A stretch of DNA of 64,000 nt from positions 15,575 through 79,574 of the forward strand of contig RFQR01000001.1 of NCBI GenBank assembly GCA_009924895.1, read 5' to 3'. A program made the position numbers and the translations under genes. Positions within the stretch are counted from its first letter, which is position 1. The number at the start of each line of letters is the position of its first letter. This document shows positions 1-64,000 of the stretch, one piece after another. This stretch comes from a bacterium. GTDB lineage: Bacteria; Patescibacteriota; Minisyncoccia; Phycocordibacterales; UBA2100. The notes under the pieces were generated by a model. The model saw only the letters and a program-made list of their open reading frames with translations. It was not told the DNA's origin and did not search any database.

Positions 1-602
1 AGCGTCCGGTCGACCCCTTTTGTACTTAGATTGATCTGTCCATTCTCGATCAATATATCGTCGAGAAACAAGGTGATCTCACGGTTCACCGGCGACCAAT
101 AGTCTCCACTCTCTGGAACAACAAAGTAATTGCCGTACAGCCCTAATTCTTGTTGGAGGTCTTCGCGGACATGCGGATGATACCAGTACACGCCGGCGTC
201 GGGGAATTTCAGCTTATACGAGAATGCCTCGCCCGGCCCCATTTCTTCTTGTGTTGTCTGTGAACCGTCGAACGCATTGTCCATGCGCACACCATGCGAA
301 TGGAGTAGTGTTTTCATGCCCGTGTCGTTAGTGAAATTTATTGTCACCTCTGCGCCCTGCGCGATCTTGATTAGCGGTCCCGGAATTGAACCGTTATAGG
401 CAAGCATGGTATATGTCTTTCCACCAATTTCTTTTTTAACTGGAGAAGCTACGAGATCATAGGTATCGCCGTTTTTGAGTTCAACAATTTTGCTTTGCGC
501 GACAGGCGGTATCTCTGGCCCTGGCTTAACCGAGGCGATAGTTACAATAGCGGCAAGAACCACCACGATCGCGCCCCCGATGTATAGTCGTTTATTATTC
601 AT
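1..602 (-). CDS. multicopper oxidase, N-terminal part (gene continues beyond the window start)
   Basis: Manual minus-strand translation from ATG at 600-602 gives MNNKRLYIGGAIVVVLAAIVTIASV... (signal/TM), then a cupredoxin domain with an HSHG copper-ligand motif and ...GVYWYHPH.... It is absent from the ORF track because it is truncated by the window edge. Confidence 0.75.
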   Translation of the reverse strand, partial: MNNKRLYIGGAIVVVLAAIVTIASVKPGPEIPPVAQSKIVELKNGDTYDLVASPVKKEIGGKTYTMLAYNGSIPGPLIKIAQGAEVTINFTNDTGMKTLLHSHGVRMDNAFDGSQTTQEEMGPGEAFSYKLKFPDAGVYWYHPHVREDLQQELGLYGNYFVVPESGDYWSPVNREITLFLDDILIENGQINLSTKGVDRT

Positions 603-630
603 GGTGTTTTATCTTAACCGCAGTAGTCTA

Positions 631-849
631 TTAAATAATCTCGCCGCTTTTCTCAAGTATCATGTGGTGAATAGTCGCCACTTGAGTCCATATAGCTATG
701 AGGACTAGAATGGCGCTGCAAGCGAGTGCATCGACTTTTGTAATGCTGAAGGTGGAGTCCGCGCTCCCGAATACAGCAATGAGGAAAACGGAGACTCCTA
801 TAAAACCCGTGATTACACTCGCAACATGCATTAATTTTGATAGTTTCAT
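631..849 (-). CDS. small 2-TM membrane protein, function unknown
   Basis: 72-aa ORF in the same orientation and tightly packed within the copper operon. It has two hydrophobic helices. Confidence 0.35.
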   Translation of the reverse strand: MKLSKLMHVASVITGFIGVSVFLIAVFGSADSTFSITKVDALACSAILVLIAIWTQVATIHHMILEKSGEII

Positions 850-862
850 ATATTTTTTAGTT

Positions 863-1261
863 TTAGCTAACCTTAATTTGAAAGTTATACATTCCCATTC
901 CGCACACCCCCTGCACTTTGTCTCCAGATTTTGGAGTGCCTAAGTCAATTATTTCTTCACCTGTTGGTTGCAGTATTTTTTGGAAACCAACAGAGCGGAT
1001 TACAAGTGACGCCGTACAATCATATGTATCATCTGTCTTCACAACCAACTTGGTGGGTAATCCACCCTTGATTTGAGTAATGCGCGGGGAGTAGCCACCT
1101 TTTGCGGTAATAGTCACGTACTGTACGCCATCTCTAATTTCTACATTCTGCGATTGCGCAACTTCACCATTAGGGGATGCCGACCTATCAGAAATAAAAT
1201 ATAGAGTCCCTCCAATGAGGGCAACGCTGATGATAATGGATATGATTGTGTTTTTTTGCAT
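863..1261 (-). CDS. putative cupredoxin-like copper-binding protein
   Basis: N-terminal TM anchor followed by a beta-rich domain ending in a Cys/Met motif QGVCGMGMYNFQIKV. It lies inside the copper-resistance operon. Confidence 0.4.
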   Translation of the reverse strand: MQKNTIISIIISVALIGGTLYFISDRSASPNGEVAQSQNVEIRDGVQYVTITAKGGYSPRITQIKGGLPTKLVVKTDDTYDCTASLVIRSVGFQKILQPTGEEIIDLGTPKSGDKVQGVCGMGMYNFQIKVS

Positions 1262-1277
1262 AGATTAACTAATAAGA

Positions 1278-2285
1278 TTATATGTTAAATAAAGGGTCGA
1301 TAATGCCGAGTCCCGCTAGTCCCGCTAGAAGTGCAAAGGCTCCAAGACCAATCACTAAAACCCCAGCAGATTTAAAGAAAAGCGAAGCGTGCTTTGATTG
1401 AGCGAATGATGCAGAACCGAACGATAGTAATGCGAGCATTGGCAGTGTACCTAATGCAAAGGCTGTCATAATCAGAAATCCTGATAGAAATGAGCCACTT
1501 GAAAGTGCCGCAACCTGCATCGCTTGAGTAAATCCGCACGGCAGAAAAAATGTGCCGACACCAACCAAGAATGGGGCTATTGTCTTGTGCTCCACCTTGC
1601 GGAAGAAACTGAAAACTCCCGAAGGTAGAGCAATCATATTTTTCTCAAAAACTCCCACCAGGTTAAGCCCAAGTACAATCATCACGATTGACGCAATAAT
1701 TCCGAGTATTGCGGTAACGGTAAAACTTATACCAATTGCACTACCGATAGCACCGAGAACACCGCCAAGTATTGCAAAACTGATTAGTCTTCCACCGTGG
1801 AAAAGCATCATGGGTTTGACGTCGCTTATTTTGTCCTGAGACACTGTTGCAGAAAGAGAAAGGACAAGTCCTCCAACAACCGCAAGACAACTTGAGACAG
1901 ATGCTACCAAACCAATGATAAAACTTGTAACTGGCGTTACGGTTCCTCCTAAACCAAAGTTCAATACCCCTGACTTTTGAATAAAGAAGAAAAGAGCGAG
2001 AAAGGCAAGTCCGATAGGAAGTGCTTGAAAGAATACTCCATTATCCTTTTTCTCTTTCGTTTTTCGCTCTACAGAAAGAGTGTACCCATTGTGCTTAATT
2101 TTCTCAGTTAATATTTCCGCAAGTTTATGTTGACTCTCATCAAGAGTAGTATCGATAGTTACTGTTTCTTGCTTCAGATCAACACTTATACGATCGATAC
2201 CAATCTGCTCACTTAGAGTATCCTCGATGAAGATTTTACATGAAGGACAATGGGTACCTGAAACGTGGAATGTGTAGGTTTTCAT
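1278..2285 (-). CDS. heavy-metal-associated (HMA) domain fused to a CcdA/DsbD-like multi-TM permease
   Basis: The N-terminus carries GTHCPSCK, a variant of the GMxCxxC HMA motif. The C-terminus is polytopic with FLPCGF and SSC motifs typical of DsbD_2/CcdA-type thiol-disulfide transporters. It overlaps the upstream gene by 4 bp. Confidence 0.55.
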   Translation of the reverse strand: MKTYTFHVSGTHCPSCKIFIEDTLSEQIGIDRISVDLKQETVTIDTTLDESQHKLAEILTEKIKHNGYTLSVERKTKEKKDNGVFFQALPIGLAFLALFFFIQKSGVLNFGLGGTVTPVTSFIIGLVASVSSCLAVVGGLVLSLSATVSQDKISDVKPMMLFHGGRLISFAILGGVLGAIGSAIGISFTVTAILGIIASIVMIVLGLNLVGVFEKNMIALPSGVFSFFRKVEHKTIAPFLVGVGTFFLPCGFTQAMQVAALSSGSFLSGFLIMTAFALGTLPMLALLSFGSASFAQSKHASLFFKSAGVLVIGLGAFALLAGLAGLGIIDPLFNI

Positions 2286-2689
2286 AAGTCTTTTGTTATT
2301 GTTCTAAGACGACCCCATTCTTTCCAGAAAAAATAAGCAATAACCGGAAATGCGAGAGATGTTATGAGCCCTGGATAATATCCGCCAGCAAGAACTGCTT
2401 TGACGATGTGGTGAAGCTCAAAGATATACACAACTCCTATAACCCCCAACAAATAAAATCGCCACCGTTCGCCTAATAGAAGCACTAGCGAGACAAGGAG
2501 CAGCAACCAGAACATGAGTTGGAAGGTTACAAACATGACACCGTGCAGTGAGAGCTGTGCGAACGGCTGAAAAAGATATGCATCCCATGCGTCCATTTCA
2601 TAAAACCCCGTGAATATCTCTTCAATCCCGTGCGCAATAAAAAACGGAATTGAGAGCGCAAATATGTATTTTATTTTTTTCGATATCAT
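2282..2689 (-). CDS. HXXEE-domain membrane protein
   Basis: HGIEE motif at the N-terminus. It has 4 TM segments and the length typical of the HXXEE family. Confidence 0.55.
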   Translation of the reverse strand: MISKKIKYIFALSIPFFIAHGIEEIFTGFYEMDAWDAYLFQPFAQLSLHGVMFVTFQLMFWLLLLVSLVLLLGERWRFYLLGVIGVVYIFELHHIVKAVLAGGYYPGLITSLAFPVIAYFFWKEWGRLRTITKDL

Positions 2690-2691
2690 AG

Positions 2692-5004
2692 TTATATTTT
2701 CATTGCCTTAAGACGAAGCGCATTCCCGACCACTGAAACGCTTGAAAGTGCCATTGCGAGTCCGGCGAATACAGGAGATAAGAGCCAACCGAATATCGGA
2801 TAGAAGAGTCCTGCAGCGAGCGGAATCCCCACAATGTTGTAGACGAATGCAAAGAATAGATTTTGCTTTATTCCTCGCATAGTCATCTTTGAGAGTTTGA
2901 TAGCCTTAACAAGCTTCGAGATATCTCCATGGAGGAGTGTGATACCCGCCGACTCAATCGCAACATCAGTGCCTGTCGCCATTGCGATACCCACATCTGC
3001 CTGTGCAAGTGCTGGTGCATCATTTACACCATCACCTGCCATTGCGACTATCTTGCCTTGCGATTGCAGTTCTTTAATTTTCTTTAGTTTGTCTTCGGGC
3101 AGTACCTGAGCGACTACCTCGTCGATGCCGACCTGCTGTGCGATATAAGCGGCAGTATTTTTGTCATCCCCCGTCAGCATGACGGTTCTGATGCCGAGCT
3201 TGTGCAGATTCCGTACGGCTTCAATCGCTTCAGGCTTAATCGCGTCTGAAACGAGAACTGCCGCGAGTATCCTTTCTTTAGTTGCAAGAATGACGGGCGT
3301 CCTCCCGTTTTTCGTTTCTGTTTCAAGCGAGGCGGCATCAAAAGACAGCTGCAAGTCTCTTGCTAGAGCAAGATTTCCTGCAAAATACTCAACACCATCT
3401 ATTACTCCTCTAAGTCCTTTGCCTTTGATGATCTCGAAGCGTTGCGCGCTTTGTATCGTCAGTTTCTTCTCTTTCGCATACGCCACAATAGCGTGAGCAA
3501 TGGGGTGCTCTGATTTGTTTTCGAGCGTCGCGAGAATTGAAGCTATTTCGTCCTCTTTCATATCTGTATAGTTTTGGATTGAGATCAATTCCGGCTTTCC
3601 TTTGGTGATCGTCCCGGTCTTATCAACTACGACAACATTCACTTTGTGGAGCTTTTCGAGCGTCGCGGCATCTTTAATGAGAATGCCTTCTTTTGCGCCC
3701 TTACCTACACCCACAATGATTGCGACTGGGGTGGCGAGCCCAAGAGCACATGGGCACGCAATCACGAGTATCCCAACGAATGAGACAAGCCCGAATGACA
3801 AGGCCTGTGCAAAGCCGAAGTATCCAGTCCCAAGAACAAGCCATGCGCCAAGCGTGACCACCGCAAGAACGAGAACCGTCGGAACAAAAACACTTGAAAT
3901 CTTGTCTGCAAGCGCTTGGATGGGAGCTCTACTCCCTTGGGCTTCTTCCACCATCTTAACGATTTGAGAGAGCATAGTCTCAGAGCCAACTTTTGTCGCC
4001 CTGAACGTGAATGCGCCAGTTGTGTTGATGGTTCCCGCAACGACAGTGTCTCCAGTATTTTTCTCAATAGGAATCGGCTCACCACTTATCATGGCTTCAT
4101 CTACAAAGGACGACCCTTCCGTAAGCACCCCATCGACAGGAATTTTCCCGGCTGGCTTTACTAGAATCAGATCGCCATGCACCACTTGATTCACTGGAAT
4201 TTCTTGCTCTTTTCCGTCACGAATAACTAAAGCTGTTTTTGCTTGAAGGTTGAGAAGCTTTTCAATAGCATCTCCCGTTTTTATCTTTGATCGTGCCTCT
4301 AAATATTTACCGAACGTAATGAAAGCAATAACCACTATCGTCACATCGTAGTAGGTGTACTCAACATTGATAAATTGGCGTAGTGGCTCCTCAAGTGCGG
4401 TGACCGCGATGCTGTAAACATACGCGGCGGTCGTACCGATGCCAATGAGTGTATCCATATTTGCTTTCCCGTAGCGGAAGAAACGATACATGCCCATGAG
4501 ATAGGGCTTACCAACGACAAAGAGCACGTAGGTCGCCATGAGTGGCAGGAGATGATGGAAAAATTCAGACCAAACGTACGGCACGGCCGGGAGTACCTCA
4601 AATTGGGCGAGCATATCCCAACCCATCACGAAAATACTGAAAATAGTGAGTGGAATCACGGAGAGTACCTTTGTCTTCATTTCCTCAACTTCTTTCAGTT
4701 TTACTTCCTTTGATTGCTTCAATCCGAGATGAGCGGCATGTTCATCAGGTGACATGCCCATTTCTGCTGCGGACATTGTGGAATGATCTACAGTGGGAAG
4801 GATGAGAGAGTAACCGAGCGTCTCAATTTTCTTTGAGAGCTCATGGGGATTCGTTTTTTGCTCATCAAAAGATACTTTTGCGGTTTCAGTACCATAGTTC
4901 ACTTCAGCTGAATGAACGCCATCCGTTTTCTTAAAGGTCTTTTCGATCATTGAGGAACATGAAGCGCAGTGCATTCCTTTTACTCTGTACGTTTGTGTGT
5001 GCAT
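2692..5004 (-). CDS. copA: copper-translocating P1B-type ATPase
   Basis: N-terminal HMA motif GMHCASC. Membrane CPC motif IACPCALGLATP. Phosphorylation site VVVDKTGTIT. Hinge motif GDGVNDAPAL. Length 770 aa. Confidence 0.95.
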   Translation of the reverse strand: MHTQTYRVKGMHCASCSSMIEKTFKKTDGVHSAEVNYGTETAKVSFDEQKTNPHELSKKIETLGYSLILPTVDHSTMSAAEMGMSPDEHAAHLGLKQSKEVKLKEVEEMKTKVLSVIPLTIFSIFVMGWDMLAQFEVLPAVPYVWSEFFHHLLPLMATYVLFVVGKPYLMGMYRFFRYGKANMDTLIGIGTTAAYVYSIAVTALEEPLRQFINVEYTYYDVTIVVIAFITFGKYLEARSKIKTGDAIEKLLNLQAKTALVIRDGKEQEIPVNQVVHGDLILVKPAGKIPVDGVLTEGSSFVDEAMISGEPIPIEKNTGDTVVAGTINTTGAFTFRATKVGSETMLSQIVKMVEEAQGSRAPIQALADKISSVFVPTVLVLAVVTLGAWLVLGTGYFGFAQALSFGLVSFVGILVIACPCALGLATPVAIIVGVGKGAKEGILIKDAATLEKLHKVNVVVVDKTGTITKGKPELISIQNYTDMKEDEIASILATLENKSEHPIAHAIVAYAKEKKLTIQSAQRFEIIKGKGLRGVIDGVEYFAGNLALARDLQLSFDAASLETETKNGRTPVILATKERILAAVLVSDAIKPEAIEAVRNLHKLGIRTVMLTGDDKNTAAYIAQQVGIDEVVAQVLPEDKLKKIKELQSQGKIVAMAGDGVNDAPALAQADVGIAMATGTDVAIESAGITLLHGDISKLVKAIKLSKMTMRGIKQNLFFAFVYNIVGIPLAAGLFYPIFGWLLSPVFAGLAMALSSVSVVGNALRLKAMKI

Positions 5005-5005
5005 A

Positions 5006-5281
5006 CTATTTTCTTTTCAGCTTATACACCTTAAGAATTTCTTCCTTTGCCTTACTGGTCTGCCCGGATTTTATTTGATTCAAAATGCAGCCGCCGAGAT
5101 GGTTTTCGAGCAGAAGATCCTCAACGTTTGAAAGACCCTGCTTGACAGCTGAGGTTTGCGTAATTACATCGATGCAATAAGTATCGTTTTCGACCATCTT
5201 TTGAAGCCCGCGCACCTGACCCTCAAGAAGCTTGAGTCGTCGAATGATTCGACCCTTACTTTTATCTTCCATGTATTTCAT
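5006..5281 (-). CDS. csoR: CsoR-family copper-sensing transcriptional repressor
   Basis: 91 aa with a Cys...His-x3-Cys ligand pattern (DTYCID ... ENHLGGC), which matches CsoR rather than RcnR. It sits immediately upstream of copA and is co-oriented with it. Confidence 0.85.
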   Translation of the reverse strand: MKYMEDKSKGRIIRRLKLLEGQVRGLQKMVENDTYCIDVITQTSAVKQGLSNVEDLLLENHLGGCILNQIKSGQTSKAKEEILKVYKLKRK

Positions 5282-5292
5282 ATATAGATACT

Positions 5293-5310
5293 ATACCCCC
5301 TAGGGGGTAT
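5293..5310. promoter_or_regulatory. candidate CsoR operator: perfect 18-bp palindrome ATACCCCCTAGGGGGTAT overlapping a putative -10 (TATAGT)
   Basis: Read directly from the sequence. It lies 12 bp upstream of the csoR start on the minus strand. Known CsoR operators are GC-tract pseudo-palindromes of this kind. Confidence 0.6.
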
Positions 5311-5380
5311 ACGTGTAAAGTACTCGCTTCCGAGTTACCAACACTCGGGCATTTGGGGCGCTCTGGACTCCTAGGGAGGG

Positions 5381-6733
5381 TTGCGTCATTCCTTGTGTTG
5401 TATGGAAAAAACAACAACATCAAGGACTAACCTCGGCGTGAGGCAGGTTGAGCCAGCTCCTGTAATTAAATACTGCCTCTACGCAAGAAAGTCGACTGAA
5501 AGCGAGGAACGACAAATCCTCTCTATCGATAGTCAGATTAAAGAGATGATTCAACTCGCAGAACGCGAGGGTCTTGAGATAGTCGAAATCAAGCGAGAGT
5601 CACACTCCGCAAAAGAGACAGGACAAAGACCTGTCTTCAACGAAATTATCGAAGAGATACGGCAAGGAAAATTCACAGGAATACTGACGTGGGCACCAGA
5701 TCGCATCAGCAGAAATGCTGGAGACCTCGGAAAGATAGTGGACCTGATGGATGCAAAGCTTCTCGTCGAGATTCGCACATTCGGACAAAGATTCACCAAT
5801 AGCCCAAGTGAGAAATTCCTGTTGATGATTCTCGGAAGTCAGGCGAAGCTTGAGAACGATAACCGAGGTATCAACGTGAAGCGTGGACTGCGAACTAGAG
5901 TGGAGATGGGGCTATGGCCTGGAGTGGCACCGCTTGGATATCTGAATCAAAAACTGATGGACAAGAAGTGTCAGATTGCCGTTGATACAGCACGTGCTCC
6001 AATAGTTAAGAAAATGTTCGAAAAAGTTGCATACGAACATTACTCGGGCAGAAAGATTTACAACTGGCTGAAGTTTGAACTGAACTTTCATACGCGCGGA
6101 AACAAACCACTGACGCTAAGTGGTGTGTATCGCATGCTCGACAATCCGTTCTACTACGGACCATTCGAGTATCCGAGAGAAAGTGGCAACTGGTATCAGG
6201 GCAAACACACGCCGCTTATCACTCAAGAATTATTTGAGAAAGCACAAGCACAACTGAAGCGTGACCAGATAGTGAGGGAGAACAAGGAGTTCGCCTTCAC
6301 CAAATTATTCACCTGCGGATACTGCCAGAGCGGTATATCAGCCGAAGAAAAGTGGAAACCACTCAAAGATGGAACATCAGCACACTACATTTACTACGGA
6401 TGCAGTCGAGCGAGAGACAGAAACTGCAAGAACAAATACATACGTGAGGAAGAACTGATAGACGAGCTACTGAAAATAATTGACGTGGTAAACATAAACG
6501 AGCTGGGCATGAGGCAAAAGCTGGAAGATGAGATACGACGATTCAATAAACTACAAAAGATAGTAAATGGGAGAAGTGGACACGGATTGGTGGAAGAAGA
6601 TGATGTGAACATCAGACAATACGCAAAATACCTTCTCAAAGAAGGAAGTACATCAGACAAGAGAGAACTGCTCGCGAACCTACGAAGCAGACTGAACTAC
6701 AAGGACAAAAAGATAACGATGATGGAGGAGTAG
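5381..6733 (+). CDS. large serine recombinase (resolvase/invertase N-domain, recombinase domain and zinc ribbon)
   Basis: N-terminal YARKSTESEERQ...SIDSQ catalytic-serine motif. C-terminal Cys-rich CGYCQSG...YYGCSRARDRNCKNK zinc ribbon. Length 450 aa. Confidence 0.9.
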   Translation: MRHSLCCMEKTTTSRTNLGVRQVEPAPVIKYCLYARKSTESEERQILSIDSQIKEMIQLAEREGLEIVEIKRESHSAKETGQRPVFNEIIEEIRQGKFTGILTWAPDRISRNAGDLGKIVDLMDAKLLVEIRTFGQRFTNSPSEKFLLMILGSQAKLENDNRGINVKRGLRTRVEMGLWPGVAPLGYLNQKLMDKKCQIAVDTARAPIVKKMFEKVAYEHYSGRKIYNWLKFELNFHTRGNKPLTLSGVYRMLDNPFYYGPFEYPRESGNWYQGKHTPLITQELFEKAQAQLKRDQIVRENKEFAFTKLFTCGYCQSGISAEEKWKPLKDGTSAHYIYYGCSRARDRNCKNKYIREEELIDELLKIIDVVNINELGMRQKLEDEIRRFNKLQKIVNGRSGHGLVEEDDVNIRQYAKYLLKEGSTSDKRELLANLRSRLNYKDKKITMMEE

Positions 6734-6740
6734 AGCAAAC

Positions 6741-6777
6741 AAAAAAGAACGACCGAAATCGTTCTTTTTTGTTACAA
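6741..6777 (+). terminator. rho-independent terminator after the recombinase
   Basis: AAGAACGACCGAAATCGTTCTTTTTTG: an 8-bp stem followed by a T6 run. Confidence 0.6.
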
Positions 6778-6842
6778 CTTTTTGGGCACTCGGGTCACAG
6801 CTTGCTCGCTATCACTCGGGTCATGCCGATAAAAAGTTGTCC

Positions 6843-6930
6843 TGGCGGAGAGGGAGGGATTCGAACCCTCGATGCCTTGCGACATGGCGCTTTTCGAGAG
6901 CGCTCGTTTCAACCACTCACGCACCTCTCC
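6843..6930 (-). tRNA. tRNA-Ser (anticodon CGA), CCA encoded
   Basis: Manual fold of the minus-strand sequence GGAGAGGTGCGTGAGTGGTTGAAACGAGCGCTCTCGAAAAGCGC...GAGGGTTCGAATCCCTCCCTCTCCGCCA. It has a 3-bp D-stem, the anticodon loop CUCGAAA, a long variable arm and G73. Confidence 0.85.
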
Positions 6931-6976
6931 GTAGGCAGAAGAGTACTTTATTTTGTCTTCTTTTCAAAACAGGCAC

Positions 6977-7567
6977 TCAGCGCCTCTTTCTGAGATTGAG
7001 CGAAGCGAGTGTCAGTGCAGAGATTGCCTGCGAATCAGTAATAGCACCCTTCAGAATCATGTCACTTGTTTTTGAAAGTGGTAGAATCTTCATTTCTGTA
7101 ATCCCATCGGCTTCCTGTTTGTTTTTTCCAGTCTGGGTGAGTCCTGTTGCAAGGAATATGTGGGTAACTTCACTCAAAAGTCCGTTTGCAGATTGAATTG
7201 TTCCGAGCTTTTTCCACTTTTTTGCGCTTAGCCCTGTCTCTTCCCAGAGCTCGCGTTTAGCAGCTTGCAAGGGATTTTCTCCAGTATCAACGCTCCCGCC
7301 AGGCACTTCGAGCGACATTCTGTCAGTAGCATATCGGTGCACTCGCACCAACGTAACGCGCCGTTGTTTGTCGAGCGCAATAATGACCACACACGGAGGT
7401 GTATCAACAACAAAATACTCGCCCTCGGTTTGCTCTGGGGTGGTCACTCTGTCGTGTCGCACGGTGTACCACGGATTTTTATGTACCACTTTCGCCGAAA
7501 GTTGCTTCCACTGCCTTTCATACAATGAATATACCCGAGTATATGCTGCTCGAGAAGCAAGGAACAC
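6977..7567 (-). CDS. NUDIX hydrolase
   Basis: Nudix box GGSVDTGENPLQAAKRELWEETGL. Confidence 0.85.
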   Translation of the reverse strand: MFLASRAAYTRVYSLYERQWKQLSAKVVHKNPWYTVRHDRVTTPEQTEGEYFVVDTPPCVVIIALDKQRRVTLVRVHRYATDRMSLEVPGGSVDTGENPLQAAKRELWEETGLSAKKWKKLGTIQSANGLLSEVTHIFLATGLTQTGKNKQEADGITEMKILPLSKTSDMILKGAITDSQAISALTLASLNLRKRR

Positions 7568-7632
7568 GGTGTGTTACACTCGCTCTCACGCAGTGTGGGT
7601 GAGTCCTGCATGCTGTAGGATAGATTCAAAAT

Positions 7633-7719
7633 GGAGAGATGGGTGAGTGGTTTAAACCAGCGGTTTACTAAACCGTCGCTCATTAACTTGAGCCGCGAGT
7701 TCGAATCTCGCTCTCTCCG
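7633..7719 (+). tRNA. type II tRNA, Ser-like (G73, long variable arm). The anticodon loop UUACUAA gives ACU in the U33 register and CUA in the alternative register.
   Basis: Manual fold: acceptor GGAGAGA/TCTCTCC, D-arm GGT..ACC, anticodon stem GCGGT/ACCGT, variable arm GCTCA-TTAACT-TGAGC, T-arm GCGAG TTCGAAT CTCGC. No CCA is encoded. Confidence 0.7.
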
Positions 7720-7873
7720 CAGTTTGAACGCAGTGAAAACTGCGGAGAGAAAAAACGTGCCTGCGCACGTTTTGTGCGGATTCGAAAAGCGGAGTCATGT
7801 TTTTGTAGAAACAAAAACGGACGAGCTAGGGTCGTGAAATTTTTCTTGTGACGACAAGAAAAATATTCCTGAC

Positions 7874-7893
7874 CGAATCTCACTCTCTCCGCA
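7874..7893 (+). repeat. 19/20-nt direct repeat of the tRNA 3' end (the copy of 7702-7721)
   Basis: CGAATCTCACTCTCTCCGCA matches CGAATCTCGCTCTCTCCGCA of the tRNA T-arm/acceptor. Both copies are followed by CAGTT. Confidence 0.5.
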
Positions 7894-8014
7894 CAGTTAG
7901 ATGATGTGAGTTTTGGAACATCACATTGAAGGGAGAACGCATTGAAAACGTTAGCTTTTCTGCGTTCAGCGTGCAGTTCTGAAGGTCACGGGATATTTTC
8001 TGGCTTTATGCACC

Positions 8015-9124
8015 CTACTGATACTGAATAAACGACGGTGCTGGAGTAAGCTCGAGCACTTCTTTTGGAGTCATGAGGCGTGTTGATGGTGGCTTCATGT
8101 CATTCTTGTAGAAAATTTTAAACCCGGTGAACTGCACAGGCTCGTCCATAATAACGCGCTCGTAGGTACCGACTTTTCGTGCGCCATAGCCCCACCCATC
8201 CATATCCATTACTATCTGCACTTCAGGCAATGGTTTGATGTTGCGGTATCCGGTGACCATCTCCTCGGTAAAGCGGTGAACGATAAGAATTTTTGGCGGC
8301 AGATTATGTTTCTGAACTAATCCTTGCAAATACTGTGCAGCGTAGTTGATGTCGGCGGAACTAAATGTGCCAATTTCATCTCCCGGTGCTCCTTTGTGTT
8401 TCATTGAGAATTCAGGGTCGAGAGCAAGGTGGACCTGTGGCATCGACAAGTATTTTTCGAGCGAAGGTAAGTCTCGTTGGAGAGTGCTAAATCCTATCTG
8501 CATTTCTAATATGACAATCCCGTTTACCTGCCGCGCCATCTCAAGCGCTTTGTCGATTTGGTTGTCAGGCATTTGAATACGATATTTTCCATCTTTGCCA
8601 GGCCTGTCTTGGGCAGCGACGGCAATATAGTCAATCGCGTGAATAACAGGCGTGGACGGGTCGGCCTCTGACCACTCTGCCGCAGCTTTTTGTAACTTAG
8701 CAAGCGTACTTGATGCATCTGCTTCGCCTAAAATGCCCATACCTTTCGAATAAAAGTTGCCGTAATACGCGACAATACGGTTAAAAGGGAGTAGCGCTCC
8801 CGCATTTGGATAGGTAGAGCGTGTTGGCCATTGTCGTATGGTGCTGCTCGCAAGAGAGCTCTCAGTAAAAGAAGAAAGGGTACGATCACCAGGGGTGGGT
8901 GCGAGAACTAGTTTTGAAATAGTCGTTGTCGATACGTGCGCAAGCGCGAGCATTTTGCGGTCATAGGCAAGCTTATCGAGCTGGGGAACTTGTTTGGGGG
9001 CGCTTTCAGGCGTTTTGTGAGCACAGTACAAAACTTGACGAGACAGAGTCAGGTAAACGAGCGCAGTAAGCAGGATAGTACCTGCTGTAAAAAAAGTGAG
9101 TAGAGAGATGTGCCGTAGTGACAT
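8015..9124 (-). CDS. membrane-anchored secreted protein, function unknown
   Basis: 369-aa ORF with an N-terminal TM anchor. I recognise no signature. Confidence 0.45.
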   Translation of the reverse strand: MSLRHISLLTFFTAGTILLTALVYLTLSRQVLYCAHKTPESAPKQVPQLDKLAYDRKMLALAHVSTTTISKLVLAPTPGDRTLSSFTESSLASSTIRQWPTRSTYPNAGALLPFNRIVAYYGNFYSKGMGILGEADASSTLAKLQKAAAEWSEADPSTPVIHAIDYIAVAAQDRPGKDGKYRIQMPDNQIDKALEMARQVNGIVILEMQIGFSTLQRDLPSLEKYLSMPQVHLALDPEFSMKHKGAPGDEIGTFSSADINYAAQYLQGLVQKHNLPPKILIVHRFTEEMVTGYRNIKPLPEVQIVMDMDGWGYGARKVGTYERVIMDEPVQFTGFKIFYKNDMKPPSTRLMTPKEVLELTPAPSFIQYQ

Positions 9125-9242
9125 ACGCGCCCCCTAGTATACCCTTAGGCTCGCCGAAGAGTTAGTCCATATCAGCGTGTACTGACACCAGGGTAACGCT
9201 CCCCCTCGATGTGATTGATGTCTTTCATACTATACTGACACT

Positions 9243-10661
9243 ATGAACTCGCCTTATGACGAGCCGACCACTCTGGTCATATTTGGCGCAACGGGGGACC
9301 TCTCTTCGAGAAAAATATTTCCTTCGCTTTTTTACTTGTATCAACAGGGGCGTTTGCCAGAGCGTGCGGCAATCATCGGGTATTCGCGCCGAGAGCTCCC
9401 CAACGAGGATTTTCGTACCATGGTGAAAGAGTCCCTCGTAGGTAAGATGAATATGCCAGAAAATATCGATGCGTTTCTCTCACTCTTCTCATACCATCGT
9501 GGCACGTTTGACGAAGCGACAGCATTTGAGTCACTGGCACAGACCATTGAAAGCAAGGAAAAAGCCTGGGGACAGTGCGGAAACAAGCTTTTCTATCTCT
9601 CAGTGCCACCCGAATCGTATCCGCCTATTTTTCAAAATCTTGCACATACGAAATTAAATATTCCTTGTGGTGGCAAGCTGGGGTGGAGTCGAGTGCTCAT
9701 CGAGAAGCCGTTTGGTTCTGACGGAAAAACTGCCCACGAACTTCAAACGCTTCTGAGCACCTATTTTACCGAAGACCAACTCTACCGTATCGACCACTAT
9801 CTCTTTAAGGAAATAGTGCAAGGTATAGAGCATTTTCGTTTCTCAAACAATCTGTTTGAGAATCGATGGGGGAACGACACAGTGGCTCAAATAGACATTC
9901 GACTTCTTGAATCAATCGGCGTGGAATCGCGTGGAGCATTTTATGACAAAGTCGGTGCCTTTCGTGATGTGGGACAAAATCATCTTCTCGCCATGCTCGC
10001 TGCGATTACTGCGCAGTATCCAGCAGGAAGTGGTGTTGAAGAAATACAGGGCGAGCGTGCAAAGGCACTGAGCGCGCTTGCGCCGTGGACCGATGAGAGT
10101 ATCGCACAATCCACTTATCGAGCACAGTACCAAGGGTATCAATCAATAAAGGGCGTCGAACCGGGTTCAACGACAGAAACATATGTTGCACTCAAAACTG
10201 AATTACAGCTTCCGCAATGGAATGGTGTTCCAATCTTCCTCGAGGCGGGAAAGCGCACAGGAGAACCGCTCAAAGAAATGGTGATAACGCTGCGTCATCC
10301 CAAAAAATGTCTCTTGTGTACGGTAGGTTCACATGGAGCAAATACAATTACCTTTCGTCTCGAGCCAAACGATGAGATTGTCATAAAGTTTTGGACAAAA
10401 AAGCCCGGATTTGAACGTGTGCTCGAAGAACGCGCATTCTCATTCTTTTTGTACGAAAAAGAAACGAAAGTCCAGTATGTTGAAGAGTATTCAAAGATAC
10501 TGAATGCAGCGATGGTGGGGGACCGTGCGCTCTTTGTCGGCCCTGATGAAATTAAAGCAATGTGGAAGTTTACTGATTTGGTGGTGGAGGCGTGGCAACG
10601 CAACGTGGTGCCACTCGATACATATCCCCCCGATACGCGACCGCTCCCCACGTTTAGATAG
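9243..10661 (+). CDS. zwf: glucose-6-phosphate 1-dehydrogenase
   Basis: N-terminal LVIFGATGDLSSRK NADP-binding motif. Active-site motif RIDHYLFKE. Confidence 0.9.
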   Translation: MNSPYDEPTTLVIFGATGDLSSRKIFPSLFYLYQQGRLPERAAIIGYSRRELPNEDFRTMVKESLVGKMNMPENIDAFLSLFSYHRGTFDEATAFESLAQTIESKEKAWGQCGNKLFYLSVPPESYPPIFQNLAHTKLNIPCGGKLGWSRVLIEKPFGSDGKTAHELQTLLSTYFTEDQLYRIDHYLFKEIVQGIEHFRFSNNLFENRWGNDTVAQIDIRLLESIGVESRGAFYDKVGAFRDVGQNHLLAMLAAITAQYPAGSGVEEIQGERAKALSALAPWTDESIAQSTYRAQYQGYQSIKGVEPGSTTETYVALKTELQLPQWNGVPIFLEAGKRTGEPLKEMVITLRHPKKCLLCTVGSHGANTITFRLEPNDEIVIKFWTKKPGFERVLEERAFSFFLYEKETKVQYVEEYSKILNAAMVGDRALFVGPDEIKAMWKFTDLVVEAWQRNVVPLDTYPPDTRPLPTFR

Positions 10662-10671
10662 AACATACGTA

Positions 10672-10702
10672 CAAAAACCACTCCGCAAAGGAGTGGTTTT
10701 TG
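10672..10702. terminator. bidirectional terminator between convergent genes
   Basis: AAAAACCACTCCGCAAAGGAGTGGTTTTTG: a 7-bp stem with an A-run on one side and a T-run on the other. Confidence 0.65.
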
Positions 10703-10712
10703 TATATATTTT

Positions 10713-11006
10713 TTACTTCTGTCCGTGCATTTTCTTTACTTCTGAAATCCCGTCTTTAACACCTTTTGCAACTTGCTTACTAAAAACTGAGAGTTCATCC
10801 GCAAGTTTTTTCATGCCGAGTTTGGCAAGGCGCAATTCTTCTTTTGCCTTTGCTTGCGCAGGCTTACTATCGTTCCACGCATCAGCAGCTTTCTTCTTGG
10901 TCTTTACTGCCGCGTCTTTTGCAGCCACTTTGAGTGCGTCTGCTTTTTTTGCGGTGTTGATAATTGCGTCGCGAACGAGTGCGGCGATGTTCTGCTGGTC
11001 TGCCAT
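10713..11006 (-). CDS. Lys/Ala-rich small helical protein, unknown function
   Basis: The ORF track extends it to 11048. Starting at MADQQNIAALV... seems more plausible. The composition is low-complexity, basic and alpha-helical. Confidence 0.35.
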   Translation of the reverse strand: MADQQNIAALVRDAIINTAKKADALKVAAKDAAVKTKKKAADAWNDSKPAQAKAKEELRLAKLGMKKLADELSVFSKQVAKGVKDGISEVKKMHGQK

Positions 11007-11067
11007 AGAAATATGATTATTTGATATGAGGAAAGTATAGCAGGTCATTGTACGCTACAATAATTAG

Positions 11068-11490
11068 ATGTTTCCCAACATCAAAACCTTCTCTGCCTCT
11101 ACTCGCACCGCACAAGAGGCGGCGGATCAAATAGGCTGCGCGCTTGGCGCTATCGGTAAGTCACTTATTTTTCGAAGTGGGGACGATATGATTTTAATAA
11201 TTACGAGTGGTACGAATCGCGTTGATACGGAGCGTGTGGGCAAAGAACTTGGGGTGACACTTGGCAAAGCAGATGCTGATTTTGTGAAAGCAAAAACTGG
11301 CTTTTCTATCGGCGGTGTCGCGCCATGGGGATATGAGCGCCCCGCGTACGTAGTTATTGATGCTGATTTAGAGCAGTACCCCGAAATATGGGCCGCCGCA
11401 GGAACGCCACACTCAGTTTTTCCCACAACCTTCGGAGAATTACAAGAAAAGACTAGGGGTGTTGTTATGAAAGTCGCTTCGGGTGCATAA
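11068..11490 (+). CDS. YbaK/ProX-family aminoacyl-tRNA deacylase
   Basis: FSIGGVAPWG core motif and 140-aa length typical of YbaK-like trans-editing domains. Confidence 0.65.
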   Translation: MFPNIKTFSASTRTAQEAADQIGCALGAIGKSLIFRSGDDMILIITSGTNRVDTERVGKELGVTLGKADADFVKAKTGFSIGGVAPWGYERPAYVVIDADLEQYPEIWAAAGTPHSVFPTTFGELQEKTRGVVMKVASGA

Positions 11491-11508
11491 GTACGGTACA
11501 CTCGCGGT

Positions 11509-12285
11509 ATGAGCATTTCTTTGCTTCTTATCGCGATTGCAGAGGGCCTCACCGAGTTTCTGCCAGTTTCTTCAACAGCACACCTGATTTTGATAGGGAA
11601 AATTGCCACGGTTAATCTAACAGACCCGTACGTCAAGTTTTATATTCTGTTTATTCAGTTGGGAGCGCTCGTTGCCGGAGTGATGCTGTTTAGCAAACGC
11701 ATCCTTACCGACAAAAGTTTGATCGTGAATATTAGTGCGAGTTTTCTCCCGACCGCGGTGATTGGTTTTACGCTCTACAAGCTATTTAAGCACCTACTTG
11801 AAGGTAATCTCATTCTCATGGCAGTGGCACTCGTACTTGGCGGCGTACTCCTTATCTCTATTGAAAAGCTCATTGCACAGCGTGCAGCAATTGAGGACTA
11901 CGGCCGTGACACTATCACTATCAAGGATGCTTTTTTGATCGGGTGTGCACAAGCATTTGCAATGGTGCCGGGCGTGTCTCGTTCGGGAGCGACAATTATT
12001 GCAGGAATTTTTATGAATATCCGCAAGGCAGTCATTGTCGAATATACGTTTTTGCTCGCACTTCCGACGCTTGGGGCGGCGGTGTTGTATGACGGATATA
12101 AATCGCTCGACATGCTCTCGAATATCGCATCATGGAATGAGCTTCTGCTCGGGTTTCTGATTGCTGCTATTACTGCGTTCGTAACCCTCATAGTGCTGCG
12201 CAAATATCTTCCCACTATTTCCCTTGCGTGGTTTGGGTGGTATCGCATCATTCTCGCTACGCTAATTCTTATTACGCTTTGGTAG
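11509..12285 (+). CDS. uppP: undecaprenyl-diphosphatase
   Basis: GLTEFLPVSSTAHLIL N-terminal signature. 8-TM protein. Confidence 0.9.
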   Translation: MSISLLLIAIAEGLTEFLPVSSTAHLILIGKIATVNLTDPYVKFYILFIQLGALVAGVMLFSKRILTDKSLIVNISASFLPTAVIGFTLYKLFKHLLEGNLILMAVALVLGGVLLISIEKLIAQRAAIEDYGRDTITIKDAFLIGCAQAFAMVPGVSRSGATIIAGIFMNIRKAVIVEYTFLLALPTLGAAVLYDGYKSLDMLSNIASWNELLLGFLIAAITAFVTLIVLRKYLPTISLAWFGWYRIILATLILITLW

Positions 12286-12289
12286 CTGT

Positions 12290-13987
12290 ATGCTTCAATC
12301 GGAGGCGCTTTCGGTATTAAAAACAGGAGTCAACGTTTTTCTCACCGGTGAACCAGGGAGTGGCAAGACACATACGATCAATGCATATGTCGAGTATGCG
12401 CGCTCCTGTGGCATCGAGCCTTCGATTACCGCTTCGACAGGGATTGCTGCAACGCATGTTGGTGGCATGACTATTCATGCGTGGAGTGGCATTGGGGTAC
12501 GCAAGGATTTATCTGCATACGACCTTGACGCGATTGCGGGCAATAAAAATGTCCACAGCCGGGTCCGACATGCGCAGATACTCATTATTGATGAAATTTC
12601 TATGCTTTCCGCACGGACACTTGATATGGTAGATACGGTCTGCAGGGAAGTACGCGGGAATCAGAGCCCGTTTGGCGGCCTTCAAGTCATTCTGGTAGGA
12701 GATTTTTTCCAATTGCCACCGGTCTCGCGCGCAGAAGCGGACGACGAAGGACAGATACGGATAGCTGAAGAAAGACGAGAAAAGTTTGCCTACGAATCGC
12801 GTGCGTGGGCAGACCTTAATCCGCTGGTCTGCTATTTGTCAGAGCAGCATCGCCAAGTAGATGGTCCGTTTCTTGAAATCCTCTCAACGCTTCGTCGTGC
12901 GACTTTCGGCGAAGATCAGAAAAAGATTTTGCGCACACGCTATGCGCGCGTAGCGCCAGAGGGAGTCACGCAATTGTACGCGCACAATGCGAATGTGGAC
13001 GTGATAAACATGAAAGAACTCGAGAAGCTGTCGGGAAAGGTGGTTGAATTTGGTATGCACGGGAAAGGCCCCGAGAAGGTAGTTAACTCTTTGAGGCGCA
13101 GTTGTTTGTCGCCCGAAAAGCTGCTTCTCAAAGTCGGGGCGCGCGTCATGTTTACTAAAAACGATCTCGCCCCACAAAAATATGTAAATGGAACTCTCGG
13201 TACTGTGACAGGCTTTGCCGATAGTGGTTTTCCTGTGGTAGAGACTCGAGCGGGGACGGTGATTGCAGAACCAGATGAATGGCACGTGGAAGATGGAGGG
13301 CGCATCATAGCGCGGATTATGCAGGTACCCCTTCGTCTCGCATGGGCAATAACGGTACATAAAAGTCAGGGAATGTCACTCGATGCAGTACATATGGACC
13401 TCTCGAGCACGTTTGAATACGGACAAGGATATGTGGCGCTTTCGCGTGCGCGCACGCTCGCAGGTCTTTCGATTGCCGGACTCAATCAACGTGCAACCGA
13501 AGTCCATCCTGATGTGTTGCAAGAAGATGAGAAGTTTCGCGAAAAGTCAGAAAAAGTACAAAAGCATTTTCAAAGCGTGTCCGTGGCAGAAATAGAAACT
13601 CTGCACGCAAATTTTATTCGCGCTTGTGGTGGCAAGTTCGGTGCGGGAAGGAATGTGAAAGAAAAGCAGCAGCCCGGTTCCTCGCTCGAAATCACTCTCA
13701 AATTAATTAAAGCAGGGAATGGTATTGCAGAAATCGCCAAAGAGCGAGAACTGAAAGTAGCTACCATTATTGACCATCTAGAACAGCTCAAAGATTTGAG
13801 AAGGCTTGATATGGCTCGTGATTGTGCGCACCTTACTAAACCAAAACACCTCGAAAAGATGCAGGAAGCATTGCTCGCTACTGCCGATGAATCTGGAAAC
13901 ATGCCACTCTCGCCCGCCCGTGCATTTTTAGGTGAACGCTATTCATTTGACGACCTTCGTCTCGCCAGACTTTTTTTTAAGGAGTAG
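12290..13987 (+). CDS. PIF1/RecD-family helicase with a C-terminal HTH domain
   Basis: Walker A GEPGSGKTH. IIDEISML. VILVGDFFQLPPV. C-terminal helix-turn-helix tail. Confidence 0.85.
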   Translation: MLQSEALSVLKTGVNVFLTGEPGSGKTHTINAYVEYARSCGIEPSITASTGIAATHVGGMTIHAWSGIGVRKDLSAYDLDAIAGNKNVHSRVRHAQILIIDEISMLSARTLDMVDTVCREVRGNQSPFGGLQVILVGDFFQLPPVSRAEADDEGQIRIAEERREKFAYESRAWADLNPLVCYLSEQHRQVDGPFLEILSTLRRATFGEDQKKILRTRYARVAPEGVTQLYAHNANVDVINMKELEKLSGKVVEFGMHGKGPEKVVNSLRRSCLSPEKLLLKVGARVMFTKNDLAPQKYVNGTLGTVTGFADSGFPVVETRAGTVIAEPDEWHVEDGGRIIARIMQVPLRLAWAITVHKSQGMSLDAVHMDLSSTFEYGQGYVALSRARTLAGLSIAGLNQRATEVHPDVLQEDEKFREKSEKVQKHFQSVSVAEIETLHANFIRACGGKFGAGRNVKEKQQPGSSLEITLKLIKAGNGIAEIAKERELKVATIIDHLEQLKDLRRLDMARDCAHLTKPKHLEKMQEALLATADESGNMPLSPARAFLGERYSFDDLRLARLFFKE

Positions 13988-14028
13988 GCAGTCTAGCTTT
14001 ATCGAGTCCCTCAATAGTGAATACACTA

Positions 14029-14066
14029 TGTACCATAATATGTCCGACCGGACATCACATGGTACA
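14029..14066. repeat. 38-bp nested palindrome, copy 1 (TGTACCAT-aat-ATGTCCG-AC-CGGACAT-cac-ATGGTACA)
   Basis: Read from the sequence. It ends 9 bp upstream of the paaX-like start codon. Confidence 0.7.
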
Positions 14067-14074
14067 CTAAGAAT

Positions 14075-14662
14075 ATGGAAGGTTTAGAAAAAAGAACAGC
14101 TAAGAAAGTGAGGCGTAGAAAGATTCAAGATGGAATAATGGCGGTACTGTTGGGGATGACTGCGATAGGACTTATGTTTACTGCACCAAATGCACTCCGA
14201 TTGCTCAAAAAGTTTGATCCGGATCTGGGGCGCAAACGAAACCCCGGAACGCGCGTTCGTCAGGCGATGAAAAGACTAGAAGGGCGAGGGTTGGTTGTAG
14301 GAATAGAAGAAAACGGTACGACTCGCTTTGTTTTGACCGAGAAGGGAAAGAGGTATGCCGAGCGGCTTGCTGAAGCAGAGTCACTGCATATCCCTATACC
14401 AAAAAGGTGGGATGGAAGGTGGCGTGTGGTGATTTTCGACATCTGGGAACGCCGAAGGGAAGTAAGAAGACAATTTAGAAACATGTTGAAGAAGATAGGA
14501 TTTGTTCTGGTGCAAGATAGTGTTTGGGTGTACCCCTACGATTGCGAAGAGGTTATTGCATTTATTCGCACGCATTTGCGACTTGGAAAGGGTGCTCTGT
14601 ATATGATTGCCGATGGAATAGAAGGAGACAAGAAGTTACGTGAACATTTTAACCTTTCATAG
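14075..14662 (+). CDS. PaaX-family transcriptional regulator (short form) with a strongly Cas2-like central domain
   Basis: The N-terminus resembles the PaaX wHTH (RLEGRGLVVGIEENGTTRFVLTEKGKR versus E. coli PaaX RLNKEGWLDVSRIGRRSFYSLSDKGLR). WDGRWRVVIFDIWERRREVRRQFRNMLKKIGFVLVQDSVWVYP matches PaaX WDGKWLLLL... and the Cas2 consensus VLVxYDIxxxRRRxKVxKxLxxYGxRVQxSVFEC. Confidence 0.6.
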   Translation: MEGLEKRTAKKVRRRKIQDGIMAVLLGMTAIGLMFTAPNALRLLKKFDPDLGRKRNPGTRVRQAMKRLEGRGLVVGIEENGTTRFVLTEKGKRYAERLAEAESLHIPIPKRWDGRWRVVIFDIWERRREVRRQFRNMLKKIGFVLVQDSVWVYPYDCEEVIAFIRTHLRLGKGALYMIADGIEGDKKLREHFNLS

Positions 14663-14716
14663 GTTATTTGTGAGAGGATTTATCATACTTTTCGTATTTT
14701 GCTCTATTGTTCTAAC

Positions 14717-14754
14717 TGTACCATAGCATGTCCGACCGGACATACTATGGTACA
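14717..14754. repeat. 38-bp nested palindrome, copy 2 (TGTACCAT-agc-ATGTCCG-AC-CGGACAT-act-ATGGTACA)
   Basis: Arms are identical to copy 1 and only the 3-nt spacers differ. It lies between the paaX-like stop and the HD gene start. Confidence 0.7.
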
Positions 14755-14798
14755 TAGTTTAGGTGTGTGAGGAATGAAGGGTATGCTATATTCATGAG

Positions 14799-15344
14799 AT
14801 GATACCGACACGAGAAGAGGCGCAGAAGCTTTTGTTTGAACACGTGAAAGACGAATATCAGCGTCACCACGCGCTCATGGTAGGTACCGCACTTGGTGAG
14901 TATGGAAAAAAGTTTGGCGAAAATGCAGATCTCTGGTTTATGACCGGTTATTTGCACGATATTGATTTTGAAGAGCATCCAACAGAGCATCCAGCGCGGT
15001 CATTGCAGTGGTTTAAGGAATGGGGGTACCCAGTAGAACTTATTCAAGCAGTTGAAGTGCATGCACTTGGGTACAATGGTTTTACGACCGAGCCACAGAG
15101 CAAACTCGATGCTGCGATTATTGCGTGTGATGAGGTTTGCGGCATCTTCTACGCGTACTCAAAAGTAAATCCATGCAAATACGGCGACATGAAAGCATCT
15201 TCGATTTTGAAGCGTATTCGCGAAGTAAACTTCGCTCCAAAGATAAGTAGGGGAGATATTCACTATGGCTGCGAGAAGTTAGGTGTGACGATTGACGAGC
15301 ACGTCAACAATTTGATTGGATTTTTTAAGGAGTCAGGAATCTAG
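14799..15344 (+). CDS. HD-domain metal-dependent phosphohydrolase
   Basis: H...HD pattern (QRHHALMVGTALGEYG ... GYLHDIDFEEH). Confidence 0.7.
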   Translation: MIPTREEAQKLLFEHVKDEYQRHHALMVGTALGEYGKKFGENADLWFMTGYLHDIDFEEHPTEHPARSLQWFKEWGYPVELIQAVEVHALGYNGFTTEPQSKLDAAIIACDEVCGIFYAYSKVNPCKYGDMKASSILKRIREVNFAPKISRGDIHYGCEKLGVTIDEHVNNLIGFFKESGI

Positions 15345-16072
15345 GCCCTCGCAAGGGCAATCAAAGTAACTTCCGCACCTGCTTTTTTGAGCGGCGTCGC
15401 TGCGTTTACGAGAGTGGCGCCCGTGGTTGTGACATCGTCGATGAGAATTATCTGAGCCCCTTTCACTACCTCAGGACTGGTAACATCAAAAGCACCAGCA
15501 ACGTTAGAAAGTCTTTCTTGTCGCGAGAGTTTTGTTTGCTGCTTTGTATCACGAGAGCGATGAAGGACCTCTGTGGCAAGAGTTGAGTAGGTGCCATTTT
15601 GAAATTCTTGTGACAGCTGTTTCAGCACTTTTTCTATCTGATTAAATCCACGTGATTGTATACGGTTACGGTGGAGGGGGAGGGGCACGAGCAAGATAGG
15701 CTTTTTTGAAAAAAATCGCAGTGTAGTAATTTCTTCACGCAGATATTCGCCCAGCATCTGGGCGAGGAGTCTCGCTGCGTGGTCTGATTGTTCATACTTA
15801 AGGGCTCGAATGCAGTCATCAACAGCAGGCGACTTGTAGGAGAAAAGCGTGGTGATAGTAGAGCCGAGAAGTGTATGTTTCTCAGGGGTTAACAGAAAAT
15901 CGTCGACACTGCGTGATTGTGTACGTGCCGCATGCTCTTTGCGGGGAAGAATAAAGTCGAGGAGTGTCTCGACGTAGTTCCACATGATAGAATTGTCGCA
16001 TGAGTTTATCGCAACAACACTGTGTTCCGTGCGAGGGTGGGGTAGAACCTCTGAATACAGAGGAAGTGTCAA
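15341..16072 (-). CDS. ComF-family phosphoribosyltransferase-domain protein
   Basis: C-terminal type I PRTase motif QIILIDDVTTTGATL. The true start may be the internal Met at 15985, which would avoid a 73-bp divergent overlap with the next gene. Confidence 0.7.
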   Translation of the reverse strand: MTLPLYSEVLPHPRTEHSVVAINSCDNSIMWNYVETLLDFILPRKEHAARTQSRSVDDFLLTPEKHTLLGSTITTLFSYKSPAVDDCIRALKYEQSDHAARLLAQMLGEYLREEITTLRFFSKKPILLVPLPLHRNRIQSRGFNQIEKVLKQLSQEFQNGTYSTLATEVLHRSRDTKQQTKLSRQERLSNVAGAFDVTSPEVVKGAQIILIDDVTTTGATLVNAATPLKKAGAEVTLIALARA

Positions 16073-16326
16073 AGCTCATTTCGCAAGTATCAGATTGGGA
16101 ACTTTCCAGTACTAACACTGTAATCTCAAAGCAATTCAAGTTTCCTGACTTTAAAAGCGCCCTCTCGTTTGTAAACAAAGTGGGTGACATTGCAGAGTCA
16201 GAAGGCCATCATCCTGACATAACTTTGAGTTGGGGAAAGGTAGAAATCGCACTCACTACCCATGCGATTAAGGGGCTTTCTACGAACGACTTTGTTCTCG
16301 CGTCGAAAATTGATGCACTTATTTGA
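16000..16326 (+). CDS. pterin-4a-carbinolamine dehydratase (PCD/DCoH)
   Basis: EGHHPDITLSWGKVEIALTTH matches the PCD signature [E]-x3-H-H-P-x5-W-x9-H. Confidence 0.8.
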   Translation: MSLSQQHCVPCEGGVEPLNTEEVSKLISQVSDWELSSTNTVISKQFKFPDFKSALSFVNKVGDIAESEGHHPDITLSWGKVEIALTTHAIKGLSTNDFVLASKIDALI

Positions 16327-17347
16327 GAAGCATCCCGTCGCCGAATGAGAAAAATTTAAAGCCTTTTTGTTTTGCAAACGCGTAGAGTGCGAGGAGCTTT
16401 TCACGTCCGATGAGTGCTGAAACGAGCATAAGGAGTGATGATTTTGGTACATGAAAGTTAGTGATCATACCGTCGATGATGCGCCAGGTGTATCCTTCGC
16501 GGATAAACAGGTTGGTGGTTCCGACAGCTTTCACCGCTCTTTTCTGGTATGCGGATTCAAGGGTGCGTGTTGCGGTGGTGCCCACGGTGATTACAGGCCA
16601 GCCTTCACGCTTTGCCCGAGCAATTTTCTTCTGGGTTTCCTTTGGGATCTCATACCACTCGGTATGGAGGGTTCCAGTTTTGAGATGTTCTTCAGTGAGT
16701 GGGGCAAACGTTCCGAGTCCTACATGGAGGGTGATGTATCCGATGTCATGACCCGCAGCACGCAGTTTTTTCATAAGACGCCTGGTGAAGTGGAGCGATG
16801 CAGTTGGTGCGGCCACCGATCCTGCCCGTTTTGCAAAAATTGTTTGATATTTCTCTCGTAGTTCATGCTCGGTGAGCGTTGTGTGTTTGAGGTACGGCGG
16901 AATCGGGGTAGAGCCATGGTGCGATAGAAGGTTTTCAAACGAATGACCGGAAAAAGAAAGTGTGTAGATAGAATCTTCTTTTTTGATGACAGTTACACCT
17001 GCGTGTTTTGTGGCGGCAAGTGTTTGTCCTACTTCAAGGTTGCGCGGGGAAAGAGCAGTGAGAGTTTTGGTTTTCTTGTCATAGGAAAGGCAGAGGATTT
17101 CTACCTTGCCACCAGTAGGGAGAAAAACCGAGAGGCGAGCTGGAATGACTTTAGTGTCATTAAAGATGAGAAGTGATTTTTCGGGGAGATATTTTTCGAG
17201 ATGAAGAAAGGTGTCGGTTACGACTTCACCACTTTCCCGGTCATACACCAAAAGCTTTGCGCTGTCCCTTGGCGATGCGGGCACTTCAGCAATATCCTCC
17301 TTGGGGAGAAGGAAACCATAGAGAGAAAGGGTTTCTTCGAGGTTCAT
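16319..17347 (-). CDS. queA: S-adenosylmethionine:tRNA ribosyltransferase-isomerase
   Basis: MNLEETLSLYGFLLPKEDIAEVPASPRDSAKLLVYDR aligns with the QueA N-terminus. The ORF track starts 15 codons earlier, at 17392. Confidence 0.9.
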   Translation of the reverse strand: MNLEETLSLYGFLLPKEDIAEVPASPRDSAKLLVYDRESGEVVTDTFLHLEKYLPEKSLLIFNDTKVIPARLSVFLPTGGKVEILCLSYDKKTKTLTALSPRNLEVGQTLAATKHAGVTVIKKEDSIYTLSFSGHSFENLLSHHGSTPIPPYLKHTTLTEHELREKYQTIFAKRAGSVAAPTASLHFTRRLMKKLRAAGHDIGYITLHVGLGTFAPLTEEHLKTGTLHTEWYEIPKETQKKIARAKREGWPVITVGTTATRTLESAYQKRAVKAVGTTNLFIREGYTWRIIDGMITNFHVPKSSLLMLVSALIGREKLLALYAFAKQKGFKFFSFGDGMLLK

Positions 17348-17385
17348 CGCAAGGTACTGTAGCAAACTCAAAATAAAGTATTGTA

Positions 17386-17414
17386 TTGACAATATTCAGT
17401 ATACACATTATAAT
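17386..17414 (+). promoter_or_regulatory. consensus sigma70-type promoter (TTGACA-17-TATAAT). The -10 region is palindromic (ATTATAAT), so it may also act on the minus strand for queA.
   Basis: Read from the sequence. It is followed at +40 by GAGAGGAAC-N6-ATG of the 17454 ORF. Confidence 0.4.
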
Positions 17415-17666
17415 ATTAATTGAAAATGTCGCTCAACTTGAGAGGAACAGGTCATGCGCACTTGGCTTTTCTACAAGACGAAATTAATCGACGGGGCGTA
17501 CGAAGTCGACATTCGGAGAGTGGATTACCAAGGAATCTCCGAGTCGTTCCCGGCTGCGTTGAAGCGTGCAGCAGTATGCGCTAACGAACTCAATCTCGAA
17601 CGCGCTATCGAAATGATGGTGCGGGCAGCAGGATGGGTAGGTGAACCGCCCCGGTCCGCCGATCAT

Positions 17667-18806
17667 CTACAACTCCCCGTTCTTGATCTGTTTTCGGATA
17701 TGCTTCGCAAGCGCATTGAAATAATACAGATTATGCATGGTGGCAAGTTTCATTCCCGTGAGTTCATGTGTGCGCAACAGGTTTGAAATATAAGAACGAG
17801 TATACGTTTTACAGACCGGGCATGAGCACTTCGGGTCAATTGGTTTGAAATCTTGTGTCATCATCGCTTTTTTAAGGTCGAGTTTGCCTTTACTGGTGAA
17901 GGCAGTGCCGTGGCGCGCATAGTGCGTCGGAGCGATACAGTCAAAGGTATCGATGCCAGCGCGCGCAGTGTAGGCAAAATCTTCTGGATGCCCGACGCCG
18001 AGAAGGTGGCGCGGCAAATTTTTTGGCAGCGCATCAGTGACTGCGCCGACTACTTTTTCCATCGCTTTTTTGTCATAGCCGAATTCGCCTCCGATGCCAA
18101 AGCCATCAAAGCCCATACCGCCAATAATGCGTGCACTCTCAAGGCGCAGGTGAGTAAAACCTCCACCCTGTACGATTCCGTAGAGACCTTGCTTGGTCTT
18201 TTTTGCGTCGAGGCACATTTGTGCCCAGCGGTGTGTCTTTTCGAGCGACTGCTTCATGTACTCCTCGTTTGCAAGTGGTGACGGACACTCGTCAAAAGCA
18301 AACATGATATCAGCGCCGATTGCTTCCTGGATTTTTATTGATTCTCGGGGGCTCAAGAACAGTTTGTCGCCATTAATAGGAGAGCGAAACTCGACACCAT
18401 CTTCACCGATTTTAATCTGTGATGGTTGCTGTTTAGTTTCGATGCTTTTTTCTTTTTCTTCTTTCAAAATTTTACCGACGCCATGGTCGCGTCCAAAACC
18501 AAATGAAAATACTTGAAAGCCACCACTATCAGTCATTACGGGTTTTTTCCAGTCCATATAGCCGTGCACACCGCCTGCCTTTTTTACGATTTTCTCGCCC
18601 GGGGTGAGGTGGAGGTGGAAGGTGTTTGAAATGAGCATTTGACTCCCGAGTGCTTCTATTTCGCGCGTGTCGAGCATGCGCACTGAGGCGCGCGTCGCGA
18701 CCGGAATAAACGCCGGCGTCTCCACTTCACCATGGGGTGTTTTCAAAATACCAAGACGCGCCCGGGACTTTTTTGATTGCTTGAGTAGTCTAAAGCTTAC
18801 TGACAT
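17667..18806 (-). CDS. tgt: queuine tRNA-ribosyltransferase
   Basis: MSVSFRLLKQSKKSRARLGILKTPHGEVETPAFIPVATRASV aligns with the Tgt N-terminus. C-terminal zinc site CSCPVCKTY...H. The ORF track begins 24 codons earlier. Confidence 0.9.
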   Translation of the reverse strand: MSVSFRLLKQSKKSRARLGILKTPHGEVETPAFIPVATRASVRMLDTREIEALGSQMLISNTFHLHLTPGEKIVKKAGGVHGYMDWKKPVMTDSGGFQVFSFGFGRDHGVGKILKEEKEKSIETKQQPSQIKIGEDGVEFRSPINGDKLFLSPRESIKIQEAIGADIMFAFDECPSPLANEEYMKQSLEKTHRWAQMCLDAKKTKQGLYGIVQGGGFTHLRLESARIIGGMGFDGFGIGGEFGYDKKAMEKVVGAVTDALPKNLPRHLLGVGHPEDFAYTARAGIDTFDCIAPTHYARHGTAFTSKGKLDLKKAMMTQDFKPIDPKCSCPVCKTYTRSYISNLLRTHELTGMKLATMHNLYYFNALAKHIRKQIKNGEL

Positions 18807-18867
18807 GTGCACCACCTTACTATCATTCAGCCTTTCGCTCAACCGTCTCACGAAGTATGATGATGCT

Positions 18868-19602
18868 ATGAATGACACGACCTATATTTATGGCAAGCAC
18901 ACCGTAGAGGAAGCAATCAAGATGCACCCGCATCGTATCGAGTGTGTGTATGTCGGACCACATGAAAAAGAAATCATAGGGCTTGCGCGTAAGAAAAATG
19001 TCCGTATCGAATCACTCGATATGCGCGCGCTTTCAAATTTTGAGGACGTGAATCACCAACATGTTGTTGCTCTGGTAGAAGTACCCGCTCCACTTACTCT
19101 CGAAGCTTTTCTTCATGACCGAGAAATTACCGCACATACTGCGCTCGTTCTTCTCGCTGAAATCCAAGACCCGCACAATGTGGGTGCAATCATCCGTAGT
19201 GCAGCGGCTTTTGGCGTCTCTGGTATTCTTATTCCTGAGCGAAGACAGTCGCCAATAACGGGAACTGTCGCCAAAGTATCAGCGGGCATGGTATTTGCGG
19301 TCCCCACGATTGCAATCGGAAACATTAATCAAACACTCGGCGCCTTAAAGAAACATGGTTTTTGGATCTATGGCCTTGCCGGTGAGGGACGTAATCCTTT
19401 GCCCGCCGAGAGATTCGACGCTCCGGCAGTGTTTGTGATTGGGAACGAAGGGGAGGGATTACGCGAAAAAACCCAAGAGCACTGTGATATCGTGCTTTCC
19501 ATACCGATGCATCCGCAGTGCGAATCTTTGAACGCCTCTGCCTCTGCCGCTGCAGTGTTATATGCGTGGAGTGCCCAACACCCCCAAGCTCTTGCAAAAT
19601 AA
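18868..19602 (+). CDS. SpoU/TrmH-family RNA 2'-O-methyltransferase (RlmB-like)
   Basis: IQDPHNVGAIIRSAAAFG. GNEGEGL. SLNASASAAAVLYA SPOUT motifs. The likely start is MNDTTYIYGKHTV. Confidence 0.8.
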   Translation: MNDTTYIYGKHTVEEAIKMHPHRIECVYVGPHEKEIIGLARKKNVRIESLDMRALSNFEDVNHQHVVALVEVPAPLTLEAFLHDREITAHTALVLLAEIQDPHNVGAIIRSAAAFGVSGILIPERRQSPITGTVAKVSAGMVFAVPTIAIGNINQTLGALKKHGFWIYGLAGEGRNPLPAERFDAPAVFVIGNEGEGLREKTQEHCDIVLSIPMHPQCESLNASASAAAVLYAWSAQHPQALAK

Positions 19603-19830
19603 TAGTTTCGTGAGCTGATATTTTACCCACCCCTATTTTTTGGCTTAATCTCCCTTAGCGGCTGAGGATCATGTTTTTGTGACTTGCATGAAAATGCCAA
19701 AAGCACACGATTATAGTGTTATTAGTTTAAACGAACACTACTATGTTCAATCCGCCTCAGAAGGGTGGTCCCCAGAAGGGAGGCCCTGCAAAGTAACTGC
19801 CTGAACTCATGCCGCGGCGTGAGGAATGGA

Positions 19831-19852
19831 AGAGGCGGCGACGGCCGCCTCT
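19831..19852 (+). terminator. strong hairpin (9-bp stem AGAGGCGGC/GCCGCCTCT, loop GACG) 18 bp upstream of the DHODH-like start. Candidate attenuator or terminator.
   Basis: Read from the sequence. It is followed by TGTGTT. Confidence 0.4.
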
Positions 19853-19869
19853 TGTGTTAGGATAAACTT

Positions 19870-20943
19870 ATGCTGCATACGCCATTTTACGACCCGACAA
19901 AGACTTACTACGATAATCTGCACCATGGTCCATTTGGTGCGTTTGCTGACACCGACATAGTTGAGATAGGGGAGCCTCGATTTGATTTTTGCGGTCAAAA
20001 GATTTCGTACCCGCTCGGGATTCCTGCAGGGCCACTTCTCGACAGCAAATTTGTCTCGGCAGCGTTTCAAAAGGGCTTTGATGTGCCAGTGTATAAAACA
20101 GTACGTTCACGAGAATTTCCCTGTCACTCGTTTCCAAATGTGTTGTCAGTACGCGTTGACGGAGATCTTACTTTAGAAAAAGCGACGACACCACTTGTCG
20201 CGGATGCAAATTATGGCGAACCTCTTTCAATCACTAACTCTTTTGGTGTACCGTCACGTCCGACAGATGAGTGGAAAGCTGATGCAAAAAAGGCTGTTAA
20301 CGCTGCACGAAAAGGCCAGGTTATGGTGATGAGTTTTATGGGTACGGTTCAGGAAGGACAGACACCAGATCAGTTCGTTGCTGATTATGGAGAAGCTGCA
20401 AAACAATCACTCGAGACCGGTGCAAAAATACTCGAGACAAATCTTTCGTGTCCAAATATTGGAAATGAAGGACTGGTCTGTTACAACCTTGACATGACAG
20501 CAAAAGTAGCGAAAGCGATACGCGATACAATCGGTTCGATACCGCTTATTTTGAAGGTGGGATATTATCGAGATGGTGCTCAGGTGCGTGAGCTTGCTGC
20601 AATCACAAACGAATACGCCGATGGTATTTCTTTAATCAATACTATTCAAGCAACGATTGTAGATGAAAAAGGGAATCAGGCCCTTCCGGGAAAGATGCGC
20701 GCTAAAAGTGGTGTCTGTGGTGCGACCATAAAGTGGGCGGGTCTTGAAATGACCGAGAAGTTGATCCAAGCGCGCGATGCGCTCGGTGCAAAATTTGCCG
20801 TGATTGGCTGTGGAGGGGTTACGGTGCCTGCTGATTTTAAAGAATATCGCAAGCGTGGCGCAGATGTTGTGATGAGCGCGACAGGTGCGATGTGGAATCC
20901 ATTTCTTGCTGCTGAGATTCGTGCTCTGTACCCACACGCATAA
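19870..20943 (+). CDS. dihydroorotate dehydrogenase family protein (class 1-like)
   Basis: LGIPAGPL. ETNLSCPNIGNEG (the NxSCPN active-site motif). VIGCGGV. Confidence 0.65.
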   Translation: MLHTPFYDPTKTYYDNLHHGPFGAFADTDIVEIGEPRFDFCGQKISYPLGIPAGPLLDSKFVSAAFQKGFDVPVYKTVRSREFPCHSFPNVLSVRVDGDLTLEKATTPLVADANYGEPLSITNSFGVPSRPTDEWKADAKKAVNAARKGQVMVMSFMGTVQEGQTPDQFVADYGEAAKQSLETGAKILETNLSCPNIGNEGLVCYNLDMTAKVAKAIRDTIGSIPLILKVGYYRDGAQVRELAAITNEYADGISLINTIQATIVDEKGNQALPGKMRAKSGVCGATIKWAGLEMTEKLIQARDALGAKFAVIGCGGVTVPADFKEYRKRGADVVMSATGAMWNPFLAAEIRALYPHA

Positions 20944-20948
20944 AATAT

Positions 20949-21503
20949 ATGAACCGAAAATCACGACTTTTTCTCGATGCCACCCTCATTGTAGTGGGAA
21001 TAGCATGTGCTTTTTTTATCGGAAGTTCTGATTTTGGTGAGCACCTTGGAGCGCTTGATACGTTGCAATTGTATGTGGGGAGCTTTGTTGCGGGTATATT
21101 TTTCACCTCGTTTATAACGATTGCCCCAGCTTCTGTTGCGTTTGCGGAACTTGCGCCTCATGCTTCGACTCTCGAAATCTCATTTTTTGGAGCACTCGGC
21201 GCTGTTATTGGAGACCTTACTATTTTTCTTTTTATTCGCGATCGATTGGTAGAGGATGTGATGCACTTTATCTTGATTCCGCAAGGAAAACGGTGGCGAG
21301 CGCTGTTGCGTCGCAAACACTTACGCTACCTCATGGCGTTTCTCGGTGCGCTCATAGTGGCATCACCGCTTCCTGATGAGATTGGTCTTGCGATGATGGG
21401 TATCTCTCGAATGAAAACCTCTCTTCTTGTTCCTATTGCGTTTGTGACTAATTATATTGGAATTGCTGCGCTTATCACACTGGTTCATGCGATTGCGGCC
21501 TAA
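20949..21503 (+). CDS. polytopic membrane protein, unknown function
   Basis: 184 aa with 4-5 hydrophobic helices. Confidence 0.4.
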   Translation: MNRKSRLFLDATLIVVGIACAFFIGSSDFGEHLGALDTLQLYVGSFVAGIFFTSFITIAPASVAFAELAPHASTLEISFFGALGAVIGDLTIFLFIRDRLVEDVMHFILIPQGKRWRALLRRKHLRYLMAFLGALIVASPLPDEIGLAMMGISRMKTSLLVPIAFVTNYIGIAALITLVHAIAA

Positions 21504-22485
21504 AGTACTGCCACGTGCCAAAGAGGCTATCGCTCGAAACATTTTTCCCGGATGTGTCATTGGCTCTCTGTGTAATGGGGTACGAGAAGTAGAAGCGTTC
21601 GGGTCGCTTTGTCAGGATACAGAGGAGGTACAGCCCAACACGGTGTATGATTGCGCATCAATTACGAAATCGGTCGTGACAGCTACACTGGCGCATCAGT
21701 TATTGGACGAAGGAAGAATTAGTCTTGATACCAGGCTCATTGAACACGTGCCGGAGTATGCCGCACGATGGCGCGATGAAATCACGGTGTGGCACTTACT
21801 CACGCATACGGTAGGTGGCTACGCACTGTCGCAGTGGAAGGAAAAGAGTGCAAAAGAAATAGAGCAGCTCGTGATGACGACGGATTTTGCGTGGCGACCG
21901 GGGGAGCGATATGCGTACGGTAATGTTTCCTCACTTCTCCTCGGTCTCCTACTAGAGAGGGTGCTCGGAAAGTCGCTTCTTGATTCTGCCCGTACTTGTA
22001 TCTTTAAACCATACGATATGAAACAAAGCTCCATGATTTCAACATCGTATTCATGCGCCCCGGCTGAGATTGTTGACAGTACTGAAGTGTGCGGAGTTGT
22101 GCATGACGAGAGTGCTCGTATGTTTGCTCGCGAAAGGAGGGCGGTGGGACACGCCGGACTTTTTTCTACCGCAGATGACCTCCTTACGTTTGCTGAAGCT
22201 TTTATGAAAGGCGAAATCGTATCGAACGGAATTATATCTGTGCTCCAAAAAAATCAGATTGAACATCTCGGGTCTTCGACCGGATTAGGATGGGAATTAC
22301 ATCAAGAATGGATGGGTAATTACACCAACGCTATTGGGAAAACTGGTTTTACCGGTACGAGTATTCTTATTGACCGCGCGCAACAAAAAGCATGCGTGAT
22401 TCTTTCGAACCGAACGTATCCTCGGCGGCCTACTGATAGCAGGACCATAACTGCGTTTCGCAAAGCGGTGCACTGTTCTTTCTAA
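21457..22485 (+). CDS. beta-lactamase-family serine hydrolase
   Basis: S-x-x-K motif in CASITKSVV. Length and composition fit the PF00144-type fold. The start codon is uncertain because it overlaps the upstream gene. Confidence 0.65.
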   Translation: MELLRLSHWFMRLRPKVLPRAKEAIARNIFPGCVIGSLCNGVREVEAFGSLCQDTEEVQPNTVYDCASITKSVVTATLAHQLLDEGRISLDTRLIEHVPEYAARWRDEITVWHLLTHTVGGYALSQWKEKSAKEIEQLVMTTDFAWRPGERYAYGNVSSLLLGLLLERVLGKSLLDSARTCIFKPYDMKQSSMISTSYSCAPAEIVDSTEVCGVVHDESARMFARERRAVGHAGLFSTADDLLTFAEAFMKGEIVSNGIISVLQKNQIEHLGSSTGLGWELHQEWMGNYTNAIGKTGFTGTSILIDRAQQKACVILSNRTYPRRPTDSRTITAFRKAVHCSF

Positions 22486-22611
22486 ATCAAAAGAGGCTCT
22501 GAAGAGTCTCTTGAGAAAAGTGCTGATGGCCTCGCGCCACACCCGTCCAAGACAGGCCACCAGCTAGGCGTCTCGGCGGGTAACTAAATCTATACAGAGT
22601 ATAGCACAACG

Positions 22612-23172
22612 CTACGCGCGTTCAACGTACTCACCGGTTTGTGTGTTGATGCGAACGACGTCGCCCATCTCTACAAACATGGGGGTGTTTACCGTGGCGC
22701 CAGTCTCCAGCGTGACTACTTTGTTGCCACCTTGTGCGGTATTACCTTTAATATTCGGTGGTGCTTCAACGACTTTCAATTCGACTTTTGCCGGGAGTTG
22801 AACGGCAACAGGATTATCCTCAAACGTAAGTATGGTGACCTGGGTGTTTGCCTTTAGCCACTGGAGCTGCTCACCGACAACGTCTTGGGGAAGAGAAAAG
22901 CGCGATGATTTGTCACCAACGTAATGGAACCAGACTTCACCTTTGCCTGTAAATATGTAGATCGCCTCTTTTTTAGCAACATCAGCTTCTTCGAGTTTGT
23001 CAGATTGTTGAAATGAGTACTCGATGGTATTTCCTTTTAAGAGGTGGCGAAGCTTGGTTTGATTGACGGGGCGGCGCTGCTGTTTTTGCATGATATTGTT
23101 CCACACCACCACATATGGTTCACCCTCGACTAATACAATTACCCCTGGCTTTGCATCGTTATAGTTCAACAT
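22612..23172 (-). CDS. efp: elongation factor P
   Basis: 186 aa, a full-length EF-P-like sequence. Confidence 0.9.
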   Translation of the reverse strand: MLNYNDAKPGVIVLVEGEPYVVVWNNIMQKQQRRPVNQTKLRHLLKGNTIEYSFQQSDKLEEADVAKKEAIYIFTGKGEVWFHYVGDKSSRFSLPQDVVGEQLQWLKANTQVTILTFEDNPVAVQLPAKVELKVVEAPPNIKGNTAQGGNKVVTLETGATVNTPMFVEMGDVVRINTQTGEYVERA

Positions 23173-23218
23173 GCGGCGTATTGTAGGCGTATTTTGTCAT
23201 TTGTCCACCACGTGTAAG

Positions 23219-23508
23219 CTACATCTTCTCCAAGTCTTCGGTCCACGAATCGCCCAAATATGTCTTGAGTGATGATTTTAACTTTTGAAACGCATCGTCA
23301 TCGAGAAGGGTTTTTGATAGTGTGAGCGCTGTTTTGAGTGGAAACGTGGACCCGATTTCTCCTCGAATGATACTATCAGCACGTCTGGTTATCTCCTCAA
23401 GGTTTCCCTGTACGATTGCGGGATTTTTCGCATGTGCAATCAGTTCTCGAATTGTTTTTGGAGATTTGTCTTCGGATTCTCCCCCTGGTTTTGTTCATCA
23501 AGTGCCAT
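23219..23508 (-). pseudogene. small ORF directly downstream of recA (recX position), interrupted by a frameshift at a G5 homopolymer
   Basis: ATG at 23508-23506 starts 2 nt after the recA stop and reads MALDEQNQGE... A +1 G in the G5 run (the complement of CCCCC at 23481-23485) joins an 87-codon frame that ends at TAG 23219-23221. Confidence 0.3.
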
Positions 23509-23510
23509 AT

Positions 23511-24578
23511 TTATTCATCTGATGACTCTCCGCCGCCTTTTGCAGTAAGTCCACCTTCATTAAGTCCCTTTCTGATAAGTTTGAGGAGCTCGTTGAGAAT
23601 GGGTTTGTTTTCGTGGAGGAAGGTGCGTGCAGCGTCATATCCGCGACCAAGCTTGTGCTCACCGTACTGATACACACCGCCAGAGGATTTGGAGATCAGT
23701 CCCATCTTTTCGCCGAGGGCCAAAACCTCGCCTTCTTTTGAGATACCTTCGCCGTAAAGCATATCAAATTCTACTTGTCGGAAGGGGGCGGCGACTTTAT
23801 TCTTCACGACTTTCACACGGTGTCTACCACCCATAACCTCGTCACCTTTCTTGATTTGGGCGATACGACGCACATCGATACGAACTGAAGTATAGAATTT
23901 GAGCGCCTTGCCACCCGGAGTGGTTTCAGGGTTACCAAACATCACGCCAATTTGCATGCGGATTTGGTTGATGAAGATGACAACGGTTTTAGTCTTTGCA
24001 CAAATTGCCGTAAGCTTACGGAGTGCTTGCGACATAAGCCGTGCTTGTTTGCCCACATGCTGTGAACCCATATCGCCCTCGATTTCATCTTTGGGAGTGA
24101 GCGCTGCAACTGAGTCAACAACGATGACATCTATCTTTCCACTGCGGACGAGTGATTCGACAATCTCAAGTGCTTGTTCACCGTTATCTGGTTGGGAAAC
24201 GAGAAGGGAACTGATGTCGACGCCAAGTTTCTTTGCATATTCAGGATCGAGTGCGTGCTCTGCGTCGATAAATGCACAGATGCCACCCTTTTTTTGTGCT
24301 TCGGCAACAGCGTGAAGACAGAGTGTTGTTTTACCCGAACTTTCGGGGCCAAAAATTTCAATGATGCGTCCGCGGGGTAAGCCGCCGATGCCGAGCGCCC
24401 AGTCGATGCCGATAGAGCCGGTTGGGATTGCGTCAATATCGACTTTTGGCGTCTCACCAAGCTTCATGATTGAATCGTCTCCAAACTTCGTCTTAATTTC
24501 TGAGAGCGCTCGCTCGATGTCCTTGTCAGAACCAGTACCTACTTCTTTCGGAGGAGCCTTTTCTTTCTTTGCTTTCAT
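23511..24578 (-). CDS. recA: recombinase A
   Basis: Walker [10 protein letters not shown] and a full-length RecA-like sequence. Confidence 0.95.
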
Positions 24579-24620
24579 ATGATGTATTTCAGGTTAGGCT
24601 AATAGGAGCAGTGTACGTCC

Positions 24621-25016
24621 TTACGGCGCGGGGGCAAGTAGCGGTGTGGACGATGAAATAGGGGCGATGACCAGGGGTTCATACTGCACCTCTATTATTT
24701 TTTCTGTTCGGGTACCGTATTTATCGACTGCCGAAAGAAGAATTTGATTGTATCCTACATATAACACGTACGGAGATTGGAACGATCCGTCTTCTGCGAC
24801 TGAAATTTGCTTTCCATTCATAAAAAGAGATGCGATGTTCTCGGCTTTTCCTTTGACAACAATAAGGGGATCGTGAACAAGGGTTTGTTTGGCGGGAACG
24901 GTAATCGAAGGCCCGTAGAGGAGGGCACGCGCCTCAAAATAGGCATATCCAACAAGGCATATAAAAAAGAGGGTAAGTATCGCAGTCGAAAATCGGGTTT
25001 CTCGATACGGGAGCAT
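24621..25016 (-). CDS. membrane-anchored hypothetical protein
   Basis: 131 aa with an N-terminal TM helix followed by a beta-rich domain. Confidence 0.4.
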   Translation of the reverse strand: MLPYRETRFSTAILTLFFICLVGYAYFEARALLYGPSITVPAKQTLVHDPLIVVKGKAENIASLFMNGKQISVAEDGSFQSPYVLYVGYNQILLSAVDKYGTRTEKIIEVQYEPLVIAPISSSTPLLAPAP

Positions 25017-25018
25017 AG

Positions 25019-27265
25019 CTACGTTTTTGCGATCTCCTCGCTCTCTGTTTCAGAGTCTGTTTCGGACGATTCTTGCGCCAATTCATCAGCATTACCGGCG
25101 CCAATCACTTCACGAGGCTTAGCTCCGTCGCCGGGGCCAATGACACCCCGATCTTCAAGAATGTCTATGAGGCGTGCGGCACGTGAATAGCCCACCTTTA
25201 ATTTACGCTGAAGGTAGGATGTCGATGCCTTACCAGCCTCAAGAACTGCCGCCCTTGCTTCTCCATACAGTTCATCTTCCTCATCGTCATCCACGATTGA
25301 TGAGAAGATGGCGTCGGTACCGCTGCCCACTTTTCCTGCTTCTTCAAAATTAATCTCACTCGGTAGCTGCCCTTCGGCAAGTTTAGCAAGGTGTGCGGCA
25401 ACCCTCTTTACTTCTGATTCAGAAATGTATGGTGCCTGGATGCGCACCGGCTTCGACATGTCACCCGAGAGGAAGAGCATGTCACCGGCACCCAACAGTT
25501 TTTCAGCGCCGCTCATATCAAGAATAGTACGTGAGTCTATTTGCGATGATACCTGCAACGCGACTCGCGCGGGCACGTTGGCTTTAATGAGACCAGTGAT
25601 GACTTTGACCGATGGTCGCTGAGTGGAGAGCACCAAGTGAATACCAACGGCACGGCTCATTTGAGCGAGACGAACGATACCTGCTTCCAGTTCGCGCGGA
25701 TATGCTTGCATGATGTCGGCGAGCTCGTCGATGATGACCACTATATAGGGCATGGCTTCCGGCAACTTTTCTCCTTCTTCTCCGGTTGCTGTGTCCAAAG
25801 CAGGCTTCACGATGTTAGCGTGGTACGAACCTATGTCGCGCACTTTTTCTGTTTCAAGAATCCCATACCGTCTATCCATTTCTTTTGCGAGCCACTTGAG
25901 CGCGAGGATTGCTTTCTTTGCATCCGTTATAACCGGGGTAAGAAGGTGGGGAATGGCGTTATAGAGCGTGAGCTCGACGCGCTTAGGATCAACCATGATA
26001 AAGCGAAGTTTGTCAGGTCCACAGCGATAGAGAAGAGAGACAATAAAGTCATGAATGGTTACGGACTTACCGGCGCCGGTAGCACCCGCAACGAGCATGT
26101 GAGGCATCTTTGCAAGATCGGCAAAGTGAGGAGTCCCCGTGATGGAGCGACCGAGAGCAATAAGAAGCGGTTTCTCTGATTGTGTGAACTGCGGGTCAGT
26201 AAAAATCGGAGCAAGGCCGAGCGTGGTGCGGGCGATATTTGGTACCTCGATACCAACAAGCGATTTGCCGGGAATGGGTGCTTCGATGCGTACCGGAGAA
26301 GCAGCGAGGGCGAGTTCAAGGTTTGATTGTAAGGCAACGATTTTTGCAAGGCGCACCCCCTCTGCTGGTTTCATCGAATAGCGGGTAACGGTAGGACCAA
26401 TTGATGCTTCATCCATCTCGACCGTGATGCCAAAATTTTGCAGTGTGCGTTTGATGATGTTCATATTACCTTTTACATCACCAACCTCGGGCTTGCCTTT
26501 ATTTTTTGAAAGCAGGGAAACGGGCGGTGCTTCATACTCGCCGGCACTCGCCGCAAAAATTGGAAAGCCAGCAGACTCTTCCGAGTCATTCATCGTAATC
26601 CTTGCCTTCTTCTCTTTCGGCAGCGGCTCTTCTCCTACCTCATCTTCTTGGGGAGGCGGCACGCTCTCTGCATTTTCTTCAGGCTCAGTTTCACCCAAAG
26701 GAACGTTCACCGTTGCCTCTTCAACATCGCGTTTACCAAACTCTTCTTCCTCGCGTACGGGAAAGAGCATGGTGTAGAGTCGGCCGAACAAATGTCCTAT
26801 ATGCGTATCAAACGAGATGATAAGTGAAGCGATGATAAAGGACACCAAAAAAATGACGGTTGCTGCGGTGTCAACAAACGGTACGAGTGTCGATGAGATG
26901 AGATATCCGAGGAGTCCGCCTTGACCCGGGAGTGCTATCTCCACGAGCCCGAGTGATGTGAGGAGAAAGAGCAGCATGCACAATGCCTGCACCCACCCAA
27001 AGTGCCGTTCAAAGGTACGAATGAGAGCGATTGCAAGAAGTACCAATGAAATGGGGAGGAGTAAGTAGCCAACACCAAGAAGATACGAAACCCCCGCATA
27101 CACAAGCACTCCGAAACTACCGCCCCCCTGGAAATCTGCAAGCACCAAAAAGCCGGCAATCGCAAGAGAGAACACGGCAGCAACACCGCGAAGTGCATCA
27201 GAACTAATGCTGCGTAGACGCTCTTCCTCATCAAGCTTTTGTCGTTTTACAGTTCGTTTTGCCAC
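25019..27265 (-). CDS. ftsK: DNA translocase FtsK/SpoIIIE
   Basis: N-terminal TM segments. Walker A VAGATGAGKS. C-terminal gamma wHTH. The start appears to be GTG. Confidence 0.9.
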   Translation of the reverse strand: MAKRTVKRQKLDEEERLRSISSDALRGVAAVFSLAIAGFLVLADFQGGGSFGVLVYAGVSYLLGVGYLLLPISLVLLAIALIRTFERHFGWVQALCMLLFLLTSLGLVEIALPGQGGLLGYLISSTLVPFVDTAATVIFLVSFIIASLIISFDTHIGHLFGRLYTMLFPVREEEEFGKRDVEEATVNVPLGETEPEENAESVPPPQEDEVGEEPLPKEKKARITMNDSEESAGFPIFAASAGEYEAPPVSLLSKNKGKPEVGDVKGNMNIIKRTLQNFGITVEMDEASIGPTVTRYSMKPAEGVRLAKIVALQSNLELALAASPVRIEAPIPGKSLVGIEVPNIARTTLGLAPIFTDPQFTQSEKPLLIALGRSITGTPHFADLAKMPHMLVAGATGAGKSVTIHDFIVSLLYRCGPDKLRFIMVDPKRVELTLYNAIPHLLTPVITDAKKAILALKWLAKEMDRRYGILETEKVRDIGSYHANIVKPALDTATGEEGEKLPEAMPYIVVIIDELADIMQAYPRELEAGIVRLAQMSRAVGIHLVLSTQRPSVKVITGLIKANVPARVALQVSSQIDSRTILDMSGAEKLLGAGDMLFLSGDMSKPVRIQAPYISESEVKRVAAHLAKLAEGQLPSEINFEEAGKVGSGTDAIFSSIVDDDEEDELYGEARAAVLEAGKASTSYLQRKLKVGYSRAARLIDILEDRGVIGPGDGAKPREVIGAGNADELAQESSETDSETESEEIAKT

Positions 27266-27416
27266 AGACGAATCATACCACCCAATGAACGTAAAAAAGC
27301 GGGGTAATCAAAGGACGATTAACGGACAGGTTACTTGCATAAAGTGAAAAACAAGGATATAACAAAAGACGTAATAAAGGACTTCAAAAGTCAAAAATAG
27401 AAGTCCTTAAAAAACA

Positions 27417-28187
27417 ATGGACAATATAAAGACATATTCACAAAGAATATCAGACGTACAGTCGATAATTGACGATGTCCGTATCCGTTCAAATCCGTTT
27501 AGCTCGGACCCAGTGAAAGAGCGTTTTATGAATAGATGTGAGCGAATAATTCTTGCTCTTGGTCTTGTTACGAACAATATTCCTTTATCCGATACTGTTC
27601 GTGATTTAGTCCGAAATTCGTCTAATACGCTCATGCAAAAAGCCCTGCTTATAGACAATCAGCGTGACAGTGTTGCATCAGATCATGCCCGAGGTCTGAT
27701 AGCGACTATACGGTACCTCATCACGATTGTCCGTTTACTCCTTACCGCGGGATATGTGTCATCTTTGAATGCGCGTGCACTTGTTGAGGCGCTCGATGAG
27801 CTTGCGCTATCGGCGCAAGTGATATCAACGGGAGATTATACGTTCGGTAGATCTGATTTTTTTCCTCGCGAGGAAATGCTGATGCAGTCGCGGGAGCCTC
27901 AAAAAGATAGTAAAACAGTACTATCAAAAACAGAAAAGGACGTAACGAAATATGAGGTTATTAAAAGTACAAATTATGGACAATCTAAAAAAGACATGTC
28001 TGACCGTGCTCAGAATATACTTGCATGTCTTTCAAACGGTGCGCTTTTGAGCATAAAGGAAATCCGCATTCGTGTACCACAATACAGTGAGAAAATGATA
28101 CAACGTGAGCTTGCGCTTCTTGTCTCTGATGGTCGCGTGCGTAAGGTGGGTGAAAAGCGCTGGAGCCGCTACGTTCTTTCATTGTAG
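27417..28187 (+). CDS. hypothetical protein with a C-terminal winged-helix-like domain
   Basis: 256 aa. The C-terminal ILACLSNGALLSIKEIRIRVPQYSEKMIQRELALLVSDGRVRKVGEKRWSRYVL resembles a wHTH. Confidence 0.4.
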   Translation: MDNIKTYSQRISDVQSIIDDVRIRSNPFSSDPVKERFMNRCERIILALGLVTNNIPLSDTVRDLVRNSSNTLMQKALLIDNQRDSVASDHARGLIATIRYLITIVRLLLTAGYVSSLNARALVEALDELALSAQVISTGDYTFGRSDFFPREEMLMQSREPQKDSKTVLSKTEKDVTKYEVIKSTNYGQSKKDMSDRAQNILACLSNGALLSIKEIRIRVPQYSEKMIQRELALLVSDGRVRKVGEKRWSRYVLSL

Positions 28188-28770
28188 TCCTGTTCTTTGA
28201 TTGTATCGATGAATGCTCCGCTGTCTGCAATGTTTAGGTGGAGTGCACGCCAGTTCTGAAGTGTATCGAGCTACTGCATACAACTTATAGAGAGCTCGCG
28301 ATAGTGTGAAAGTTTTTTCGGACATATTCGTCTTAGGCTATGTGCCACAAGGTACTGTCAATTGACTGATAGGCTGTGGTCGGGGTATCTTTCTCTGGTA
28401 ATCTGCTCAAGGCTTGCGCCCACAGGTTATCCACAAAATGAGCCAATAACTGGACGGAGGCTGCGCACTTACTTGCTATACTTTATGGTACGTGCGACGC
28501 CTCTTTGTAGGCGTGCTCGTTTGCAAGTCGAAATGTGTTTCACTTGCTGTTCTTTGAAAACTAAATAGCGTTCTAAAAATTCTGAAATTCAGATATCTGT
28601 TCCGTATTTGTCCGCATGACAGAAATTCAGTCCCGATTTTTGCTGCTACTCCCGCGCCCTCATCTATTAGTAAACGAGGGAAGGGTTAGCATGGGTTTAA
28701 AGCCCACGATTATTAGTTGTCTCGATGCAGTTAATCTCTGCCTCGGGATACAACATTACATATAACTCAT

Positions 28771-31700
28771 ATGAGTAAAGCATTAGCAACAAAAAATGTT
28801 GCGGCTGTGCTCTTGGGTCTTGCTTTGGTTCTCGGCTTCTCGTTTGCAGTTGCTACTCCAGCAAAGGCAGCGACCGCAGCTGAGCTCCAAGCACAGGTTC
28901 AAGCACTTCTCGCACAAATCTCTGCATTGCAGGGCGGTTCATCGTCTTCAATGTCAGCAATGTGCCACACGTTCACCCGCAATCACATGATGGGTCAGAA
29001 GGGTGGTGAAATTGCATCGATTCAGGAATATCTCAACATCACTCCTGCTGCAGGCAACTTCGGTCCTAAGACCAAGGCCGCTGTTGTAAAGTTCCAAAAG
29101 GACAACGACATCGCTCCTGCTTCTGGGTATTGGGGTCCTCTCACTCGCGCAAAAGCAAATGCTCTTTGTGCTGGTTCAGGAACAACTGGTGGCACGACTG
29201 GCGGTACAACGGGCGGCACTACGATGGGCACAGGTGTGACCATCGCAGCTGCAGCACAGCCGACGAACTCACTCGCTCCTAAGGGCGCAGTGCGCGTTCC
29301 ATTCACGACCTTCACCTTGACGAACAACTCGGGCGCAGCAGTCACCATCAATGGTGTCACCGTACAGCGCACGGGTCTCGGTCAGGACGCAGCATTTGCT
29401 GGTATCGTCTTGGTTGACTCATCAAACGTACAGATTGGCAACGCAAAGACACTCAACTCAAACCACCAGGCAATCGTTGGTGACACGATGACCTTGAACC
29501 CGGGTGAGACTAAGACTCTCACTGTTGCGGGTAACTTGGCAGCATCACTCACGGCATACACTGGTCAGGTTGTTGGTCTCTCTGTTGTTGGCGTGAACAC
29601 CACCGCAACGGTGAACGGTTCACTTCCAATCTCAGGTGCTCAGCACACGTTGAACGATACTCTTGCGGTTGGTACCCTCACCGGTAACATCTCAAGCTTT
29701 GATCCGAACGCAGCACAGTCAAAGAACATTGGCGACACTGCAGTGAAGTTCACTGGCGTTCGTTTGACTGCTGGTTCAGCTGAAGACGTTAAGCTCTACT
29801 CAATCCGCTTCCGCCAGGTTGGTTCTGCTTCAGGCAGTGACCTCGCAAACGTGGTTGTAGTAGTAGATGGCGTTTCGTACCCAACAATGATGTCATCAGA
29901 TGGTAAGTACTTCGTCGCAAGCATCCCTGGTGGTGTCTTGATCCAGAAGGGCTTCTCAAAGGATGCATACATCCAGGGTGATATCGTTGGCAACAACGTA
30001 TCAGGCCGAAACGTTCAGTTTGACATCGACAAGACGTCTGACGTCTTTGCTGTTGGTCAGCTCTATGGCTACGGCATCGCTCCTGCTGTTGGCGCAAGCT
30101 CAGTTTCGAGTGCTGCTACCCACGGTTCTGCTATCACGGCTTCACAGCCTTGGTTCCAGGGTTCAACCTTCACGATCACTGGCGCGTCGGTAACGACGAT
30201 TGCTAAGGCGACTGAAGTTCCTGCTCAGAACATCGCAGTCAACGTTCCTAACCAGCCACTCGGTGGCTATGTGCTCGACTTGAAGGGTGAAAACCTCTCA
30301 GTTCAGTCACAGGTCTTCTACTTCAACTACTCAACTCTCAGCGCTTCATCAAACCTCCTCACCAGTGTTTCATTGGTTGACGAGAATGGTGCGGTTGTCG
30401 CTGGCCCGGTAGATGCAGTAAACGTTGGTGGTGTTGCTCAGAAGGTCACATTCACAGACACGGTAACCTACAAGACTGGTCGACACGTCTACTCATTGAA
30501 GGGTAAACTCCCATCAACGGTTACGAACAACCAGACCATTACTGCTTCAACCACTCCTTCAGCGGACTGGACGAACGTAACGGGTGCTACAACGGGTAAC
30601 GTTGTTTCTCTCTCAACGCTCTCATCGGCGGTAACGATGAACACAATGACGGTTCGCACAGCGCAACTTGCTGTTGCTATCTCGCCTACTCCAGCTGCTC
30701 AGACTATCGTTTCAGGTGGCCAGGGTACGACGTTTGCCAACATCCAGTTTGACGCTTCGCAGTCAGGTGAAGACGTTCGTTTCTCATCATTCTCGGTACA
30801 GTTCAACACGACTGCTACTTTGAGTGGTACAAACATCCTCTCATCATGTCAGGTATTCGACGGTGCTACCGCTCTCAACACGGGCTCAAACACCTTGAAC
30901 CCTACACTCTCAACATCTGCTGGTGCTGCTAACGGTTCATTCACTCTTGATAACTCACTCGTTGTCACGAAGGGAACTGTTAAGACAGCAACAGTCAAGT
31001 GTAATGTTGCTTCAGGTGCTACTGGTGCTCTCCAGGTCGGTATGACTGGTACACAAATTGCAGCTGTTTCAGCAACTGGCGTAACTTCATCGAACTCAGT
31101 CACTCCAACCGGCTCAACAAATGCTGGTCAGGTCATGACGCTTGCTTCAGGTGGTACGCTCACAATGTCGAACTCTCCTTCAACACCTTCTTACATGGTT
31201 GTTGCTGGTGGTTCAACGGACGTAACGTCGGCAGTCTACAAGCTCCGCGCTACGAACGAAGACGTGAACATGACAGAAATCGCTCTGAAGCTCACCTCTG
31301 GTAACCCAGCGGATGTCTTCTCTGCAACGATTTTGAAGGGTACGACGCAGCTCGGTACAGTAACCTTCACGGGTTCTGCAACAGTTGCTTCAACGACCCT
31401 CTCATCTCCTGTTGCAATCACGAAGGATGTCGACACCGACATCACAGTTAAAGTAACCTACGGCGCTATCGGCTCTAACCAGCCTGCTGCACCGGGTGCT
31501 ACTATCGCTATCGATCTCGACCGCATGAAGGGCACAGGCGCTTCTTCAGGTAACACGATCTACAGCTCAGGCTCGACCTCAGTTGCAGGTGTACGAAACC
31601 AGAAGTCGTACCCAACCCTCGCACTCGACGCTGGCGCACTCTCTTCAACGGGTGTTGCTGACGGTAACCTCATGAAGTTCAAGGCAACTGCAAACTCAGC

Positions 31701-32160
31701 TGGTGCTATCGGCATCGCTCAGTTCAAGTTCACTCTTGCAACCTCATCAGCAAACGTCACAGCAGTATCGCTCTACGGCTATACTGATGCTGCGTACTCA
31801 AACGCTGTTCCAGGCTTCTCAGGTGGCGTGATTAACGCTGCTGCAGTTGCTCCGGTTTCAGGTGGTGTAGTAACAGTAGTTGCTAACAACACTAACGGCG
31901 TACAGGTTCCAGCTGGTTCAACCTACTACTTCCTCTTGAAGGGTACAGTAGCAGGCACCGCTTCAACCTACTCAGTCTCAACCACACTTAACGGTGACTC
32001 GTCTGCTGCAGCTCTTGCTGCTTCAAGTTCAGTCTCTGGTAACTTGGTATGGACTCCAAACTCGACTTCAACGTCAGTTGGCTTGTCTAACGACTGGACT
32101 AACGGCTACGGCCTCACTGGTCTCCCAGCTGTTGGTATCTCAACCTCACGTAACAACTAA
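28771..32160 (+). CDS. large Ser/Thr/Ala/Val/Gly-rich cell-surface protein with an N-terminal CPR-type coiled motif and a peptidoglycan-binding domain (putative S-layer/adhesin)
   Basis: Signal peptide, then ATAAELQAQVQALLAQISALQ, a PG_binding_1-like segment (IQEYLNITPAAGNFGPKTKAAVVKFQKDNDI), a (TTGG)n linker and about 950 aa of beta-rich repeats. Confidence 0.7.
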   Translation: MSKALATKNVAAVLLGLALVLGFSFAVATPAKAATAAELQAQVQALLAQISALQGGSSSSMSAMCHTFTRNHMMGQKGGEIASIQEYLNITPAAGNFGPKTKAAVVKFQKDNDIAPASGYWGPLTRAKANALCAGSGTTGGTTGGTTGGTTMGTGVTIAAAAQPTNSLAPKGAVRVPFTTFTLTNNSGAAVTINGVTVQRTGLGQDAAFAGIVLVDSSNVQIGNAKTLNSNHQAIVGDTMTLNPGETKTLTVAGNLAASLTAYTGQVVGLSVVGVNTTATVNGSLPISGAQHTLNDTLAVGTLTGNISSFDPNAAQSKNIGDTAVKFTGVRLTAGSAEDVKLYSIRFRQVGSASGSDLANVVVVVDGVSYPTMMSSDGKYFVASIPGGVLIQKGFSKDAYIQGDIVGNNVSGRNVQFDIDKTSDVFAVGQLYGYGIAPAVGASSVSSAATHGSAITASQPWFQGSTFTITGASVTTIAKATEVPAQNIAVNVPNQPLGGYVLDLKGENLSVQSQVFYFNYSTLSASSNLLTSVSLVDENGAVVAGPVDAVNVGGVAQKVTFTDTVTYKTGRHVYSLKGKLPSTVTNNQTITASTTPSADWTNVTGATTGNVVSLSTLSSAVTMNTMTVRTAQLAVAISPTPAAQTIVSGGQGTTFANIQFDASQSGEDVRFSSFSVQFNTTATLSGTNILSSCQVFDGATALNTGSNTLNPTLSTSAGAANGSFTLDNSLVVTKGTVKTATVKCNVASGATGALQVGMTGTQIAAVSATGVTSSNSVTPTGSTNAGQVMTLASGGTLTMSNSPSTPSYMVVAGGSTDVTSAVYKLRATNEDVNMTEIALKLTSGNPADVFSATILKGTTQLGTVTFTGSATVASTTLSSPVAITKDVDTDITVKVTYGAIGSNQPAAPGATIAIDLDRMKGTGASSGNTIYSSGSTSVAGVRNQKSYPTLALDAGALSSTGVADGNLMKFKATANSAGAIGIAQFKFTLATSSANVTAVSLYGYTDAAYSNAVPGFSGGVINAAAVAPVSGGVVTVVANNTNGVQVPAGSTYYFLLKGTVAGTASTYSVSTTLNGDSSAAALAASSSVSGNLVWTPNSTSTSVGLSNDWTNGYGLTGLPAVGISTSRNN

Positions 32161-32195
32161 TTCCGCAAGGACTTAGTTCTCAGTGAAAGAGAGCA

Positions 32196-32224
32196 AAAAC
32201 CCCCGCGAAAGCGGGGGTTTTTGT
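32196..32224 (+). terminator. rho-independent terminator
   Basis: AAAACCCCCGCGAAAGCGGGGGTTTTTGT. Confidence 0.75.
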
Positions 32225-32256
32225 GTTACTGATTTTTTTCGGTACAATAGTGGAAT

Positions 32257-33039
32257 ATGAAAAACTATCTACTCCCCGCATTCGCAGCAATTCTTATTGT
32301 TGCCGGTTTTGCCTTTTGGTATCGAGGGTATATGCCTGCTAACTCACCAGCGGAGCAAGGAACTGTGCCAGAGAATCCAATTGTGATTGATCCAAATGCA
32401 ACATCAACAACGGTAGACGGCTACACGATAGAGCGAGTGCAGGAGAATGTAGAGACATCGTATCCTTCGCTCACCCGCGCGCTCCCTGCTTCAACGAACG
32501 GTATGTCAGATGAGGCGCATGCAAAGATTTTGCGTTCTCTTTCAGAAACGGTCCAAAAGCTTGGAAAGAATCCGAATGATACCGAAAGCTGGATGATACT
32601 CGGAACATACCGCCAGATACTCAGCGATTATGAGGGTGCAAAAGAGGCATGGATTTTCGTTGCAGAAAAAACCCAATTTGCCCAAGCGTATGAAAATCTT
32701 GGGAACTTGTATGCGGGATACTTGAAAGATGCAGTGAAAGCTGAGGCAAACTACAAAAAAGCGATTGCACGCGATCCGATCATGCCGCAGTACTACCGCA
32801 CGCTCGCGGAATGGTACACGAATGCGTCACGCGCCGCTGACGCGGAAAACACGCTTCGCACTGGAATAAAGGCGGTCCCGAAAGCGCTCGATCTGTACGT
32901 CTTGCTTGCACGGCAACTTGTCGCAAATGATAAAACGAAAGAAGCAAAGGCGCTCTATGCACAGGCAATAGAGTCTGCAAAAGCACAAAACAACACCGAT
33001 GCGGTAGTGCAAATTACCGCAGAAATGAACAAATTGTAG
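32257..33039 (+). CDS. membrane-anchored TPR-repeat protein
   Basis: N-terminal TM helix. TPR-like repeats (AYENLGNLYAGYLKDAVKAEANYKKAIARDP). Confidence 0.55.
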   Translation: MKNYLLPAFAAILIVAGFAFWYRGYMPANSPAEQGTVPENPIVIDPNATSTTVDGYTIERVQENVETSYPSLTRALPASTNGMSDEAHAKILRSLSETVQKLGKNPNDTESWMILGTYRQILSDYEGAKEAWIFVAEKTQFAQAYENLGNLYAGYLKDAVKAEANYKKAIARDPIMPQYYRTLAEWYTNASRAADAENTLRTGIKAVPKALDLYVLLARQLVANDKTKEAKALYAQAIESAKAQNNTDAVVQITAEMNKL

Positions 33040-33067
33040 ACGAGGGGAGCGAAAAGTGATGATACAC

Positions 33068-33229
33068 TAGAGAGACGATGGACGGACCTGTCAACTCATT
33101 TTTTCGCTTCGTTGCTGGATTTTTCACGTTTATTAGCGTGAGTTTTGGTGTTACATACCTCGCACAATCCATGATTGTTGCTCGGGCACAGGCAGAGAAT
33201 ACCGCCGCTGCCGCGCGAGCCATGCTTGA
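33068..33229 (+). CDS. possible 53-aa small membrane protein (below the ORF-track cutoff)
   Basis: Manual translation gives MDGPVNSFFRFVAGFFTFISVSFGVTYLAQSMIVARAQAENTAAAARAMLEKN with one TM helix. Confidence 0.25.
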
Positions 33230-33239
33230 GAAAAATTGA

Positions 33240-33554
33240 TTTTTTGTATCGCGCGTGGCATACTCCCTCTGTCAGGCCACAGACAGCGAGAAGCGCTGAG
33301 TCTGTTACAAAACCTGCTTTCGAGCCGAGAAGTCGCCATTTTTGAGCGAGGCGCAAGTCGGAGACCGAACAATACCCCGAGGTATTCTGAGGTCGAGACG
33401 AAGCGTCGCAGCCAAAAATCGCGACTCGCAGCGCCGAAATTGAGGTTTTGTAATAGACTCTACATGCTTTCATGAACTTTTGAGTTCTCTTGCCGAGGTC
33501 GAATCTAATCTCCTTGTGAGAGCCTGGCAATTATTAGTTTCAGGCTCTTTGTCC
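33240..33554 (+). promoter_or_regulatory. candidate ribosomal protein L10 leader (long structured 5' UTR upstream of rplJ)
   Basis: About 300 nt of non-coding, GC-rich sequence with paired segments directly upstream of rplJ. L10(L12)4-binding leaders occupy this position in many bacteria. Confidence 0.3.
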
Positions 33555-34040
33555 ATGAAAACAAAAGCAGAAAAAGCTCAGATTATTGAGCAATTGCAAA
33601 CCGCATTCAAGACTGCGGCTTCAACCGTGTTCGTTCACTTCCGTGGAATCACGGTAGGAGAGGAGACGGTGATGCGTAAGAGTTTGCGTGATGAAGGAGT
33701 GAAATACTCTGTTGCACGTAAGACCCTTATCCAGCGCGCTCTCACTGGTGCTGGCCTCTCTGAGGCGCAGCTCGACGGTGAAATTGCAGTGGTAACTGGT
33801 GGAGCAGACGCATCTGTTGCAGCTCGTTCTATCCATGCGTTTGGAAAAACGTTTGGTGCTGAGCGCTTCAGTATCGTTGGTGGTATCTTTGAAGGACTTC
33901 TTAAAACCGGTCCTGAGATGCAAGAAATTGCAACCATCCCAGCCCTTCCCGTACTTCGCGGTATGTTTGCGCAAGTTATCAACTCTCCGCGCCAGCGCTT
34001 TGCGGTGGTGTTGAGTGAGGTAGCGAAAACAAAAAATTAA
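33555..34040 (+). CDS. rplJ: 50S ribosomal protein L10
   Basis: MKTKAEKAQIIEQLQTAFKTAASTVFVHFRGITV is an L10-like N-terminus. The ORF track begins 25 codons earlier. Confidence 0.9.
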   Translation: MKTKAEKAQIIEQLQTAFKTAASTVFVHFRGITVGEETVMRKSLRDEGVKYSVARKTLIQRALTGAGLSEAQLDGEIAVVTGGADASVAARSIHAFGKTFGAERFSIVGGIFEGLLKTGPEMQEIATIPALPVLRGMFAQVINSPRQRFAVVLSEVAKTKN

Positions 34041-34062
34041 TTAACTTAGTAGTTACACTATT

Positions 34063-34419
34063 ATGACAAACGATCAAATCATTGAGGCAGTAGAAAAGAT
34101 GACCGTGCTCGAGCTCAACACGCTCGTCAAGGCAATCGAAGAGAAGTGGGGAGTCTCAGCTGCAGCAGTTGCTGTTGCGGCAGGTCCTGCATCAGCTGCA
34201 GAAGAGAAGACTGAGTTCGGTGTTGAACTCACTGCAACTGGTGAGCAGAAGGTAGCTGTTATCAAGGTGATCAAGGAAGCACTTGCCTTGGGCCTCGCTG
34301 AAGCAAAGGCATTCACTGAATCAGCTCCAAAGCTCATCAAGGAAGGCATGAAGAAGGAAGATGCAGAAGCTCTCAAGAAGAAGCTTGAGGAAGCGGGGGC
34401 AAAAGTAACTTTGAAGTAA
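34063..34419 (+). CDS. rplL: 50S ribosomal protein L7/L12
   Basis: [31 protein letters not shown]... Ala-rich hinge. C-terminal [39 protein letters not shown]. Confidence 0.95.
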
Positions 34420-34438
34420 TCTTCAAAGTGATAAACCC

Positions 34439-34468
34439 GAAGCGGGCGGCCCATGGGCTGCCCGCTTC
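34439..34468 (+). terminator. near-perfect 30-bp palindromic hairpin after rplL
   Basis: GAAGCGGGCGGCCCATGGGCTGCCCGCTTC. Confidence 0.5.
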
Positions 34469-34564
34469 TGTGTATAAGTAGGTGCCTGGACGTTTTGGGC
34501 TGGTCGATTAGTATTAGGAAAGCGAGGCGAATCTGTTACTGATAAAGCGCCTCGTTTTTCTGTT

Positions 34565-35146
34565 ATGAAACACGACTATCTGCTCGATGTGTTTGGTTCT
34601 CCCACAAAGATTCAATTGCTTCAGTCACTCATGAAAGCGAAAGAGGATGGCGTTCCTGTTACTTCGCTTACCCGTACGACGCACGGTACCCAAAAAAAAA
34701 TCAGATCTGAACTGCGACTTTTAAAAAAGAAAAAAATAGTTGTATCGGCGGGTACGCGTGATCGTGAAGTATGGATGGTAAACAAAAGTCATGCCCACTA
34801 CGCATCGTTACTGCAGTTCATGAATTCCGTTTCGCCAACGCAGCATCATGACGTTGCCACCGTTCTCAAGAAGGCGGGCAAGGTGTCACTCGTCATTCTC
34901 TCAGGCGCTTTTACGGGCGATACAACTCGTCCCGTTGACATGGTGCTTGCGGGGGACGCGGTTAACGAGCATAAGCTTGAAAAGACAGTTACAAAACTTG
35001 AGGAGGAGTGGGGTCATGAGATCCGGTATGCCGTCTTTCCACCTGAGGAAATCCGGTACCGTCTCACCGTACAAGATCGTTTGTTGCGGGAGGTACTTGA
35101 TTTTCCGCACCAAGTGCTGCTCGATAGCAAGCGGCTTTTAGCCTAA
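34565..35146 (+). CDS. hypothetical protein, possibly wHTH plus a minimal nucleotidyltransferase-like domain
   Basis: N-terminal HTH-like segment. LSGAFTGDTTRPVDMVLAGD resembles the hG[GS]...D.D motif of Pol-beta-type NTases. The resemblance is weak. Confidence 0.3.
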   Translation: MKHDYLLDVFGSPTKIQLLQSLMKAKEDGVPVTSLTRTTHGTQKKIRSELRLLKKKKIVVSAGTRDREVWMVNKSHAHYASLLQFMNSVSPTQHHDVATVLKKAGKVSLVILSGAFTGDTTRPVDMVLAGDAVNEHKLEKTVTKLEEEWGHEIRYAVFPPEEIRYRLTVQDRLLREVLDFPHQVLLDSKRLLA

Positions 35147-35256
35147 AACGAGTATCCACACGTGAGTGCCTCTTGAGCAGGGTCTGTTGTCGTGGTGCGG
35201 TATGATTATGGTAAAGAACTGGTCGAACAGTTTTTAACAACCTTAATTATTGTTAT

Positions 35257-35943
35257 ATGATCGTTTCAGAATCCGCGAGTGTACTCCAGGCGTCGTTCTC
35301 AGACCTCTGGTTCACCGTGGTCTCATATGTTCCTGCTATTTTGGCAGCGGCAGTTATTTTTGTACTTGGATGGATTGTGGCCGTTGTATTGTTTCGTATT
35401 GTGGTACAAGTTACCGATGCGCTCAAGATTGATGAAGCGCTCAAATCTACCGGATTGCATGATGGTGTAAAGGCAGCTGGGTTTAATCTCCATGTCGGCT
35501 ATTTCCTCGGAGAATTAGTAAAGTGGTTTGTGGTCATTGGTTCACTCGTTGCAGCACTTGATGTGCTCGGTTTGCAGCAGGTTAACGCATTCTTGCAAAC
35601 CGCAGTATTGCAGTACATTCCTCAGGTTATCGTGGCAACGCTGATGATTATTGTTGCTGCAATCGTTGCGGAAATCGTGCGCAACGTGGTCGCGGGTTCG
35701 GCACGCGCAGCAGGGGTCTCTGCTGCAAATTTTGCTGGCGCTGTTGCAAAGTGGGCTATCTGGATTTTTGGTGTTGGCGCAGCCTTGACCCAGCTCGGGG
35801 TCGCAGCAGTTCTTCTGCAGACGCTCTTTTTGGGTGTTGTTTTCGGTTTTTCTCTCGCGTTCGGTCTTGCTTTCGGTCTCGGTGGCAAAGAGGCGGCAGC
35901 TCGGTTTATTGAAAAAGTTCGATCAGAAATCGCTCATCACTAG
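35257..35943 (+). CDS. membrane protein with conserved TM-helix repeats (MscS N-terminal-like)
   Basis: 228 aa with repeated amphipathic TM helices and a GxxxG-rich C-terminus. Confidence 0.45.
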   Translation: MIVSESASVLQASFSDLWFTVVSYVPAILAAAVIFVLGWIVAVVLFRIVVQVTDALKIDEALKSTGLHDGVKAAGFNLHVGYFLGELVKWFVVIGSLVAALDVLGLQQVNAFLQTAVLQYIPQVIVATLMIIVAAIVAEIVRNVVAGSARAAGVSAANFAGAVAKWAIWIFGVGAALTQLGVAAVLLQTLFLGVVFGFSLAFGLAFGLGGKEAAARFIEKVRSEIAHH

Positions 35944-36011
35944 AGTTTTGTGTAGTGGCGAAGCAGCGGGCGGCGCTTTGCGCCGCCCGCTGTCTTTGCT
36001 AGCATTCACGT

Positions 36012-36710
36012 ATGCAAGCAATAATTTTGGCAGCAGGTAAAGGAACAAGAATGAAAGAGCTCACCGCTGAGACGCCAAAACCCATGCTTTTAGTGGCGGG
36101 GAAGCCAGTCCTTGAATACGTGGTCGAGTCCTTGCCTGAACCAATTACTGAAATTATTTTTGTGGTGGGATATTTGCAAGAAAAAATTCGAATGCACTTT
36201 GGTAATGAGTGGCATGGGAAAAAGATTATATATATTGAACAGAATGAGCTTAATGGAACCGGCGGTGCGCTCTGGTGCTGTAAAGATATACTCTCCGGAG
36301 CATTTCTTGTTTTAAATGGTGACGATATTTGTGAAGCGCGTGATATTGCTGCCTGTGCTGCTTCACCCGACTGGGCGCTTTTGGTTCAACAGGTCGACGA
36401 AGTCGGAAGTGCTGGAAAAGTGGTCCTAAACGCAGGTGGTACCATTGCAGATATACAAGAAAAAGAAGTCCATGGCGGCGGGTCGGGGCTTGCAAACACT
36501 GCCAATATGTTCAAACTGGATGTGCGCGTATTTTCTTACAAGCCAGTCTATCGTCCAGGAAGTACTACTGAATTTGGGCTTCCTCAGACGGTAGTCCAGG
36601 CATCAAAAATAGTCCCCATTTACCCGATCAAAGCGCATTCTATCGTGCGTCTTACTGACCCACAGGATATCCCCAGGGCAGAAGCTGTTCTGGCCGGAAG
36701 AAAAGCTTGA
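36012..36710 (+). CDS. sugar-phosphate nucleotidyltransferase
   Basis: MQAIILAAGKGTRMKELTAETPKPML is the NTP_transferase signature. Confidence 0.8.
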   Translation: MQAIILAAGKGTRMKELTAETPKPMLLVAGKPVLEYVVESLPEPITEIIFVVGYLQEKIRMHFGNEWHGKKIIYIEQNELNGTGGALWCCKDILSGAFLVLNGDDICEARDIAACAASPDWALLVQQVDEVGSAGKVVLNAGGTIADIQEKEVHGGGSGLANTANMFKLDVRVFSYKPVYRPGSTTEFGLPQTVVQASKIVPIYPIKAHSIVRLTDPQDIPRAEAVLAGRKA

Positions 36711-36809
36711 CAGTACCCAGATACTTCGTCTATACTCACGCCCACGTATGGTTACTAATTTAGGCACTAAAAGCAGGCGAGAGTAGCCGATTTTTTGTCG
36801 ACTGCCCGC

Positions 36810-36831
36810 GCCGCTTCCAAGCGGCCTTTTT
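36810..36831 (+). terminator. rho-independent terminator
   Basis: GCCGCTTCCAAGCGGC followed by CTTTTT. Confidence 0.55.
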
Positions 36832-37200
36832 ACTACCCGTACGAGCCTGACTCTTTATTCTCAAGAACTCATTGGGCAACTGATAAGAACAAGAGAAAAA
36901 GAAAACAGAGTGACGCAAGTTATTCATGTTTGAAAAAGCGTCAGGCGAGACTGTTCGTTGACAACTGAAGAGCGACCCACATACTTGAAACCAGGTATGT
37001 GGAATCGAAAGAATCAATTAAACATTGCATAAGGAATGGTCTTCCTTATGCGGTGCAGGAAAAACCCTAATCCCAGAAATGGGACGGGTAAAATGTATTT
37101 TCACTTATGTGAAAATAGCCCAGTAGGTAATCCTGCTGGATTAAAAGTCTCATCTGTTTGTAGCAGATGAGTGTTGTTGGTGTAAAACCCGACAATATGA

Positions 37201-37240
37201 ATCCGCACAAAATTTTGCTCTGCAAAATTTTAGGCGGATG
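37201..37240 (+). other. about 40-nt extended hairpin ATCCGC-AC-AAAATTTTGC-TCT-GCAAAATTTT-AG-GCGGAT, roughly 30 nt upstream of the 23S 5' end
   Basis: Read from the sequence. The related motif at 57584-57616 lies downstream of the 16S. Confidence 0.6.
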
Positions 37241-37856
37241 AACACGCGGTTCTCAGAATTCCGTAACGGGAGTCTGAGAAAGGGCGTGCGGTGGATGCCT
37301 AGACTGAAAAAGGCGATGAAAGACGCGGCATGGCGGCGATACGCTTCGGGGAGGTGCTCAGCAACCTTTGATCCGGAGATTTCTGAATGGGGAAACCCCA
37401 TCAAGTAACCCTTGATGACTCTCTTATTAACGTAAGAGTAGAGCAGACCTTGGGAAGTGAAACATCTCAGTACCAAGTGGAAAAGAAAACAAATGTTATT
37501 CCCTTAGTAGCGGCGAGCGAAACGGGAGGAGCCCAAACTCAGCCACATAGAGAGGGACTAGTAATGTTAGCCACTAGCGACTAGTGAAATGCAGCAATGC
37601 ATCCACTAATCTCTATACCCTAACACCTAGTCACTGTCTATGAGGATGGGGGTTATAAGGCTACAGCGCTAGTAATAGGTAGAGTCACAAATTGCTTAGT
37701 TAGTGGAATTGTCTGGAAAGACAAGCCCCAGCGGGTAATAGCCCCGTACACGAAAACAAAGCAACTCTATGGCTGTAGTTCTTGAGTAACTCGAGACACG
37801 AATAGCTCGGGTGAATTCGCCAGAACTAACTGGTAAGGCTACATACTTTTTCAGAT

Positions 37857-37899
<43 letters not shown>

Positions 37900-39425
37900 G
37901 GTAAGGGGAGTGAAATAGAACTGAAACCGCATGTCTACAAGGAGTCGAAGAGGGTGCAAATCCTCGACGGCGTGCCTATTGAAGAATGAGCCAACGAGTT
38001 AATGCATACGGTTTGGTTAAGGGGTAATCCCCCCGAGCCGCAGCGAAAGCGAGTGTGAATAGCGCGTTTATCGTATGTATTAGACCCGAAGCTAGGTGAG
38101 CTACCCATGGACAGGCTGAACCTTCTAGAAATAGGAGGGGAGGGCCGAACTCGTAGATAGTGCAAAATCTTGGGATGATCTGTGGGTTGGAGTGAAAAGC
38201 TTATCGAACCTAGTAATAGCTGGTTCTCTCCGAAAGAGCTTTCGGGCTTGCGTCGTATGTTTCTGCAGGGGGTAGAGCACTGGAAGAAGCGGATAGGTCG
38301 AAAGACCACTGCCTCTATCAAACTCCGAATACCTGCAGCCACAGTACGGCAGTTAGTCGGTGGGGGCGAAGCTCCACTCGACAAAAGGGAAACAGCCCAG
38401 ACCGCCATTTAAGGTCCCAAAATCTACGCTCAGTGCAAAACAAGGAGGTGGAATTTCATAGACAGTCAGGATGTTGGCTTAGAAGCAGCCACCATTCAAA
38501 GAAAGCGTAACAGCTCACTGACTTAGAGATTCTGCGCCACAAATGATCGGGGCTTAAGCGTAGTACCGAAGATGCGGATTTGTACTTTACTGTACAAGTG
38601 GTAGGAGAGCGTTTTGATTGCGATGAAGGTAAAGGGGTGACCCATGCTGGAGCGATCGGAAGTGAAAATGTTGGCACGAGTAACCGCAATGCATGTGAGA
38701 TTCATGCACGCCGAAAGATCAAGGTTTCCTTCGCACTGGAGATCAGCGAAGGGTTAGTCGGTCCTAAGCCATTGGCGACAGCCGCAGGCGATGGATATAC
38801 GGTTAATATTCCGTGACTTGATTATGGTGCGATGGAGTGACGGAGTGAAATAGTTCAAGCGTGCAATTGGATGTGCGCTGCTTTGTAACAGACGCTGCCT
38901 AGGCAAATCCGGGCAGCATACATCTGGTACAAGGCAAGACGGGGAGGCTTCGGCCGAACTTAATTTGAGCGAAGACGCTTCCAAGAAAAACTTCTAAGCA
39001 TAACCATAACCAATCCGTACCAAAACCGACACAGGTGATCAGGTCGAGTAGACCAAGGCGAACGAGTGAGAGGTCCTCAAGGAACTCGGCAAAAAAGCGG
39101 CCGTAACTTCGGGATAAGGCCTGCCTTTCGCAAGAAAGGCCGCAGTTAATGATTCCCAGGCAACTGTTTACCAAAAACACAGCTCCCTGCAAACTCGCAA
39201 GAGGAAGTATAGGGGGTGATGCCTGACCAATGCCGGAAGGTCAAATACGGGCGTTGCCCAGCTCTAATTTTTTGAACCAGTTTTGCTGGTCAAGCACTGA
39301 ATAGCTCACTTAATCACATTAAGTTGAGAGTAGGTGTTTCGAGAAATTAGGGCTGGGTGGTGACTTGTATAAGCCCCGGTCAATGTCGGCGATAACTATA
39401 ATCGTCCTAAGGTAGCGAAATTCCT

Positions 39426-40533
39426 AGAAGACTGGGACTTGTACCTGTAAGGGTGCAAGCAAATTCTGCTATATGCGGGAAAGTCCGGTAGTATCTGGAG
39501 CTACTTATGTACAGTCAAACGATGCCAATTTAGCATTGTCTGGTAAAATAAGTACATGAGTAAAAATGCTTCCAGTGGTTCCGACCAAACTAAAATTGAA
39601 TCGGAAGCCGGATAATCCGCAGGAAACGTTGAATGAAAACTTTTACTATTCAGGATTCTTTGCAGCCGAGATGACGTGTTCCGTCATCAAAGCGGCAAAT
39701 TACAATCCGGTAGGACATTACTACTTTGCCGTTGATATCACTGTGACTAATGCTGATAAGGCATTGCTGCAGGAAGTCAACCAAGTTGTGATGAAAGGAG
39801 GAGGGATAATCAGTTCGGTGAAAGGAGCGTATAACCTAAGTGTGCGAGGTAAAAATCGCGTGCATGTTGTACTCGACTTCTTGCAACGGTACCCGATTAT
39901 CATTGGTGATCTCGCAAAAAATCGCGTTGCGCTTTTGAGAGAAGCATTCAGCTATCTCGAAGAACATCGCGGTGCAGGCGAGCACCAGAAAAAGATTGAA
40001 GTTATGGATGGAATACGAAAGAAACTACGATTGATCAAAGAAATCGGCATAGTTGATACTTCGTACCCATTAGAGAAACTTGACAGAGATGTGATTGGAC
40101 ATTTCTTGGCTGGAATTCTCGACGGTGAGGGTTCGTTCGGATTCAAAACGAGCGGTACTCACCAAGAACCATTCTTTGCAGTAGCTATGAAAGATCGAAA
40201 GATTATCAAGTTATGCAGAGATTTTCTTCAGTACGGCAACGTACGAAAGAGAAAAGATGGTGTGCACCATTACGAAATCAATCGAAAACAAATCCTTCAG
40301 AAAGTTTGCAAAATATTTCTCACACAGTATCCGCTCAAACATGCGCGGCAACAAGAGAGATTGCGAATAGTTCAACGGCTCCTCAACGACTACACGCAGA
40401 ATCACCACAAACGTGGTGAGTGATATAGTCTGATCTGTATGGCGACATACAGAGTGTGGCTCGCGCCACACCGCTTTGCTAACATTTTAGCGAAGTCAAA
40501 CTTTTGCACCAGCAAAAGTTAAAGTAACAGAAT
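39426..40533 (+). mobile_element. intron in 23S rRNA (E. coli position about 1917-1931, GCGAAATTCCT^TGTCGGGTAAG), presumably group I
   Basis: Exon 1 ends at ...GGTAGCGAAATTCCT (39421-39425) and exon 2 resumes at TGTCTGGTAAGTTCAGACGCGCACGAATGG (about 40534). The insert carries a LAGLIDADG ORF. Confidence 0.7.
39566..40423 (+). CDS. LAGLIDADG homing endonuclease (intron-encoded)
   Basis: Motif HFLAGILDGEGSFGF. 285 aa. It lies inside the 23S insertion. Confidence 0.85.
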   Translation: MLPVVPTKLKLNRKPDNPQETLNENFYYSGFFAAEMTCSVIKAANYNPVGHYYFAVDITVTNADKALLQEVNQVVMKGGGIISSVKGAYNLSVRGKNRVHVVLDFLQRYPIIIGDLAKNRVALLREAFSYLEEHRGAGEHQKKIEVMDGIRKKLRLIKEIGIVDTSYPLEKLDRDVIGHFLAGILDGEGSFGFKTSGTHQEPFFAVAMKDRKIIKLCRDFLQYGNVRKRKDGVHHYEINRKQILQKVCKIFLTQYPLKHARQQERLRIVQRLLNDYTQNHHKRGE

Positions 40534-41326
40534 GTGTCTGGTAAGTTCAGACGCGCACGAATGGTATAATGACTTGGGAACTGTCTCGAGGACTTGCTCG
40601 GTGAAAATACAAGGGCGGTGAAGATGCCGCCTTCCTGCAGCTAGACGAAAAGACCCCAGAAGCTTTACTGTAGTTTGGTATTGGGATTACGGGTGCACCG
40701 CGTAGCGTAAGTGGGAGACTTTGAAGCAGAGGTTTCGGCCTCTGTGGAGTCGTCAATGCAACACCACTCCTTGTTTCTGTAATTTCTAACTTCTCAAGAG
40801 AAACTTGAGAAAGACAGTACTTGATGGGCAGTTTCGGTGGGGCGCTGTCCTCCTAAAAAGTAACGGAGGAGCATATTAAGGTCATCTAGCCGCGAATGGA
40901 AACCGTGGCGATAGTGCATTGGCATAAGATGGCTTAACTGCGAGTCGTACGTGACAAGCAGGCGCGAAAGCGGATCAAAGTGAACCGACAGTTCGCATTA
41001 GATGCGACTGAAGATTAACGGATAAAAGTTACTCTGGGGATAACAGGCTGGTTTCGCCTAAGAGTCCAAATCGACGGCGAAGTTCGGCACCTCGATGTCG
41101 GCTCATCTCAGCGCGGGGCTGGAGAAGGTCCCAAGCGTATGGCTGTTCGCCATTTAAAGAGGTACGTGAGCTGGGTTCAAACCGTCGTGAGACAGGTTGG
41201 TCTTAATCTGCTGTAGGCGTTGATTCTTGAGGAGATTTGTTTCTAGTACGAGAGGACCGAAATGAACTGACCTCTGGTCTGGGGGCTGTTACGCCAGTAG
41301 CACCGCCCCGTAGCTATGTCGGGATT

Positions 41327-41359
<33 letters not shown>

Positions 41360-41718
41360 GACTCCAAGATTAGGAATCGTTATAGATTCGTGAGAGATGA
41401 TCACGTTGATAGGCACTAGGTGTACGCACAGTAATGTGTTCAGCCGAGGTGTACTAATGAATCGACAGAACTCCCGTTCTGGATTGTGAGAATACGTGTT
41501 CTATTTTTTCCTGAATTTGTGCTTTCGATTAGTCCGACAAAAATGTGTACCATTTTCGTCGGATATGTCGCCCAACAAAACTTTTTTAAAGTTTGGTCGG
41601 GCATGCTCTTCAGTTGCCAGCGAACAGTGCTGCGACCGATTTTTCATACTCGTAGAGTATAGAAAAATGGAAGTGCCCTCGTGGTGCAATTGTTCTTTGT
41701 AAAGCATTTGGAATGTGG

Positions 41719-41793
41719 GTGCCCGTAGCTCAGGGGTAGAGCACCAGGTTGCAAACCTGGTTGTCGGTGGTTTAAATCCGCCCGGACGCTCCA
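41719..41793 (+). tRNA. tRNA-Cys (anticodon GCA), CCA encoded
   Basis: Manual fold: GTGCCCG-TA-GCTC AGGGGTA GAGC-A-CCAGG TTGCAAA CCTGG-TTGTC-GGTGG TTTAAAT CCGCC-CGGACGC-T-CCA. There is one C-A mismatch in the acceptor stem. Confidence 0.8.
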
Positions 41794-41846
41794 CAATTTT
41801 TTGGACTCACATTTCAGATGCTTTGCAGTTAATTTAAAGATTTTGT

Positions 41847-41952
41847 TCTGGTGTTTTATCGGAGGGGTCACACCCGTTCTCATTCCGAACACGGCAGTTA
41901 AGCCCTCTTGAGCCGATGGTAGTCGTAAGGCAAGAGTAGGTAGACGCCAGAA
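41847..41952 (+). rRNA. rrf: 5S rRNA
   Basis: Helix I is TCTGGTG/CGCCAGAA. The conserved CCGAACACGG...GATGGTAGT...AGAGTAGG segments are present. Confidence 0.8.
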
Positions 41953-41968
41953 CAAAGTTTTTAAAAAA

Positions 41969-42148
41969 GTTCTACACCCGGTCACACATAATTTTCTGCT
42001 GAAAATTTGCGCGACCCCGCCTCAGCCTCGACAGGCTTCCGACCTTGAAACGGTCCAAGTATTCCCGTCTCAACTCATTCCAAACACGGAAGTTAAGCCG
42101 AGTTGAAGCGATGGTAGTCGTAAGGCGAGAGTAGCTAGTCGCCAGAAC
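41969..42148 (+). rRNA. second, divergent 5S-like copy with an expanded and diverged 5' half (possible pseudogene or variant)
   Basis: The 3' 85 nt (CATTCCAAACACGGAAGTTAAGCC...GATGGTAGTCGTAAGGCGAGAGTAGCTAGTCGCCAGAAC plus the AACAAAGTTTTTA trailer) closely parallel copy 1. The 5' portion carries about 75 extra nt and helix I pairing is weak. Confidence 0.45.
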
Positions 42149-42254
42149 AAAGTTTTTAATTCAGCCAAAGACCACCGAGAGGCGGTCTTTGATGTTCTTT
42201 GAGTACAAATTTTCCCCCTATACCCTAAACCCTAGTCGCTATATACTTACCCCT

Positions 42255-43022
42255 ATGTCTTGGGCAGCACGGCGGCGTTTTCTTTATCTTCTTGGTCTTG
42301 CCATAATTGTTGGTGCGCTTACACTCATTCCAACCTATATCCATTTTAAGCAGCCACCGACATGCTTTGATGGGAAGCAGAATCAAGGTGAGACACAGGT
42401 AGATAAGGGTGGTCCGTGCTCCGTTCTTGACGAGAATGCGCTAATTCCATTAGCAGTGCAATGGGCGCGTGCGTTTCCAACGCAAGAAGGTTTGTACAAC
42501 GCCGTGGCGTATATAGAAAATGCAAACGAGGGTGCGGGAGTGCGCGAGCTGCGGTATGAAATGAAGCTCTACGATTCGCGTAACGTCCTCGTCGCGGTGC
42601 GTGCTGGAAAGACCTTTATCATGCCCGGATCGGTAAATCCGATATTTGAAGCCCGTATTGAAGCAGGTAACCGAGTAGTCACCCGGGCGTTTCTCGATGT
42701 AACACCGCAGCCGCAATGGGAACGAGCAGAAGATCGGGCGCGTATGATGGTGATTGAAAATGTGCGTCCGTCTTCTGAAACCACTGCTCCGCGCATTGAT
42801 GCAACCGTCCACTCAGTACGCGCTGTATCAACCACGGATGTTAAAGTCGTTGCGGTCGCTTTTGATACCGCAGGAAATGCATTTGCAGGTTCACGCACCG
42901 CACTTGATATCATGCAACCGGATGAACGAAAAGAGGTGTCTTTTACCTGGCCGCAGCCCTGGATTTTCACCGTCGGAAGAATTGATGTTCTTCCCGTGGT
43001 AGAACCTGAATGGACGCGCTAG
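42255..43022 (+). CDS. membrane-anchored hypothetical protein upstream of rodA/ftsW
   Basis: MSWAARRRFLYLLGLAIIVGALTLIP TM anchor followed by an extracytoplasmic domain. The ORF track begins 22 codons earlier. Confidence 0.45.
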   Translation: MSWAARRRFLYLLGLAIIVGALTLIPTYIHFKQPPTCFDGKQNQGETQVDKGGPCSVLDENALIPLAVQWARAFPTQEGLYNAVAYIENANEGAGVRELRYEMKLYDSRNVLVAVRAGKTFIMPGSVNPIFEARIEAGNRVVTRAFLDVTPQPQWERAEDRARMMVIENVRPSSETTAPRIDATVHSVRAVSTTDVKVVAVAFDTAGNAFAGSRTALDIMQPDERKEVSFTWPQPWIFTVGRIDVLPVVEPEWTR

Positions 43023-43023
43023 C

Positions 43024-44145
43024 ATGAAGCGTCTCACCGCACACATCGACTGGTTTGTATTCCTTTCTGCGCTCTGCATTTCGCTCGCGGGTCTTGTGAC
43101 GATGCGCTCGTTTTCGGTGGAAAATACCTTTTTTGATAAGCAAGTAGTTTGGATTATTGTCGGGTGTGTTGTTTTTTTCTGTGCAAGTATTCCCGAGTAT
43201 CGATTTCTGCGCAGAACACCTATTGTGATGACGCTCTTTGGTGCGATCGCGCTTCTCCTTGTTGCGGTCTTTGCCGTAGGGGTTGTCTCAAAAGGAGCAC
43301 AAAGCTGGTTTCGATTTGGGTTTTTAGGTTTACAGCCTGCCGAACTTGCAAAGCTTGTGTTAATTATTACGCTCGCAAAGTATTTTGCTCGTCGGCACGT
43401 TGAAATTGCAGATTTTAAACACATTCTTGTTTCAGGCGGATATGCGCTCATATTGTGTCTCCTTATTTTTCTCCAGCCAGATTTTGGTTCCGCAATGATT
43501 GTTGCGAGCATTTGGTTTGGTATGGTCTTGATTGCAGGGCTCTCATGGCGGCATTTGTTTGCGCTCCTTTTTTTGGGTGCGATGGTCGGCGGCGGGTTAT
43601 GGACGTTTGTATTTAAGGAATATCAAAAACAGCGCATCATAAACTTTTTACATCCTCTTGCTGATATTCGGGGAACAGGATACAACGCCTATCAGTCTAC
43701 TGTTGCAGTCGGTTCAGGCGGTGTATGGGGAAAGGGAATAGGGTATGGAACGCAGTCCAAACTCCAGTTTCTTCCGGAATACCAAACAGACTTTATCTTT
43801 GCAGCATTTGCTGAAGAGTGGGGTTTTATCGGTGTCTTGTTTCTCTTTGGGCTATACGGCATTTTAATAACAAGAGTGGTAATCATTTCAAGCAAAGGAG
43901 CTGATACGTTTGTAATGCTCTTTGGTGCTGGGGTTGCGGTGCTGTTTATCACTCATTTTACGGTGCACATTGGCATGAATATCGGTCTCTTGCCCGTAAC
44001 AGGGGTCACGGTTCCGTTTATGAGTTATGGCGGATCACATTTGTTAGTTGAATACTTGATGCTCGGTATTTTAATGGGATTGCGTCGCGATACGCGCCCG
44101 GTTGCACTTTTGCGCGAGCGCGTCGAATTTGTCGGCCCGGTGTGA
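43024..44145 (+). CDS. SEDS-family peptidoglycan glycosyltransferase (RodA/FtsW)
   Basis: 10-TM protein with FGFLGLQPAELAKLVLIITLAKYF, which is typical of FtsW/RodA/SpoVE. Confidence 0.85.
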   Translation: MKRLTAHIDWFVFLSALCISLAGLVTMRSFSVENTFFDKQVVWIIVGCVVFFCASIPEYRFLRRTPIVMTLFGAIALLLVAVFAVGVVSKGAQSWFRFGFLGLQPAELAKLVLIITLAKYFARRHVEIADFKHILVSGGYALILCLLIFLQPDFGSAMIVASIWFGMVLIAGLSWRHLFALLFLGAMVGGGLWTFVFKEYQKQRIINFLHPLADIRGTGYNAYQSTVAVGSGGVWGKGIGYGTQSKLQFLPEYQTDFIFAAFAEEWGFIGVLFLFGLYGILITRVVIISSKGADTFVMLFGAGVAVLFITHFTVHIGMNIGLLPVTGVTVPFMSYGGSHLLVEYLMLGILMGLRRDTRPVALLRERVEFVGPV

Positions 44146-45249
44146 TTACTGGTAGAGAGATACCGTTTCTCGATACGAGACGTCAGGATCAAACAGTGCT
44201 CTAACCCGCTGAAATAAGGTCTCCACGCTCTCTGCAGACGGACGGTGGGTGAGTGCGTGCTCGAGAGCCGAACTATCAGCGGGGGGTAGTAGCACCGCAT
44301 GCGAACCAGTAATTTCTCGTATACCAGGCAGGTCGGAGGCAAGAATGGGAATGCGCGCCTGCGCCGCCTCAATGACTGCATAGGGGAGGCCTTCTTTGAT
44401 TGAAGGGAGGCAAAAGATATCGAACGCTTTGAGAAACGCTCGTGCGTTTTCTCGTGCCCCAAGAAGGTGAATGCGATCGCTCGCACCCGCAGCATCTATT
44501 CGTGCCTGCAAAGCCACTTTTTCTTCACCATCCCCAATAATGTAACAGTGCATTGAAGTGCGAGCCAGAGCGTCAATGAGATACTGGAGTCCTTTGTTGC
44601 GGTGAAGTTCTGCTATGGAACCAACGCACTGCACTGATTCGGGGATACCGAGTGCGCGACGCGCTTCTGAGCGGTCGAGGAGCGGGAACTCTGCTACTCC
44701 ATTGTAGATAAATACCACGCGGCGATTCATTCCAAACCACCCCTGCACACGATAAAAATTTTCTCGCGAAACACAGATGACACGATGAGATATCATGCAC
44801 GTGAAGTAGGTAATGAAGGCTATGATTTGTCTTGAAAACCATGAGCGATCCTCGTCTTGCGGCAACCCGTGGATGGTGAAGATAATGCGCGGCACGCGCG
44901 CAGCGCGTGCCGCAAGTGCGCCGAGCGCACCGGCTTTTGAACTATTGAGATGCACAACAGTCGGGCGTTCTCTACGGAAGATGCGATACAGTTCGTACCA
45001 TGCTGGAATATCAGAGAGTGAGACATCTCTTCCGAGAGAAGGAGACTCGATAACGGATATGCCTTCTGCGGCACATGCACTGGCTAGTGTCCCCTGGCTT
45101 CCCACGACAACCCCTACGTCCCACGTAGTGTGAGCGCGGGTCGCAAGGTCATAGACATACCGCTGGGCCCCGCCCCAGGTGCCCTTGGTGATGCAGAACA
45201 GAAGACGTGGCTTTTCTTGATTCATACATCGGTAAATGTCATGATACAA
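44146..45249 (-). CDS. glycosyltransferase family 4 (GT-B fold)
   Basis: C-terminal EGLPYAVIEAAQARIPILASDLPGIREI (the E-X7-E-like GT4 motif). Confidence 0.8.
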   Translation of the reverse strand: MYHDIYRCMNQEKPRLLFCITKGTWGGAQRYVYDLATRAHTTWDVGVVVGSQGTLASACAAEGISVIESPSLGRDVSLSDIPAWYELYRIFRRERPTVVHLNSSKAGALGALAARAARVPRIIFTIHGLPQDEDRSWFSRQIIAFITYFTCMISHRVICVSRENFYRVQGWFGMNRRVVFIYNGVAEFPLLDRSEARRALGIPESVQCVGSIAELHRNKGLQYLIDALARTSMHCYIIGDGEEKVALQARIDAAGASDRIHLLGARENARAFLKAFDIFCLPSIKEGLPYAVIEAAQARIPILASDLPGIREITGSHAVLLPPADSSALEHALTHRPSAESVETLFQRVRALFDPDVSYRETVSLYQ

Positions 45250-46602
45250 CCAATGATACTGGTTCCCAAAAGAGAGTACCTTCTCCTACTTGCCGGAGAC
45301 CTCGTCGTCTTTGTTATTTCACTCTACGCGACATTGGCTTTGCGGTACTTGACACTTCCATCAACTACCGATTTTATCCAGCATTTCTGGGCTTTTATAC
45401 CTGTCTTTTGTCTCTGGATCATCGTTTTTTTTCTGGCAGGTCTTTATGGAAAACATACCCGGCTGTTTCGTTCGCGGCTGTCAGCAACCATACTCTATAC
45501 CCAGGTTATCAACGTCGCTCTTGCTGGGCTCTTTTTCTTTTTGATCCCGTTTTTTGGTCTGGCACCCAAAACTATTTTGGCAATATATCTCGCAGTATCA
45601 TTTGTACTCATTTTTTTCTGGAGACGTCTGGTGTATACGAACGCGCGTAGAGGAAAAGCACTTAAGGGTGTTCTTTTGGCGTCTGGTCCTGACGCGGAAA
45701 TGCTTGCCAAAGAAATTATGGGTGACCACCGATATCCGTTTACGTTTGCACACGTGATCGACACCTCACACGCTCCAACGCATGAAATTGTACAGCGTGC
45801 GTGCCGCCTCGCAGGAGAAGAAGATGTACAGTTTCTCGTTGCCGACTTTTATGACAAAGCGGTATCTGCTGCGCTCCCCATTATTTATGATGCGACATTT
45901 CGAAAAAACAGGTTTGCACTCGTATCCCTCGCAGATTTGTACCAAGAAGTATTTGATAGAGCTCCACTCTCACTTGTTCATTATGAATGGATACTGTCGC
46001 ATGTCAGTTCTTCTCCGGTATACGATAGTGCAAAGCGCGCCATGGATTTTGTAGGTGGTCTTGTTATTGGTTTTCTGACCTTACCAATCTATCCACTTGT
46101 TGCGCTCCTTATCAAACTCGATGACGGTGGTCCGGTATTTATAACGCAAGAGCGCACGGGTAAATTTCAGCGACCGATTTTTGTCCGAAAATTCCGCAGC
46201 ATGTCGGGATCGGATACAGGTGAAGAGGTTATGAAAAGTAAGCATGTAATTACCCGGGTAGGGAAATGGCTGCGTGTCTTGCGTGTTGATGAGCTCCCTC
46301 AGATTTGGAATGTCGTGCGTGGCGACCTCTCACTCGTTGGTCCTCGTCCAGAACTTCCTGCACTCTCTGCGCATTACAGTGCGCGTATTCCGTACTACAA
46401 CGCGCGATTTCTGATCCCGCCGGGCCTTACGGGATGGGCGCAAATTACGCATGACCGCCATCCGCACCACGGCGCTGATGTTGCGGAAACCAAGGAAAAA
46501 TTGTCGTACGATCTTTACTACCTCAAACACCGGTCACTCCTTTTAGACGTCTTCATTCTCCTCCAGACAATCCGTATTGTGGTAACCGCAAAGGGAGCGT
46601 AG
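45244..46602 (+). CDS. polyprenyl-phosphate sugar phosphotransferase (WbaP/bacterial sugar transferase family)
   Basis: KRAMDFVGGLVIGFLTLPIYPLVALLIKLDDGGPVFITQERTGKFQRPIFVRKFRSM and DELPQIWNVVRGDLSLVGPRPELP. The ORF track begins at 45130 inside the convergent GT4 gene, so the start is probably near MIQPMILVPK. Confidence 0.85.
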   Translation: MQPMILVPKREYLLLLAGDLVVFVISLYATLALRYLTLPSTTDFIQHFWAFIPVFCLWIIVFFLAGLYGKHTRLFRSRLSATILYTQVINVALAGLFFFLIPFFGLAPKTILAIYLAVSFVLIFFWRRLVYTNARRGKALKGVLLASGPDAEMLAKEIMGDHRYPFTFAHVIDTSHAPTHEIVQRACRLAGEEDVQFLVADFYDKAVSAALPIIYDATFRKNRFALVSLADLYQEVFDRAPLSLVHYEWILSHVSSSPVYDSAKRAMDFVGGLVIGFLTLPIYPLVALLIKLDDGGPVFITQERTGKFQRPIFVRKFRSMSGSDTGEEVMKSKHVITRVGKWLRVLRVDELPQIWNVVRGDLSLVGPRPELPALSAHYSARIPYYNARFLIPPGLTGWAQITHDRHPHHGADVAETKEKLSYDLYYLKHRSLLLDVFILLQTIRIVVTAKGA

Positions 46603-46611
46603 TATAGAGAG

Positions 46612-47541
46612 ATGACACGAAACGTTTTGGTGACGGGGGGAGCTGGGTTTATTGGCTCGCATATCGTCGACGCGCTTCTTGTGCGAGGCGATAGTGTGCG
46701 TGTGATTGATGATGAAAGCTCTGGAAAGAAGCAAAACTTGAAACATACAATTGATAAGATTGAGTACATAAACGGATCTATCACTGATCGCGATCTTCTC
46801 AAGCGGGTAATGAATGGTGTAGATATCGTATTCCACCTTGCAGCAATCGGCTCGGTCCCGCGCTCGGTGGATGCTCCTGAACCATCTCACGATGCGAACA
46901 TCACCGGTACCTTAAATGTACTCTGGGCCGCGAAGCAGGCAGGAGCGAAGCGTGTTGTGCATTCCTCCTCGAGCTCAGTCTATGGTAACAATCCAACTCT
47001 TCCCAAACGAGAAGAGGATCTCGGCACCGTACTCTCACCCTATGCACTCCAGAAAAAGGCGGCTGAGGAATACACGCTTTTGTTTTACCGGCTTTACGGA
47101 CTCGAGACGGTAGTACTTCGCTATTTCAACGTGTATGGTCCGCGCCAAGATCCGAATTCTCAGTATGCCGCTCTTATTCCAAAATTTATCGCAGCTATGA
47201 AAGCAGGAAAGCAGCCAACGATAAACGGCGACGGATCAGCATCGCGCTCATTTACCTATGTTTCTGATGTGGTCGATGCAAATCTTGCCGCGGCAGAAAG
47301 TGAATCGGCTGTAGGGGAGGCGATGAATATTGGCGGTGCAGTCCGTACAACGGTCAATGAATTTGTCACCGCACTCAATACCGTGCTTGGTACTGCGATT
47401 ACTCCCATCTATGGGCCTGTTCGCGCAGGAGATATTCCTCACAGCATGGCTGATTTAAGTAAGGCAAGTAAGCTCATCGGCTATCAACCAAAAATTTCGT
47501 TCGAAGAAGGTTTGAAAAAAACAGTTGCGTCATTTACATGA
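46612..47541 (+). CDS. NAD-dependent sugar epimerase/dehydratase (UDP-hexose 4-epimerase-like)
   Basis: VLVTGGAGFIGSH Rossmann motif. YxxxK catalytic motif (YALQKKAAE). Confidence 0.85.
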   Translation: MTRNVLVTGGAGFIGSHIVDALLVRGDSVRVIDDESSGKKQNLKHTIDKIEYINGSITDRDLLKRVMNGVDIVFHLAAIGSVPRSVDAPEPSHDANITGTLNVLWAAKQAGAKRVVHSSSSSVYGNNPTLPKREEDLGTVLSPYALQKKAAEEYTLLFYRLYGLETVVLRYFNVYGPRQDPNSQYAALIPKFIAAMKAGKQPTINGDGSASRSFTYVSDVVDANLAAAESESAVGEAMNIGGAVRTTVNEFVTALNTVLGTAITPIYGPVRAGDIPHSMADLSKASKLIGYQPKISFEEGLKKTVASFT

Positions 47542-48302
47542 TTATCGATGGGAAAAAAATAGCGGACGATATCTATCGTTCTTTAGTGCTTCCACGTTCT
47601 CTCACGCTGGGTATTGTGGTATGTGGTACAGATCCAGTCATCGAATCGTTTGTAAAAATTAAAGAGCGCACGGCGCAACGACTTCGTGTCCGGCTCGAAC
47701 GCGCGGTGCTACCTGAAAGTGCAACGACTAAAGAGGTGCTCAAAGCCCTTCTGTCTCTCAAAGAGTGTGATGGGGTTATCGTGCAGCTCCCTCTTCCTCA
47801 ACAGGTGAATGTGAGTGCTGTCCTTGAAATGATTCCCGCCCACCAAGATGTAGATGGCGTCTCGTCTCATCCTTATGTGCTTGCGCCCGTTGCGGGGGCG
47901 GTTGCGCAGATACTCGCACATTCGCATGTGAGTATACAAGGCAAAAAGGCGGTGGTTGTGGGAGACGGAAGGCTCGTGGGAAGGCCAGTTGCAGAATTGT
48001 TGCGGAAAGAAGGTGCTATCGTAACAACGCTCACAAAAGAGCGAGGCTCGCTCAAAGAATTACGAGCCACAGATATTATCGTTCTTGGCGCAGGAGAGCC
48101 AGGTCTTGTGGTGCCGGAGATGATTTCTGGAGGCGCTGTTCTCATTGATGCAGGAACAAGCGAGCAGGGAGGAAGAGTAGCGGGGGATGCTGATCCTGCA
48201 TGTGCTAAAAAATGCTCGGTCTTTACGCCGGTGCCAGGCGGCGTGGGTCCAGTTGCTGTCGCAATGATTTTCAAAAATCTCTCTACTTTAGCAGAAAGGT
48301 AA
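47538..48302 (+). CDS. folD: bifunctional methylene-THF dehydrogenase/cyclohydrolase
   Basis: TPVPGGVGPVAVAMIF C-terminal FolD motif. A short variant of 254 aa. Confidence 0.8.
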   Translation: MIIDGKKIADDIYRSLVLPRSLTLGIVVCGTDPVIESFVKIKERTAQRLRVRLERAVLPESATTKEVLKALLSLKECDGVIVQLPLPQQVNVSAVLEMIPAHQDVDGVSSHPYVLAPVAGAVAQILAHSHVSIQGKKAVVVGDGRLVGRPVAELLRKEGAIVTTLTKERGSLKELRATDIIVLGAGEPGLVVPEMISGGAVLIDAGTSEQGGRVAGDADPACAKKCSVFTPVPGGVGPVAVAMIFKNLSTLAER

Positions 48303-48430
48303 TTTTAAAATTTCTAGCTTTCTAATGTGTTGCTATTTATTCACGACCGTGAATTAATAGCAACATGCATTTTTTGAGCGTGCGGTAGAAATAAAAAAGG
48401 CACGCGGAAGTTATCCGCGCGCCTTTACAC

Positions 48431-49306
48431 TCATGTCATGATGCATCGCTTTTCAAGAGCGTCCGTTTCGTTCTGATGAGCGAGATACCATGCAACATCG
48501 TTGATACTGAGCGGGATGTGCACAAACGAAACCAAGGCGAATCGATCCTCTGCGCCGGGTACTATGCGAGCGTGTTCTTTCACGCCATGCGGTGTCCCGA
48601 AGCCAAAAACCCCGCGGGTTACCGCAGCAAACTTTTTTCCGGGGAAGATGGCAATGGTATCGTCCGCTGTTTCTTTTGCTTCGTGCACTTCGCGATTTGG
48701 ATCGAAGATGCGAAGCCCCTGCCGAGTCGATTTCCAGTGCACGGTACATGCTGAGCGATCAATGTGTACCGTTGCGTCATCCGCAGTTTCTGCTCGCGGC
48801 AGATAGCGTAATACTCGAGTGACACACTTACCTGTGTTTACGCGAGGACCGAGAGCACCGCTCGGAGATGCAAGAGGATGCTTGCGATCAAACTCATCAG
48901 CCCATAGCTGTACAACAGCTCGCGCTGCGGCGCATGTATCGTTAAGGGTGCGCAGAAACTTCTCAAAGAAGATAATCGGCGCATCGGTCTTGAAGAGGTT
49001 GCGCATGGTTTCGCCACGATCGAGATAATAGAAAAACCACTTTTGCTCTCGAACGTTTCGACGCCACAAACCGCTATCGTATTCCCATCCGGGGACATCA
49101 TCAGGCCCAAGACTACTTGATTGAAATAGTGCTGCGAGATCGTTATTTTCTGTCATCCCGGTCATGCCGCATGTGACGTGCTGCATGGCAGATGCGAGAA
49201 ACGTTGGTGTGATAGAACATTCCAAAAACCCGCGTTTTTGCATGTGCGCTATTGGGTCGTGAGGCAGTGACTCAGTGAGGTGATGGAGTGTCTGTGCGTG
49301 GTTCAT
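48431..49306 (-). CDS. hypothetical protein, possibly an Fe(II)/2-oxoglutarate oxygenase-like fold
   Basis: HID ... H ... RFALVSF spacing resembles HxD/H/RxS. The support is weak. Confidence 0.3.
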   Translation of the reverse strand: MNHAQTLHHLTESLPHDPIAHMQKRGFLECSITPTFLASAMQHVTCGMTGMTENNDLAALFQSSSLGPDDVPGWEYDSGLWRRNVREQKWFFYYLDRGETMRNLFKTDAPIIFFEKFLRTLNDTCAAARAVVQLWADEFDRKHPLASPSGALGPRVNTGKCVTRVLRYLPRAETADDATVHIDRSACTVHWKSTRQGLRIFDPNREVHEAKETADDTIAIFPGKKFAAVTRGVFGFGTPHGVKEHARIVPGAEDRFALVSFVHIPLSINDVAWYLAHQNETDALEKRCIMT

Positions 49307-49437
49307 TAGCAGCTCCTTCTGTTTTCAAGAACCTGCGAGCACTATACATTCTCAAAAATAGAGCTCTCAGAATGCAGTAGAAACAAAATGTGGGAATGGT
49401 GTGGATAATGCTGTGGAAAACGCAGAGGGTGGAAAGC

Positions 49438-49644
49438 CTACGGCTTTCCACCCCTTTGTCTGCGCTTCAGTTCTGCTCGCACCCGAATACAGATTCCTAT
49501 CGTAAGGACTGCACATGCAGTCACGAGTCCTACAGTGTATGCGCTTTCTCGAGCATAGCCGACCCTAAGCGCCATGATTTCAGTACTTACCAGGGAAGCG
49601 ACGGTTGCATACAGCAGGAGCGCAGCATATACGAGGTGTCTCAT
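49438..49644 (-). CDS. small 2-TM membrane protein (second gene of a coupled pair)
   Basis: MRHLVYAALLLYATVASLVSTEIMALRVGY... Its start ATG overlaps the stop of the upstream small ORF (ATGA). Confidence 0.3.
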   Translation of the reverse strand: MRHLVYAALLLYATVASLVSTEIMALRVGYARESAYTVGLVTACAVLTIGICIRVRAELKRRQRGGKP

Positions 49645-49829
49645 GGTCTTGTTTCTCCAAGCAGGCTCAAGGCCAAGAAGGTCAGTACAAATGCGATAAC
49701 CCCGATCACGAGGAGTAGCGCCATGTTCGTTGTTGCAAGGCAGGCGAGCCCCGCCCATATGAGTGCATTGAAAAACGAAAGAACCGCTACGAGAACTGCT
49801 CGTGGCAGTTTTAGAAGTAACGCATACAT
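49641..49829 (-). CDS. small 2-TM membrane protein (first gene of a coupled pair)
   Basis: 62 aa, MYALLLKLPRAVLVAVLSFFNALIWAGLACL... Confidence 0.3.
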   Translation of the reverse strand: MYALLLKLPRAVLVAVLSFFNALIWAGLACLATTNMALLLVIGVIAFVLTFLALSLLGETRP

Positions 49830-49890
49830 GATATCCTCCGCTTTTTTGAGTCCCGCTGAATTAAAAATACAACAGAGCAGTAGAAAGTCA

Positions 49891-51261
49891 ATGTTCGCAG
49901 AAGGCGCAAAAAAGCATATACTGCCCGCGATGTGGGAAAAACGAGCATATGCACTGGTGGTATTTTTTGTAGGCGCTGGCCTTGCGTATTTTGTATACAG
50001 CGCACAGACGCACGAGTGGCGCCCGTTTCGTCTGGGTCTTGATCTCTCGGGCGGTACGCAGCTCGTCTATCGAGCAAAAACAGAAAACCTCTCTTCGACC
50101 GACACGGCGGATGCAATGGCATCCCTGCGCGACACCATTGAACGTCGCGTAAATCTTTTTGGTGTCTCCGAGCCAATTGTGCAAACGCAAACAGGTGGCA
50201 CGTTTGCTGGCTCACTTGAGCAGCGTCTCCTTGTGGAATTGCCGGGCGTGACGGATACGCAAAAAGCAATCGAGCTCATCGGACAAACACCTGTACTTGA
50301 ATTTCGTCTTCTTAAAAAAGACAAGGAGAATAGTCTTGCGGAAATGACAGCAACCACAACTGACAAATACTTTGAACCCACTGTTCTGTCAGGCAAAAAT
50401 CTAAAGAGTGCACAGCTACAATTTCAGCAGCAGGTAGGCGGTGTACCGAATGAGCCGGTTGTCGTACTGAATTTTGATGCAACCGGTGGGAAGCTTTTTG
50501 CAAAGCTTACACGCGAAAATGTCGGTCGCAGTTTCGGTATTTTCCTCGATGGTCTGCCGATATCGGTGCCGGTCATTCGTGAGGCAATTACCGGTGGTAG
50601 TGCGGTGATTTCAGGAAACTTTACACCTGCAGGCGCAAAAGAACTTGCTCGCAACTTAAACTATGGTGCATTGCCCGTTGGGATTGAACTGCTCTCAACT
50701 GAAAGTGTTTCGGGTACTTTGGGAGGTGAAGCGGTAAACCGTGGTATTGCATCGGGTCTCTGGGGTGTCGGTGCAGTGATTGTCTTTATGATCCTCTTTT
50801 ATCGCTTGCCAGGACTTGTTGCATCTCTCGCTCTTTTGTTCTATGTGTTTGCGGTACTCGCACTCTTTCAAATCATTCCGGTTACCTTGACCGCAGCGGG
50901 TATCGCTGCGTTTATTCTTTCGATCGGTATGGCAGTAGATGCAAATATTCTTATTTTTGAGCGTACAAAAGAAGAGCTTGCAGCAGGGAAGAGTGTGGCT
51001 GAGGCGACGCATGATGGCTTTGCACGTGCATGGAACTCAATTCGTGACTCAAACACTTCATCGCTGATTACTGCCGTTATTCTGTTTTGGCTCGGCACTT
51101 CGCTCGTGAAAGGTTTTGCTCTCGTGTTTGGAATCGGTGTTCTCGTGTCAATGCTCACGGCAATTTCAATTTCTCGTACGCTTTTGTTCGCTATCGGGAT
51201 CGATCGTTCTAATCGCTTCACACGCTTCTTATTCGGCGGTTCGCTCAAACAACAGCAATAG
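49891..51261 (+). CDS. secD: protein translocase subunit SecD
   Basis: MFAEGAKKHILPAMWEKRAYALVVFFVGAGLAYFVY TM1, then a periplasmic domain and a C-terminal 6-TM region. The ORF track's upstream extension from 49390 is not supported. Confidence 0.9.
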   Translation: MFAEGAKKHILPAMWEKRAYALVVFFVGAGLAYFVYSAQTHEWRPFRLGLDLSGGTQLVYRAKTENLSSTDTADAMASLRDTIERRVNLFGVSEPIVQTQTGGTFAGSLEQRLLVELPGVTDTQKAIELIGQTPVLEFRLLKKDKENSLAEMTATTTDKYFEPTVLSGKNLKSAQLQFQQQVGGVPNEPVVVLNFDATGGKLFAKLTRENVGRSFGIFLDGLPISVPVIREAITGGSAVISGNFTPAGAKELARNLNYGALPVGIELLSTESVSGTLGGEAVNRGIASGLWGVGAVIVFMILFYRLPGLVASLALLFYVFAVLALFQIIPVTLTAAGIAAFILSIGMAVDANILIFERTKEELAAGKSVAEATHDGFARAWNSIRDSNTSSLITAVILFWLGTSLVKGFALVFGIGVLVSMLTAISISRTLLFAIGIDRSNRFTRFLFGGSLKQQQ

Positions 51262-51262
51262 T

Positions 51263-52165
51263 ATGTTCATCGTCAACAATAAAAATCTATTCTTTGCGCT
51301 CAGTGGACTCATTGTCGCTGCTTCTCTTTTTGCCGTTTTTCATTTCGGGCTCAAGTTTGGTATCGACTTTACCGGAGGAACCTATATTAAGGTTCAATTC
51401 ATAGGTGCTCGTCCCACCGTGACACAAATGAATGAAAAGCTTGCCGCAGAGGGATTGGTAGAATTTTCTGCTCGCGAAGCAGGTACTCAAGGATACGATG
51501 TGCGTGTAGCGGAAAGTGGTGCGGATGTGCAGCAGAAAGTCACGCAGGCTATTGCTACCTGGAATGCGTATCAAGGCCAAGTAACCGAAGTGAGCCAGAT
51601 TGGCCCCACGATCGGCGCCGAGCTTCGCAACAAGTCATACGCTGCAATTGGTCTCGTATTGCTCTGTATTCTCTTGTTTATCGCATTTGTCTTTCGTAAA
51701 GTTTCAAACCCGGTCTCTTCATGGGTGTATGGCATGATTGCGCTCATCACCTTGGTGCACGATGTCGTCGTGCCGACGGGTTTCTATGCGCTTCTCGGTC
51801 ACTATAGCAACGCTCAAATCGATACGCTGTTTGTAACAGCAATACTCACCGTGCTCGGATTCTCAATCCATGACACCATTGTCGTTTTTGATCGCGTGCG
51901 TGAAAATCTGCGCCGTAATCACGAGGCTGGTCGCAAGGAAGATTTCGCCGAGACGGCAGGTAAGTCTCTCGGACAAACGCTCATTCGCTCGACCAATACT
52001 TCCCTCACCGTCGTCATTACACTTGCGGCACTCTACTGGTTTGGTCCAGTTTCAACAGAATATTTTGCACTCACCCTTCTCGTAGGTATCATTGCTGGCA
52101 CGTATTCATCGATATTCCTCGCAACACCACTTTTGGTGTGGTGGGCACAGCGCAAACAGCACTAA
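51263..52165 (+). CDS. secF: protein translocase subunit SecF
   Basis: MFIVNNKNLFFALSGLIVAASLFAVFHFGLKFGIDFTGGT starts 2 nt after the secD stop. Confidence 0.9.
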   Translation: MFIVNNKNLFFALSGLIVAASLFAVFHFGLKFGIDFTGGTYIKVQFIGARPTVTQMNEKLAAEGLVEFSAREAGTQGYDVRVAESGADVQQKVTQAIATWNAYQGQVTEVSQIGPTIGAELRNKSYAAIGLVLLCILLFIAFVFRKVSNPVSSWVYGMIALITLVHDVVVPTGFYALLGHYSNAQIDTLFVTAILTVLGFSIHDTIVVFDRVRENLRRNHEAGRKEDFAETAGKSLGQTLIRSTNTSLTVVITLAALYWFGPVSTEYFALTLLVGIIAGTYSSIFLATPLLVWWAQRKQH

Positions 52166-52310
52166 CCTCTCGGTAGCGCGCGGCATTAGGTTTCTCAAAA
52201 GTAAGGTAGTACGTCTGTTCGAGACTTACTCTAACTCCCTGTAAAAATCCCATATCGCCACCGGACTTTCTACTGTTTCTTCTGCCAGCGCTGCCTGCTA
52301 GAATCGTTGT

Positions 52311-52973
52311 ATGAATGTCCGTATCGAAGATAGTTGGAAAGAGCACCTCAAAGGTGAGTTTGAAAAGGAGTATTTTCAAGATCTTTCGAGATTTGTCCGA
52401 GAAGAGTATCAAAAAACCACTGTGTACCCAGCACCAAAAAACATGTTCCGTGCTTTTGATAGTTGCCCCTTTGATGAGGTTAAAGTAGTTATTCTCGGGC
52501 AGGATCCGTATCATGGGCCAGGACAAGCAAATGGACTCTGTTTCGCGGTGGGGCAGGGGGTGGCAACGCCGCCCTCGCTTCAAAACATTTTCAAAGAAAT
52601 CGAGTCAGACTTAGGTGCTGCTCCTAACCGCGATGCTGATTTGGAGCGCTGGGCCAAGCAAGGTGTTTTACTTCTGAATGCAACCCTGACTGTTCGAGCA
52701 TCTTCGCCAGGGTCTCATCAAGGAAAAGGGTGGGAACAGTTTACCGATGTGGTAGTCAAGACCCTCAACGACGAAAAAGAACACCTCGTGTTTCTCCTGT
52801 GGGGGAATTATGCAAAACAAAAAGGCGTACACATTGACCGTACCAAGCACCTCGTTCTCGAGTCTGCTCACCCGTCACCCTTCTCCGCCCACCCTGGTTT
52901 TTTTGGAAACAAACATTTTTCAAAAACAAATGAGTATTTGCAAGCAAACGGATTTTCCACAATTGATTGGTGA
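52311..52973 (+). CDS. ung: uracil-DNA glycosylase (family 1)
   Basis: VILGQDPYHGPGQANGLCFAV water-activating motif. C-terminal HPSPLS-like HPSPFSAH. Confidence 0.9.
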   Translation: MNVRIEDSWKEHLKGEFEKEYFQDLSRFVREEYQKTTVYPAPKNMFRAFDSCPFDEVKVVILGQDPYHGPGQANGLCFAVGQGVATPPSLQNIFKEIESDLGAAPNRDADLERWAKQGVLLLNATLTVRASSPGSHQGKGWEQFTDVVVKTLNDEKEHLVFLLWGNYAKQKGVHIDRTKHLVLESAHPSPFSAHPGFFGNKHFSKTNEYLQANGFSTIDW

Positions 52974-53101
52974 TTGGGTTTGACAGCCGTTGGGGAGAAG
53001 AATAGTATGGACCCATGGTTCGTCCAGTGTTTATTACCTCGACTGCACTCCTTCTTCGAAGGGGTCTTTCGAGTTGCTAGCCATCAAACACGCTAGACAC
53101 C

Positions 53102-53129
53102 GAAAGACCCCTCACAAGAGGGGTCTTTC
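53102..53129 (+). other. perfect 12-bp-stem hairpin GAAAGACCCCTC-ACAA-GAGGGGTCTTTC with no U tract. A third copy of the arm at 53058-53070 allows alternative pairing.
   Basis: Read from the sequence downstream of ung. Confidence 0.55.
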
Positions 53130-53231
53130 ATTTACCGGGTGTCAGGAATGGTCTTCTTGTGAAAGAACATCATTCCTGGAATCAGGTGGTTCCAGTGAAG
53201 CTCGCGCTTCAAGTTCTTTAGGAGAAACAAC

Positions 53232-53447
53232 ATGTCGAAGGGTGTTGAAGTCGGGAAAGAGCCGATTGGAATCGGTGATACAAAAGAGACCCTTGCGTCG
53301 ACGCGGTATGATACCCCGCGAAAGCCGAAACCTGACGCTTCTTGCGATCAGGCAGAAAATCTCCGCTCGCCGTGTGGCGAACTAGAAGGATATGATTCCG
53401 ACCCTGGTTTAGGCTACGAAAAACGGGCAGGACGACTTCGTAGCTGA
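53232..53447 (+). CDS. small hydrophilic ORF (71 aa) with a strong SD (AGGAGAAACAAC-ATG)
   Basis: The ORF, the SD and the 11-bp perfect hairpin GCGGACCATGG-TCACAAA-CCATGGTCCGC directly after the stop (53454-53482) are all read from the sequence. Confidence 0.3.
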   Translation: MSKGVEVGKEPIGIGDTKETLASTRYDTPRKPKPDASCDQAENLRSPCGELEGYDSDPGLGYEKRAGRLRS

Positions 53448-53516
53448 TGACTAGCGGACCATGGTCACAAACCATGGTCCGCGTCTAACCCCTATCTCGC
53501 AGCAGAGGAATGAGCA

Positions 53517-53714
53517 ATGTCACACAAGAAAACCTCGATACAGCCCACCTTGAACTGTCAACAGATTGGACAGTTAGCTCTGGTTGTCTCTGAAGTGCTC
53601 CAAGCCAATCTTCAATTGGATTTTGGAGACGTTCTGTACTCAATTCGCGCAACGAAGAAACGCACGAAAAGACGCCCCTATGATGGCGAGCGCACAGTAC
53701 CGACATCTACGTGA
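53517..53714 (+). CDS. small ORF (65 aa) with an SD (GAGGAATGAGCA-ATG)
   Basis: It is followed by the terminator AGCCCCAGAG-CTA-CTCTGGGGCT plus a T-rich run (53731-53766). Confidence 0.3.
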   Translation: MSHKKTSIQPTLNCQQIGQLALVVSEVLQANLQLDFGDVLYSIRATKKRTKRRPYDGERTVPTST

Positions 53715-53787
53715 TGTCTGTGTATAGACAAGCCCCAGAGCTACTCTGGGGCTTGCTCCTTTTATATCGAACTTGTATAACCTTCGT

Positions 53788-54654
53788 ATGCGCGCGCTCT
53801 CAACTCTCGTCACTTTCGAAACTCCAGATCGATGTCTTTTACAAGGTGTATGGCTTGGCCCCGCGCAAGCATCAAATGTCTATATTTTTATTCACGGTCT
53901 TTACAGCAACTTGTTTTCTCAAATGGCAGTTGCTGAACTTTTGGTTCAAAAGAAAGGTGTTGGTGTTTTGGTGTTTAACAACCGCGGCCATGGATACGTT
54001 TCAAAAGTGAGAAAACAAGTAGGAAAAAAAGTGAAAACACTGATGGTGGGAGCGGCACACGAAGTTTTTTCTGAATCAAAGCATGATATTGCTGGCGCGG
54101 TTGCGTTTGCAAAGTTACGCGATGCAAAGCGGGTTGTGCTTGTTGGTCATTCGACCGGTTCACAAAAGAGCGTATGGTATTTAGCACACAAACCTGACTC
54201 TCTCGTTTACGGCGCGGTCTTACTCGCTCCTCTCAGTGACTATGCGGGAATGCGAAAAGAAATTTCGCTGGTTCAGTACCAAAAAACGGTTGCGGTCGCT
54301 CGAGCACTGATACATACAAAAAAACCACATGCGCTTTTGCCTGAAACTCTCTCGCCGATTCCTTGTGATGCACAGCGATGGTTGAGTTTATATACTCTTG
54401 AAAGTCAGGAAGAGATATTTACATACGCAAGTGGAAAAATCCCACGCACACTCAATACGGTAAAAGTGCCACTGCTTGCAGTCTTTTCTCGAAAAGACCA
54501 GTATGCAGATCGTCCGGCAGAAGAATTGGCTTCATGGTTTGCAGCACAAGAAACTGTTTGCGGTGTTGAAATAGTAGATGCGAGCGATCATGGATTTTCT
54601 GATGCTGCCGGTAAGGTGACAAAAATGATTCAAACGTTTACGAGCACTCTTTAA
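53788..54654 (+). CDS. alpha/beta-fold hydrolase
   Basis: Nucleophile elbow VLVGHSTGSQ. About 290 aa. Confidence 0.7.
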   Translation: MRALSTLVTFETPDRCLLQGVWLGPAQASNVYIFIHGLYSNLFSQMAVAELLVQKKGVGVLVFNNRGHGYVSKVRKQVGKKVKTLMVGAAHEVFSESKHDIAGAVAFAKLRDAKRVVLVGHSTGSQKSVWYLAHKPDSLVYGAVLLAPLSDYAGMRKEISLVQYQKTVAVARALIHTKKPHALLPETLSPIPCDAQRWLSLYTLESQEEIFTYASGKIPRTLNTVKVPLLAVFSRKDQYADRPAEELASWFAAQETVCGVEIVDASDHGFSDAAGKVTKMIQTFTSTL

Positions 54655-54669
54655 AAAAGAAAGAAGGGA

Positions 54670-54695
54670 GCCTCGGTTGCGAAGGCAACCGAGGC
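54670..54695. terminator. bidirectional terminator (11-bp stem GCCTCGGTTGC/GCAACCGAGGC)
   Basis: There is a T-rich run on the minus-strand side. It sits between convergent genes. Confidence 0.6.
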
Positions 54696-54701
54696 CGAAA
54701 C

Positions 54702-54914
54702 TCACACGTCAATGCTCTCTGATCTCGAACTCGGAACGTCTTTAATCTGCGCCTCACGAAACCGTTTTCGCTCGAGCAGGTCCAACCTCACCATGCCGCG
54801 GTCACGGGCGGGTGAGTCAAACAGAGCGAGAAAGTCAGGATGGTTGGCATACTCTGGACCAAACAACTCTTCCGCCAACGTATCGAGTGCGTCTTTTTGT
54901 GCAGCAGCCATCAC
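54702..54914 (-). CDS. small hydrophilic protein (70 aa) with a strong SD (AAGGAG-N6-ATG)
   Basis: The SD is read from the sequence. The terminator lies immediately downstream. Confidence 0.4.
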   Translation of the reverse strand: MMAAAQKDALDTLAEELFGPEYANHPDFLALFDSPARDRGMVRLDLLERKRFREAQIKDVPSSRSESIDV

Positions 54915-55100
54915 GAGCTCCTTATGTGCTGATTTGGGAAACCAAGATCCCTCCCGAAGGAGGGGGCTGGTGTGAGTGGTTTTACTTCATCACAACAATC
55001 CTCTCCCGCGGGAGGAATCTAAAATAAAACCAAACATAATTACGGGATTGCATGCAGGCATCGTAACAATAGTTTTGAAAGCAGTAAAGTCTAACCGTTG

Positions 55101-55130
55101 TTGACAGCGACGTTAGGACAAGGGTAGTAT
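55101..55130 (+). promoter_or_regulatory. sigma70-like promoter TTGACA-N17/18-TAGTAT
   Basis: Read from the sequence, about 40 nt upstream of the 55172 ORF. Confidence 0.45.
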
Positions 55131-55171
55131 CGGTCGAGGAACGTGAATGTTCCCTAACCAGGAGAAAACAA

Positions 55172-55513
55172 ATGGCTGTTCATAATGTCCACGCGAACGC
55201 TCTAACGGAAGCGCTTGCTAAGCTTGGACCCGACACGCTGTGCTGCGTCTTGTTTGTCCAGAACGGCGGGTACTTGACACTCAAGCTCATCCTCAGTGGG
55301 AATGAAATTGAGTGTGTTTTTTTTCTGATACCGAATGAGGTGATGGGCATTGTGGCGGGTTGGACCGAAAAGTACAATCGGCGCAACGTGCCCATGTTCC
55401 AGGAATTCAGTAACCCCGAAGGCTCGGAGCATTCTCGGCGCTGGTCGCTCGTGAGTGCGAGGACTTTGCAGGAAATTTGTCCGGAGAAAGCCATTCACTT
55501 TACCCCTATCTGA
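55172..55513 (+). CDS. hypothetical 113-aa protein with a strong SD (AGGAGAAAACAA-ATG)
   Basis: ORF plus promoter plus SD, followed by a 14-bp-stem hairpin (55525-55555). Confidence 0.45.
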   Translation: MAVHNVHANALTEALAKLGPDTLCCVLFVQNGGYLTLKLILSGNEIECVFFLIPNEVMGIVAGWTEKYNRRNVPMFQEFSNPEGSEHSRRWSLVSARTLQEICPEKAIHFTPI

Positions 55514-56012
55514 AGAGGGAACGAGAGGGCCTCGGCGCACAGCGCCGGGGCCCTCATTCTGTGCCACATATTCGTTTGACAAATATTAGGAAACCGTCTA
55601 TCATGCCCCCACTCGCCGGTGGCGGTTTTTTTCTGGAAAGTAAGAAGCGAAAGCGACTATACTTTCCTGAACCCCGTTCTACTTTTGCTGGGCACAGCGA
55701 AGACGAGCTAAAACTTGTTTGTCGCGTTCGTTTGGATTGAAAACGTACTGTGGCATGCAAAAGTAGAACTGGGGTACTGCACGACGAGGTTCTTTGAAAA
55801 CTGAATACACACAATAAACACACACAACGTCCGCACGCATTTATGTGTGGCGGACATGCAAGTAACACAAGAAAAGTAAGTAATAGCAATTCTGGAACAA
55901 ATAGAGAGAACGTTTCCTAGGAGGAAATGTTCAACATTCTTTTGTTCCGTTCACACGAGCCCGAACTCGCAAGAGTTTAGGGCAAAACAGAATAGAACTC
56001 GTTTCTATTCTT

Positions 56013-57466
<1,454 letters not shown>

Positions 57467-57583
57467 AATCGGATAGGCCGCCCTAAACCCTTCGGGGTCG
57501 GGTCAGGTCCACCGGTCGATTTGAGTGTCTCGATCGAGCACTCAAGAGAGAGACGTCCTTCTTTAACAGACGTCGGACAGATT

Positions 57584-57616
57584 GGCTAAAACATTTTGCC
57601 CTGCAAAATGTTCGCC
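57584..57616 (+). other. hairpin GGC-ta-AACATTTTGC-CCT-GCAAAATGTT-c-GCC, about 120 nt downstream of the 16S
   Basis: It has the same 10-bp arm motif as the hairpin upstream of the 23S. Confidence 0.6.
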
Positions 57617-57743
57617 CGGTCCGCTTTGCGGACTTAGGGAAAGACAATCAAAAGCCCTCTCTCAATCCTTATTGAGAAGAGGCACGTGGACGGAACAAAA
57701 GAGTGTAAAAAGTTTCCTGTGTTGTGATTTATTGAAAAGAAAA

Positions 57744-57782
57744 CAGCGCGGAGCAGAAATGCTTCGCGCTGTTTGTAGTGAA
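57744..57782. terminator. bidirectional terminator (ACAGCGCG...CGCGCTGT stem with T-rich runs on both sides)
   Basis: It sits between the 16S trailer and the convergent clpP-like gene. Confidence 0.5.
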
Positions 57783-57791
57783 ATGCGCCAC

Positions 57792-58340
57792 TCAAACAAT
57801 CTCATCAATCAGTTTGAAAGCAAGAGCTTCTTCAGCGGTCATGAAACGTTCTTCTTTGCACGCAGCTTTTATTCTGGTAATTTTTTGTCCAGTCTTTTTC
57901 GCCAAGATAGCATAGAGACGCTGTTGGTCGCGTTCCATATCGGCAATAAGCGCATCACGAGCTTTCTTTTCTCTTAGTACATCGAGTTTTACACTCGAAC
58001 TTGAAACATGGTGGATGAGCACAGCCCCATGCCTTGCACATTTGCGTTTCGTGCAGGCTTGTAAAATTACAGCAGCCATGGATGCTGCACGCGCAAGAAC
58101 GATGCCCTCGACCTCGTTGTCATAAAGACGAATTAGGTCATAGATATCAAGCCCTGCCGAAACTGAACCTCCGCCAGAGTCAATTCTCAATTGTAGTGGA
58201 GGGCTTCCTCGAGAGATAAGTGTGCTCATGAAGTCGCGAACAGCGATGTACATATCTTGGTCTACTACGCCAAAGATATTGATAACTGGACGCGGCAGTT
58301 TCAAGAGATCTTGATGGACAACTTCCAATGGTGATGACAC
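57792..58340 (-). CDS. clpP: ClpP-family serine peptidase (short, 182 aa)
   Basis: IDSGGGSVSAGLDIYD. ARAASMAAVIL (catalytic Ser). VLIHHVSS (His). Confidence 0.65.
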   Translation of the reverse strand: MSSPLEVVHQDLLKLPRPVINIFGVVDQDMYIAVRDFMSTLISRGSPPLQLRIDSGGGSVSAGLDIYDLIRLYDNEVEGIVLARAASMAAVILQACTKRKCARHGAVLIHHVSSSSVKLDVLREKKARDALIADMERDQQRLYAILAKKTGQKITRIKAACKEERFMTAEEALAFKLIDEIV

Positions 58341-58472
58341 CTGCTTCTCTCCTCTGTTCCAGAGTGTTAAATTCTTGGAACATTATAACACATATTTTGT
58401 TTTTTCAAAATTGCAATGGTAGAGCCTTTTACATATAAAGAATCAAGGTTCATCAAAACTGGAGTATGTGCC

Positions 58473-58754
58473 ATGAACAAATCCTATTACTACCGGATCC
58501 GTTATCGCCTAGTTCGCCCTGACGGTGAAATGGATGGTGGAGTGTACGTAAAGCAGTTCATTCAAGCAACTGAATGCAAAGACACGTTTGCTACCTCCTT
58601 TCATGAATGGCTGCGGCAGTGGCGCGGTAAGCATTACGATATCGTCGTTCTCGGCGTAGTGAGTGTGCTCAAATTGAAGCAATGGGAAGTGCCTGATTTT
58701 GCCTCGGCAAAGCAGGTAACTATTCCACATCAGTATCGCCGCGGTCAGAAATGA
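58473..58754 (+). CDS. hypothetical protein
   Basis: ORF only. The probable start is MNKSYYYRIRY. Confidence 0.3.
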   Translation: MNKSYYYRIRYRLVRPDGEMDGGVYVKQFIQATECKDTFATSFHEWLRQWRGKHYDIVVLGVVSVLKLKQWEVPDFASAKQVTIPHQYRRGQK

Positions 58755-58760
58755 CCGCGG

Positions 58761-60467
58761 TTACACATTGCACCGACGCCGCATCTCTTCGATATTGTTA
58801 AGTATCACAAATGCGGGAAAATTACCCGATCGACGCAAAGTATCTTCAACTGATTTACGCAAATAGAGTACATATACTTGTATATGGCGGTGTTTTAATT
58901 CACGCAGAAGCTCTGCGAGAATTTCGAGTCCGGTAATATCGATATAATTCATGCCTGAGGCGTCAATAGCGAAGTGTTTGACGCGGGTTTTTTCACGCTC
59001 TTCATGTACCCCGATAGCTTCTTCGCAGACATCGGCGATACGCTGCGCGTTTGCATAGTAAATGGACGTTCCTATTCTCGTAATGCATACGCCAGGAACT
59101 ACTTTTGCATCGGGCTCGACGGCGATACCGCGGAGCACATTCCAGCGTTCATCAACGCCCATTTCAACGATCTTCATGCCCCAGACCGTTTGGTGAATGA
59201 AAAAGAACAATGCCACTAACACGCCAACAAAAATAGCGTCATCAGGCTTGAAGAGGAATGCGATCGTAAATGTAAGGAAAGCGACAATGCCATCTGACTT
59301 GGAAACGTGGTACATCGAGCGAAGTCGTGAAAAGTTGATGAGTGAGAATACAGACACGACGATAATAGCGCCGAGCACCGCGCGTGGTAGATAGTAGAAA
59401 AGAGGTGTAAAGAATAGGATCATCAGCGCGGTAATGAGTGCGGTAATGAGTGACGCGATACCGGTATGCGCTCCCGCTTCTACATTCACTGCTGTTCGTG
59501 TGAACGAACCTGACATCGGATAGCCGCGGAAGAAACCGGCAGCGATATTCGCAAGACCTTGTCCAACTAATTCTTGGTTGACGTCAATCTTCTGCTTTGT
59601 TTTTTCTGCGACTGATTTTGATATTGCATACGCTTCAACAAAGCCAACGAGTGCGATGATTGCTGCTTTTGGGAGAAGGGCGAAGAACGGGATAGCCCCT
59701 GACCAGGGGATAGTAAAGGTGGGTAAATCGGAAGGGATGGTTTTGACGAGCGCTACGCCCCACGACTCGAGTTGCAGAAAGTAACTTGCCATGATTCCGC
59801 TAACGAGCACAATGAGTGCGGCGGGGAACGTGCGCGGCAACCGTTTGCCCAAAACGAGGAATGCGATTGCGCTTATGCCGACAAGTAGTGTGATGAGTGA
59901 GGTGCCGGGTATATGCACAAACGTATCGAGAATATTTTGAAATACGAGGTCGTGCTGTTGTACACGGAGACCCAATAGTGTCGGAATTTGCGTCAAGATG
60001 ATAATACTTGCCGCTGCAGAAGAAAAACCAACGATGACCGAGTGTGGTACGAGGTGCACAATAAAACCGAGCCGTGTAACGCCAAGCAGGAGATAGATGA
60101 GACCGACCATGAGAGCGAGCATGGTTGCATATTGGATGTATTCGGTTGTGCCTGGCTCGGCAAAAGGGAGAAGCGATGTAAGGGTAAGAAAGCTCACAAT
60201 CGCGACAGGCCCAGTCGAAAGGTGCCGTGAAGAACCCCACAATGATGCAATAAAGCCAGGGAGAGAGGCATAGAGACCGTACACGGCAGGCAGTCCGGCG
60301 ATTATGGCAAGAGCCATGCTTTGTGGGATTTGGATGACAGCGACCGTCATGCCGGCAATACAATCAGCGTGAAAGTCTTCCCATGAGTACTGGTGTCCAG
60401 ATCGTAGGAAGGTGGGAGTGAATAGGCTGGGAGTACGAGCAATGAGTGAAGAAAAGTATTCGGTCAT
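58761..60467 (-). CDS. SulP-family anion transporter with a C-terminal STAS domain
   Basis: 568 aa. Polytopic N-terminal region. C-terminal STAS-like HFAIDASGMNYIDITGLEILAELLREL. Confidence 0.85.
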   Translation of the reverse strand: MTEYFSSLIARTPSLFTPTFLRSGHQYSWEDFHADCIAGMTVAVIQIPQSMALAIIAGLPAVYGLYASLPGFIASLWGSSRHLSTGPVAIVSFLTLTSLLPFAEPGTTEYIQYATMLALMVGLIYLLLGVTRLGFIVHLVPHSVIVGFSSAAASIIILTQIPTLLGLRVQQHDLVFQNILDTFVHIPGTSLITLLVGISAIAFLVLGKRLPRTFPAALIVLVSGIMASYFLQLESWGVALVKTIPSDLPTFTIPWSGAIPFFALLPKAAIIALVGFVEAYAISKSVAEKTKQKIDVNQELVGQGLANIAAGFFRGYPMSGSFTRTAVNVEAGAHTGIASLITALITALMILFFTPLFYYLPRAVLGAIIVVSVFSLINFSRLRSMYHVSKSDGIVAFLTFTIAFLFKPDDAIFVGVLVALFFFIHQTVWGMKIVEMGVDERWNVLRGIAVEPDAKVVPGVCITRIGTSIYYANAQRIADVCEEAIGVHEEREKTRVKHFAIDASGMNYIDITGLEILAELLRELKHRHIQVYVLYLRKSVEDTLRRSGNFPAFVILNNIEEMRRRCNV

Positions 60468-60545
60468 GCTTGAGTGTACACTATTTAAAAAGAGTGGAAA
60501 ATATTGAGCATTTTTGGTACTATACCCCAGTAAACAAAAGTAAAT

Positions 60546-60617
60546 GCGCGTTTAGCTCAGTGGTAGAGCATCTATCTGATAAGTAGAAGGTCGTAGGTTC
60601 GATCCCTACAACGCGCA
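60546..60617 (+). tRNA. tRNA-Ile (anticodon GAU), no CCA encoded
   Basis: Manual fold: GCGCGTT-TA-GCTC AGTGGTA GAGC-A-TCTAT CTGATAA GTAGA-AGGTC-GTAGG TTCGATC CCTAC-AACGCGC-A. Confidence 0.85.
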
Positions 60618-60620
60618 CTA

Positions 60621-61181
60621 ATGACCCCTCGCGAAAAAAACTTACTCTGGGCGGCAAATATTTGGTATTTTGGCGAGGGTCTTCTGGGGCCACTCTTTGC
60701 GGTCTTTGCACAAAAGATTGGAGGAAATATTCTCGACATCACCTGGGCGTGGAGCGTGTTTCTCTTGGTGACAGGAATCTCTATTATTATCATCGGCAGA
60801 TTTGCTGATAGTATGGTTCGGAATGGCGGAAGGGAAAAAATATTGATTGCCGGCTATGCGCTCAATGCTCTGTGCACGTTTGGATATCTCCTCGTATCTT
60901 CGCCGATGCAGTTGTTATTGGTGCAAGGGGGATTAGGTCTTGCAATTGCGCTCTCTGCTCCAACATGGCTTGCACTCTATAGCGAGAATTCACACGTCAA
61001 AAAGCATGATACCTATGCCTGGGCGTTAGAGAGTGGTACCCAGAGAATTGTCGTTGCGGTAGCAATACTTCTGGGTGGATACATTGTTTCCCACTATTCG
61101 TTTGCCACACTGTTCATCATTATGGGCTGTGTCCAGGTAGTGGCAACACTCTATCAGGCGCGTATACTAGTGCGTACATGA
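60621..61181 (+). CDS. 6-TM membrane protein resembling the C-terminal half of an MFS transporter
   Basis: It starts 3 nt after the tRNA-Ile. 186 aa with six hydrophobic helices. No N-terminal half is present nearby. Confidence 0.35.
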   Translation: MTPREKNLLWAANIWYFGEGLLGPLFAVFAQKIGGNILDITWAWSVFLLVTGISIIIIGRFADSMVRNGGREKILIAGYALNALCTFGYLLVSSPMQLLLVQGGLGLAIALSAPTWLALYSENSHVKKHDTYAWALESGTQRIVVAVAILLGGYIVSHYSFATLFIIMGCVQVVATLYQARILVRT

Positions 61182-62488
61182 ACTATCGCATCATCGGAGG
61201 TAAAAAGCTCTCCGGCACTGTACAGACCAACACGTCAAAAAACGCGGCAGTAGCCCTTTTGGCTGCGTCGCTTTTGAATAAAGGCATCACCACGCTCAAG
61301 CGCGTGGCGCGTATTGAGGAAGTGCGCCGCCTCGTTGAAGTTATGGTATCTATCGGCGTGAAAGTTGAGTGGAATGAAGAGACGGGAGATATGGTTATCA
61401 CTCCGCCGAAGAAATTTTCAATTGAAACAATAGATACAATGGCGGCAGCGAAGACGCGCAGTATTTTTATGTTCATTGCGCCGCTGGCGCATCATCTCGG
61501 CTCGTTTAATTTGCCCGCACCGACTGGATGCGATTTGGGCAAGCGCTCGCTCGGCAGCCATATCGACGCTCTTGCTCGCCTTGGTATCATGATTACGGGT
61601 GCACCCGAAATCCAGGCCTATCGCGTCGAAGTGGGTGCCTTGAACCCGACCGACATCGTTATGTATGAAGCGTCTGATACCGGTGTCGAAAATGTACTTA
61701 TGGCAGCAGCACTGGTGCCAGGAAAAACCGTCATTAAATTCGCGAGCGCAAACTACATGGTGCAGGATCTCTGTGTTTTTCTTGAAAGCTGTGGGGTGAA
61801 AATTGAGGGTATTGGTACCTCCACACTCATCGTGCACGGAGTTTCTGATATTAATAAAGCGGTGACTGGATATCCGAGCGAAGACCCCATCGAATCAATG
61901 TTCTTCATTTCTCTAGCCGCAACGACACAGTCACAACTCACTATCACGCGCTGCCCAATTGATTTTCTTGAACTTGAACTGTTTACGCTCGGTCACATGG
62001 GACTCAAGTACGATATTGGTGAACACTACACCGCTGAAAATGGAAGAACGGTTCTCGCTGATGTCACCATTTACCCATCAAAACTCGTAGCACCACCAGA
62101 GAAAATCGCACCGCGTCCGTACCCAGGAATCAATATGGACAACCTCCCGTTTTTTGTGCCGGTTGCCACACAGGCAGAAGGTAAGACACTGATTCACGAT
62201 TGGGTCTATGACGGTCGTGCAAAATATTATCTCGAGCTTAACAAGCTCGGTGCTCGCATAGAACAGCTCGACCCGCACCGTGTCGTCGTACATGGCCCTA
62301 CTGCTTTGTGTAATGGAGACGTTGATGCGCCGCCAGCCTTGCGTCCCGCTACACTCATCTTGATTGCCATGCTCGCCGCAGAAGGGGAATCAATGCTTCG
62401 CAACGTGTATCCAATTAACCGTGGATATGAAAATCTCCATGAACGATTGCAGAAATTGGGGGCAAGTGTTGAGGCAGTGGAGGGGTAG
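61178..62488 (+). CDS. murA: UDP-N-acetylglucosamine 1-carboxyvinyltransferase
   Basis: EPSP-synthase fold. MNYRIIGGKKLSGTVQTNTSKNAAVALLAASLL. Cys-loop PTGCDLGKRSLGSHIDAL. Confidence 0.85.
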   Translation: MNYRIIGGKKLSGTVQTNTSKNAAVALLAASLLNKGITTLKRVARIEEVRRLVEVMVSIGVKVEWNEETGDMVITPPKKFSIETIDTMAAAKTRSIFMFIAPLAHHLGSFNLPAPTGCDLGKRSLGSHIDALARLGIMITGAPEIQAYRVEVGALNPTDIVMYEASDTGVENVLMAAALVPGKTVIKFASANYMVQDLCVFLESCGVKIEGIGTSTLIVHGVSDINKAVTGYPSEDPIESMFFISLAATTQSQLTITRCPIDFLELELFTLGHMGLKYDIGEHYTAENGRTVLADVTIYPSKLVAPPEKIAPRPYPGINMDNLPFFVPVATQAEGKTLIHDWVYDGRAKYYLELNKLGARIEQLDPHRVVVHGPTALCNGDVDAPPALRPATLILIAMLAAEGESMLRNVYPINRGYENLHERLQKLGASVEAVEG

Positions 62489-62536
62489 GTGCTAGCGACT
62501 AGGTAATAGTGTTTAGAAATGAGGTAGAATATCCAC

Positions 62537-62770
62537 ATGAAAGTTTTTAAGATCTTTCTTGATATCCTTGCCGTACTCTGGGTAGTACTAGTTGTGGTGA
62601 TGCTTGCAGGATTTTCTCCTTTTTTGTCTGACAGTCCCAACGCTACACTAAGGTCAGCACTAGTCACGTGGGTGGAAGGGTTTGTCTTACTTGCAGAAGT
62701 GCCAACAGGATGGCTGTTACTTCGCTTCGCTAACAGACGTTTGGGACAGATGCAAACAAAAGACAAATAA
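62537..62770 (+). CDS. small 2-TM membrane protein
   Basis: 77-aa ORF between murA and a convergent gene. Confidence 0.3.
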   Translation: MKVFKIFLDILAVLWVVLVVVMLAGFSPFLSDSPNATLRSALVTWVEGFVLLAEVPTGWLLLRFANRRLGQMQTKDK

Positions 62771-62772
62771 GG

Positions 62773-63483
62773 CTACTTCACCTGCGCATACACGCTCACC
62801 GAGCGGCGTTTGTTTGCCTGCCCGTACTTGAGGTGTTTGTGTGATGGTGCGATTTTGTGAAGAATGAAATAGGGCTCGAGCAGCTCTGCAATTTCGTGTT
62901 CGGTAAAGACGTGCTCTTCAACGCCAATATCAGGATGAATGTATGATCCTTCTTCAGAACCGGGGTTGTCACGAAGTAGTCTTTTTGCGTTGCGGTCCTC
63001 ATCCAAAAGGAATGTTTTAAAAAAGAGCCAGCCATCGGTACGCAGTACACGGACAATTTCTTTCAAAAAACTATCGCGCTCATATGATTTCAAAACATGC
63101 GAGACCATCATGTCTAAGACAAGTGTAGTGGTGTGATCGGGGAGGGGAAGCGGATCTGAGATTGAGCCCTTTTGAAAAGTAACGAGGTGACTCACTTCAA
63201 CTTCTTTTGCATGTTTGCGCGCCTGTTCGATTCCTTCGAGTGATGAATCAATACCGAGCCCGTGCATGCCGTACTCTTGTGCGAGAAAAATCAGGTTGCG
63301 ACCATTACCACAGCCGGCATCAAGTACTTTACAGTTTTGGTGCAAATACTGCCGCCCATAGTGACGCTCTAAAAAGCGGCAGAACTTCTGAAGGTCCTCG
63401 CTCGGAGTGCGAGCAATAGCAAGACGTTCCGCCTTTAGGTATTCTTTGTCCCAAAATTTACTGCGTTTCTTCGTGCGCTCCAT
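62773..63483 (-). CDS. class I SAM-dependent methyltransferase
   Basis: Motif I KVLDAGCGNGRNLIFLA. Confidence 0.8.
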   Translation of the reverse strand: MERTKKRSKFWDKEYLKAERLAIARTPSEDLQKFCRFLERHYGRQYLHQNCKVLDAGCGNGRNLIFLAQEYGMHGLGIDSSLEGIEQARKHAKEVEVSHLVTFQKGSISDPLPLPDHTTTLVLDMMVSHVLKSYERDSFLKEIVRVLRTDGWLFFKTFLLDEDRNAKRLLRDNPGSEEGSYIHPDIGVEEHVFTEHEIAELLEPYFILHKIAPSHKHLKYGQANKRRSVSVYAQVK

Positions 63484-63518
63484 GTGTTAATTAGAGCACA
63501 AAAAGCTAAATATGGCAA

Positions 63519-63902
63519 CTAAGCCTTTTTCTGATTTCGGTAGCGATCCATGACCATGCCCACGATTTCACCAGGATCGTGCTCTGCTTTTTGAATGTAC
63601 GTTGTAACCCCAATTTCAATCGCATCGGCTACCTGTGACGCATTAATCGAATCGGTGAGTATGGCAAAAAACGGATGTGGCTCAGGCATTGCTTTGACCG
63701 CTTTTACAAAATCAAATCCAGGATGGTCGGGGAGGAGGAGATCGACGAGTGCAATATCAAAGTGAGTTGCTTTTACTTTTTCAATTGCCTCGTTGCATGA
63801 CGTTGCGGTCTGCACTTTTGCACCGGTTTTTGCAAAGTGGTGAGCAAGAATATCCAATAAGGTAGTGTTGTCATCGAGGACAAGAATGTTTTGTGGTTCC
63901 AT
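63519..63902 (-). CDS. response-regulator receiver-domain protein (stand-alone CheY-like)
   Basis: MEPQNILVLDDNTTLLDILAHHF...IALVDLLLPD (phospho-acceptor Asp). The ORF track extends it to 63995. A TATAAT lies 6 nt upstream of the MEPQ ATG, suggesting a leaderless mRNA. Confidence 0.65.
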   Translation of the reverse strand: MEPQNILVLDDNTTLLDILAHHFAKTGAKVQTATSCNEAIEKVKATHFDIALVDLLLPDHPGFDFVKAVKAMPEPHPFFAILTDSINASQVADAIEIGVTTYIQKAEHDPGEIVGMVMDRYRNQKKA

Positions 63903-64000
63903 ACTGCTATTATACCCCCGCGGGGAGCGAGACACTAAAGGTGGTGCCTTTGCCTTCTTCAGACTCACAAGTGATAGTTCCACCGTGGAAATCAATAATT

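Follow-up and report, generated by a model that had tools for sequence, protein, structure and literature searches.

A CsoR-type copper-resistance operon of a CPR bacterium carrying a candidate HMA-DsbD_2-cupredoxin membrane module

The CsoR-regulated copZA/cso operons of B. subtilis, M. tuberculosis and S. lividans pair an autoregulated csoR with a P1B-1 ATPase and place a G/C-tract TAC...GTA palindrome over the promoter. The operon described here resembles them in these features and in the family and Cu(I) ligands of its repressor, but it is without a free CopZ and continues after the pump with five genes in one unit, an oxidase included. A second point of reference is the CopY-CupA-CopA system of S. 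pneumoniae (PDB 4F2E, 4F2F), as the operon encodes a 132-aa homologue of the Cu(I) chaperone CupA with an N-terminal membrane anchor and aligned ligands. However, the regulator here is CsoR instead of CopY, CopA bears a ferredoxin-like HMA and not a cupredoxin domain, the CupA-like domain is predicted to lie outside, and its constant partner is a DsbD_2 permease, not the pump. The HMA and DsbD_2 architecture of this permease, together with predicted CsoR control, is shared with COG2836 of the gut Firmicutes CsoR regulon, which sometimes carries an additional DUF2318 that the CPR forms lack. That study is confined to regulon prediction and describes neither a topology nor invariant cysteines nor a cupredoxin partner (PMC4938975). 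An initial annotation of this DNA had called the combination rarely discussed; it is indeed under-studied, but its assignment to the CsoR regulon had thus been predicted already.

Two further systems are related more distantly. CcdA/DsbD transporters possess a related transmembrane (TM) domain of 3+3 TM repeats with one essential-looking mid-membrane cysteine per repeat. In contrast, the permease studied here belongs to PF13386 and not to PF02683, adds a helix TM0 and a cytoplasmic HMA, and has as its outer partner a copper-binding cupredoxin in place of a thioredoxin fold. The MerP-MerT-NmerA relay would be similar in that the CxxC of an HMA domain, paired cysteines in the membrane and a metal-binding domain across from the HMA are proposed to exchange the metal, and distant members of the triad adjoin merA. 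The membrane proteins are nevertheless unrelated, the HMA here lies inside instead of outside, and the net direction proposed is outward.

Organization and CsoR control of the operon

The operon consists of seven genes, all on the minus strand and spanning positions 1-5281 of the 64-kb window (i.e., the whole stretch of DNA analysed): csoR, copA, an HXXEE gene, an HMA-DsbD_2 permease gene, a cupredoxin-like gene, a 72-aa membrane gene and a multicopper oxidase gene. All are present and co-directional as originally claimed, and HMM searches bore out the HMA, DsbD_2, HXXEE, Cupredoxin_1 and Cu-oxidase assignments. Packing is tight, and no intergenic terminators were found in the operon. The overlaps of 2-4 nt initially claimed for the boundaries are, however, restricted to one pair: the HXXEE and HMA-DsbD_2 genes share 4 nt (ATGA), whereas the remaining junctions are gaps of 1, 2, 16, 13 and 28 nt.

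The predicted promoter of the operon (5290..5319, minus strand) is the best sigma-70-like match within positions 1-7000, agreeing with the consensus at 10/12 positions, and is situated 9 nt upstream of the csoR start codon region. It combines a -35 element TTTACA (5319-5314), an 18-nt spacer and a -10 element TATAGT (5295-5290). Inside this promoter, the only good one, lies the predicted CsoR operator (5292..5311, no strand assigned), a perfect 20-bp palindrome, TATACCCCCTAGGGGGTATA, whose 10+10 nt arms are 100% complementary and which overlaps the spacer and the -10 hexamer. It is the sole TACCC-N(2-8)-GGGTA site in the window and agrees with the Streptomyces CsoR consensus ATATACCCCTNAGGGGTATAT (PMC3902906). 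Among 22 related loci, 20 have the box ahead of csoR, at a distance of 25-40 bp, and just 2 further matches occur in about 640 kb.

The csoR gene (5006..5281, minus strand) encodes a predicted Cu(I)-sensing repressor of 91 aa (Trns_repr_metal, PF02583, 2e-23; nearest NCBIfam model RicR, 1e-19). Its translation shows the Cu(I) ligands C36, H61 and C65, plus Y35 and E81, and these residues, together with the canonical operator within the promoter, substantiate the CsoR control that had been suggested. A CsoR tetramer on the palindrome would block the promoter. Cytoplasmic Cu(I) filling C36/H61/C65 would then take CsoR off the DNA and allow all seven genes to be expressed.

The copA gene (2692..5004, minus strand) encodes a P1B-1 Cu(I)-exporting ATPase of 770 aa, whose single HMA domain (GMHCASC) is N-terminal. 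Both NCBIfam models (TIGR01511, 594 bits at a cutoff of 397; TIGR01525, 632 bits) and Pfam (E1-E2_ATPase 3e-57, Hydrolase 5e-35, HMA 2e-17) match, and the translation contains the CPC, YN, MxxSS and DKTGT motifs that its orthologues share. CopA would provide ATP-driven export of Cu(I). At the other end of the operon, the multicopper oxidase gene runs past the start of the window, so that 200 codons of its 5' part are seen (1..602, minus strand). The protein is of the three-domain type with an N-terminal signal or anchor (Cu-oxidase_3 2e-25; the Copper_res_A and CueO models also match), and an identical gene on contig L001 encodes at least 392 aa with a Met-rich stretch, MMGGMMSNAGGHMMPGGQMM. 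No twin-arginine (Tat) motif was found in the oxidase, which we describe as a putatively Sec-exported, Met-rich enzyme that would act beyond the membrane and convert Cu(I) to Cu(II), the less toxic form. The resistance logic proposed at the outset is thereby supported, although "periplasmic" is a loose term for this organism and extracytoplasmic is the safer one. Between oxidase and cupredoxin genes lies the gene for a 72-aa two-TM protein (631..849, minus strand) with the conserved pattern MHV...DALAC...W.Q..TIHHM.LE..GE. It has no Pfam or NCBIfam match but 13 homologues in copper loci, mostly alongside a multicopper oxidase, and may serve as an accessory of the oxidase.

Sub-modules of the operon recur in dozens of other genomes, and its arrangement is therefore not a chance juxtaposition. 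Taken together, this locus of a tiny uncultured bacterium is almost certainly a copper-resistance operon in which CsoR derepression brings about Cu(I) efflux and oxidation from one transcription unit.

The HXXEE membrane protein

The gene following copA (2282..2689, minus strand) encodes a 135-aa membrane protein with 4 TM helices and a modest match to the HXXEE family (PF13787, 6e-8; 33.9 bits at a cutoff of 25). Alignments reveal the invariant residues H20, E23, E24, H94, Y104, Y105, G107 and T110, which the K+R topology places on the predicted outer face. A fold search of the PDB with its AF2 model (pLDDT 95) gave no match to any solved structure. The family forms 117 homologue clusters in CPR.

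A synteny comparison across CPR genomes tied both unusual genes of the operon, i.e., HXXEE and permease, to copper genes. Copper genes are found in 28/41 HXXEE loci and in 16/17 of those at an identity of at least 55%. Within the locus set, which was built from HXXEE seeds and in which copper loci are over-represented, 11 loci have HXXEE directly behind an ATPase, and the ATPases preceding CPR HXXEE genes are copper P1B enzymes of three subtypes (CPC, CPD and CPH). Homologues outside metal-related contexts were also found, which partly weakens a general copper assignment: of 38 CPR loci in which the HXXEE match could be scored, 11 contain no copper gene, and one homologue lies within an ATP synthase operon. 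The sole characterised family member, the deacylase MucF of S. mutans, is encoded in a gene cluster for an antibiotic (bioRxiv 10.1101/755025) and differs from the protein studied here by its five predicted TM helices. Because of MucF and the copper-free loci, HXXEE may be a copper-induced enzyme and not a copper handler. We tentatively favor a MucF-type membrane hydrolase with its His/Glu residues at the outer face, which would be induced together with the pump and alter a lipid or lipoprotein of the envelope during copper stress. Lit2, a membrane acyl-transfer enzyme co-transcribed with copper genes, sets a precedent for such an enzyme within a copper operon. Nearly as likely is the alternative that the protein serves the P1B ATPase as an accessory, either accepting copper or providing a scaffold; PacL shows that a P1B ATPase can have a small membrane protein as its obligatory partner. 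Neither Lit nor PacL appeared among the matches of the sequence and fold searches.

The HMA-DsbD_2 permease and its CupA-like partner

The permease (1278..2285, minus strand) comprises 335 aa with a DsbD_2 domain (6e-31) and an HMA domain (5e-11), whose GTHCPSCK variant, noted in the initial annotation, occupies residues 10-17 and contains the CxxC pair C13 and C16. Two further cysteines, C133 in TM2 and C250 in TM5, are invariant: in 135 representatives, each is conserved at 100%, and the HMA CxxC at 96%. The permease has 4647 homologues. The K+R counts per loop alternate (2.76/0.41/2.43/0.02/4.71/0.11/2.13/0.59) and therefore suggest 7 TM helices with the HMA inside and the C-terminus outside. 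The AF2 model (pLDDT 87) likewise displays 7 TM helices, with breaks at residues 130-131 and 248-250, at the two cysteines. Judging from the positive-inside rule, this helix count and the logic of the fusions described below, we predict a cytoplasmic HMA and a cupredoxin on the outside, and we assume that C133 lies near C250 in the folded protein. No solved structure matching the TM domain was found.

Immediately downstream, the gene for a 132-aa membrane-anchored, predicted extracytoplasmic cupredoxin (863..1261, minus strand) carries the ligands C...CGMGM (Cupredoxin_1 6e-7, 29.8 at a cutoff of 27). The cupredoxin-like call of the initial annotation holds, but it missed the homology to CupA and the role as obligatory permease partner. 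CupA structures are matched in the PDB (2mry/4f2e 3e-8, 4f2f 2e-4) with alignment of the Cys/Cys/Met/Met ligands. CupA has been described as confined to few streptococci, whereas we found 1694 homologues; C...CxMxM is kept in 16/16 of the CupA-like homologues compared. In the HXXEE-seeded, copper-enriched locus set, the CupA-like gene follows the permease gene in 16 of 17 cases.

Moreover, the three domains are joined in different ways. HMA-DsbD_2-cupredoxin fusions account for 48/135 representatives, of which 43 keep CxMxM, and these fusions contain no intervening TM helix between the permease C-terminus and the cupredoxin. On actinobacterial plasmids, a DsbD_2-cupredoxin fusion is followed by a free HMA protein, with a P1B ATPase, merA, a multicopper oxidase and a MerR regulator as neighbours. 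Three fusion arrangements of the conserved triad were found in all, and its range extends from CPR to plasmids of Actinobacteria.

Cargo and direction of the triad

Our leading reading, to which we give somewhat less than an even chance, is that permease and CupA-like protein are one machine, an ATP-independent outward Cu(I) thiolate relay. The cytoplasmic HMA CxxC would bind Cu(I) and pass it by ligand exchange to C133/C250, at the TM2/TM5 breaks of the CcdA-like 3+3 TM core. This pair would open alternately to either membrane side and hand Cu(I) on to the outer-face cupredoxin at its Cys/Cys/Met/Met site, from where the oxidase or dilution would clear it; the terminal sink would set the direction. 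Passage of metal instead of electrons is argued by the dedicated HMA metallochaperone domain, which is fused or adjacent in distant phyla, and COG2836 was independently predicted as a CsoR-regulon member (PMC4938975). S. pneumoniae CupA has been described as acting with CopA on the cytoplasmic side, opposite to the topology inferred here.

The main rival, which we regard as rather unlikely, takes the DsbD_2 core as a CcdA-type thiol-disulfide (electron) transporter. Thioredoxin reducing power, maybe passing through the HMA CxxC or gated by it, would reach the outer face through C133/C250; the cupredoxin cysteines would be kept reduced, and their site could thus take up copper expelled by CopA and pass it to the oxidase. 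The TM domain does fall into the DsbD/CcdA-like group (PF13386, with two homologues showing sub-threshold PF02683 DsbD_TM matches), and the single invariant cysteine per 3-TM repeat, at a helix break, is reminiscent of CcdA. The high-affinity site of the sole constant outer partner is a bis-thiolate prone to oxidation outside the cell; extracytoplasmic Cys-based Cu(I) sites are unusual because they become oxidised there, which favors this rival. It also has parallels: TlpA, itself fed by CcdA/DsbD, maintains the extracytoplasmic copper chaperone Sco in its reduced state, and DsbD/ScsB pathways help copper tolerance. However, the constant cytoplasmic partner is an HMA and not a thioredoxin fold, fused in CPR and free-standing in Actinobacteria, and CPR loci carry no thioredoxin-like gene beside the module. 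A Streptomyces plasmid island (L049) contains canonical CcdA genes beside the module, suggesting a different job for the latter, and on a Tsukamurella plasmid the module directly precedes merA, which fits metal passage better.

The same merA linkage, together with the mer-like order of outer metal-binding domain, membrane cysteine pair and inner HMA, would also be compatible with an inward triad of the MerP-MerT-MerA kind. Here, Cu(I), Ag(I) or Hg(II) captured at the cell surface by the outer cupredoxin would travel via the membrane cysteines to the cytoplasmic HMA, so that surface targets are spared and CopA (or, in mercury islands, MerA) is supplied with the metal. We consider this improbable, as copper import would be harmful when CsoR signals excess, the CPR module shares its transcription unit with an exporter and an oxidase but no reductase, and the NCBIfam MerT/MerP models match solely via the HMA domain, far below their cutoffs. 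That HXXEE, permease, cupredoxin and small protein are hitch-hikers without a copper role (e.g., that the public annotation of the permease as sulfite exporter TauE/SafE is right and the regulator a CstR-like persulfide sensor, such CsoR-family sensors being known with TauE genes, and some HXXEE homologues lying in unrelated contexts) is highly improbable given a permease matching DsbD_2 and not TauE, a regulator with the Cu(I) C-H-C triad and a copper-type operator, and a linkage to copper ATPases, HMA, CupA-type ligands and multicopper oxidases that recurs across phyla and fusion arrangements.

For the locus as a whole, a CsoR-derepressed efflux and oxidation operon with an added outward Cu(I) thiolate relay is our best reading, which we judge about equally likely to hold or to fail. 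The operon type is ordinary, whereas its accessory module is a novel variant open to testing. The triad is a widespread, under-studied three-part membrane module that would probably pass copper or reducing power across the membrane via a cysteine pair.

Architecture and regulation of the copper operon

The seven co-directional genes reported in the initial annotation are present on the minus strand of the window at positions 1-5281. They encode CsoR (5006-5281, 91 aa), CopA (2692-5004, 770 aa), an HXXEE protein (2282-2689, 135 aa), an HMA-DsbD_2 protein referred to here as the permease (1278-2285, 335 aa), a cupredoxin-like protein (863-1261, 132 aa), a small membrane protein (631-849, 72 aa) and a multicopper oxidase (1-602), whose gene is cut by the window start after its first 200 codons. 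All domain assignments proposed at first reading were borne out by Pfam. The gene boundaries had been described as overlapping by 2-4 nt, which applies to one pair (4 nt), whereas the remaining five junctions are gaps of 1, 2, 16, 13 and 28 nt. No terminator-like site was found between the operon genes, and a search for internal promoters that would split the operon yielded only weak intragenic consensus matches, no more numerous than expected from shuffled sequence. The composition profile around the operon showed no clear break in GC content or skew.

CopA carries one N-terminal HMA domain (GMHCASC; Pfam HMA, 2e-17), and its translation contains the motifs DKTGT, CPC in TM4, YN in TM5 and MxxSS in TM6, which together identify it as a P1B-1 Cu(I) exporter. 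The protein also lies above the cutoffs of NCBIfam copper-ATPase models (TIGR01511: 594 bits, cutoff 397). As judged by Pfam, only the first MCO domain of the oxidase falls within the window. An identical gene is found on the 3.6-kb metagenomic contig L001. There, too, it is truncated, but it extends over at least 392 aa and encodes the middle MCO domain in addition to the first, as well as a Met-rich stretch of the kind typical of cuprous oxidases. The N-terminus of the oxidase is a signal or anchor sequence that lacks a twin-arginine motif. With a P1B-1 CopA and a multicopper oxidase identified, we agree that efflux combined with external Cu(I) oxidation follows a classic resistance logic, and the operon taken as a whole is of a familiar kind.

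The CsoR protein contains the PF02583 four-helix-bundle repressor domain (83 bits vs. a cutoff of 22.8; Pfam). Its translation provides the Cu(I) ligand set C36, H61 and C65 together with the second-shell residues Y35 and E81, an x-C-H-C assignment made with reference to the residue numbering of M. tuberculosis CsoR. Judging from these residues, the set is a Cu(I)-sensing signature, unlike those of the persulfide, nickel and formaldehyde sensors of the family. The top promoter-like site within positions 1-7000, TTTACA-18 nt-TATAGT, lies directly upstream of csoR (5319-5290, minus strand), and a perfect 20-bp palindrome, TATACCCCCTAGGGGGTATA (5292-5311), occupies its spacer and extends into the -10 hexamer. 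The palindrome has the features of a CsoR operator, i.e., a G/C-tract pseudopalindrome with TAC/GTA ends at csoR's own promoter, and it is essentially the same as the Streptomyces CsoR consensus ATATACCCCTNAGGGGTATAT (PMC3902906). The 64-kb window contains a single copy of the corresponding motif, TACCC-N(2-8)-GGGTA. In 20 of 22 related loci, this motif precedes csoR by 25-40 bp; beyond csoR upstream regions we detected two sites in ~640 kb, one of them immediately before an oxidase gene. Thus, the conserved operator within the promoter, its agreement with the published consensus and the Cu(I) ligand signature make a single copper-induced transcript under CsoR control a well-supported prediction. 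A CstR-like persulfide operon was rejected on Pfam, CsoR ligand and operator evidence. At locus L012 of another genome, a second CsoR-type box, TACCCCAGAGGGGTA (L012:6074-6089), immediately precedes the multicopper oxidase gene, which would therefore possess its own CsoR-controlled promoter in some genomes.

Divergent from csoR lies the gene of a large, CcrB-like serine recombinase (5381-6733, plus strand; Resolvase, Recombinase and Zn_ribbon domains), followed by a tRNA-Ser(CGA) (6843-6930, minus strand). IMG/VR viral contigs contain 34 relatives of the recombinase (44-83% identity), several of which are followed by tRNA-Ser-like DNA, and the similarity of this region to the viral contigs ends at ~5333, adjoining the CsoR operator. 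It may be that the copper operon is cargo of an integrated element, the other end of which would lie past the window start. Carriage of the copper genes by a phage is not supported, since the IMG/VR viral contigs contained no relative of the permease despite the many found for the recombinase; a non-phage island is possible.

Some further features of the window deserve mention. A second tRNA-Ser (7633-7720, plus strand) has the anticodon loop TTACTAA; its anticodon is thus ACU and position 34 an A, an unusual case given that AGY serine codons are normally read by GCU. A 369-aa ORF (8015-9124, minus strand) has an N-terminal TM segment and no Pfam match at E <= 0.01. The 23S rRNA gene (37267-41478) measures 4212 nt compared to a model of 2925 nt and encloses a 285-aa ORF (39566-40423, plus strand) with the LAGLIDADG-type motif LAGILDGEGSF; the presence of an intron encoding a homing endonuclease is therefore probable. 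About 14.5 kb separate the 23S-tRNA-Cys-5S block from the 16S gene (56010-57467) on its downstream side; the rRNA genes are therefore unlinked and their order is unusual.

The HMA-DsbD_2 permease and its CupA-like partner

The membrane part of the permease is matched in Pfam by PF13386 only; the protein falls outside PF02683 (DsbD_TM), which appeared solely below threshold in two homologues. Searches of the PDB by sequence, profile and Foldseek hit the HMA domain only and returned no solved structure for the membrane domain. The public label of the permease, TauE/SafE sulfite exporter, was rejected on the basis of the copper context and the lack of a PF01925 hit at E <= 0.01 (Pfam). An exhaustive search identified 4647 permease homologues, and conservation was assessed on 135 full-length representatives sharing 33-71% identity. 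The CxxC motif of the HMA domain is kept in 96% of these representatives, while two membrane cysteines, C133 (S-x-C) and C250 (P-C-G-F-T), are kept in 100%.

The mean number of K+R residues alternates between successive loops (2.76, 0.41, 2.43, 0.02, 4.71, 0.11, 2.13 and 0.59), which predicts seven TM helices, a cytoplasmic HMA domain and a C-terminus outside. The AlphaFold2 model (pLDDT 87) displays an HMA fold and seven helices, of which TM2 is broken at residues 130-131 and TM5 at 248-250, exactly at C133 and C250. As in CcdA/DsbD, there are two 3-TM repeats with one conserved membrane cysteine each. Without the extra first helix, the actinobacterial form starts immediately at the six-helix core, which is consistent with both ends of the core being outside and with the extra helix serving only to bring a fused HMA domain inside.

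Comparison of the cupredoxin-like protein with solved structures revealed the Cu(I) chaperone CupA of S. pneumoniae (2mry/4f2e; E = 3e-8) and 4f2f, the cupredoxin metal-binding domain of pneumococcal CopA (2e-4). The CupA ligands are aligned in the window protein, with the bridging Cys in DCTAS and C-x-M-x-M as CGMGM, and its hydrophobic N-terminus corresponds to a CupA-type membrane anchor. As judged from this alignment, the protein is a CupA homologue. CupA has been described as limited to a few streptococci (PMC7558416). Our search returned 1694 homologues, the best 120 of which are all CPR proteins of ~132 aa. No fusion partners were seen among the matches listed in this search, only near-identical CPR proteins; fusions came to light through the search for permease homologues.

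Inspection of loci from other genomes showed a CupA-like gene at most 150 bp downstream of the permease gene in 16 of 17 cases, and C...CxMxM is kept in all 16 of these neighbors. Two CPR genomes contain csoR-copA-permease-cupredoxin alone, in unrelated neighborhoods. Among the 135 permease representatives, 48 reach a length of 420 aa or more, with CxMxM in the tail of 43 of them; Pfam resolves the long forms as HMA-DsbD_2-Cupredoxin_1 fusions. Plasmids of Tsukamurella and Streptomyces encode a DsbD_2-Cupredoxin_1 fusion (CGMGM kept) followed by a free HMA protein of 72-85 aa, and this pair adjoins genes for a P1B ATPase, merA, a multicopper oxidase and MerR-type regulators. The occurrence of the three domains in three fusion patterns across distant phyla is strong evidence that they form one functional unit, hereafter the triad. 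MerH of M. marinum was considered as a possible DsbD_2 protein; tblastn against plasmids gave six records, none of them from M. marinum.

The fusions further bear on the location of the cupredoxin. As the C-terminus of the permease is predicted outside and no hydrophobic segment intervenes between its last helix and the cupredoxin, the latter domain should reside outside as well. A CupA-type chaperone is described as working at the cytoplasmic face with a cupredoxin-type metal-binding domain on CopA. In contrast, CopA of the window has an HMA domain, and fusion architecture and 7-TM topology predict an external CupA-like domain. The free CupA-like protein of the window, which has its own N-terminal anchor, is consistent with the same outer location.

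The combination of HMA and DsbD_2 (COG2836) was earlier predicted in the CsoR regulon of gut Firmicutes (PMC4938975), and its link to copper is therefore not new. What is new, judging by the searchable literature, is the triad itself, together with its topology and invariant cysteines. Both the permease and the cupredoxin retain 85-93% identity across over 100 protein clusters, while the adjoining copA and HXXEE genes diverge far more and the flanking genes vary between genomes. This pattern suggests that copper modules are exchanged between CPR lineages. Related loci are of two types, csoR-copA-(HXXEE)-permease-cupredoxin and csoR-other P1B ATPase-HXXEE/72-aa gene/oxidase, and the window operon combines both.

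The HXXEE protein and the 72-aa protein

The HXXEE protein matches PF13787 with 33.9 bits (cutoff 25; Pfam) and keeps the HxxEE motif. Its homologues form 117 clusters, and all source names given are a CPR lineage or the generic 'bacterium'. Residues H20, E23, E24, H94, Y104, Y105, G107 and T110 are invariant among 91 sequences. AlphaFold2 yields a confident four-TM bundle (pLDDT 95), for which the PDB contains no fold match. From charge counts, the two termini are predicted inside, with the conserved His/Glu/Tyr residues clustered at the outer face.

We inspected 41 HXXEE loci from species-representative genomes, scoring copper genes within 8 kb. A P1B ATPase was present in 26 of them and any copper gene in 28; for homologues at least 55% identical, a copper gene was nearby in 16 of 17 cases. 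HXXEE starts within 150 bp of the end of an upstream ATPase gene in 11 loci. The initial annotation of this protein is thus upheld in its family and in its linkage to copper loci, but more distant homologues occur in unrelated places. At locus L021 (6454-9439), an ATP synthase operon harbors an HXXEE homologue (51% identity) that lies between atpA and atpG and overlaps atpA by 4 nt.

Three kinds of pump lie adjacent to HXXEE: CPC, CPH and CPD, the last being unusual and marked by the motif YTCPMHPE...CPxCGM in its N-terminal part. CPD replaces CPC in TM4 (VIACPDALGLATP) of the P1B ATPases of seven related loci (L008, L012, L014, L016, L019, L031 and L046). These ATPases (e.g., L012:1678-3918) adjoin HXXEE, 72-aa and oxidase genes, and the full form of their N-terminal metal-binding motif reads YTCPMHPE...PGxCPxCGM. 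We know of no such CPD/YTCPMHPE signature among the classical P1B subtypes. At two loci where copA is absent (L032:8377-8637 and L043:1048-1311), HXXEE is followed by a conserved ~86-aa protein (AFANTFAIIDL...SYEW) and, at L043, further by a 318-aa protein whose C-terminus is rich in Met and His (MSDMNMPGIDHSKMQMSQ). These proteins may form another set of partners linked to copper. The 72-aa protein combines two TM helices with conserved MHV, DALAC and TIHHM motifs, and it is encountered again, sometimes in multiple copies, mostly in loci that also contain an oxidase; one copper locus (L041:7779-11148) harbors three paralogues.

Only one HXXEE protein has been characterized, S. mutans MucF, which acts as a membrane deacylase (bioRxiv 10.1101/755025; PMC9112991), and Lit2, a membrane acyl-transfer enzyme, is co-transcribed with copper genes (PMC8275575). 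By analogy, the HXXEE protein might be a copper-induced hydrolase at the outer face, a reading that we prefer, albeit tentatively and as something short of probable. Small membrane partners of P1B ATPases are exemplified by PacL (PMC13460109), and a role of HXXEE as a copper-accepting or scaffolding partner of the pump is conceivable but rather doubtful.

Possible mode of action of the triad

Bacterial copper export is considered well mapped, with P1B ATPases, RND pumps, oxidases and soluble chaperones as its components. We propose that the triad would act as an outward relay, in which Cu(I) would pass from the CxxC motif of the HMA domain to the membrane cysteine pair, and from there to the Cys/Met site of the cupredoxin and on to the oxidase or the medium. 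Such a route would mirror the MerP-MerT-NmerA route of mercury. We favor this relay because the HMA partner is constant, CcdA genes co-occur with the module and merA is linked to it, and regard it as close to an even call without quite reaching it. Against it speaks that an energy source is not evident and that a cysteine copper site on the outside would tend to oxidize.

This susceptibility to oxidation is at the same time the best argument for the alternative, a reading of similar chemistry in which the permease would be a CcdA-like electron conduit that keeps the external bis-thiolate site of the cupredoxin reduced. However, the constant cytoplasmic partner is a metallochaperone domain, fused or free, and not a thioredoxin fold; no thioredoxin-like neighbors were found in the CPR loci with the permease. 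Moreover, canonical CcdA genes sit alongside the module in one island, and the linkage to merA fits the passage of a metal. We therefore consider the conduit rather improbable. An inward, Mer-like direction of the triad is unlikely in light of CsoR control.

More broadly, the triad might represent an unrecognized, ATP-independent class of transporters for thiophilic metals (Cu(I), perhaps Ag(I) and Hg(II)), widespread from CPR to Actinobacteria. The metal would be bound as a bis-thiolate by two alternately exposed membrane cysteines and carried between an HMA chaperone inside and a cupredoxin chaperone outside, while HXXEE would stand for a second new class, that of P1B-ATPase-linked outer-face factors. 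Taken jointly, this is a speculative proposal to which we give limited credence.

Taken together, the observation of this operon is confirmed, and its interpretation is supported. The triad and, to a lesser extent, the HXXEE and 72-aa genes are an uncharacterized variant worth testing by experiment, and simple genetics and biochemistry in a surrogate host could decide between relay and electron conduit. The triad has thousands of members, mislabelled 'sulfite exporter', and no characterized representative. Should it move electrons, its role would be that of a dedicated line maintaining the redox state of a copper chaperone outside the membrane. Should Cu(I) be what it moves, metal homeostasis would gain a new transport principle, and CupA would no longer be a streptococcal oddity. 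The operon also shows that CPR bacteria with their minimal genomes spend seven genes on copper defence.

Follow-up and report, generated by a model that had tools for sequence, protein, structure and literature searches.

SCCmec and the other SCC elements are resistance islands that the large serine recombinases CcrAB or CcrC insert at the 3' end of rlmH, a gene that stays active after the insertion. SCC elements without a recombinase accumulate in tandem at one site, with att-like junctions between them. Phages with serine integrases, such as phiC31, Bxb1, SPbeta and A118, integrate into protein-coding genes or intergenic sites, and serine integrases in general leave a very short shared core (2-bp crossover) and no long direct repeats. 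To our knowledge, few mobile elements have been described in bacteria with small genomes of the candidate-phyla-radiation type.

Here we analyzed a stretch of 64,000 nucleotides from a member of the Patescibacteria (the window). A sequence-only reading had suggested that an integrative element carried copper genes into a tRNA-proximal site at this locus. Our results make it highly probable (roughly 0.88) that the large serine recombinase (LSR) encoded at 5402-6733 serves as integrase for a 22.3-kb island at the 3' terminus of tRNA-Ser(CGA), and that the copper cluster is cargo of this island.

As in SCC, an LSR-driven resistance island is located at the extreme 3' end of a housekeeping gene and the target is not inactivated; tandem units without a recombinase and with att-like junctions also occur, here in relatives of the window island. 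The differences from SCC are the target, which is a tRNA-Ser of any isoacceptor and not rlmH, the single LSR of a distant lineage (the closest solved structure in the PDB is the SPbeta integrase, E 7e-12), the Patescibacteria host, and an island backbone with terminase genes and long att arms, one of which is tRNA-like. With phiC31, Bxb1, SPbeta and A118 the locus shares a three-domain enzyme, a short identical core and an integrase gene beside the att site, whereas its target is a tRNA gene and the island yielded no match to capsid, portal, tail or lysis families. The tRNA islands and PICIs that use tyrosine integrases resemble it in the use of a tRNA 3' end, the integrase at the edge, the metal-resistance or defence cargo and the strain-variable presence. 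In contrast to these, the recombinase here is of the serine class and the island ends share only a 4-bp core, with no duplicated tRNA segment of 15-50 nt.

The recombinase and its tRNA neighbour

The LSR open reading frame (5381/5402-6733, plus strand) matches Resolvase (PF00239, 1.7e-20, profile positions 3-143), Recombinase (PF07508, 2.1e-15) and then Zn_ribbon_recom (PF13408, 9.8e-09). All three matches exceed the Pfam cut-offs, in agreement with the complete three-domain enzyme proposed from sequence alone. The start at the ATG at 5402, which gives a protein of 443 aa, is also the gene call on an identical public contig, and the PHROG match is "integrase" (1.4e-63). The motif YARKS falls at the expected position of the Resolvase profile, and this alignment makes its serine, Ser31, the predicted nucleophile. 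Judged by the catalytic domain, the Recombinase and zinc-ribbon domains and the short att core, the protein belongs to the large serine recombinases, and it probably catalyzes recombination between attP and attB.

Upstream of the LSR gene lies a conserved leader (5333-5401, plus strand; AGTTACCAAC..ACTCGGG..CGCTCTGGACTCC..TTGCGTCAT). It is kept in 15/15 loci inspected, while the sequence farther upstream varies, and the homology between the window and a related locus (L001) starts at 5333. The leader moves together with the LSR gene and is not the island boundary. No sigma-70-like promoter was found for the LSR in a promoter scan, and a terminator scan revealed a terminator-like hairpin behind the gene (6738-6773, plus strand), with a 15-pair stem and A and T runs on both sides.

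The tRNA-Ser(CGA) gene was placed at 6843-6930 on the minus strand by ARAGORN and Rfam, the latter giving only rRNA and tRNA matches over the window. Its 3' end is 109 nt from the LSR stop at 6733, close to the earlier estimate of about 110 bp.

Island boundaries and an empty site in a conspecific strain

The window corresponds to the 388-kb ENA contig k141_1011569 (100% identity over 17,567 nt). An empty allele was found in a conspecific strain (Logan SRR31802060, contig 29942; loci L115 and L123), the flanks of which match those of the occupied strain at 99.6% over 10.7 kb on the right and 100% over 11.7 kb on the left. This strain has neither the LSR nor the copper genes. Homology with the empty allele ends at window position 6845 on the right and at position 11702 of L124 on the left. 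The distal boundary, located by way of a host gene of the empty allele, falls within the 388-kb contig (L124) at a distance of 15.4 kb upstream of the window start. This gives an island of 22.3 kb that includes the copper cluster. The insertion is exact to the base at the tRNA-Ser(CGA) 3' end and absent from a close relative. Accordingly, the integrated element that the sequence-only reading had supposed is found here with the upstream boundary and the empty site that it had proposed to look for. The locus represents a base-exact and naturally polymorphic acquisition of metal-resistance and defence genes in a bacterium of the candidate-phyla-radiation type.

Contigs from five other samples end at the branch point, each with one allele or the other. 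The empty strain and the occupied strain show 0.36% divergence in the right flank, which indicates presence or absence at the strain level and not an excision caught within one clone. No circular or attP form of the window island was found, and in a search for contigs with attP-like junctions 0/29 complete metagenome contigs were circular. Neither a recombination directionality factor nor a replication gene was identified in the island.

The GC content of the island part of the window is 0.451, compared with 0.483 ± 0.008 in stretches of the same size from elsewhere in the window. The deviation that had been suggested as a check is thus present in the copper part (0.451-0.459) but not in the left part of the island, which at 0.494 is near the host flank (0.503). 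This difference between the two parts suggests that the cargo was probably acquired separately by the element.

Attachment sites and proposed crossover

The attB, attL and attR sites were read directly from the contigs. On the empty allele, the left and right breakpoints have 4 nt in common, and these 4 nt form the core GCGG (6845-6848; tRNA positions C71-C74) of all three sites. The empty sequence TTATTTTT-GCGG-AGAGGGAGGG is the left side of attL joined exactly to the right side of attR, and attB can be written CGTTATTTTT-GCGG-AGAGGGAGGG. From these alignments, the crossover would lie within the core or adjacent to it. The predicted attP junction of the island is AAAAAGTTGTCCTG-GCGG-TGCAGGTGGGTTAAG, or AAAAAGTTGTCCTG-GCGG-TGCAGGTGGGTTAAGTGCCCACC.

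The P arm of attR (6786-6844, plus strand) consists of two ACTCGGGTCA repeats and then CCGATAAAAAGTTGTCCTG, and represents the conserved right end of the island. It is missing from the empty allele, and abuts the tRNA-Ser 3' end in 57/59 loci irrespective of the distance to the LSR. The P' (left) arm resembles the 3' half of the tRNA, in register. The arms, about 60 and 105 nt long, are conserved on either side of the core across the LSR family, and GCGG itself was present in 63 attR sites and in 24 of the 25 attL sites.

An intact tRNA-Ser(CGA) is predicted both without and with the island, at 86 and 88 nt, respectively. The acceptor and T arm of this tRNA serve as B' half of the site, and C75-A76 and the new 3' trailer come from the island. 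A search for the tRNA 3' end (27 nt, ≤3 mismatches) found no repeat in the window besides the tRNA itself. The direct repeat of the tRNA-Ser 3' end expected by the sequence-only reading is thus reduced to GCGG at both junctions, because the junctions share a 4-bp core as expected of a serine integrase. Its view that a missing repeat would speak against an island was therefore too strict.

A mechanism can be proposed from LSR biochemistry. LSR dimers would bind attP on the circular element, with the P arm reading ..ACTCGGGTCA-N16-ACTCGGGTCATGCCGATAAAAAGTTGTCCTG and the P' arm TGCAGGTGGGTTAAGTGCCCACC.., the latter like the tRNA acceptor/T-arm in register. They would also bind attB, composed of the 3' trailer and the acceptor/T-arm of tRNA-Ser, and the strands would be cut and exchanged within or beside the shared GCGG. 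The tRNA body would be kept intact and the trailer alone replaced. With the crossover at tRNA positions 71-74, the element need not rebuild the tRNA. On this scheme, the island would pass through a circular intermediate and would presumably still be mobile today. With a tRNA gene end and a variable trailer as natural half-sites and a tRNA-like attP arm, this LSR lends itself to work on site recognition by serine integrases.

Copper cluster

The copper operon lies on the minus strand on the other side of the LSR and runs off the window, as had been noted. It includes the N-terminal part of a multicopper oxidase (1-603, from ORF reading), which is incomplete at the window start and measures 513 aa on L116, with Cu-oxidase, Cu-oxidase_2 and Cu-oxidase_3 domains. 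This is followed by a hydrophobic ORF of 72 aa (631-849), without a family match and called as a gene on L116, L120 and L121, and by a cupredoxin-like protein (863-1261; Cupredoxin_1, 6.3e-07, above the Pfam cut-off) that is 89% identical to the copy in L001. The next genes encode a membrane protein with HMA fused to DsbD_2 (1278-2285; Pfam DsbD_2 6.4e-31, HMA 5.3e-11), an HXXEE-motif membrane protein (2282-2689; Pfam HXXEE 5.9e-08) and a CopA-type P1B heavy-metal ATPase (2692-5004; Pfam HMA, E1-E2_ATPase and Hydrolase). The longest ORF of the latter has 770 aa, and the public gene call on L116 is 18 aa shorter (752 aa). A CsoR-family copper-sensing repressor (5006-5281; Pfam Trns_repr_metal 2.1e-23) is the gene closest to the LSR.

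A promoter-like site of the csoR operon was found at 5290-5319 on the minus strand (promoter scan, 10/12 matches). It overlaps a perfect 20-bp palindrome, TATACCCCCTAGGGGGTATA (5292-5311), which is conserved beside csoR in L001 and, by analogy with known CsoR operators, is probably the CsoR operator. With CsoR, a P1B ATPase with HMA and this palindrome, the genes have the features of a CsoR-regulated copper efflux operon, with CopA as the predicted copper pump. The CsoR repressor, the P1B ATPase with HMA and the GC-tract palindrome overlapping the promoter are also known from other CsoR-CopA operons, and the island cluster extends this type with a cupredoxin, a multicopper oxidase and an RND/MFP pair.

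A copper module lies next to the LSR in five related loci (L001, L040, L042, L029 and L052), and in L001 the module is on the opposite side of the LSR compared with the window. Inversion and circular permutation were considered for these two arrangements, and no simple scheme fits. The copper block was therefore treated as swappable cargo that appears to use either of two slots of the element. The CsoR-CopA genes themselves are ordinary, and the movement of the block between two slots is the notable part.

Gene content of the island and relation to phage satellites

From left to right, the island starts with attL and defence-like genes (E2-like, ThsB-like TIR, PDC-M50A and PDC-S16). These are followed by genes for a LexA-like repressor, an HTH protein, ParB/methylase, a methylase, TerS-like, TerL, DUF4352 and a second HTH protein, and then by an RND pump, an MFP, two small ORFs and the multicopper oxidase. 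From there the order is 72-aa ORF, cupredoxin, HMA-DsbD, HXXEE, CopA, CsoR, LSR, attR and tRNA-Ser. A stretch of 3.4 kb between L124 and L116 (record positions 240837-244273) is unread; the RND and MFP genes run into it from either side, and its size fits the lengths of their products (1040 and 566 aa). Copper resistance makes up about half of this phage-related island.

TerS-like and TerL are the sole phage-like products, and none of the 24 island gene products belongs to a capsid, portal, tail or lysis family according to precomputed Pfam lists and PHROGs; several small ORFs have no family match. As no structural families were detected, the island looks phage-derived or satellite-like, and its gene set would not be that of a complete temperate prophage.

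It is possible, though rather unlikely in our view, that the island is a PICI-like phage satellite, which would travel in helper capsids, be packaged by its own TerS/TerL and use the LSR for integration and excision only. Its gene set of LSR, TerS-like, TerL, ParB/methylase and a LexA-like repressor that is encoded divergently to the packaging operon, with no structural family detected within 22 kb, fits such a satellite, and relatives are listed as viral contigs in IMG/VR. Against this, a helper phage is not known, several bounded relatives (L046, L071) have no TerL, and among the island genes no capsid-redirecting gene, primase or replication-protein family was recognised. A satellite lifestyle would be compatible with a 22.3-kb integrative island and does not exclude it.

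Distribution and target preference of the LSR family

The LSR belongs to a large family, which comprises >8000 protein clusters and occurs in at least 545 species genomes. The LSR ORF is intact in the window and in 80/80 related loci, with 70-97% amino acid identity and from many named Patescibacteria lineages. In 59 of these 80 loci, the tRNA that comes first downstream of the LSR is a tRNA-Ser on the minus strand, with five different anticodons, and a tRNA-Ser upstream of the LSR was found in 0/80. This geometry is non-random. LSRs with 97% identity are found at different isoacceptors (CGA in the window, GCT in L002), and the tRNA is therefore the target and not cargo. To the right of the tRNA there is host synteny with a gene order specific to the isoacceptor, and to the left of the LSR, ParB-methylase, TerS, TerL and defence cargo recur whatever the isoacceptor. 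The P' arm was identified at the left ends of 25 elements with sizes of 3-22 kb.

These results define a large and highly conserved LSR family with the 3' terminus of tRNA-Ser genes as its natural target. Our literature search found no description of an LSR family that targets tRNA-Ser, and titles and abstract openings on LSRs and tRNA genes describe no such family. Literature on prophages and serine recombinases of Patescibacteria gave nothing relevant, the one match being an inovirus study. In the largest LSR survey, targets are sorted by clusters of protein-coding genes, and its main text does not contain the word "tRNA". The tRNA-Ser LSRs are a possible source of integrases with a target that exists in every cell.

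The family also bears on whether the locus is a decayed and immobile prophage remnant, in which the LSR and att arms would be relics and the presence/absence polymorphism would go back to a single old insertion with later sorting among strains. The terminase genes without detected structural genes, the truncated TerL in some relatives (e.g., L015), the lack of a detected circular form and the 0.36% divergence of the right flank are all consistent with this. It nevertheless seems improbable, as the LSR ORF is intact throughout the 80 loci and the window, both att arms are conserved family-wide and the empty site is exact to the base. In addition, the bounded relatives of 3-13 kb likewise have no capsid, portal or tail gene clusters, which suggests native architecture and not decay.

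A minimal LSR element (5333-6844) beside the tRNA, with the copper operon as ordinary chromosome and an unrelated neighbour, is very hard to sustain. In its favour, many loci lose upstream conservation sharply at 5333, L001 has this 1.4-kb LSR block in a different junction with a copper module, and 14 loci have the LSR within 130 nt of the tRNA. However, the empty allele is also without copper genes, its homology to the occupied strain does not return until 15.4 kb upstream of the window start, and the conserved P' arm sits at the distal junction and not at 5333. The end of conservation and the rearrangement of L001 at precisely this position had first pointed to 5333 as the left boundary of an LSR-only element, which is ruled out by the empty site and the distal P' arm.

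Tandem units without a recombinase

The 22.3-kb integrative island of the window consists of one unit and forms no tandem array, with the P arm and the P' arm each present once. Related loci hold tandem LSR-less units of 0.55-2.5 kb, mostly with one dominant ORF, which are stacked beside tRNA-Ser genes (arrays in L047, L077, L143, L159 and L168). Each unit has a P' arm at one end and a P arm at the other, and the junctions between stacked units read P-GCGG-P'. Since the P' arm resembles the tRNA 3' half, attL could function as a secondary attB and thereby account for the accretion. The units hint at a cassette-accretion system, so far undescribed. We tentatively propose, as a conjecture that may well prove wrong, that the LSR and the two long att arms constitute an SCC-/integron-like platform for gene capture at Patescibacteria tRNA-Ser genes, of which the window island would be the autonomous member that carries an LSR. 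In 28 of 31 LSR-less units, the longest ORF is co-oriented with the tRNA, so that the units could be expressed by read-through from the tRNA promoter.

The island and its boundaries

The LSR gene (5381/5402-6733, plus strand) encodes Resolvase, Recombinase and Zn_ribbon_recom domains, each scoring over its Pfam cut-off, and its product matched the PHROG 'integrase' family at 1.4e-63; the nearest solved structure was the SPbeta integrase, at only E 7e-12. By its domain content, the predicted protein is a bona fide LSR. Its stop codon lies 109 nt from tRNA-Ser(CGA) (6843-6930, minus strand; ARAGORN and Rfam). The opposite flank carries minus-strand genes only: those for CsoR, a CopA-type ATPase, HXXEE and HMA-DsbD_2 proteins and a cupredoxin, a 72-aa ORF, and a multicopper oxidase gene of which just the start falls inside the window. 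A promoter-like site in front of csoR overlaps a perfect palindrome, TATACCCCCTAGGGGGTATA (5292-5311). The arrangement described in the sequence-only reading, a three-domain LSR near the tRNA-Ser 3' end with the copper operon opposite, was thus correct as written according to Pfam, ARAGORN and Rfam.

Public contigs were probed with the NUDIX protein of the window (6977-7567), which is present unchanged on several of them. A 388-kb contig (ENA ERZ27247967, k141_1011569) is 100% identical to window 1-17567, reaches 3 kb past the window start and belongs to the same genome. Between window 17567 and 6845, a contig from Logan SRR31802060 matches at 99.64% identity, and past 6845 the similarity ends altogether; the right-end motif, the LSR and the csoR-copA cluster are all absent from it. 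The far boundary was reached using the first host gene past the tRNA in this empty strain, encoding an HMA-MauE protein, as the probe. It recovered the 388-kb contig and the empty strain, which are 100% identical over 11,702 nt and diverge thereafter. The left end, which the earlier reading had proposed to look for upstream of the window, was accordingly found 15.4 kb before window position 1, and a conserved 70-nt stretch before the LSR (5333-5401) was rejected as the left boundary.

Read at the junction in window orientation, the empty site (attB) is CGGTCTCGTTATTTTT-GCGG-AGAGGGAGGGATTCGAACCC, the left junction (attL) CGGTCTCGTTATTTTT-GCGG-TGCAGGTGGGTTAAGTGCCCACCGCTATCAACC and the right junction (attR) CCGATAAAAAGTTGTCCTG-GCGG-AGAGGGAGGGATTCGAACCC. 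GCGG at window 6845-6848, which is precisely the overlap between the breakpoints, corresponds to C71-C72-G73-C74 of the tRNA. The island is 22,278 bp long (231,864 to 254,141 in record coordinates). The tRNA-Ser(CGA) is predicted to be intact in both alleles, and the island contributes only C75-A76 and a new trailer to it. Contigs of five other samples end at this branch point, each with one of the two alleles, which suggests that occupied and empty alleles both exist among these samples. The proposal of an integrative island is supported by the empty strain, without LSR and csoR-copA cluster, and by the breakpoints at tRNA-Ser. We infer that the LSR would catalyze integration through a circular intermediate and that the island may be mobile today.

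Gene content and composition

From attL, the island encodes an E2-like protein, a ThsB-like TIR protein (PDC-M50B), PDC-M50A and PDC-S16/DUF2188, followed by a LexA-like repressor, an HTH_11 protein, a ParB/methylase (424 aa), a methylase (254 aa), a TerS-like protein (135 aa), TerL (499 aa), DUF4352 and HTH_3 proteins, an RND pump (1040 aa), an MFP (566 aa), two small ORFs, a multicopper oxidase (513 aa), the copper genes of the window, the LSR and finally attR. The defence-like genes from E2-like to PDC-S16/DUF2188 occupy positions 11852-13807 of the 388-kb contig as compared here (L124), at the left end outside the window. The content was read on both sides of a 3.4-kb stretch; the RND and MFP genes, each entering it from one end, account for this length. 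Among the island gene products, no family of capsid, portal, tail or lysis proteins was found, and several small ORFs are without a family match.

The GC comparison proposed in the earlier reading gave a deviating value for one part of the island only. The part in the window has a GC content of 0.451 vs 0.483 ± 0.008 for equal-sized stretches of the rest of the window, none of which is so low, whereas the left part (0.494) is near the host flank (0.503). Because the copper part is low in GC and the left part host-like, these values suggest that the metal block entered the element separately. The host flank left of the island (L115 11747-15741 in the empty strain, L124 6681-10675 in the occupied strain) is also metal-related, with genes for the HMA-MauE protein, DUF5134, a DIT1/PvcA-type isocyanide synthase and a CopC-domain protein.

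A family of LSRs directed to tRNA-Ser genes

A protein search returned at least 8000 LSR homologues, the best 120 of which are 81-95% identical and come from hosts named by their depositors as Niyogibacteria, Levybacteria, Yanofskybacteria and 'Patescibacteria group'. Among species-representative genomes, one scan gave at least 545 LSR-encoding loci. Of 80 loci fetched, 59 have a minus-strand tRNA-Ser as the nearest tRNA downstream of the LSR (anticodons GCT 22, TGA 17, GGA 8, CGA 6, ACT 6); one locus has tRNA-Asp and 20 have no tRNA, 12 of these with less than 3 kb of downstream sequence. None of the 80 loci has a tRNA-Ser upstream of the LSR. The LSR-tRNA distance ranges from 113 to 8485 nt, and in 57 of the 59 loci the tRNA 3' end is immediately adjoined by a conserved motif, the P arm (GGGTC, ~17 nt, GGGTC, 5 nt, CGATA(A/C)(A/T)AA(A/G)TTGTC, 1-3 nt). 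It is absent at other tRNA-Ser genes of the same loci. The LSRs of the window (CGA) and of locus L002 (GCT) are 97% identical and stand at different isoacceptors, so the tRNA is the target rather than a passenger.

Mapping gene clusters over the 80 loci revealed a gene order right of the tRNA that is conserved per isoacceptor, indicating host chromosome. Left of the LSR, mobile-type genes recur irrespective of isoacceptor: ParB-nuclease/N6_N4 methylase, TerS-like HTH protein, large terminase, type I and type III restriction-modification, reverse transcriptase and LexA-like repressors. A second cargo place lies between the LSR and the conserved right-end motif.

Genes for csoR, with or without copA, adjoin the LSR in loci L001, L029, L040, L042 and L052. 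The LSR of L001 is 95% identical to that of the window, and the csoR-copA...cupredoxin block shows 71-81% DNA identity. This block directly follows the LSR stop codon in L001 and precedes the LSR leader in the window; it therefore behaves as a module fitting either cargo slot. Locus L130, from the same MAG as L001, has the left-hand cargo and LSR as in L001, followed straight by the P arm and tRNA-Ser(ACT).

Distant LSR relatives (45-60% identity) on IMG/VR contigs adjoin tRNA-Gln, Asn, Glu, Asp or Trp, and the wider clade may be tRNA-targeting, with specificity differing between subfamilies. Relatives with 45-55% identity beside tRNA-Glu, Trp, Gln or Asn were seen in L099, L105-L107, L110 and L111. 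Two LSR genes occur in L007 (1-1408; the second beside tRNA-Asn) and, as convergent copies, in L025, L031 and L075. The target isoacceptor tRNA-Ser(ACT), with A at position 34, recurs in these genomes, often beside tRNA-Ser(GCT) (window 7633-7720, plus strand; L018, L024, L044, L047, L061, L077, L089, L130). A34 is unusual in bacteria outside tRNA-Arg(ACG).

Attachment arms

The left-end motif, or P' arm (GCGG-TGTA..CG.GTTAAGTACCCA, ~20 nt, TAAGGGTATTYTAGCA, ~30 nt, AGGCATGTGGGTCGGGG), was found in LSR orientation at 25 places in the fetched loci, bounding elements of ~3 to 13.5 kb in relatives (including L008, L022, L023, L033, L044, L045, L046, L060, L064 and L071). GCGG is the core of 63 attR sites and of 24 of 25 attL sites. 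Past the core, P' and the tRNA acceptor/T-arm half of the site (B') match in register at G2, G8, G10, T12, G15, A17 and CCC18-20, and P' of the window element consists of 5 nt, a 5-bp stem, a 7-nt loop (TTAAGTG) and a 5-bp stem, like a T-arm; the attP arm therefore resembles a tRNA half-site. With direct GGGTC-type repeats and lengths of about 62 and 105 nt, the conserved arms are longer than a serine integrase would be expected to need, as serine integrase sites are usually 40-50 bp.

Family-conserved GGGTC-type direct motifs lie at window 5333-5401 and 6786-6826 and at L124 11771-11795, with ACTCGGGTCA twice in the P arm, CTGGGTCGG in the P' arm and ACTCGGG..CGCTCTGGACTCC in the LSR leader. 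A ~20-nt direct repeat of the tRNA-Ser 3' end was also observed 125-185 nt past the gene, an inverted T-arm/acceptor copy lying between the two (window 7702-7721 and 7874-7893; L115 10881-10910; L130 11660-11820). Three separate tRNA-Ser genes have this repeat, among them the empty tRNA-Ser(CGA) allele, and it may represent scars of older integrations or decayed tRNA copies.

LSR-less units and known systems

In front of some P' arms stands a P arm in place of host DNA, and a metagenome scan gave 43 contigs with such P-GCGG-P' junctions (L131-L173). Among all oriented loci from genome, viral and metagenome contigs, some of them redundant, LSR-less units bounded by P' and P arms numbered 31 and measured 0.55-4 kb, with thirty in the range 0.55-2.5 kb; several stand in tandem beside tRNA-Ser genes (L047 2-1969; L077 14444-15734; L143 434-4133; L159; L168). 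The longest ORF is co-directional with the tRNA in 28 of the 31 units, again with some redundant loci. Examples encode nucleotidyltransferase, polyprenyl synthetase, GNAT acetyltransferase and HAD hydrolase. None of 29 complete metagenome contigs with the P-GCGG-P' junction was a circular form. The tandem units resemble the ccr-less elements that stand in tandem at the SCC site of staphylococci and, more loosely, integron arrays.

The island shares a short core, an intact target gene and an integrase at its edge with known serine-integrase islands. The tRNA 3' end is a niche classically held by tyrosine integrases; here it is occupied by a serine-integrase island. In the largest LSR survey, targets are sorted by clusters of protein-coding genes; its main text nowhere uses the word 'tRNA'. 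Nothing relevant on Patescibacteria or candidate-phyla-radiation serine recombinases was found in the searchable literature, and titles and abstract openings of the broader LSR/tRNA literature describe no such family.

In the window, the 23S rRNA match (37267-41478) spans 4212 nt vs a 2925-position model, implying an insertion of ~1.3 kb. A tRNA-Cys separates the 23S from the 5S gene (41847-41952), and the 16S gene (56010-57467) follows both only 14.5 kb further downstream, so the rRNA genes do not form a standard operon.

Follow-up and report, generated by a model that had tools for sequence, protein, structure and literature searches.

The window, the 64-kb stretch of DNA analysed here, encodes a compact PaaX-like protein of 195 residues, and a copy of a 38-bp palindrome stands on either side of its gene. 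This palindrome-gene-palindrome layout is the rule in the protein family and not a one-off, and it appears to be undescribed so far. We consider it probable, on the sequence patterns presented below, that the protein is a repressor that regulates its own gene within a self-contained cassette, with the 38-bp palindromes as its cognate double-stranded DNA sites. The proposal builds on the fold of the protein, the architecture of the sites across the family and the co-variation between protein and DNA.

The protein and its relationship to PaaX and Cas2

The features of the window discussed in the text are the following.

14075..14662, plus strand: gene of the compact PaaX-like protein (195 aa), with a wHTH and a Cas2-like PaaX_M domain and without PaaX_C
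14126..14389, plus strand: part encoding the wHTH, about residues 18-105, with the recognition helix at about 57-70 and the wing at about 74-87
14402..14644, plus strand: part encoding the Cas2-like (PaaX_M) domain, about residues 110-190
14029..14066, no strand: upstream 38-bp palindrome, the proposed cognate site, ending 8 nt 5' of the start codon
14717..14754, no strand: downstream 38-bp palindrome, the second copy, starting 54 nt past the stop codon and ending 44 nt before the HD ORF
14799..15344, plus strand: ORF of an HD-domain hydrolase (Pfam HD, E=4.9e-5), not a conserved partner of the family
48328..48365, no strand: solitary 38-bp palindrome of another sequence, TGTTGCTATTTATTCACGACCGTGAATTAATAGCAACA, with the centre CGACCG, between convergent genes

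A preliminary description of this DNA had placed a 195-residue reading frame between the two palindromes and read its product as a compact protein related to PaaX, combining a wHTH with a Cas2 fold. The reading frame is real, with its coordinates confirmed, and the profile and structure searches agree with the assignment. The wHTH fold is clear at residues ~18-105, where the best structural matches are winged helices of the PadR, MarR and AspA type, and residues 61-119 align to the PaaX structure 8a39. The PaaX_M (Cas2-like) domain, PF20803, is found in the Pfam profile search; the same search gives no match at E<=0.1 to the N-terminal PaaX wHTH (PF07848) and none to PaaX_C (PF08223), the chain stopping at residue 195. 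The protein scores 37.8 bits against the PaaX model TIGR02277, below the cutoff of 264.55. Against the Cas2 models it scores 26.6 for TIGR01573, above the cutoff of 24.5, and 23.1 for PF09827, below the cutoff of 23.8. When the C-terminal domain alone was searched as a single sequence against the PDB, no useful match was obtained. Scanned with an HMM in six-frame translation, the window has this one family gene only.

The central domain has the ferredoxin-like fold of Cas2, with an aspartate closing beta-1. In an alignment of 37 sequences its conserved residues are W112, D113, R117, F121, D122, E125, R131 and R135, followed by Q147, S149, W151, P154 and Y155. D122 is invariant and occupies the position of the metal-binding Asp of Cas2. 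The Cas2 motifs, FDI where beta-1 ends and Q-x-SVW in beta-2, had been described as better kept than in PaaX itself; this is true in comparison with chain 3kfw, the one PaaX-like structure that aligns across the segment, which has VT and EGVW at those places. The further claim that a Cas2-like fold in a DNA-binding regulator would be new biology did not hold, as this combination is already catalogued: Pfam lists PF20803 as 'PaaX protein central Cas2-like domain', and the crystal structure of PaaX is available as PDB 8A39. Some members of the family are publicly annotated as 'CRISPR-associated endonuclease Cas2', a name that is misleading for them. In the literature collection searched, no paper has PaaX together with Cas2, and a search for PaaX with three CPR names found no paper mentioning PaaX among the 12 best matches.

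The palindromes in the window

Each half-site of the palindrome consists of an outer box, TGTACCAT, a variable spacer of 3 nt and an inner box, ATGTCCG, and the dyad centre is CGACCG. The outer box on the opposite side is ATGGTACA, and the two outer boxes are ~31 bp apart. The two copies in the window are identical at 32/32 arm positions, while their spacers are almost saturated with differences, which argues for selection on the arms, as had been proposed earlier, rather than for a recent duplication.

The 64-kb window holds no further cognate copy beyond the two flanking ones, so that a wide spread over unrelated genes, which the preliminary description had considered, is not seen, and a generic REP-like element was rejected for want of a third copy. 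A chance origin was rejected as well: 0.00 matches are expected in shuffles, and the layout recurs in 77/84 loci. When metagenomes were scanned for the motif of the window, the sole match was a related palindrome from a different organism (L081, L082). The two copies are enclosed by an extended inverted repeat of 52 nt, which we attribute to chance, the flanks in 32 loci being at background similarity. The promoter scan detected no sigma-70-like promoter at the upstream palindrome, and the terminator scan called neither window palindrome as an intrinsic terminator. The solitary palindrome at 48328..48365 has no family gene near it, the sole family gene of the window being that at 14075-14662; we take it for a relic or for the site of a paralogue whose gene lies beyond the window.

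The layout is a property of the family

The family is large, with 652 clusters at 50% identity (E<=1e-30), and often present in several copies per small genome. A locus-specific 38-bp palindrome is found upstream of the gene in 66 of the 84 homologous loci, downstream in 63 and on both sides in 52; only 7 loci have none. As background, 568 kb of related loci contain ~10 palindromes of the same architecture; genuine solitary sites number ~5 in 568 kb, about one per 100 kb. The sites are sharply bounded. Identity between the copies of a locus is 0.74-0.96 at positions -19 to -11, 0.54-0.75 at -10 to -7 and 0.76-1.0 at -6 to -2, and it is ~0.3 beyond the 38-mer. Their placement is symmetric, ~17 nt outside both ends of the gene, with a median of 36.5 nt from dyad to ATG and of 35 nt from stop codon to dyad. 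The spacing between copies carries no signal of helical phasing at 10.5 bp (p ~0.4); at 10.0 bp it gives a weak one (p ~0.01 before correction for the four periods considered) that is not convincing.

Paralogues within one genome have different palindromes and share ~40-50% protein identity. Where both genes beside a solitary copy are clear (window 48346, L003 and L017), they are convergent, and convergent contexts make up 14/42 for the family loci vs 13.5% in the background. At two loci the same palindrome also brackets another unit, namely a 12.7-kb surface-protein operon (L081) and a tRNA gene (L074). The repeat at L031 is a direct duplication of 58 bp and takes in the 3' end of the gene. 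An apparent rearrangement between L095 and L096 was rejected, since the sequences are 99.7% identical and merely carry differing gene calls for one protein.

The neighbours vary across the family loci: 388 neighbouring ORFs fall into 294 clusters, and the neighbourhoods of the two closest homologues (57% and 53% identity) are unrelated. In the window the gene has a Pif1-like helicase, the HD hydrolase and a phosphoribosyltransferase-domain protein as neighbours. The host is an ultra-small, Parcubacteria-type bacterium. There are no paa catabolic genes beside 14075-14662, and the homologues occur among unrelated housekeeping genes. Control of the downstream HD hydrolase, part of the preliminary proposal, fits the window locus and is locally plausible. 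It is not the general reason for a downstream copy, because such copies precede a convergent gene (20 loci) about as often as a co-directional one (22 loci). In line with the statement that no CRISPR locus is nearby, the 64-kb window has no match to a CRISPR-DR family and no repeat array; a CRISPR link was rejected for want of an array there. Annotated homologue loci contain no cas genes, and no cas1 is among the genes called in L083-L086.

Protein and DNA co-vary

Family members with the same recognition-helix signature have the same outer box, even where their inner boxes differ; those with a 'DPxQRL' recognition helix, for example, have the outer box ACTTGTTT. In partial Mantel tests, which remove shared ancestry only in part, the recognition helix is linked to the outer box (rho 0.25, reached by 0/300 permutations) and not to the inner box, and the Cas2-like domain is weakly linked to the inner box (rho 0.10, 0/300 permutations) and not to the outer box.

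The centre of the site follows individual residues of the Cas2-like domain. The central hexamer, with the pattern C-G/T-R in one half and Y-C/A-G in the other, is kept across the family while the arms diverge. Residue 125 is glutamate in 233/236 proteins from a motif search and in all 84 loci except L052, L056 and L070. H125 is found in two non-sister lineages; the centre is CCATGG in L056, and in L052 it is CCATGG in one copy and CCATAG in the other. Three further variants of residue 125 were taken afterwards as a test. The centres that go with Q125 and K125 are non-standard, and D125, a conservative substitution, retains CGACCG. Among sites with the centre CTATAG the protein has D148 in 22/22 cases, and N148 never occurs with CTATAG.

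From these patterns E125 behaves like a base-reading residue, and the Cas2-fold domain is suggested to read DNA bases at the dyad. An acidic corner that co-varies with a base near the dyad suggests sequence reading, instead of or besides catalysis; the invariant D122 at the metal-binding position of Cas2 also fits retained catalysis. The earlier suggestion that the repeats may be operators for the regulator gains backing from this family-wide co-variation.

Alternative explanations

The palindromes had also been considered as RNA stem-loops, which would serve at either end of the mRNA (5' and 3') as stabilisers, terminators or sites of processing, independently of DNA binding and possibly as targets of a Cas2-like RNase. 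If transcribed, they are predicted to form hairpins of -21 to -28 kcal/mol (z -3.5 to -6.7), and some Cas2 proteins are reported to be RNases. However, the mismatches between the arms have no strand bias (35 G:T vs 35 A:C) and peak 3-9 bp from the dyad, midway along the stem, with the fewest in the outer box, whereas selection for a stable stem would give the reverse. Equal numbers of both mismatches, clustered inside the arms, point to the DNA level rather than the RNA level. Further, the two copies share the sequence itself, beyond mere complementarity, the outer box follows the recognition helix of the wHTH, and T-runs after the downstream copies are few across the family, in addition to the negative terminator scan. 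The stem-loop idea is unsupported, and we regard it as very improbable. Another possible role is that of a boundary element. The complexes could act as roadblock terminators or insulators where transcription units end, or organise the chromosome, the family gene being just one bracketed unit. The symmetric placement outside both gene ends, the copies at 3'-3' gene junctions, the operon and the tRNA gene bracketed by copies, and the indifference of the downstream copy to the orientation of the neighbour would all fit. Nevertheless, about one solitary site per 100 kb is too few to bound most transcription units, and each genome has many distinct specificities and not one global factor, which makes a boundary role unlikely.

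It can also be speculated that the unit is a selfish or mobile cassette, in which the palindromes are recombination or cleavage sites, with binding arms and a 6-bp core like those of dif or lox sites, and the wHTH-Cas2-like protein acts at the dyad as a site-specific nuclease or nickase or helps a recombination reaction there. The gene with its two palindromes might in that case be cut out, inverted or placed into solitary palindromes. The invariant D122, the central hexamer that is kept while the arms diverge, the highly variable genomic context, with the closest homologues in unrelated neighbourhoods, the enrichment of convergent contexts, with solitary copies between convergent genes, the second bracketed units at L081 and L074, and the duplication at L031 are in line with this. 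On the other hand, no two copies within a genome are alike, the flanks have neither a target-site duplication nor any similarity (7.6/24 positions in both the direct and the inverted comparison), and the diverged spacers between the boxes indicate that the two copies are old. Four orthologues of the neighbouring helicase have no empty or solitary site beside them; these are only ~60% identical, with different downstream genes, and among those compared there was no close relative lacking the cassette. Six contigs with an identical helicase belong to the same organism and have one arrangement, which matches the window. An origin from phages, plasmids or defence systems was rejected: tblastn against phage and plasmid collections gave no match, viral contigs gave one partial match in 2.9 million, and PADLOC returned only weak Cas2 models. 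We also know of no recombinase chemistry tied to the Cas2 fold, and E125 resembles a residue that reads bases. We regard a mobile cassette as improbable. A more specific form, in which the Cas2-like domain is a sequence-reading and possibly catalytic head on the dyad, and stand-alone units nick, excise or duplicate at the centre of the repeat, we consider quite unlikely. If true, it would be a living analogue of a Cas2-type protein first meeting palindromic repeats, before CRISPR adaptation modules existed.

A proposed model of an autoregulated cassette

We suggest that the protein is an autoregulated repressor and that it could work as follows. The Cas2-fold domain would form a homodimer, as we infer from Cas2 and PaaX, and one dimer would lie along one face of the 38-bp site. 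The two recognition helices would read the outer boxes, with the wings above the A/T-rich tract that lies 9-12 bp from the dyad. On the dyad itself would sit the Cas2-like dimer, reading the inner box and the central hexamer, with the carboxylates of D122 and E125 possibly taking hydrogen bonds from base amino groups. The upstream site abuts the start codon, and binding there would repress the protein's own gene. The downstream site might be a second anchor, either to form a repression loop or to set up a roadblock shielding the cassette from transcription of its neighbours; at the window locus the HD hydrolase gene, which begins 44 nt beyond this site, may be under its control as well. As the protein has no PaaX C-terminal effector domain, no response to phenylacetyl-CoA would be expected. 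A simple operator model leaves unaccounted for the presence of the downstream copy whatever the orientation of the neighbour, the solitary copies between convergent genes, and the palindrome bracketing the L081 operon or the L074 tRNA gene.

To our knowledge, targets are known for very few transcription factors in the Candidate Phyla Radiation. In this family a predicted binding site can be read from each locus, which could yield a table of specificities that pairs recognition helices with outer boxes. The paper on the PaaX structure reportedly treats the central domain as a dimerisation motif. Base reading by a Cas2-fold domain would go beyond the dimerisation role recorded for PaaX, and it bears on the roles that Cas2-type proteins may have outside CRISPR.

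Comparison with known systems

The cassette differs from insertion sequences and transposons in that its flanks lack a target-site duplication and near-identical copies per genome are not found. In the RAYT/REP system a single-copy gene is flanked by cognate palindromes, and extra copies are extragenic, often between convergent genes. The family resembles it in having cognate palindromes on both sides of the gene (52/84 loci), a palindrome class of its own for each paralogue and extra copies in extragenic positions. However, the family protein is not an HUH/Y1 transposase, with no His-hydrophobic-His among the conserved residues, and there is no dispersal to tens or hundreds of copies, the 64 kb having just the two flanking ones and solitary sites occurring about once per 100 kb. 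The sites dif, loxP, FRT and the pdif of Acinetobacter plasmids also have inverted arms around a 6-bp centre, with two sites bracketing genes. In contrast to these, no recombinase is linked to the sites described here, there is no evidence of excision or inversion, and the arms are longer and bipartite.

Dimers of the PadR, MarR and AspA type resemble the family protein in their wHTH (residues ~18-105) and bind palindromic DNA as dimers. Their dimerisation is mediated by helices and their sites are 16-26 bp long, whereas dimerisation here would be through the Cas2-like domain and the site is 38 bp. In comparison with Cas2 (TIGR01573, PF09827), the domain is fused to a wHTH, with no CRISPR array in the window.

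The closest comparison is with PaaX, the phenylacetyl-CoA-responsive repressor of E. coli and Pseudomonas (TIGR02277; PDB 8A39, 3L09, 3KFW). PaaX likewise has an N-terminal wHTH followed by a WDG+W segment and the Cas2-like central PaaX_M domain. It represses its own promoter, and its E. coli operator is TGATTC-N27-GAATCA, with outer inverted hexamers spanning 39 bp (PMC9493321); its central domain is treated as a dimerisation motif in a review. The predicted site in the window, TGTACC-N26-GGTACA over 38 bp, has a similar geometry at the level of sequence. The family protein differs from PaaX in its length (195 aa compared with ~310), in the missing PaaX_C effector domain and the missing paa genes nearby, and in the Cas2-type Asp and the Q-x-SVW motif, which are present here and missing in the PaaX-like chain 3kfw. 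Its site is also different, being a near-perfect palindrome with a conserved hexamer at the dyad, found on both sides of the gene.

Palindrome-gene-palindrome architecture

The gene for the 195-aa compact PaaX-like protein is framed by two palindromes in the window, as follows.

14029-14066: upstream palindrome TGTACCATAATATGTCCGACCGGACATCACATGGTACA, ending 8 nt before the ATG
14075-14662, + strand: 195-aa ORF between the two palindromes
14717-14754: downstream palindrome TGTACCATAGCATGTCCGACCGGACATACTATGGTACA, starting 54 nt after the stop codon and ending 44 nt before the HD-domain ORF
14799-15344: HD-domain ORF, downstream of the second palindrome

A pattern search allowing up to 3 mismatches finds only these two copies in 64 kb and none in shuffled sequences, confirming the bracketing given in the preliminary description; half-site searches of the same 64 kb gave no further copies. 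Its argument for selection on the arms is also sound, because arms and centre are identical between the copies at 32/32 positions while the spacers differ at 5/6.

Bookend palindromes are a rule of this family. In a first scan of 80 loci, long locus-specific palindromes lie just beyond both gene ends in most. Sites were then called by their architecture, i.e., a centre C[GTC][AG][CT][CAG]G, at least 13/19 arm pairs and at least 6/8 outer-box pairs.

Sites called by the architecture detector
Upstream site: 66/84 loci
Downstream site: 63/84 loci
Both sites: 52/84 loci
No site: 7/84 loci
Background: 10 sites in the other 568 kb of these loci, about half of them GC-rich false positives

The two homologues closest to the window protein, at 57% and 53% identity, share the layout, as does a distant homologue with 26% identity across the aligned positions. 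When the identity between copies is followed outwards from the dyad, the family sites are seen to be 38-mers with sharp edges.

Between-copy identity by position relative to the dyad
Beyond -20: about 0.3 (background)
-19 to -11: 0.74-0.96
-10 to -7: 0.54-0.75
-6 to -2: 0.76-1.0

A half-site is built of four elements, starting with an outer box specific to the lineage, followed by an A/T-rich tract (-12 to -9), then an inner box that varies, and lastly conserved C(-3), G/T(-2) and A/G(-1) beside the dyad. The centres are CGRYCG, with R set independently in each half, or CTATAG. The distance from dyad to start codon has a median of 36.5 nt and that from stop codon to dyad a median of 35 nt, thus the gene is framed almost symmetrically. 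A literature search found nothing treating PaaX together with Cas2, and the best 12 matches to PaaX plus CPR terms do not mention PaaX. The family-wide cassette appears to be new to the literature.

A 24-nt direct repeat (20/24 identical; TTTTTTAAGGAGT...) at window positions 13973-13996 and 15321-15344 encloses the entire palindrome-gene-palindrome-HD segment. The copies form the 3' ends of a helicase ORF (...FFKE*) and of the HD ORF (...FFKESGI*), and the helicase copy begins exactly where orthologue conservation ends (LRLARLF). The repeat may have arisen by chance, or it may be an att-like scar left by the insertion of 1.35 kb.

The window also holds rRNA genes, at 37267-41478 (23S), 41847-41952 and 56010-57467. 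The 23S match covers 4212 nt against a 2925-nt model, so insertions account for about 1.3 kb of it. The rRNA genes are unlinked, because 16S does not precede the 23S-5S pair in an operon but is found 14.5 kb downstream of it. This is typical of CPR genomes.

Protein fold, distribution and naming

The protein had been described as a compact wHTH and Cas2-fold protein, and this is borne out by Pfam and by structure prediction. Residues 110-180 match PF20803, "PaaX protein central Cas2-like domain" (E=4.7e-19), while Pfam Cas2 (PF09827) stays below threshold (23.1 bits vs 23.8) and the wHTH matches are weak. An AlphaFold2 model built from 37 homologues has a pLDDT of 80 overall, and above 90 in the C-terminal domain except for one block at 86. 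Its topology is H-H-H-beta-beta, a linker helix, then beta-alpha-beta-beta-alpha-beta. The Cas2 signature is also kept in the compact family, as F-D122-I where beta-1 ends and as Q147-x-S149-V-W; the equivalent places in the PaaX-like chain 3kfw read V-T and E-G-V-W. The invariant D122 makes a nuclease role of the protein a possibility. A Cas2 fold within a regulator, presented before as new biology, is already known: Pfam records the central domain of PaaX as Cas2-like and a PaaX crystal structure exists.

Residues 21-37 (IMAVLLGMTAIGLMFTA, window 14135-14185) separate the first helix of the wHTH from the conserved APNA motif; their hydrophobicity is unusual, and confidence in the model is low here (pLDDT 53-71). 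This stretch is probably core or a beta-strand rather than a membrane anchor, since in some subfamilies it is replaced by polar sequence, e.g., ARLTAQSGRLLFV.

Among 1.84 billion representative proteins searched with a profile, 652 clusters match at E<=1e-30 and 3590 at E<=1e-10; nearly all of the top matches are 180-210 aa long. When each GTDB species is represented by a single genome, relatives are encoded at no fewer than 588 loci. The best 80 of these all belong to Patescibacteria or Parcubacteria-type genomes, and among them at least nine genomes supply two or three paralogues each. Members were not found in the phage or plasmid collections searched, and 2.9 million viral contigs gave one partial match.

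Public names of members switch between "PaaX" and "CRISPR-associated endonuclease Cas2". For the window protein, the NCBIfam PaaX score is far under its cutoff (37.8 vs 264.55) and the cas2 score slightly over (26.6 vs 24.5). The homologues P0011 and P0119 carry the Cas2 name in NCBI annotation because TIGR01573 scores just above cutoff; the fetched P0011 locus contains no cas genes. Cas2 is probably a systematic misnomer for these proteins in Patescibacteria genomes.

Co-variation of protein and site

When the loci are sorted, the same recognition-helix signature goes with the same outer box, even with different inner boxes and centres.

Recognition-helix signatures and outer boxes
DPxQRLxETASRL: ACTTGTTT
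RFNYQAKxALGRL: TATCCA(C/A)A
xxxRRIxQA: TGTTCC
RRPSYxNxVVERL: ATGT(T/A)AAA

Partial Mantel tests set the two domains apart.

Partial Mantel tests (rho; permutations reaching it)
Recognition helix (56-72) vs outer box: 0.25; 0/300
Recognition helix (56-72) vs inner box: -0.003; 164/300
Cas2-like domain (110-192) vs inner box: 0.10; 0/300
Cas2-like domain (110-192) vs outer box: 0.01; 97/300

That the outer box tracks the recognition helix and the inner box the Cas2-like domain supports the earlier suggestion that the palindromes may be operators of the protein.

At the dyad, the base at -2 is best predicted by protein columns 125, 148 and 126, all adjoining the Cas2-type Asp. The signal is clearest at residue 125, which is E in 233/236 proteins scanned by motif search; among 84 loci only L052, L056 and L070 differ. 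H125 occurs in L056, with centre CCATGG, and in L052, with one copy CCATGG and the other CCATAG; these two are not mutual nearest relatives, and the nearest relatives of each have E125 and CG or CT centres. Three further residue-125 variants were fetched afterwards as a follow-up test. Q125 (P0248; the same residue as in L070) has the non-palindromic centre CAGGGG. With K125 (P0380, locus L095) the outer arms are palindromic and enclose an asymmetric centre of 12 nt, TACCAATCGCGT, which has opposite orientations in the two copies (upstream 1457-1492, downstream about 2068-2105). With the conservative D125 (P0344) the centre stays CGACCG. D148 is present in all members of the CTATAG class, and N148 never occurs with it.

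A chemical reading that fits these data is that carboxylates would take hydrogen bonds from base amino groups at -2: E125 goes with G or T, whose partner on the opposite strand is therefore C or A, both amino-bearing, and H125 with C, whose partner is therefore G. The evidence for reading of the dyad by a Cas2-like domain appears to be new to the literature.

Alternative explanations

If transcribed, the palindromes are predicted to fold strongly, as RNA stem-loops would, which had been offered as an alternative. However, G:U pairs among the arm mismatches are as frequent on the sense as on the antisense strand (35 vs 35), the mismatches gather 3-9 bp from the dyad, with few in the outer box, and the two copies preserve the actual sequence beyond mere complementarity. 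A T-run directly follows the downstream copy in few loci, and a terminator scan of the window called neither palindrome. All this argues against selection as RNA hairpins and for a DNA site.

Two other rivals are kept alive by the features that follow: a boundary or roadblock element, which we regard as unlikely, and a selfish or mobile cassette, which seems improbable to us. The downstream copy is about equally common whether the next gene is convergent (20 loci) or co-directional (22 loci), and convergent contexts are enriched among two-copy loci (14/42 vs 13.5% background). Sites of this architecture also occur singly, at about one per 100 kb; those whose two flanking genes are clear, one of them in the window, are placed between convergent genes.

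48328-48365: solitary 38-bp palindrome with a TGT... outer box and CGACCG centre, differing in sequence from the gene-flanking pair

It lies between ORFs 47538-48302 (+) and 48431-49306 (-), with no family gene nearby; after it come a T-run and another hairpin, of conventional type, at 48396-48426.

The palindromes also bracket other units. In another organism, the TTTACCATAAAATGTCCG[AC/GC]CGGACATTTTATGGTAAA palindrome, which flanks a distant family member (L082, about 4340-4380 and 4990-5030), also encloses an operon for surface proteins, 12.7 kb long, on a second contig from that metagenome (L081, 108-146 and 12777-12815). This cluster encodes secreted or surface-type proteins (camelysin-like, SpaA-like, LTD and DUF11 domains, signal peptidase) plus BacA; L081 150-1880 is without a long ORF and has several GC-rich repeated elements. 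In locus L074 one palindrome is present three times (1000-1043, about 1402-1449 and about 2047-2092), the first two copies bracketing an opposite-strand tRNA-Leu gene (1177-1259) and the last two the family gene. In locus L031, both palindromes lie inside a 58-bp direct repeat (98% identical; about 3908-3965 and 4547-4604) that takes in the last ~20 nt of coding sequence, the palindrome overlapping the stop codon, as if the downstream copy and gene end had been duplicated upstream. Neighbourhoods of family genes are almost never conserved. Against mobility, however, similar copies within one genome are absent, neither target-site duplication nor flank similarity was seen, the spacers are divergent, nothing links the family to phages or plasmids, and no empty or rearranged site was recovered.

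Proposed mechanism and comparison with known systems

We suggest that the protein acts as a regulator at these sites. A homodimer would form via the Cas2-like domain, as in Cas2 and PaaX, and, sitting on the dyad, could read the central hexamer and inner boxes. The two winged helices would reach the outer boxes ~31 bp apart, with the wings over the A/T-rich minor groove and all contacts on one helix face. As the upstream site abuts the start codon, its occupancy should switch off the protein's own gene, as with PaaX at Px; any looping is likewise conjectural. Paralogues within one genome carry different sites, as expected for regulators avoiding cross-talk.

The family site spans the same length as the E. 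coli PaaX operator TGATTC-N27-GAATCA, and PaaX represses itself at Px (PMC9493321). The likeness would thus lie in autorepression by a dimer that combines a wHTH with a Cas2-like domain and sits on a long inverted repeat. However, the 195-aa protein is without the C-terminal PaaX_C domain, the PaaX equivalog score and paa gene context, and so falls outside PaaX proper. From Cas2 it has the fold and motifs but not the CRISPR context, as the window holds no CRISPR array. RAYT/REP systems and recombinase core sites have a similar layout, but the window system differs from the former in having neither RAYT/REP enzymes nor their copy numbers, and from the latter in having neither recombinases nor their copy numbers.
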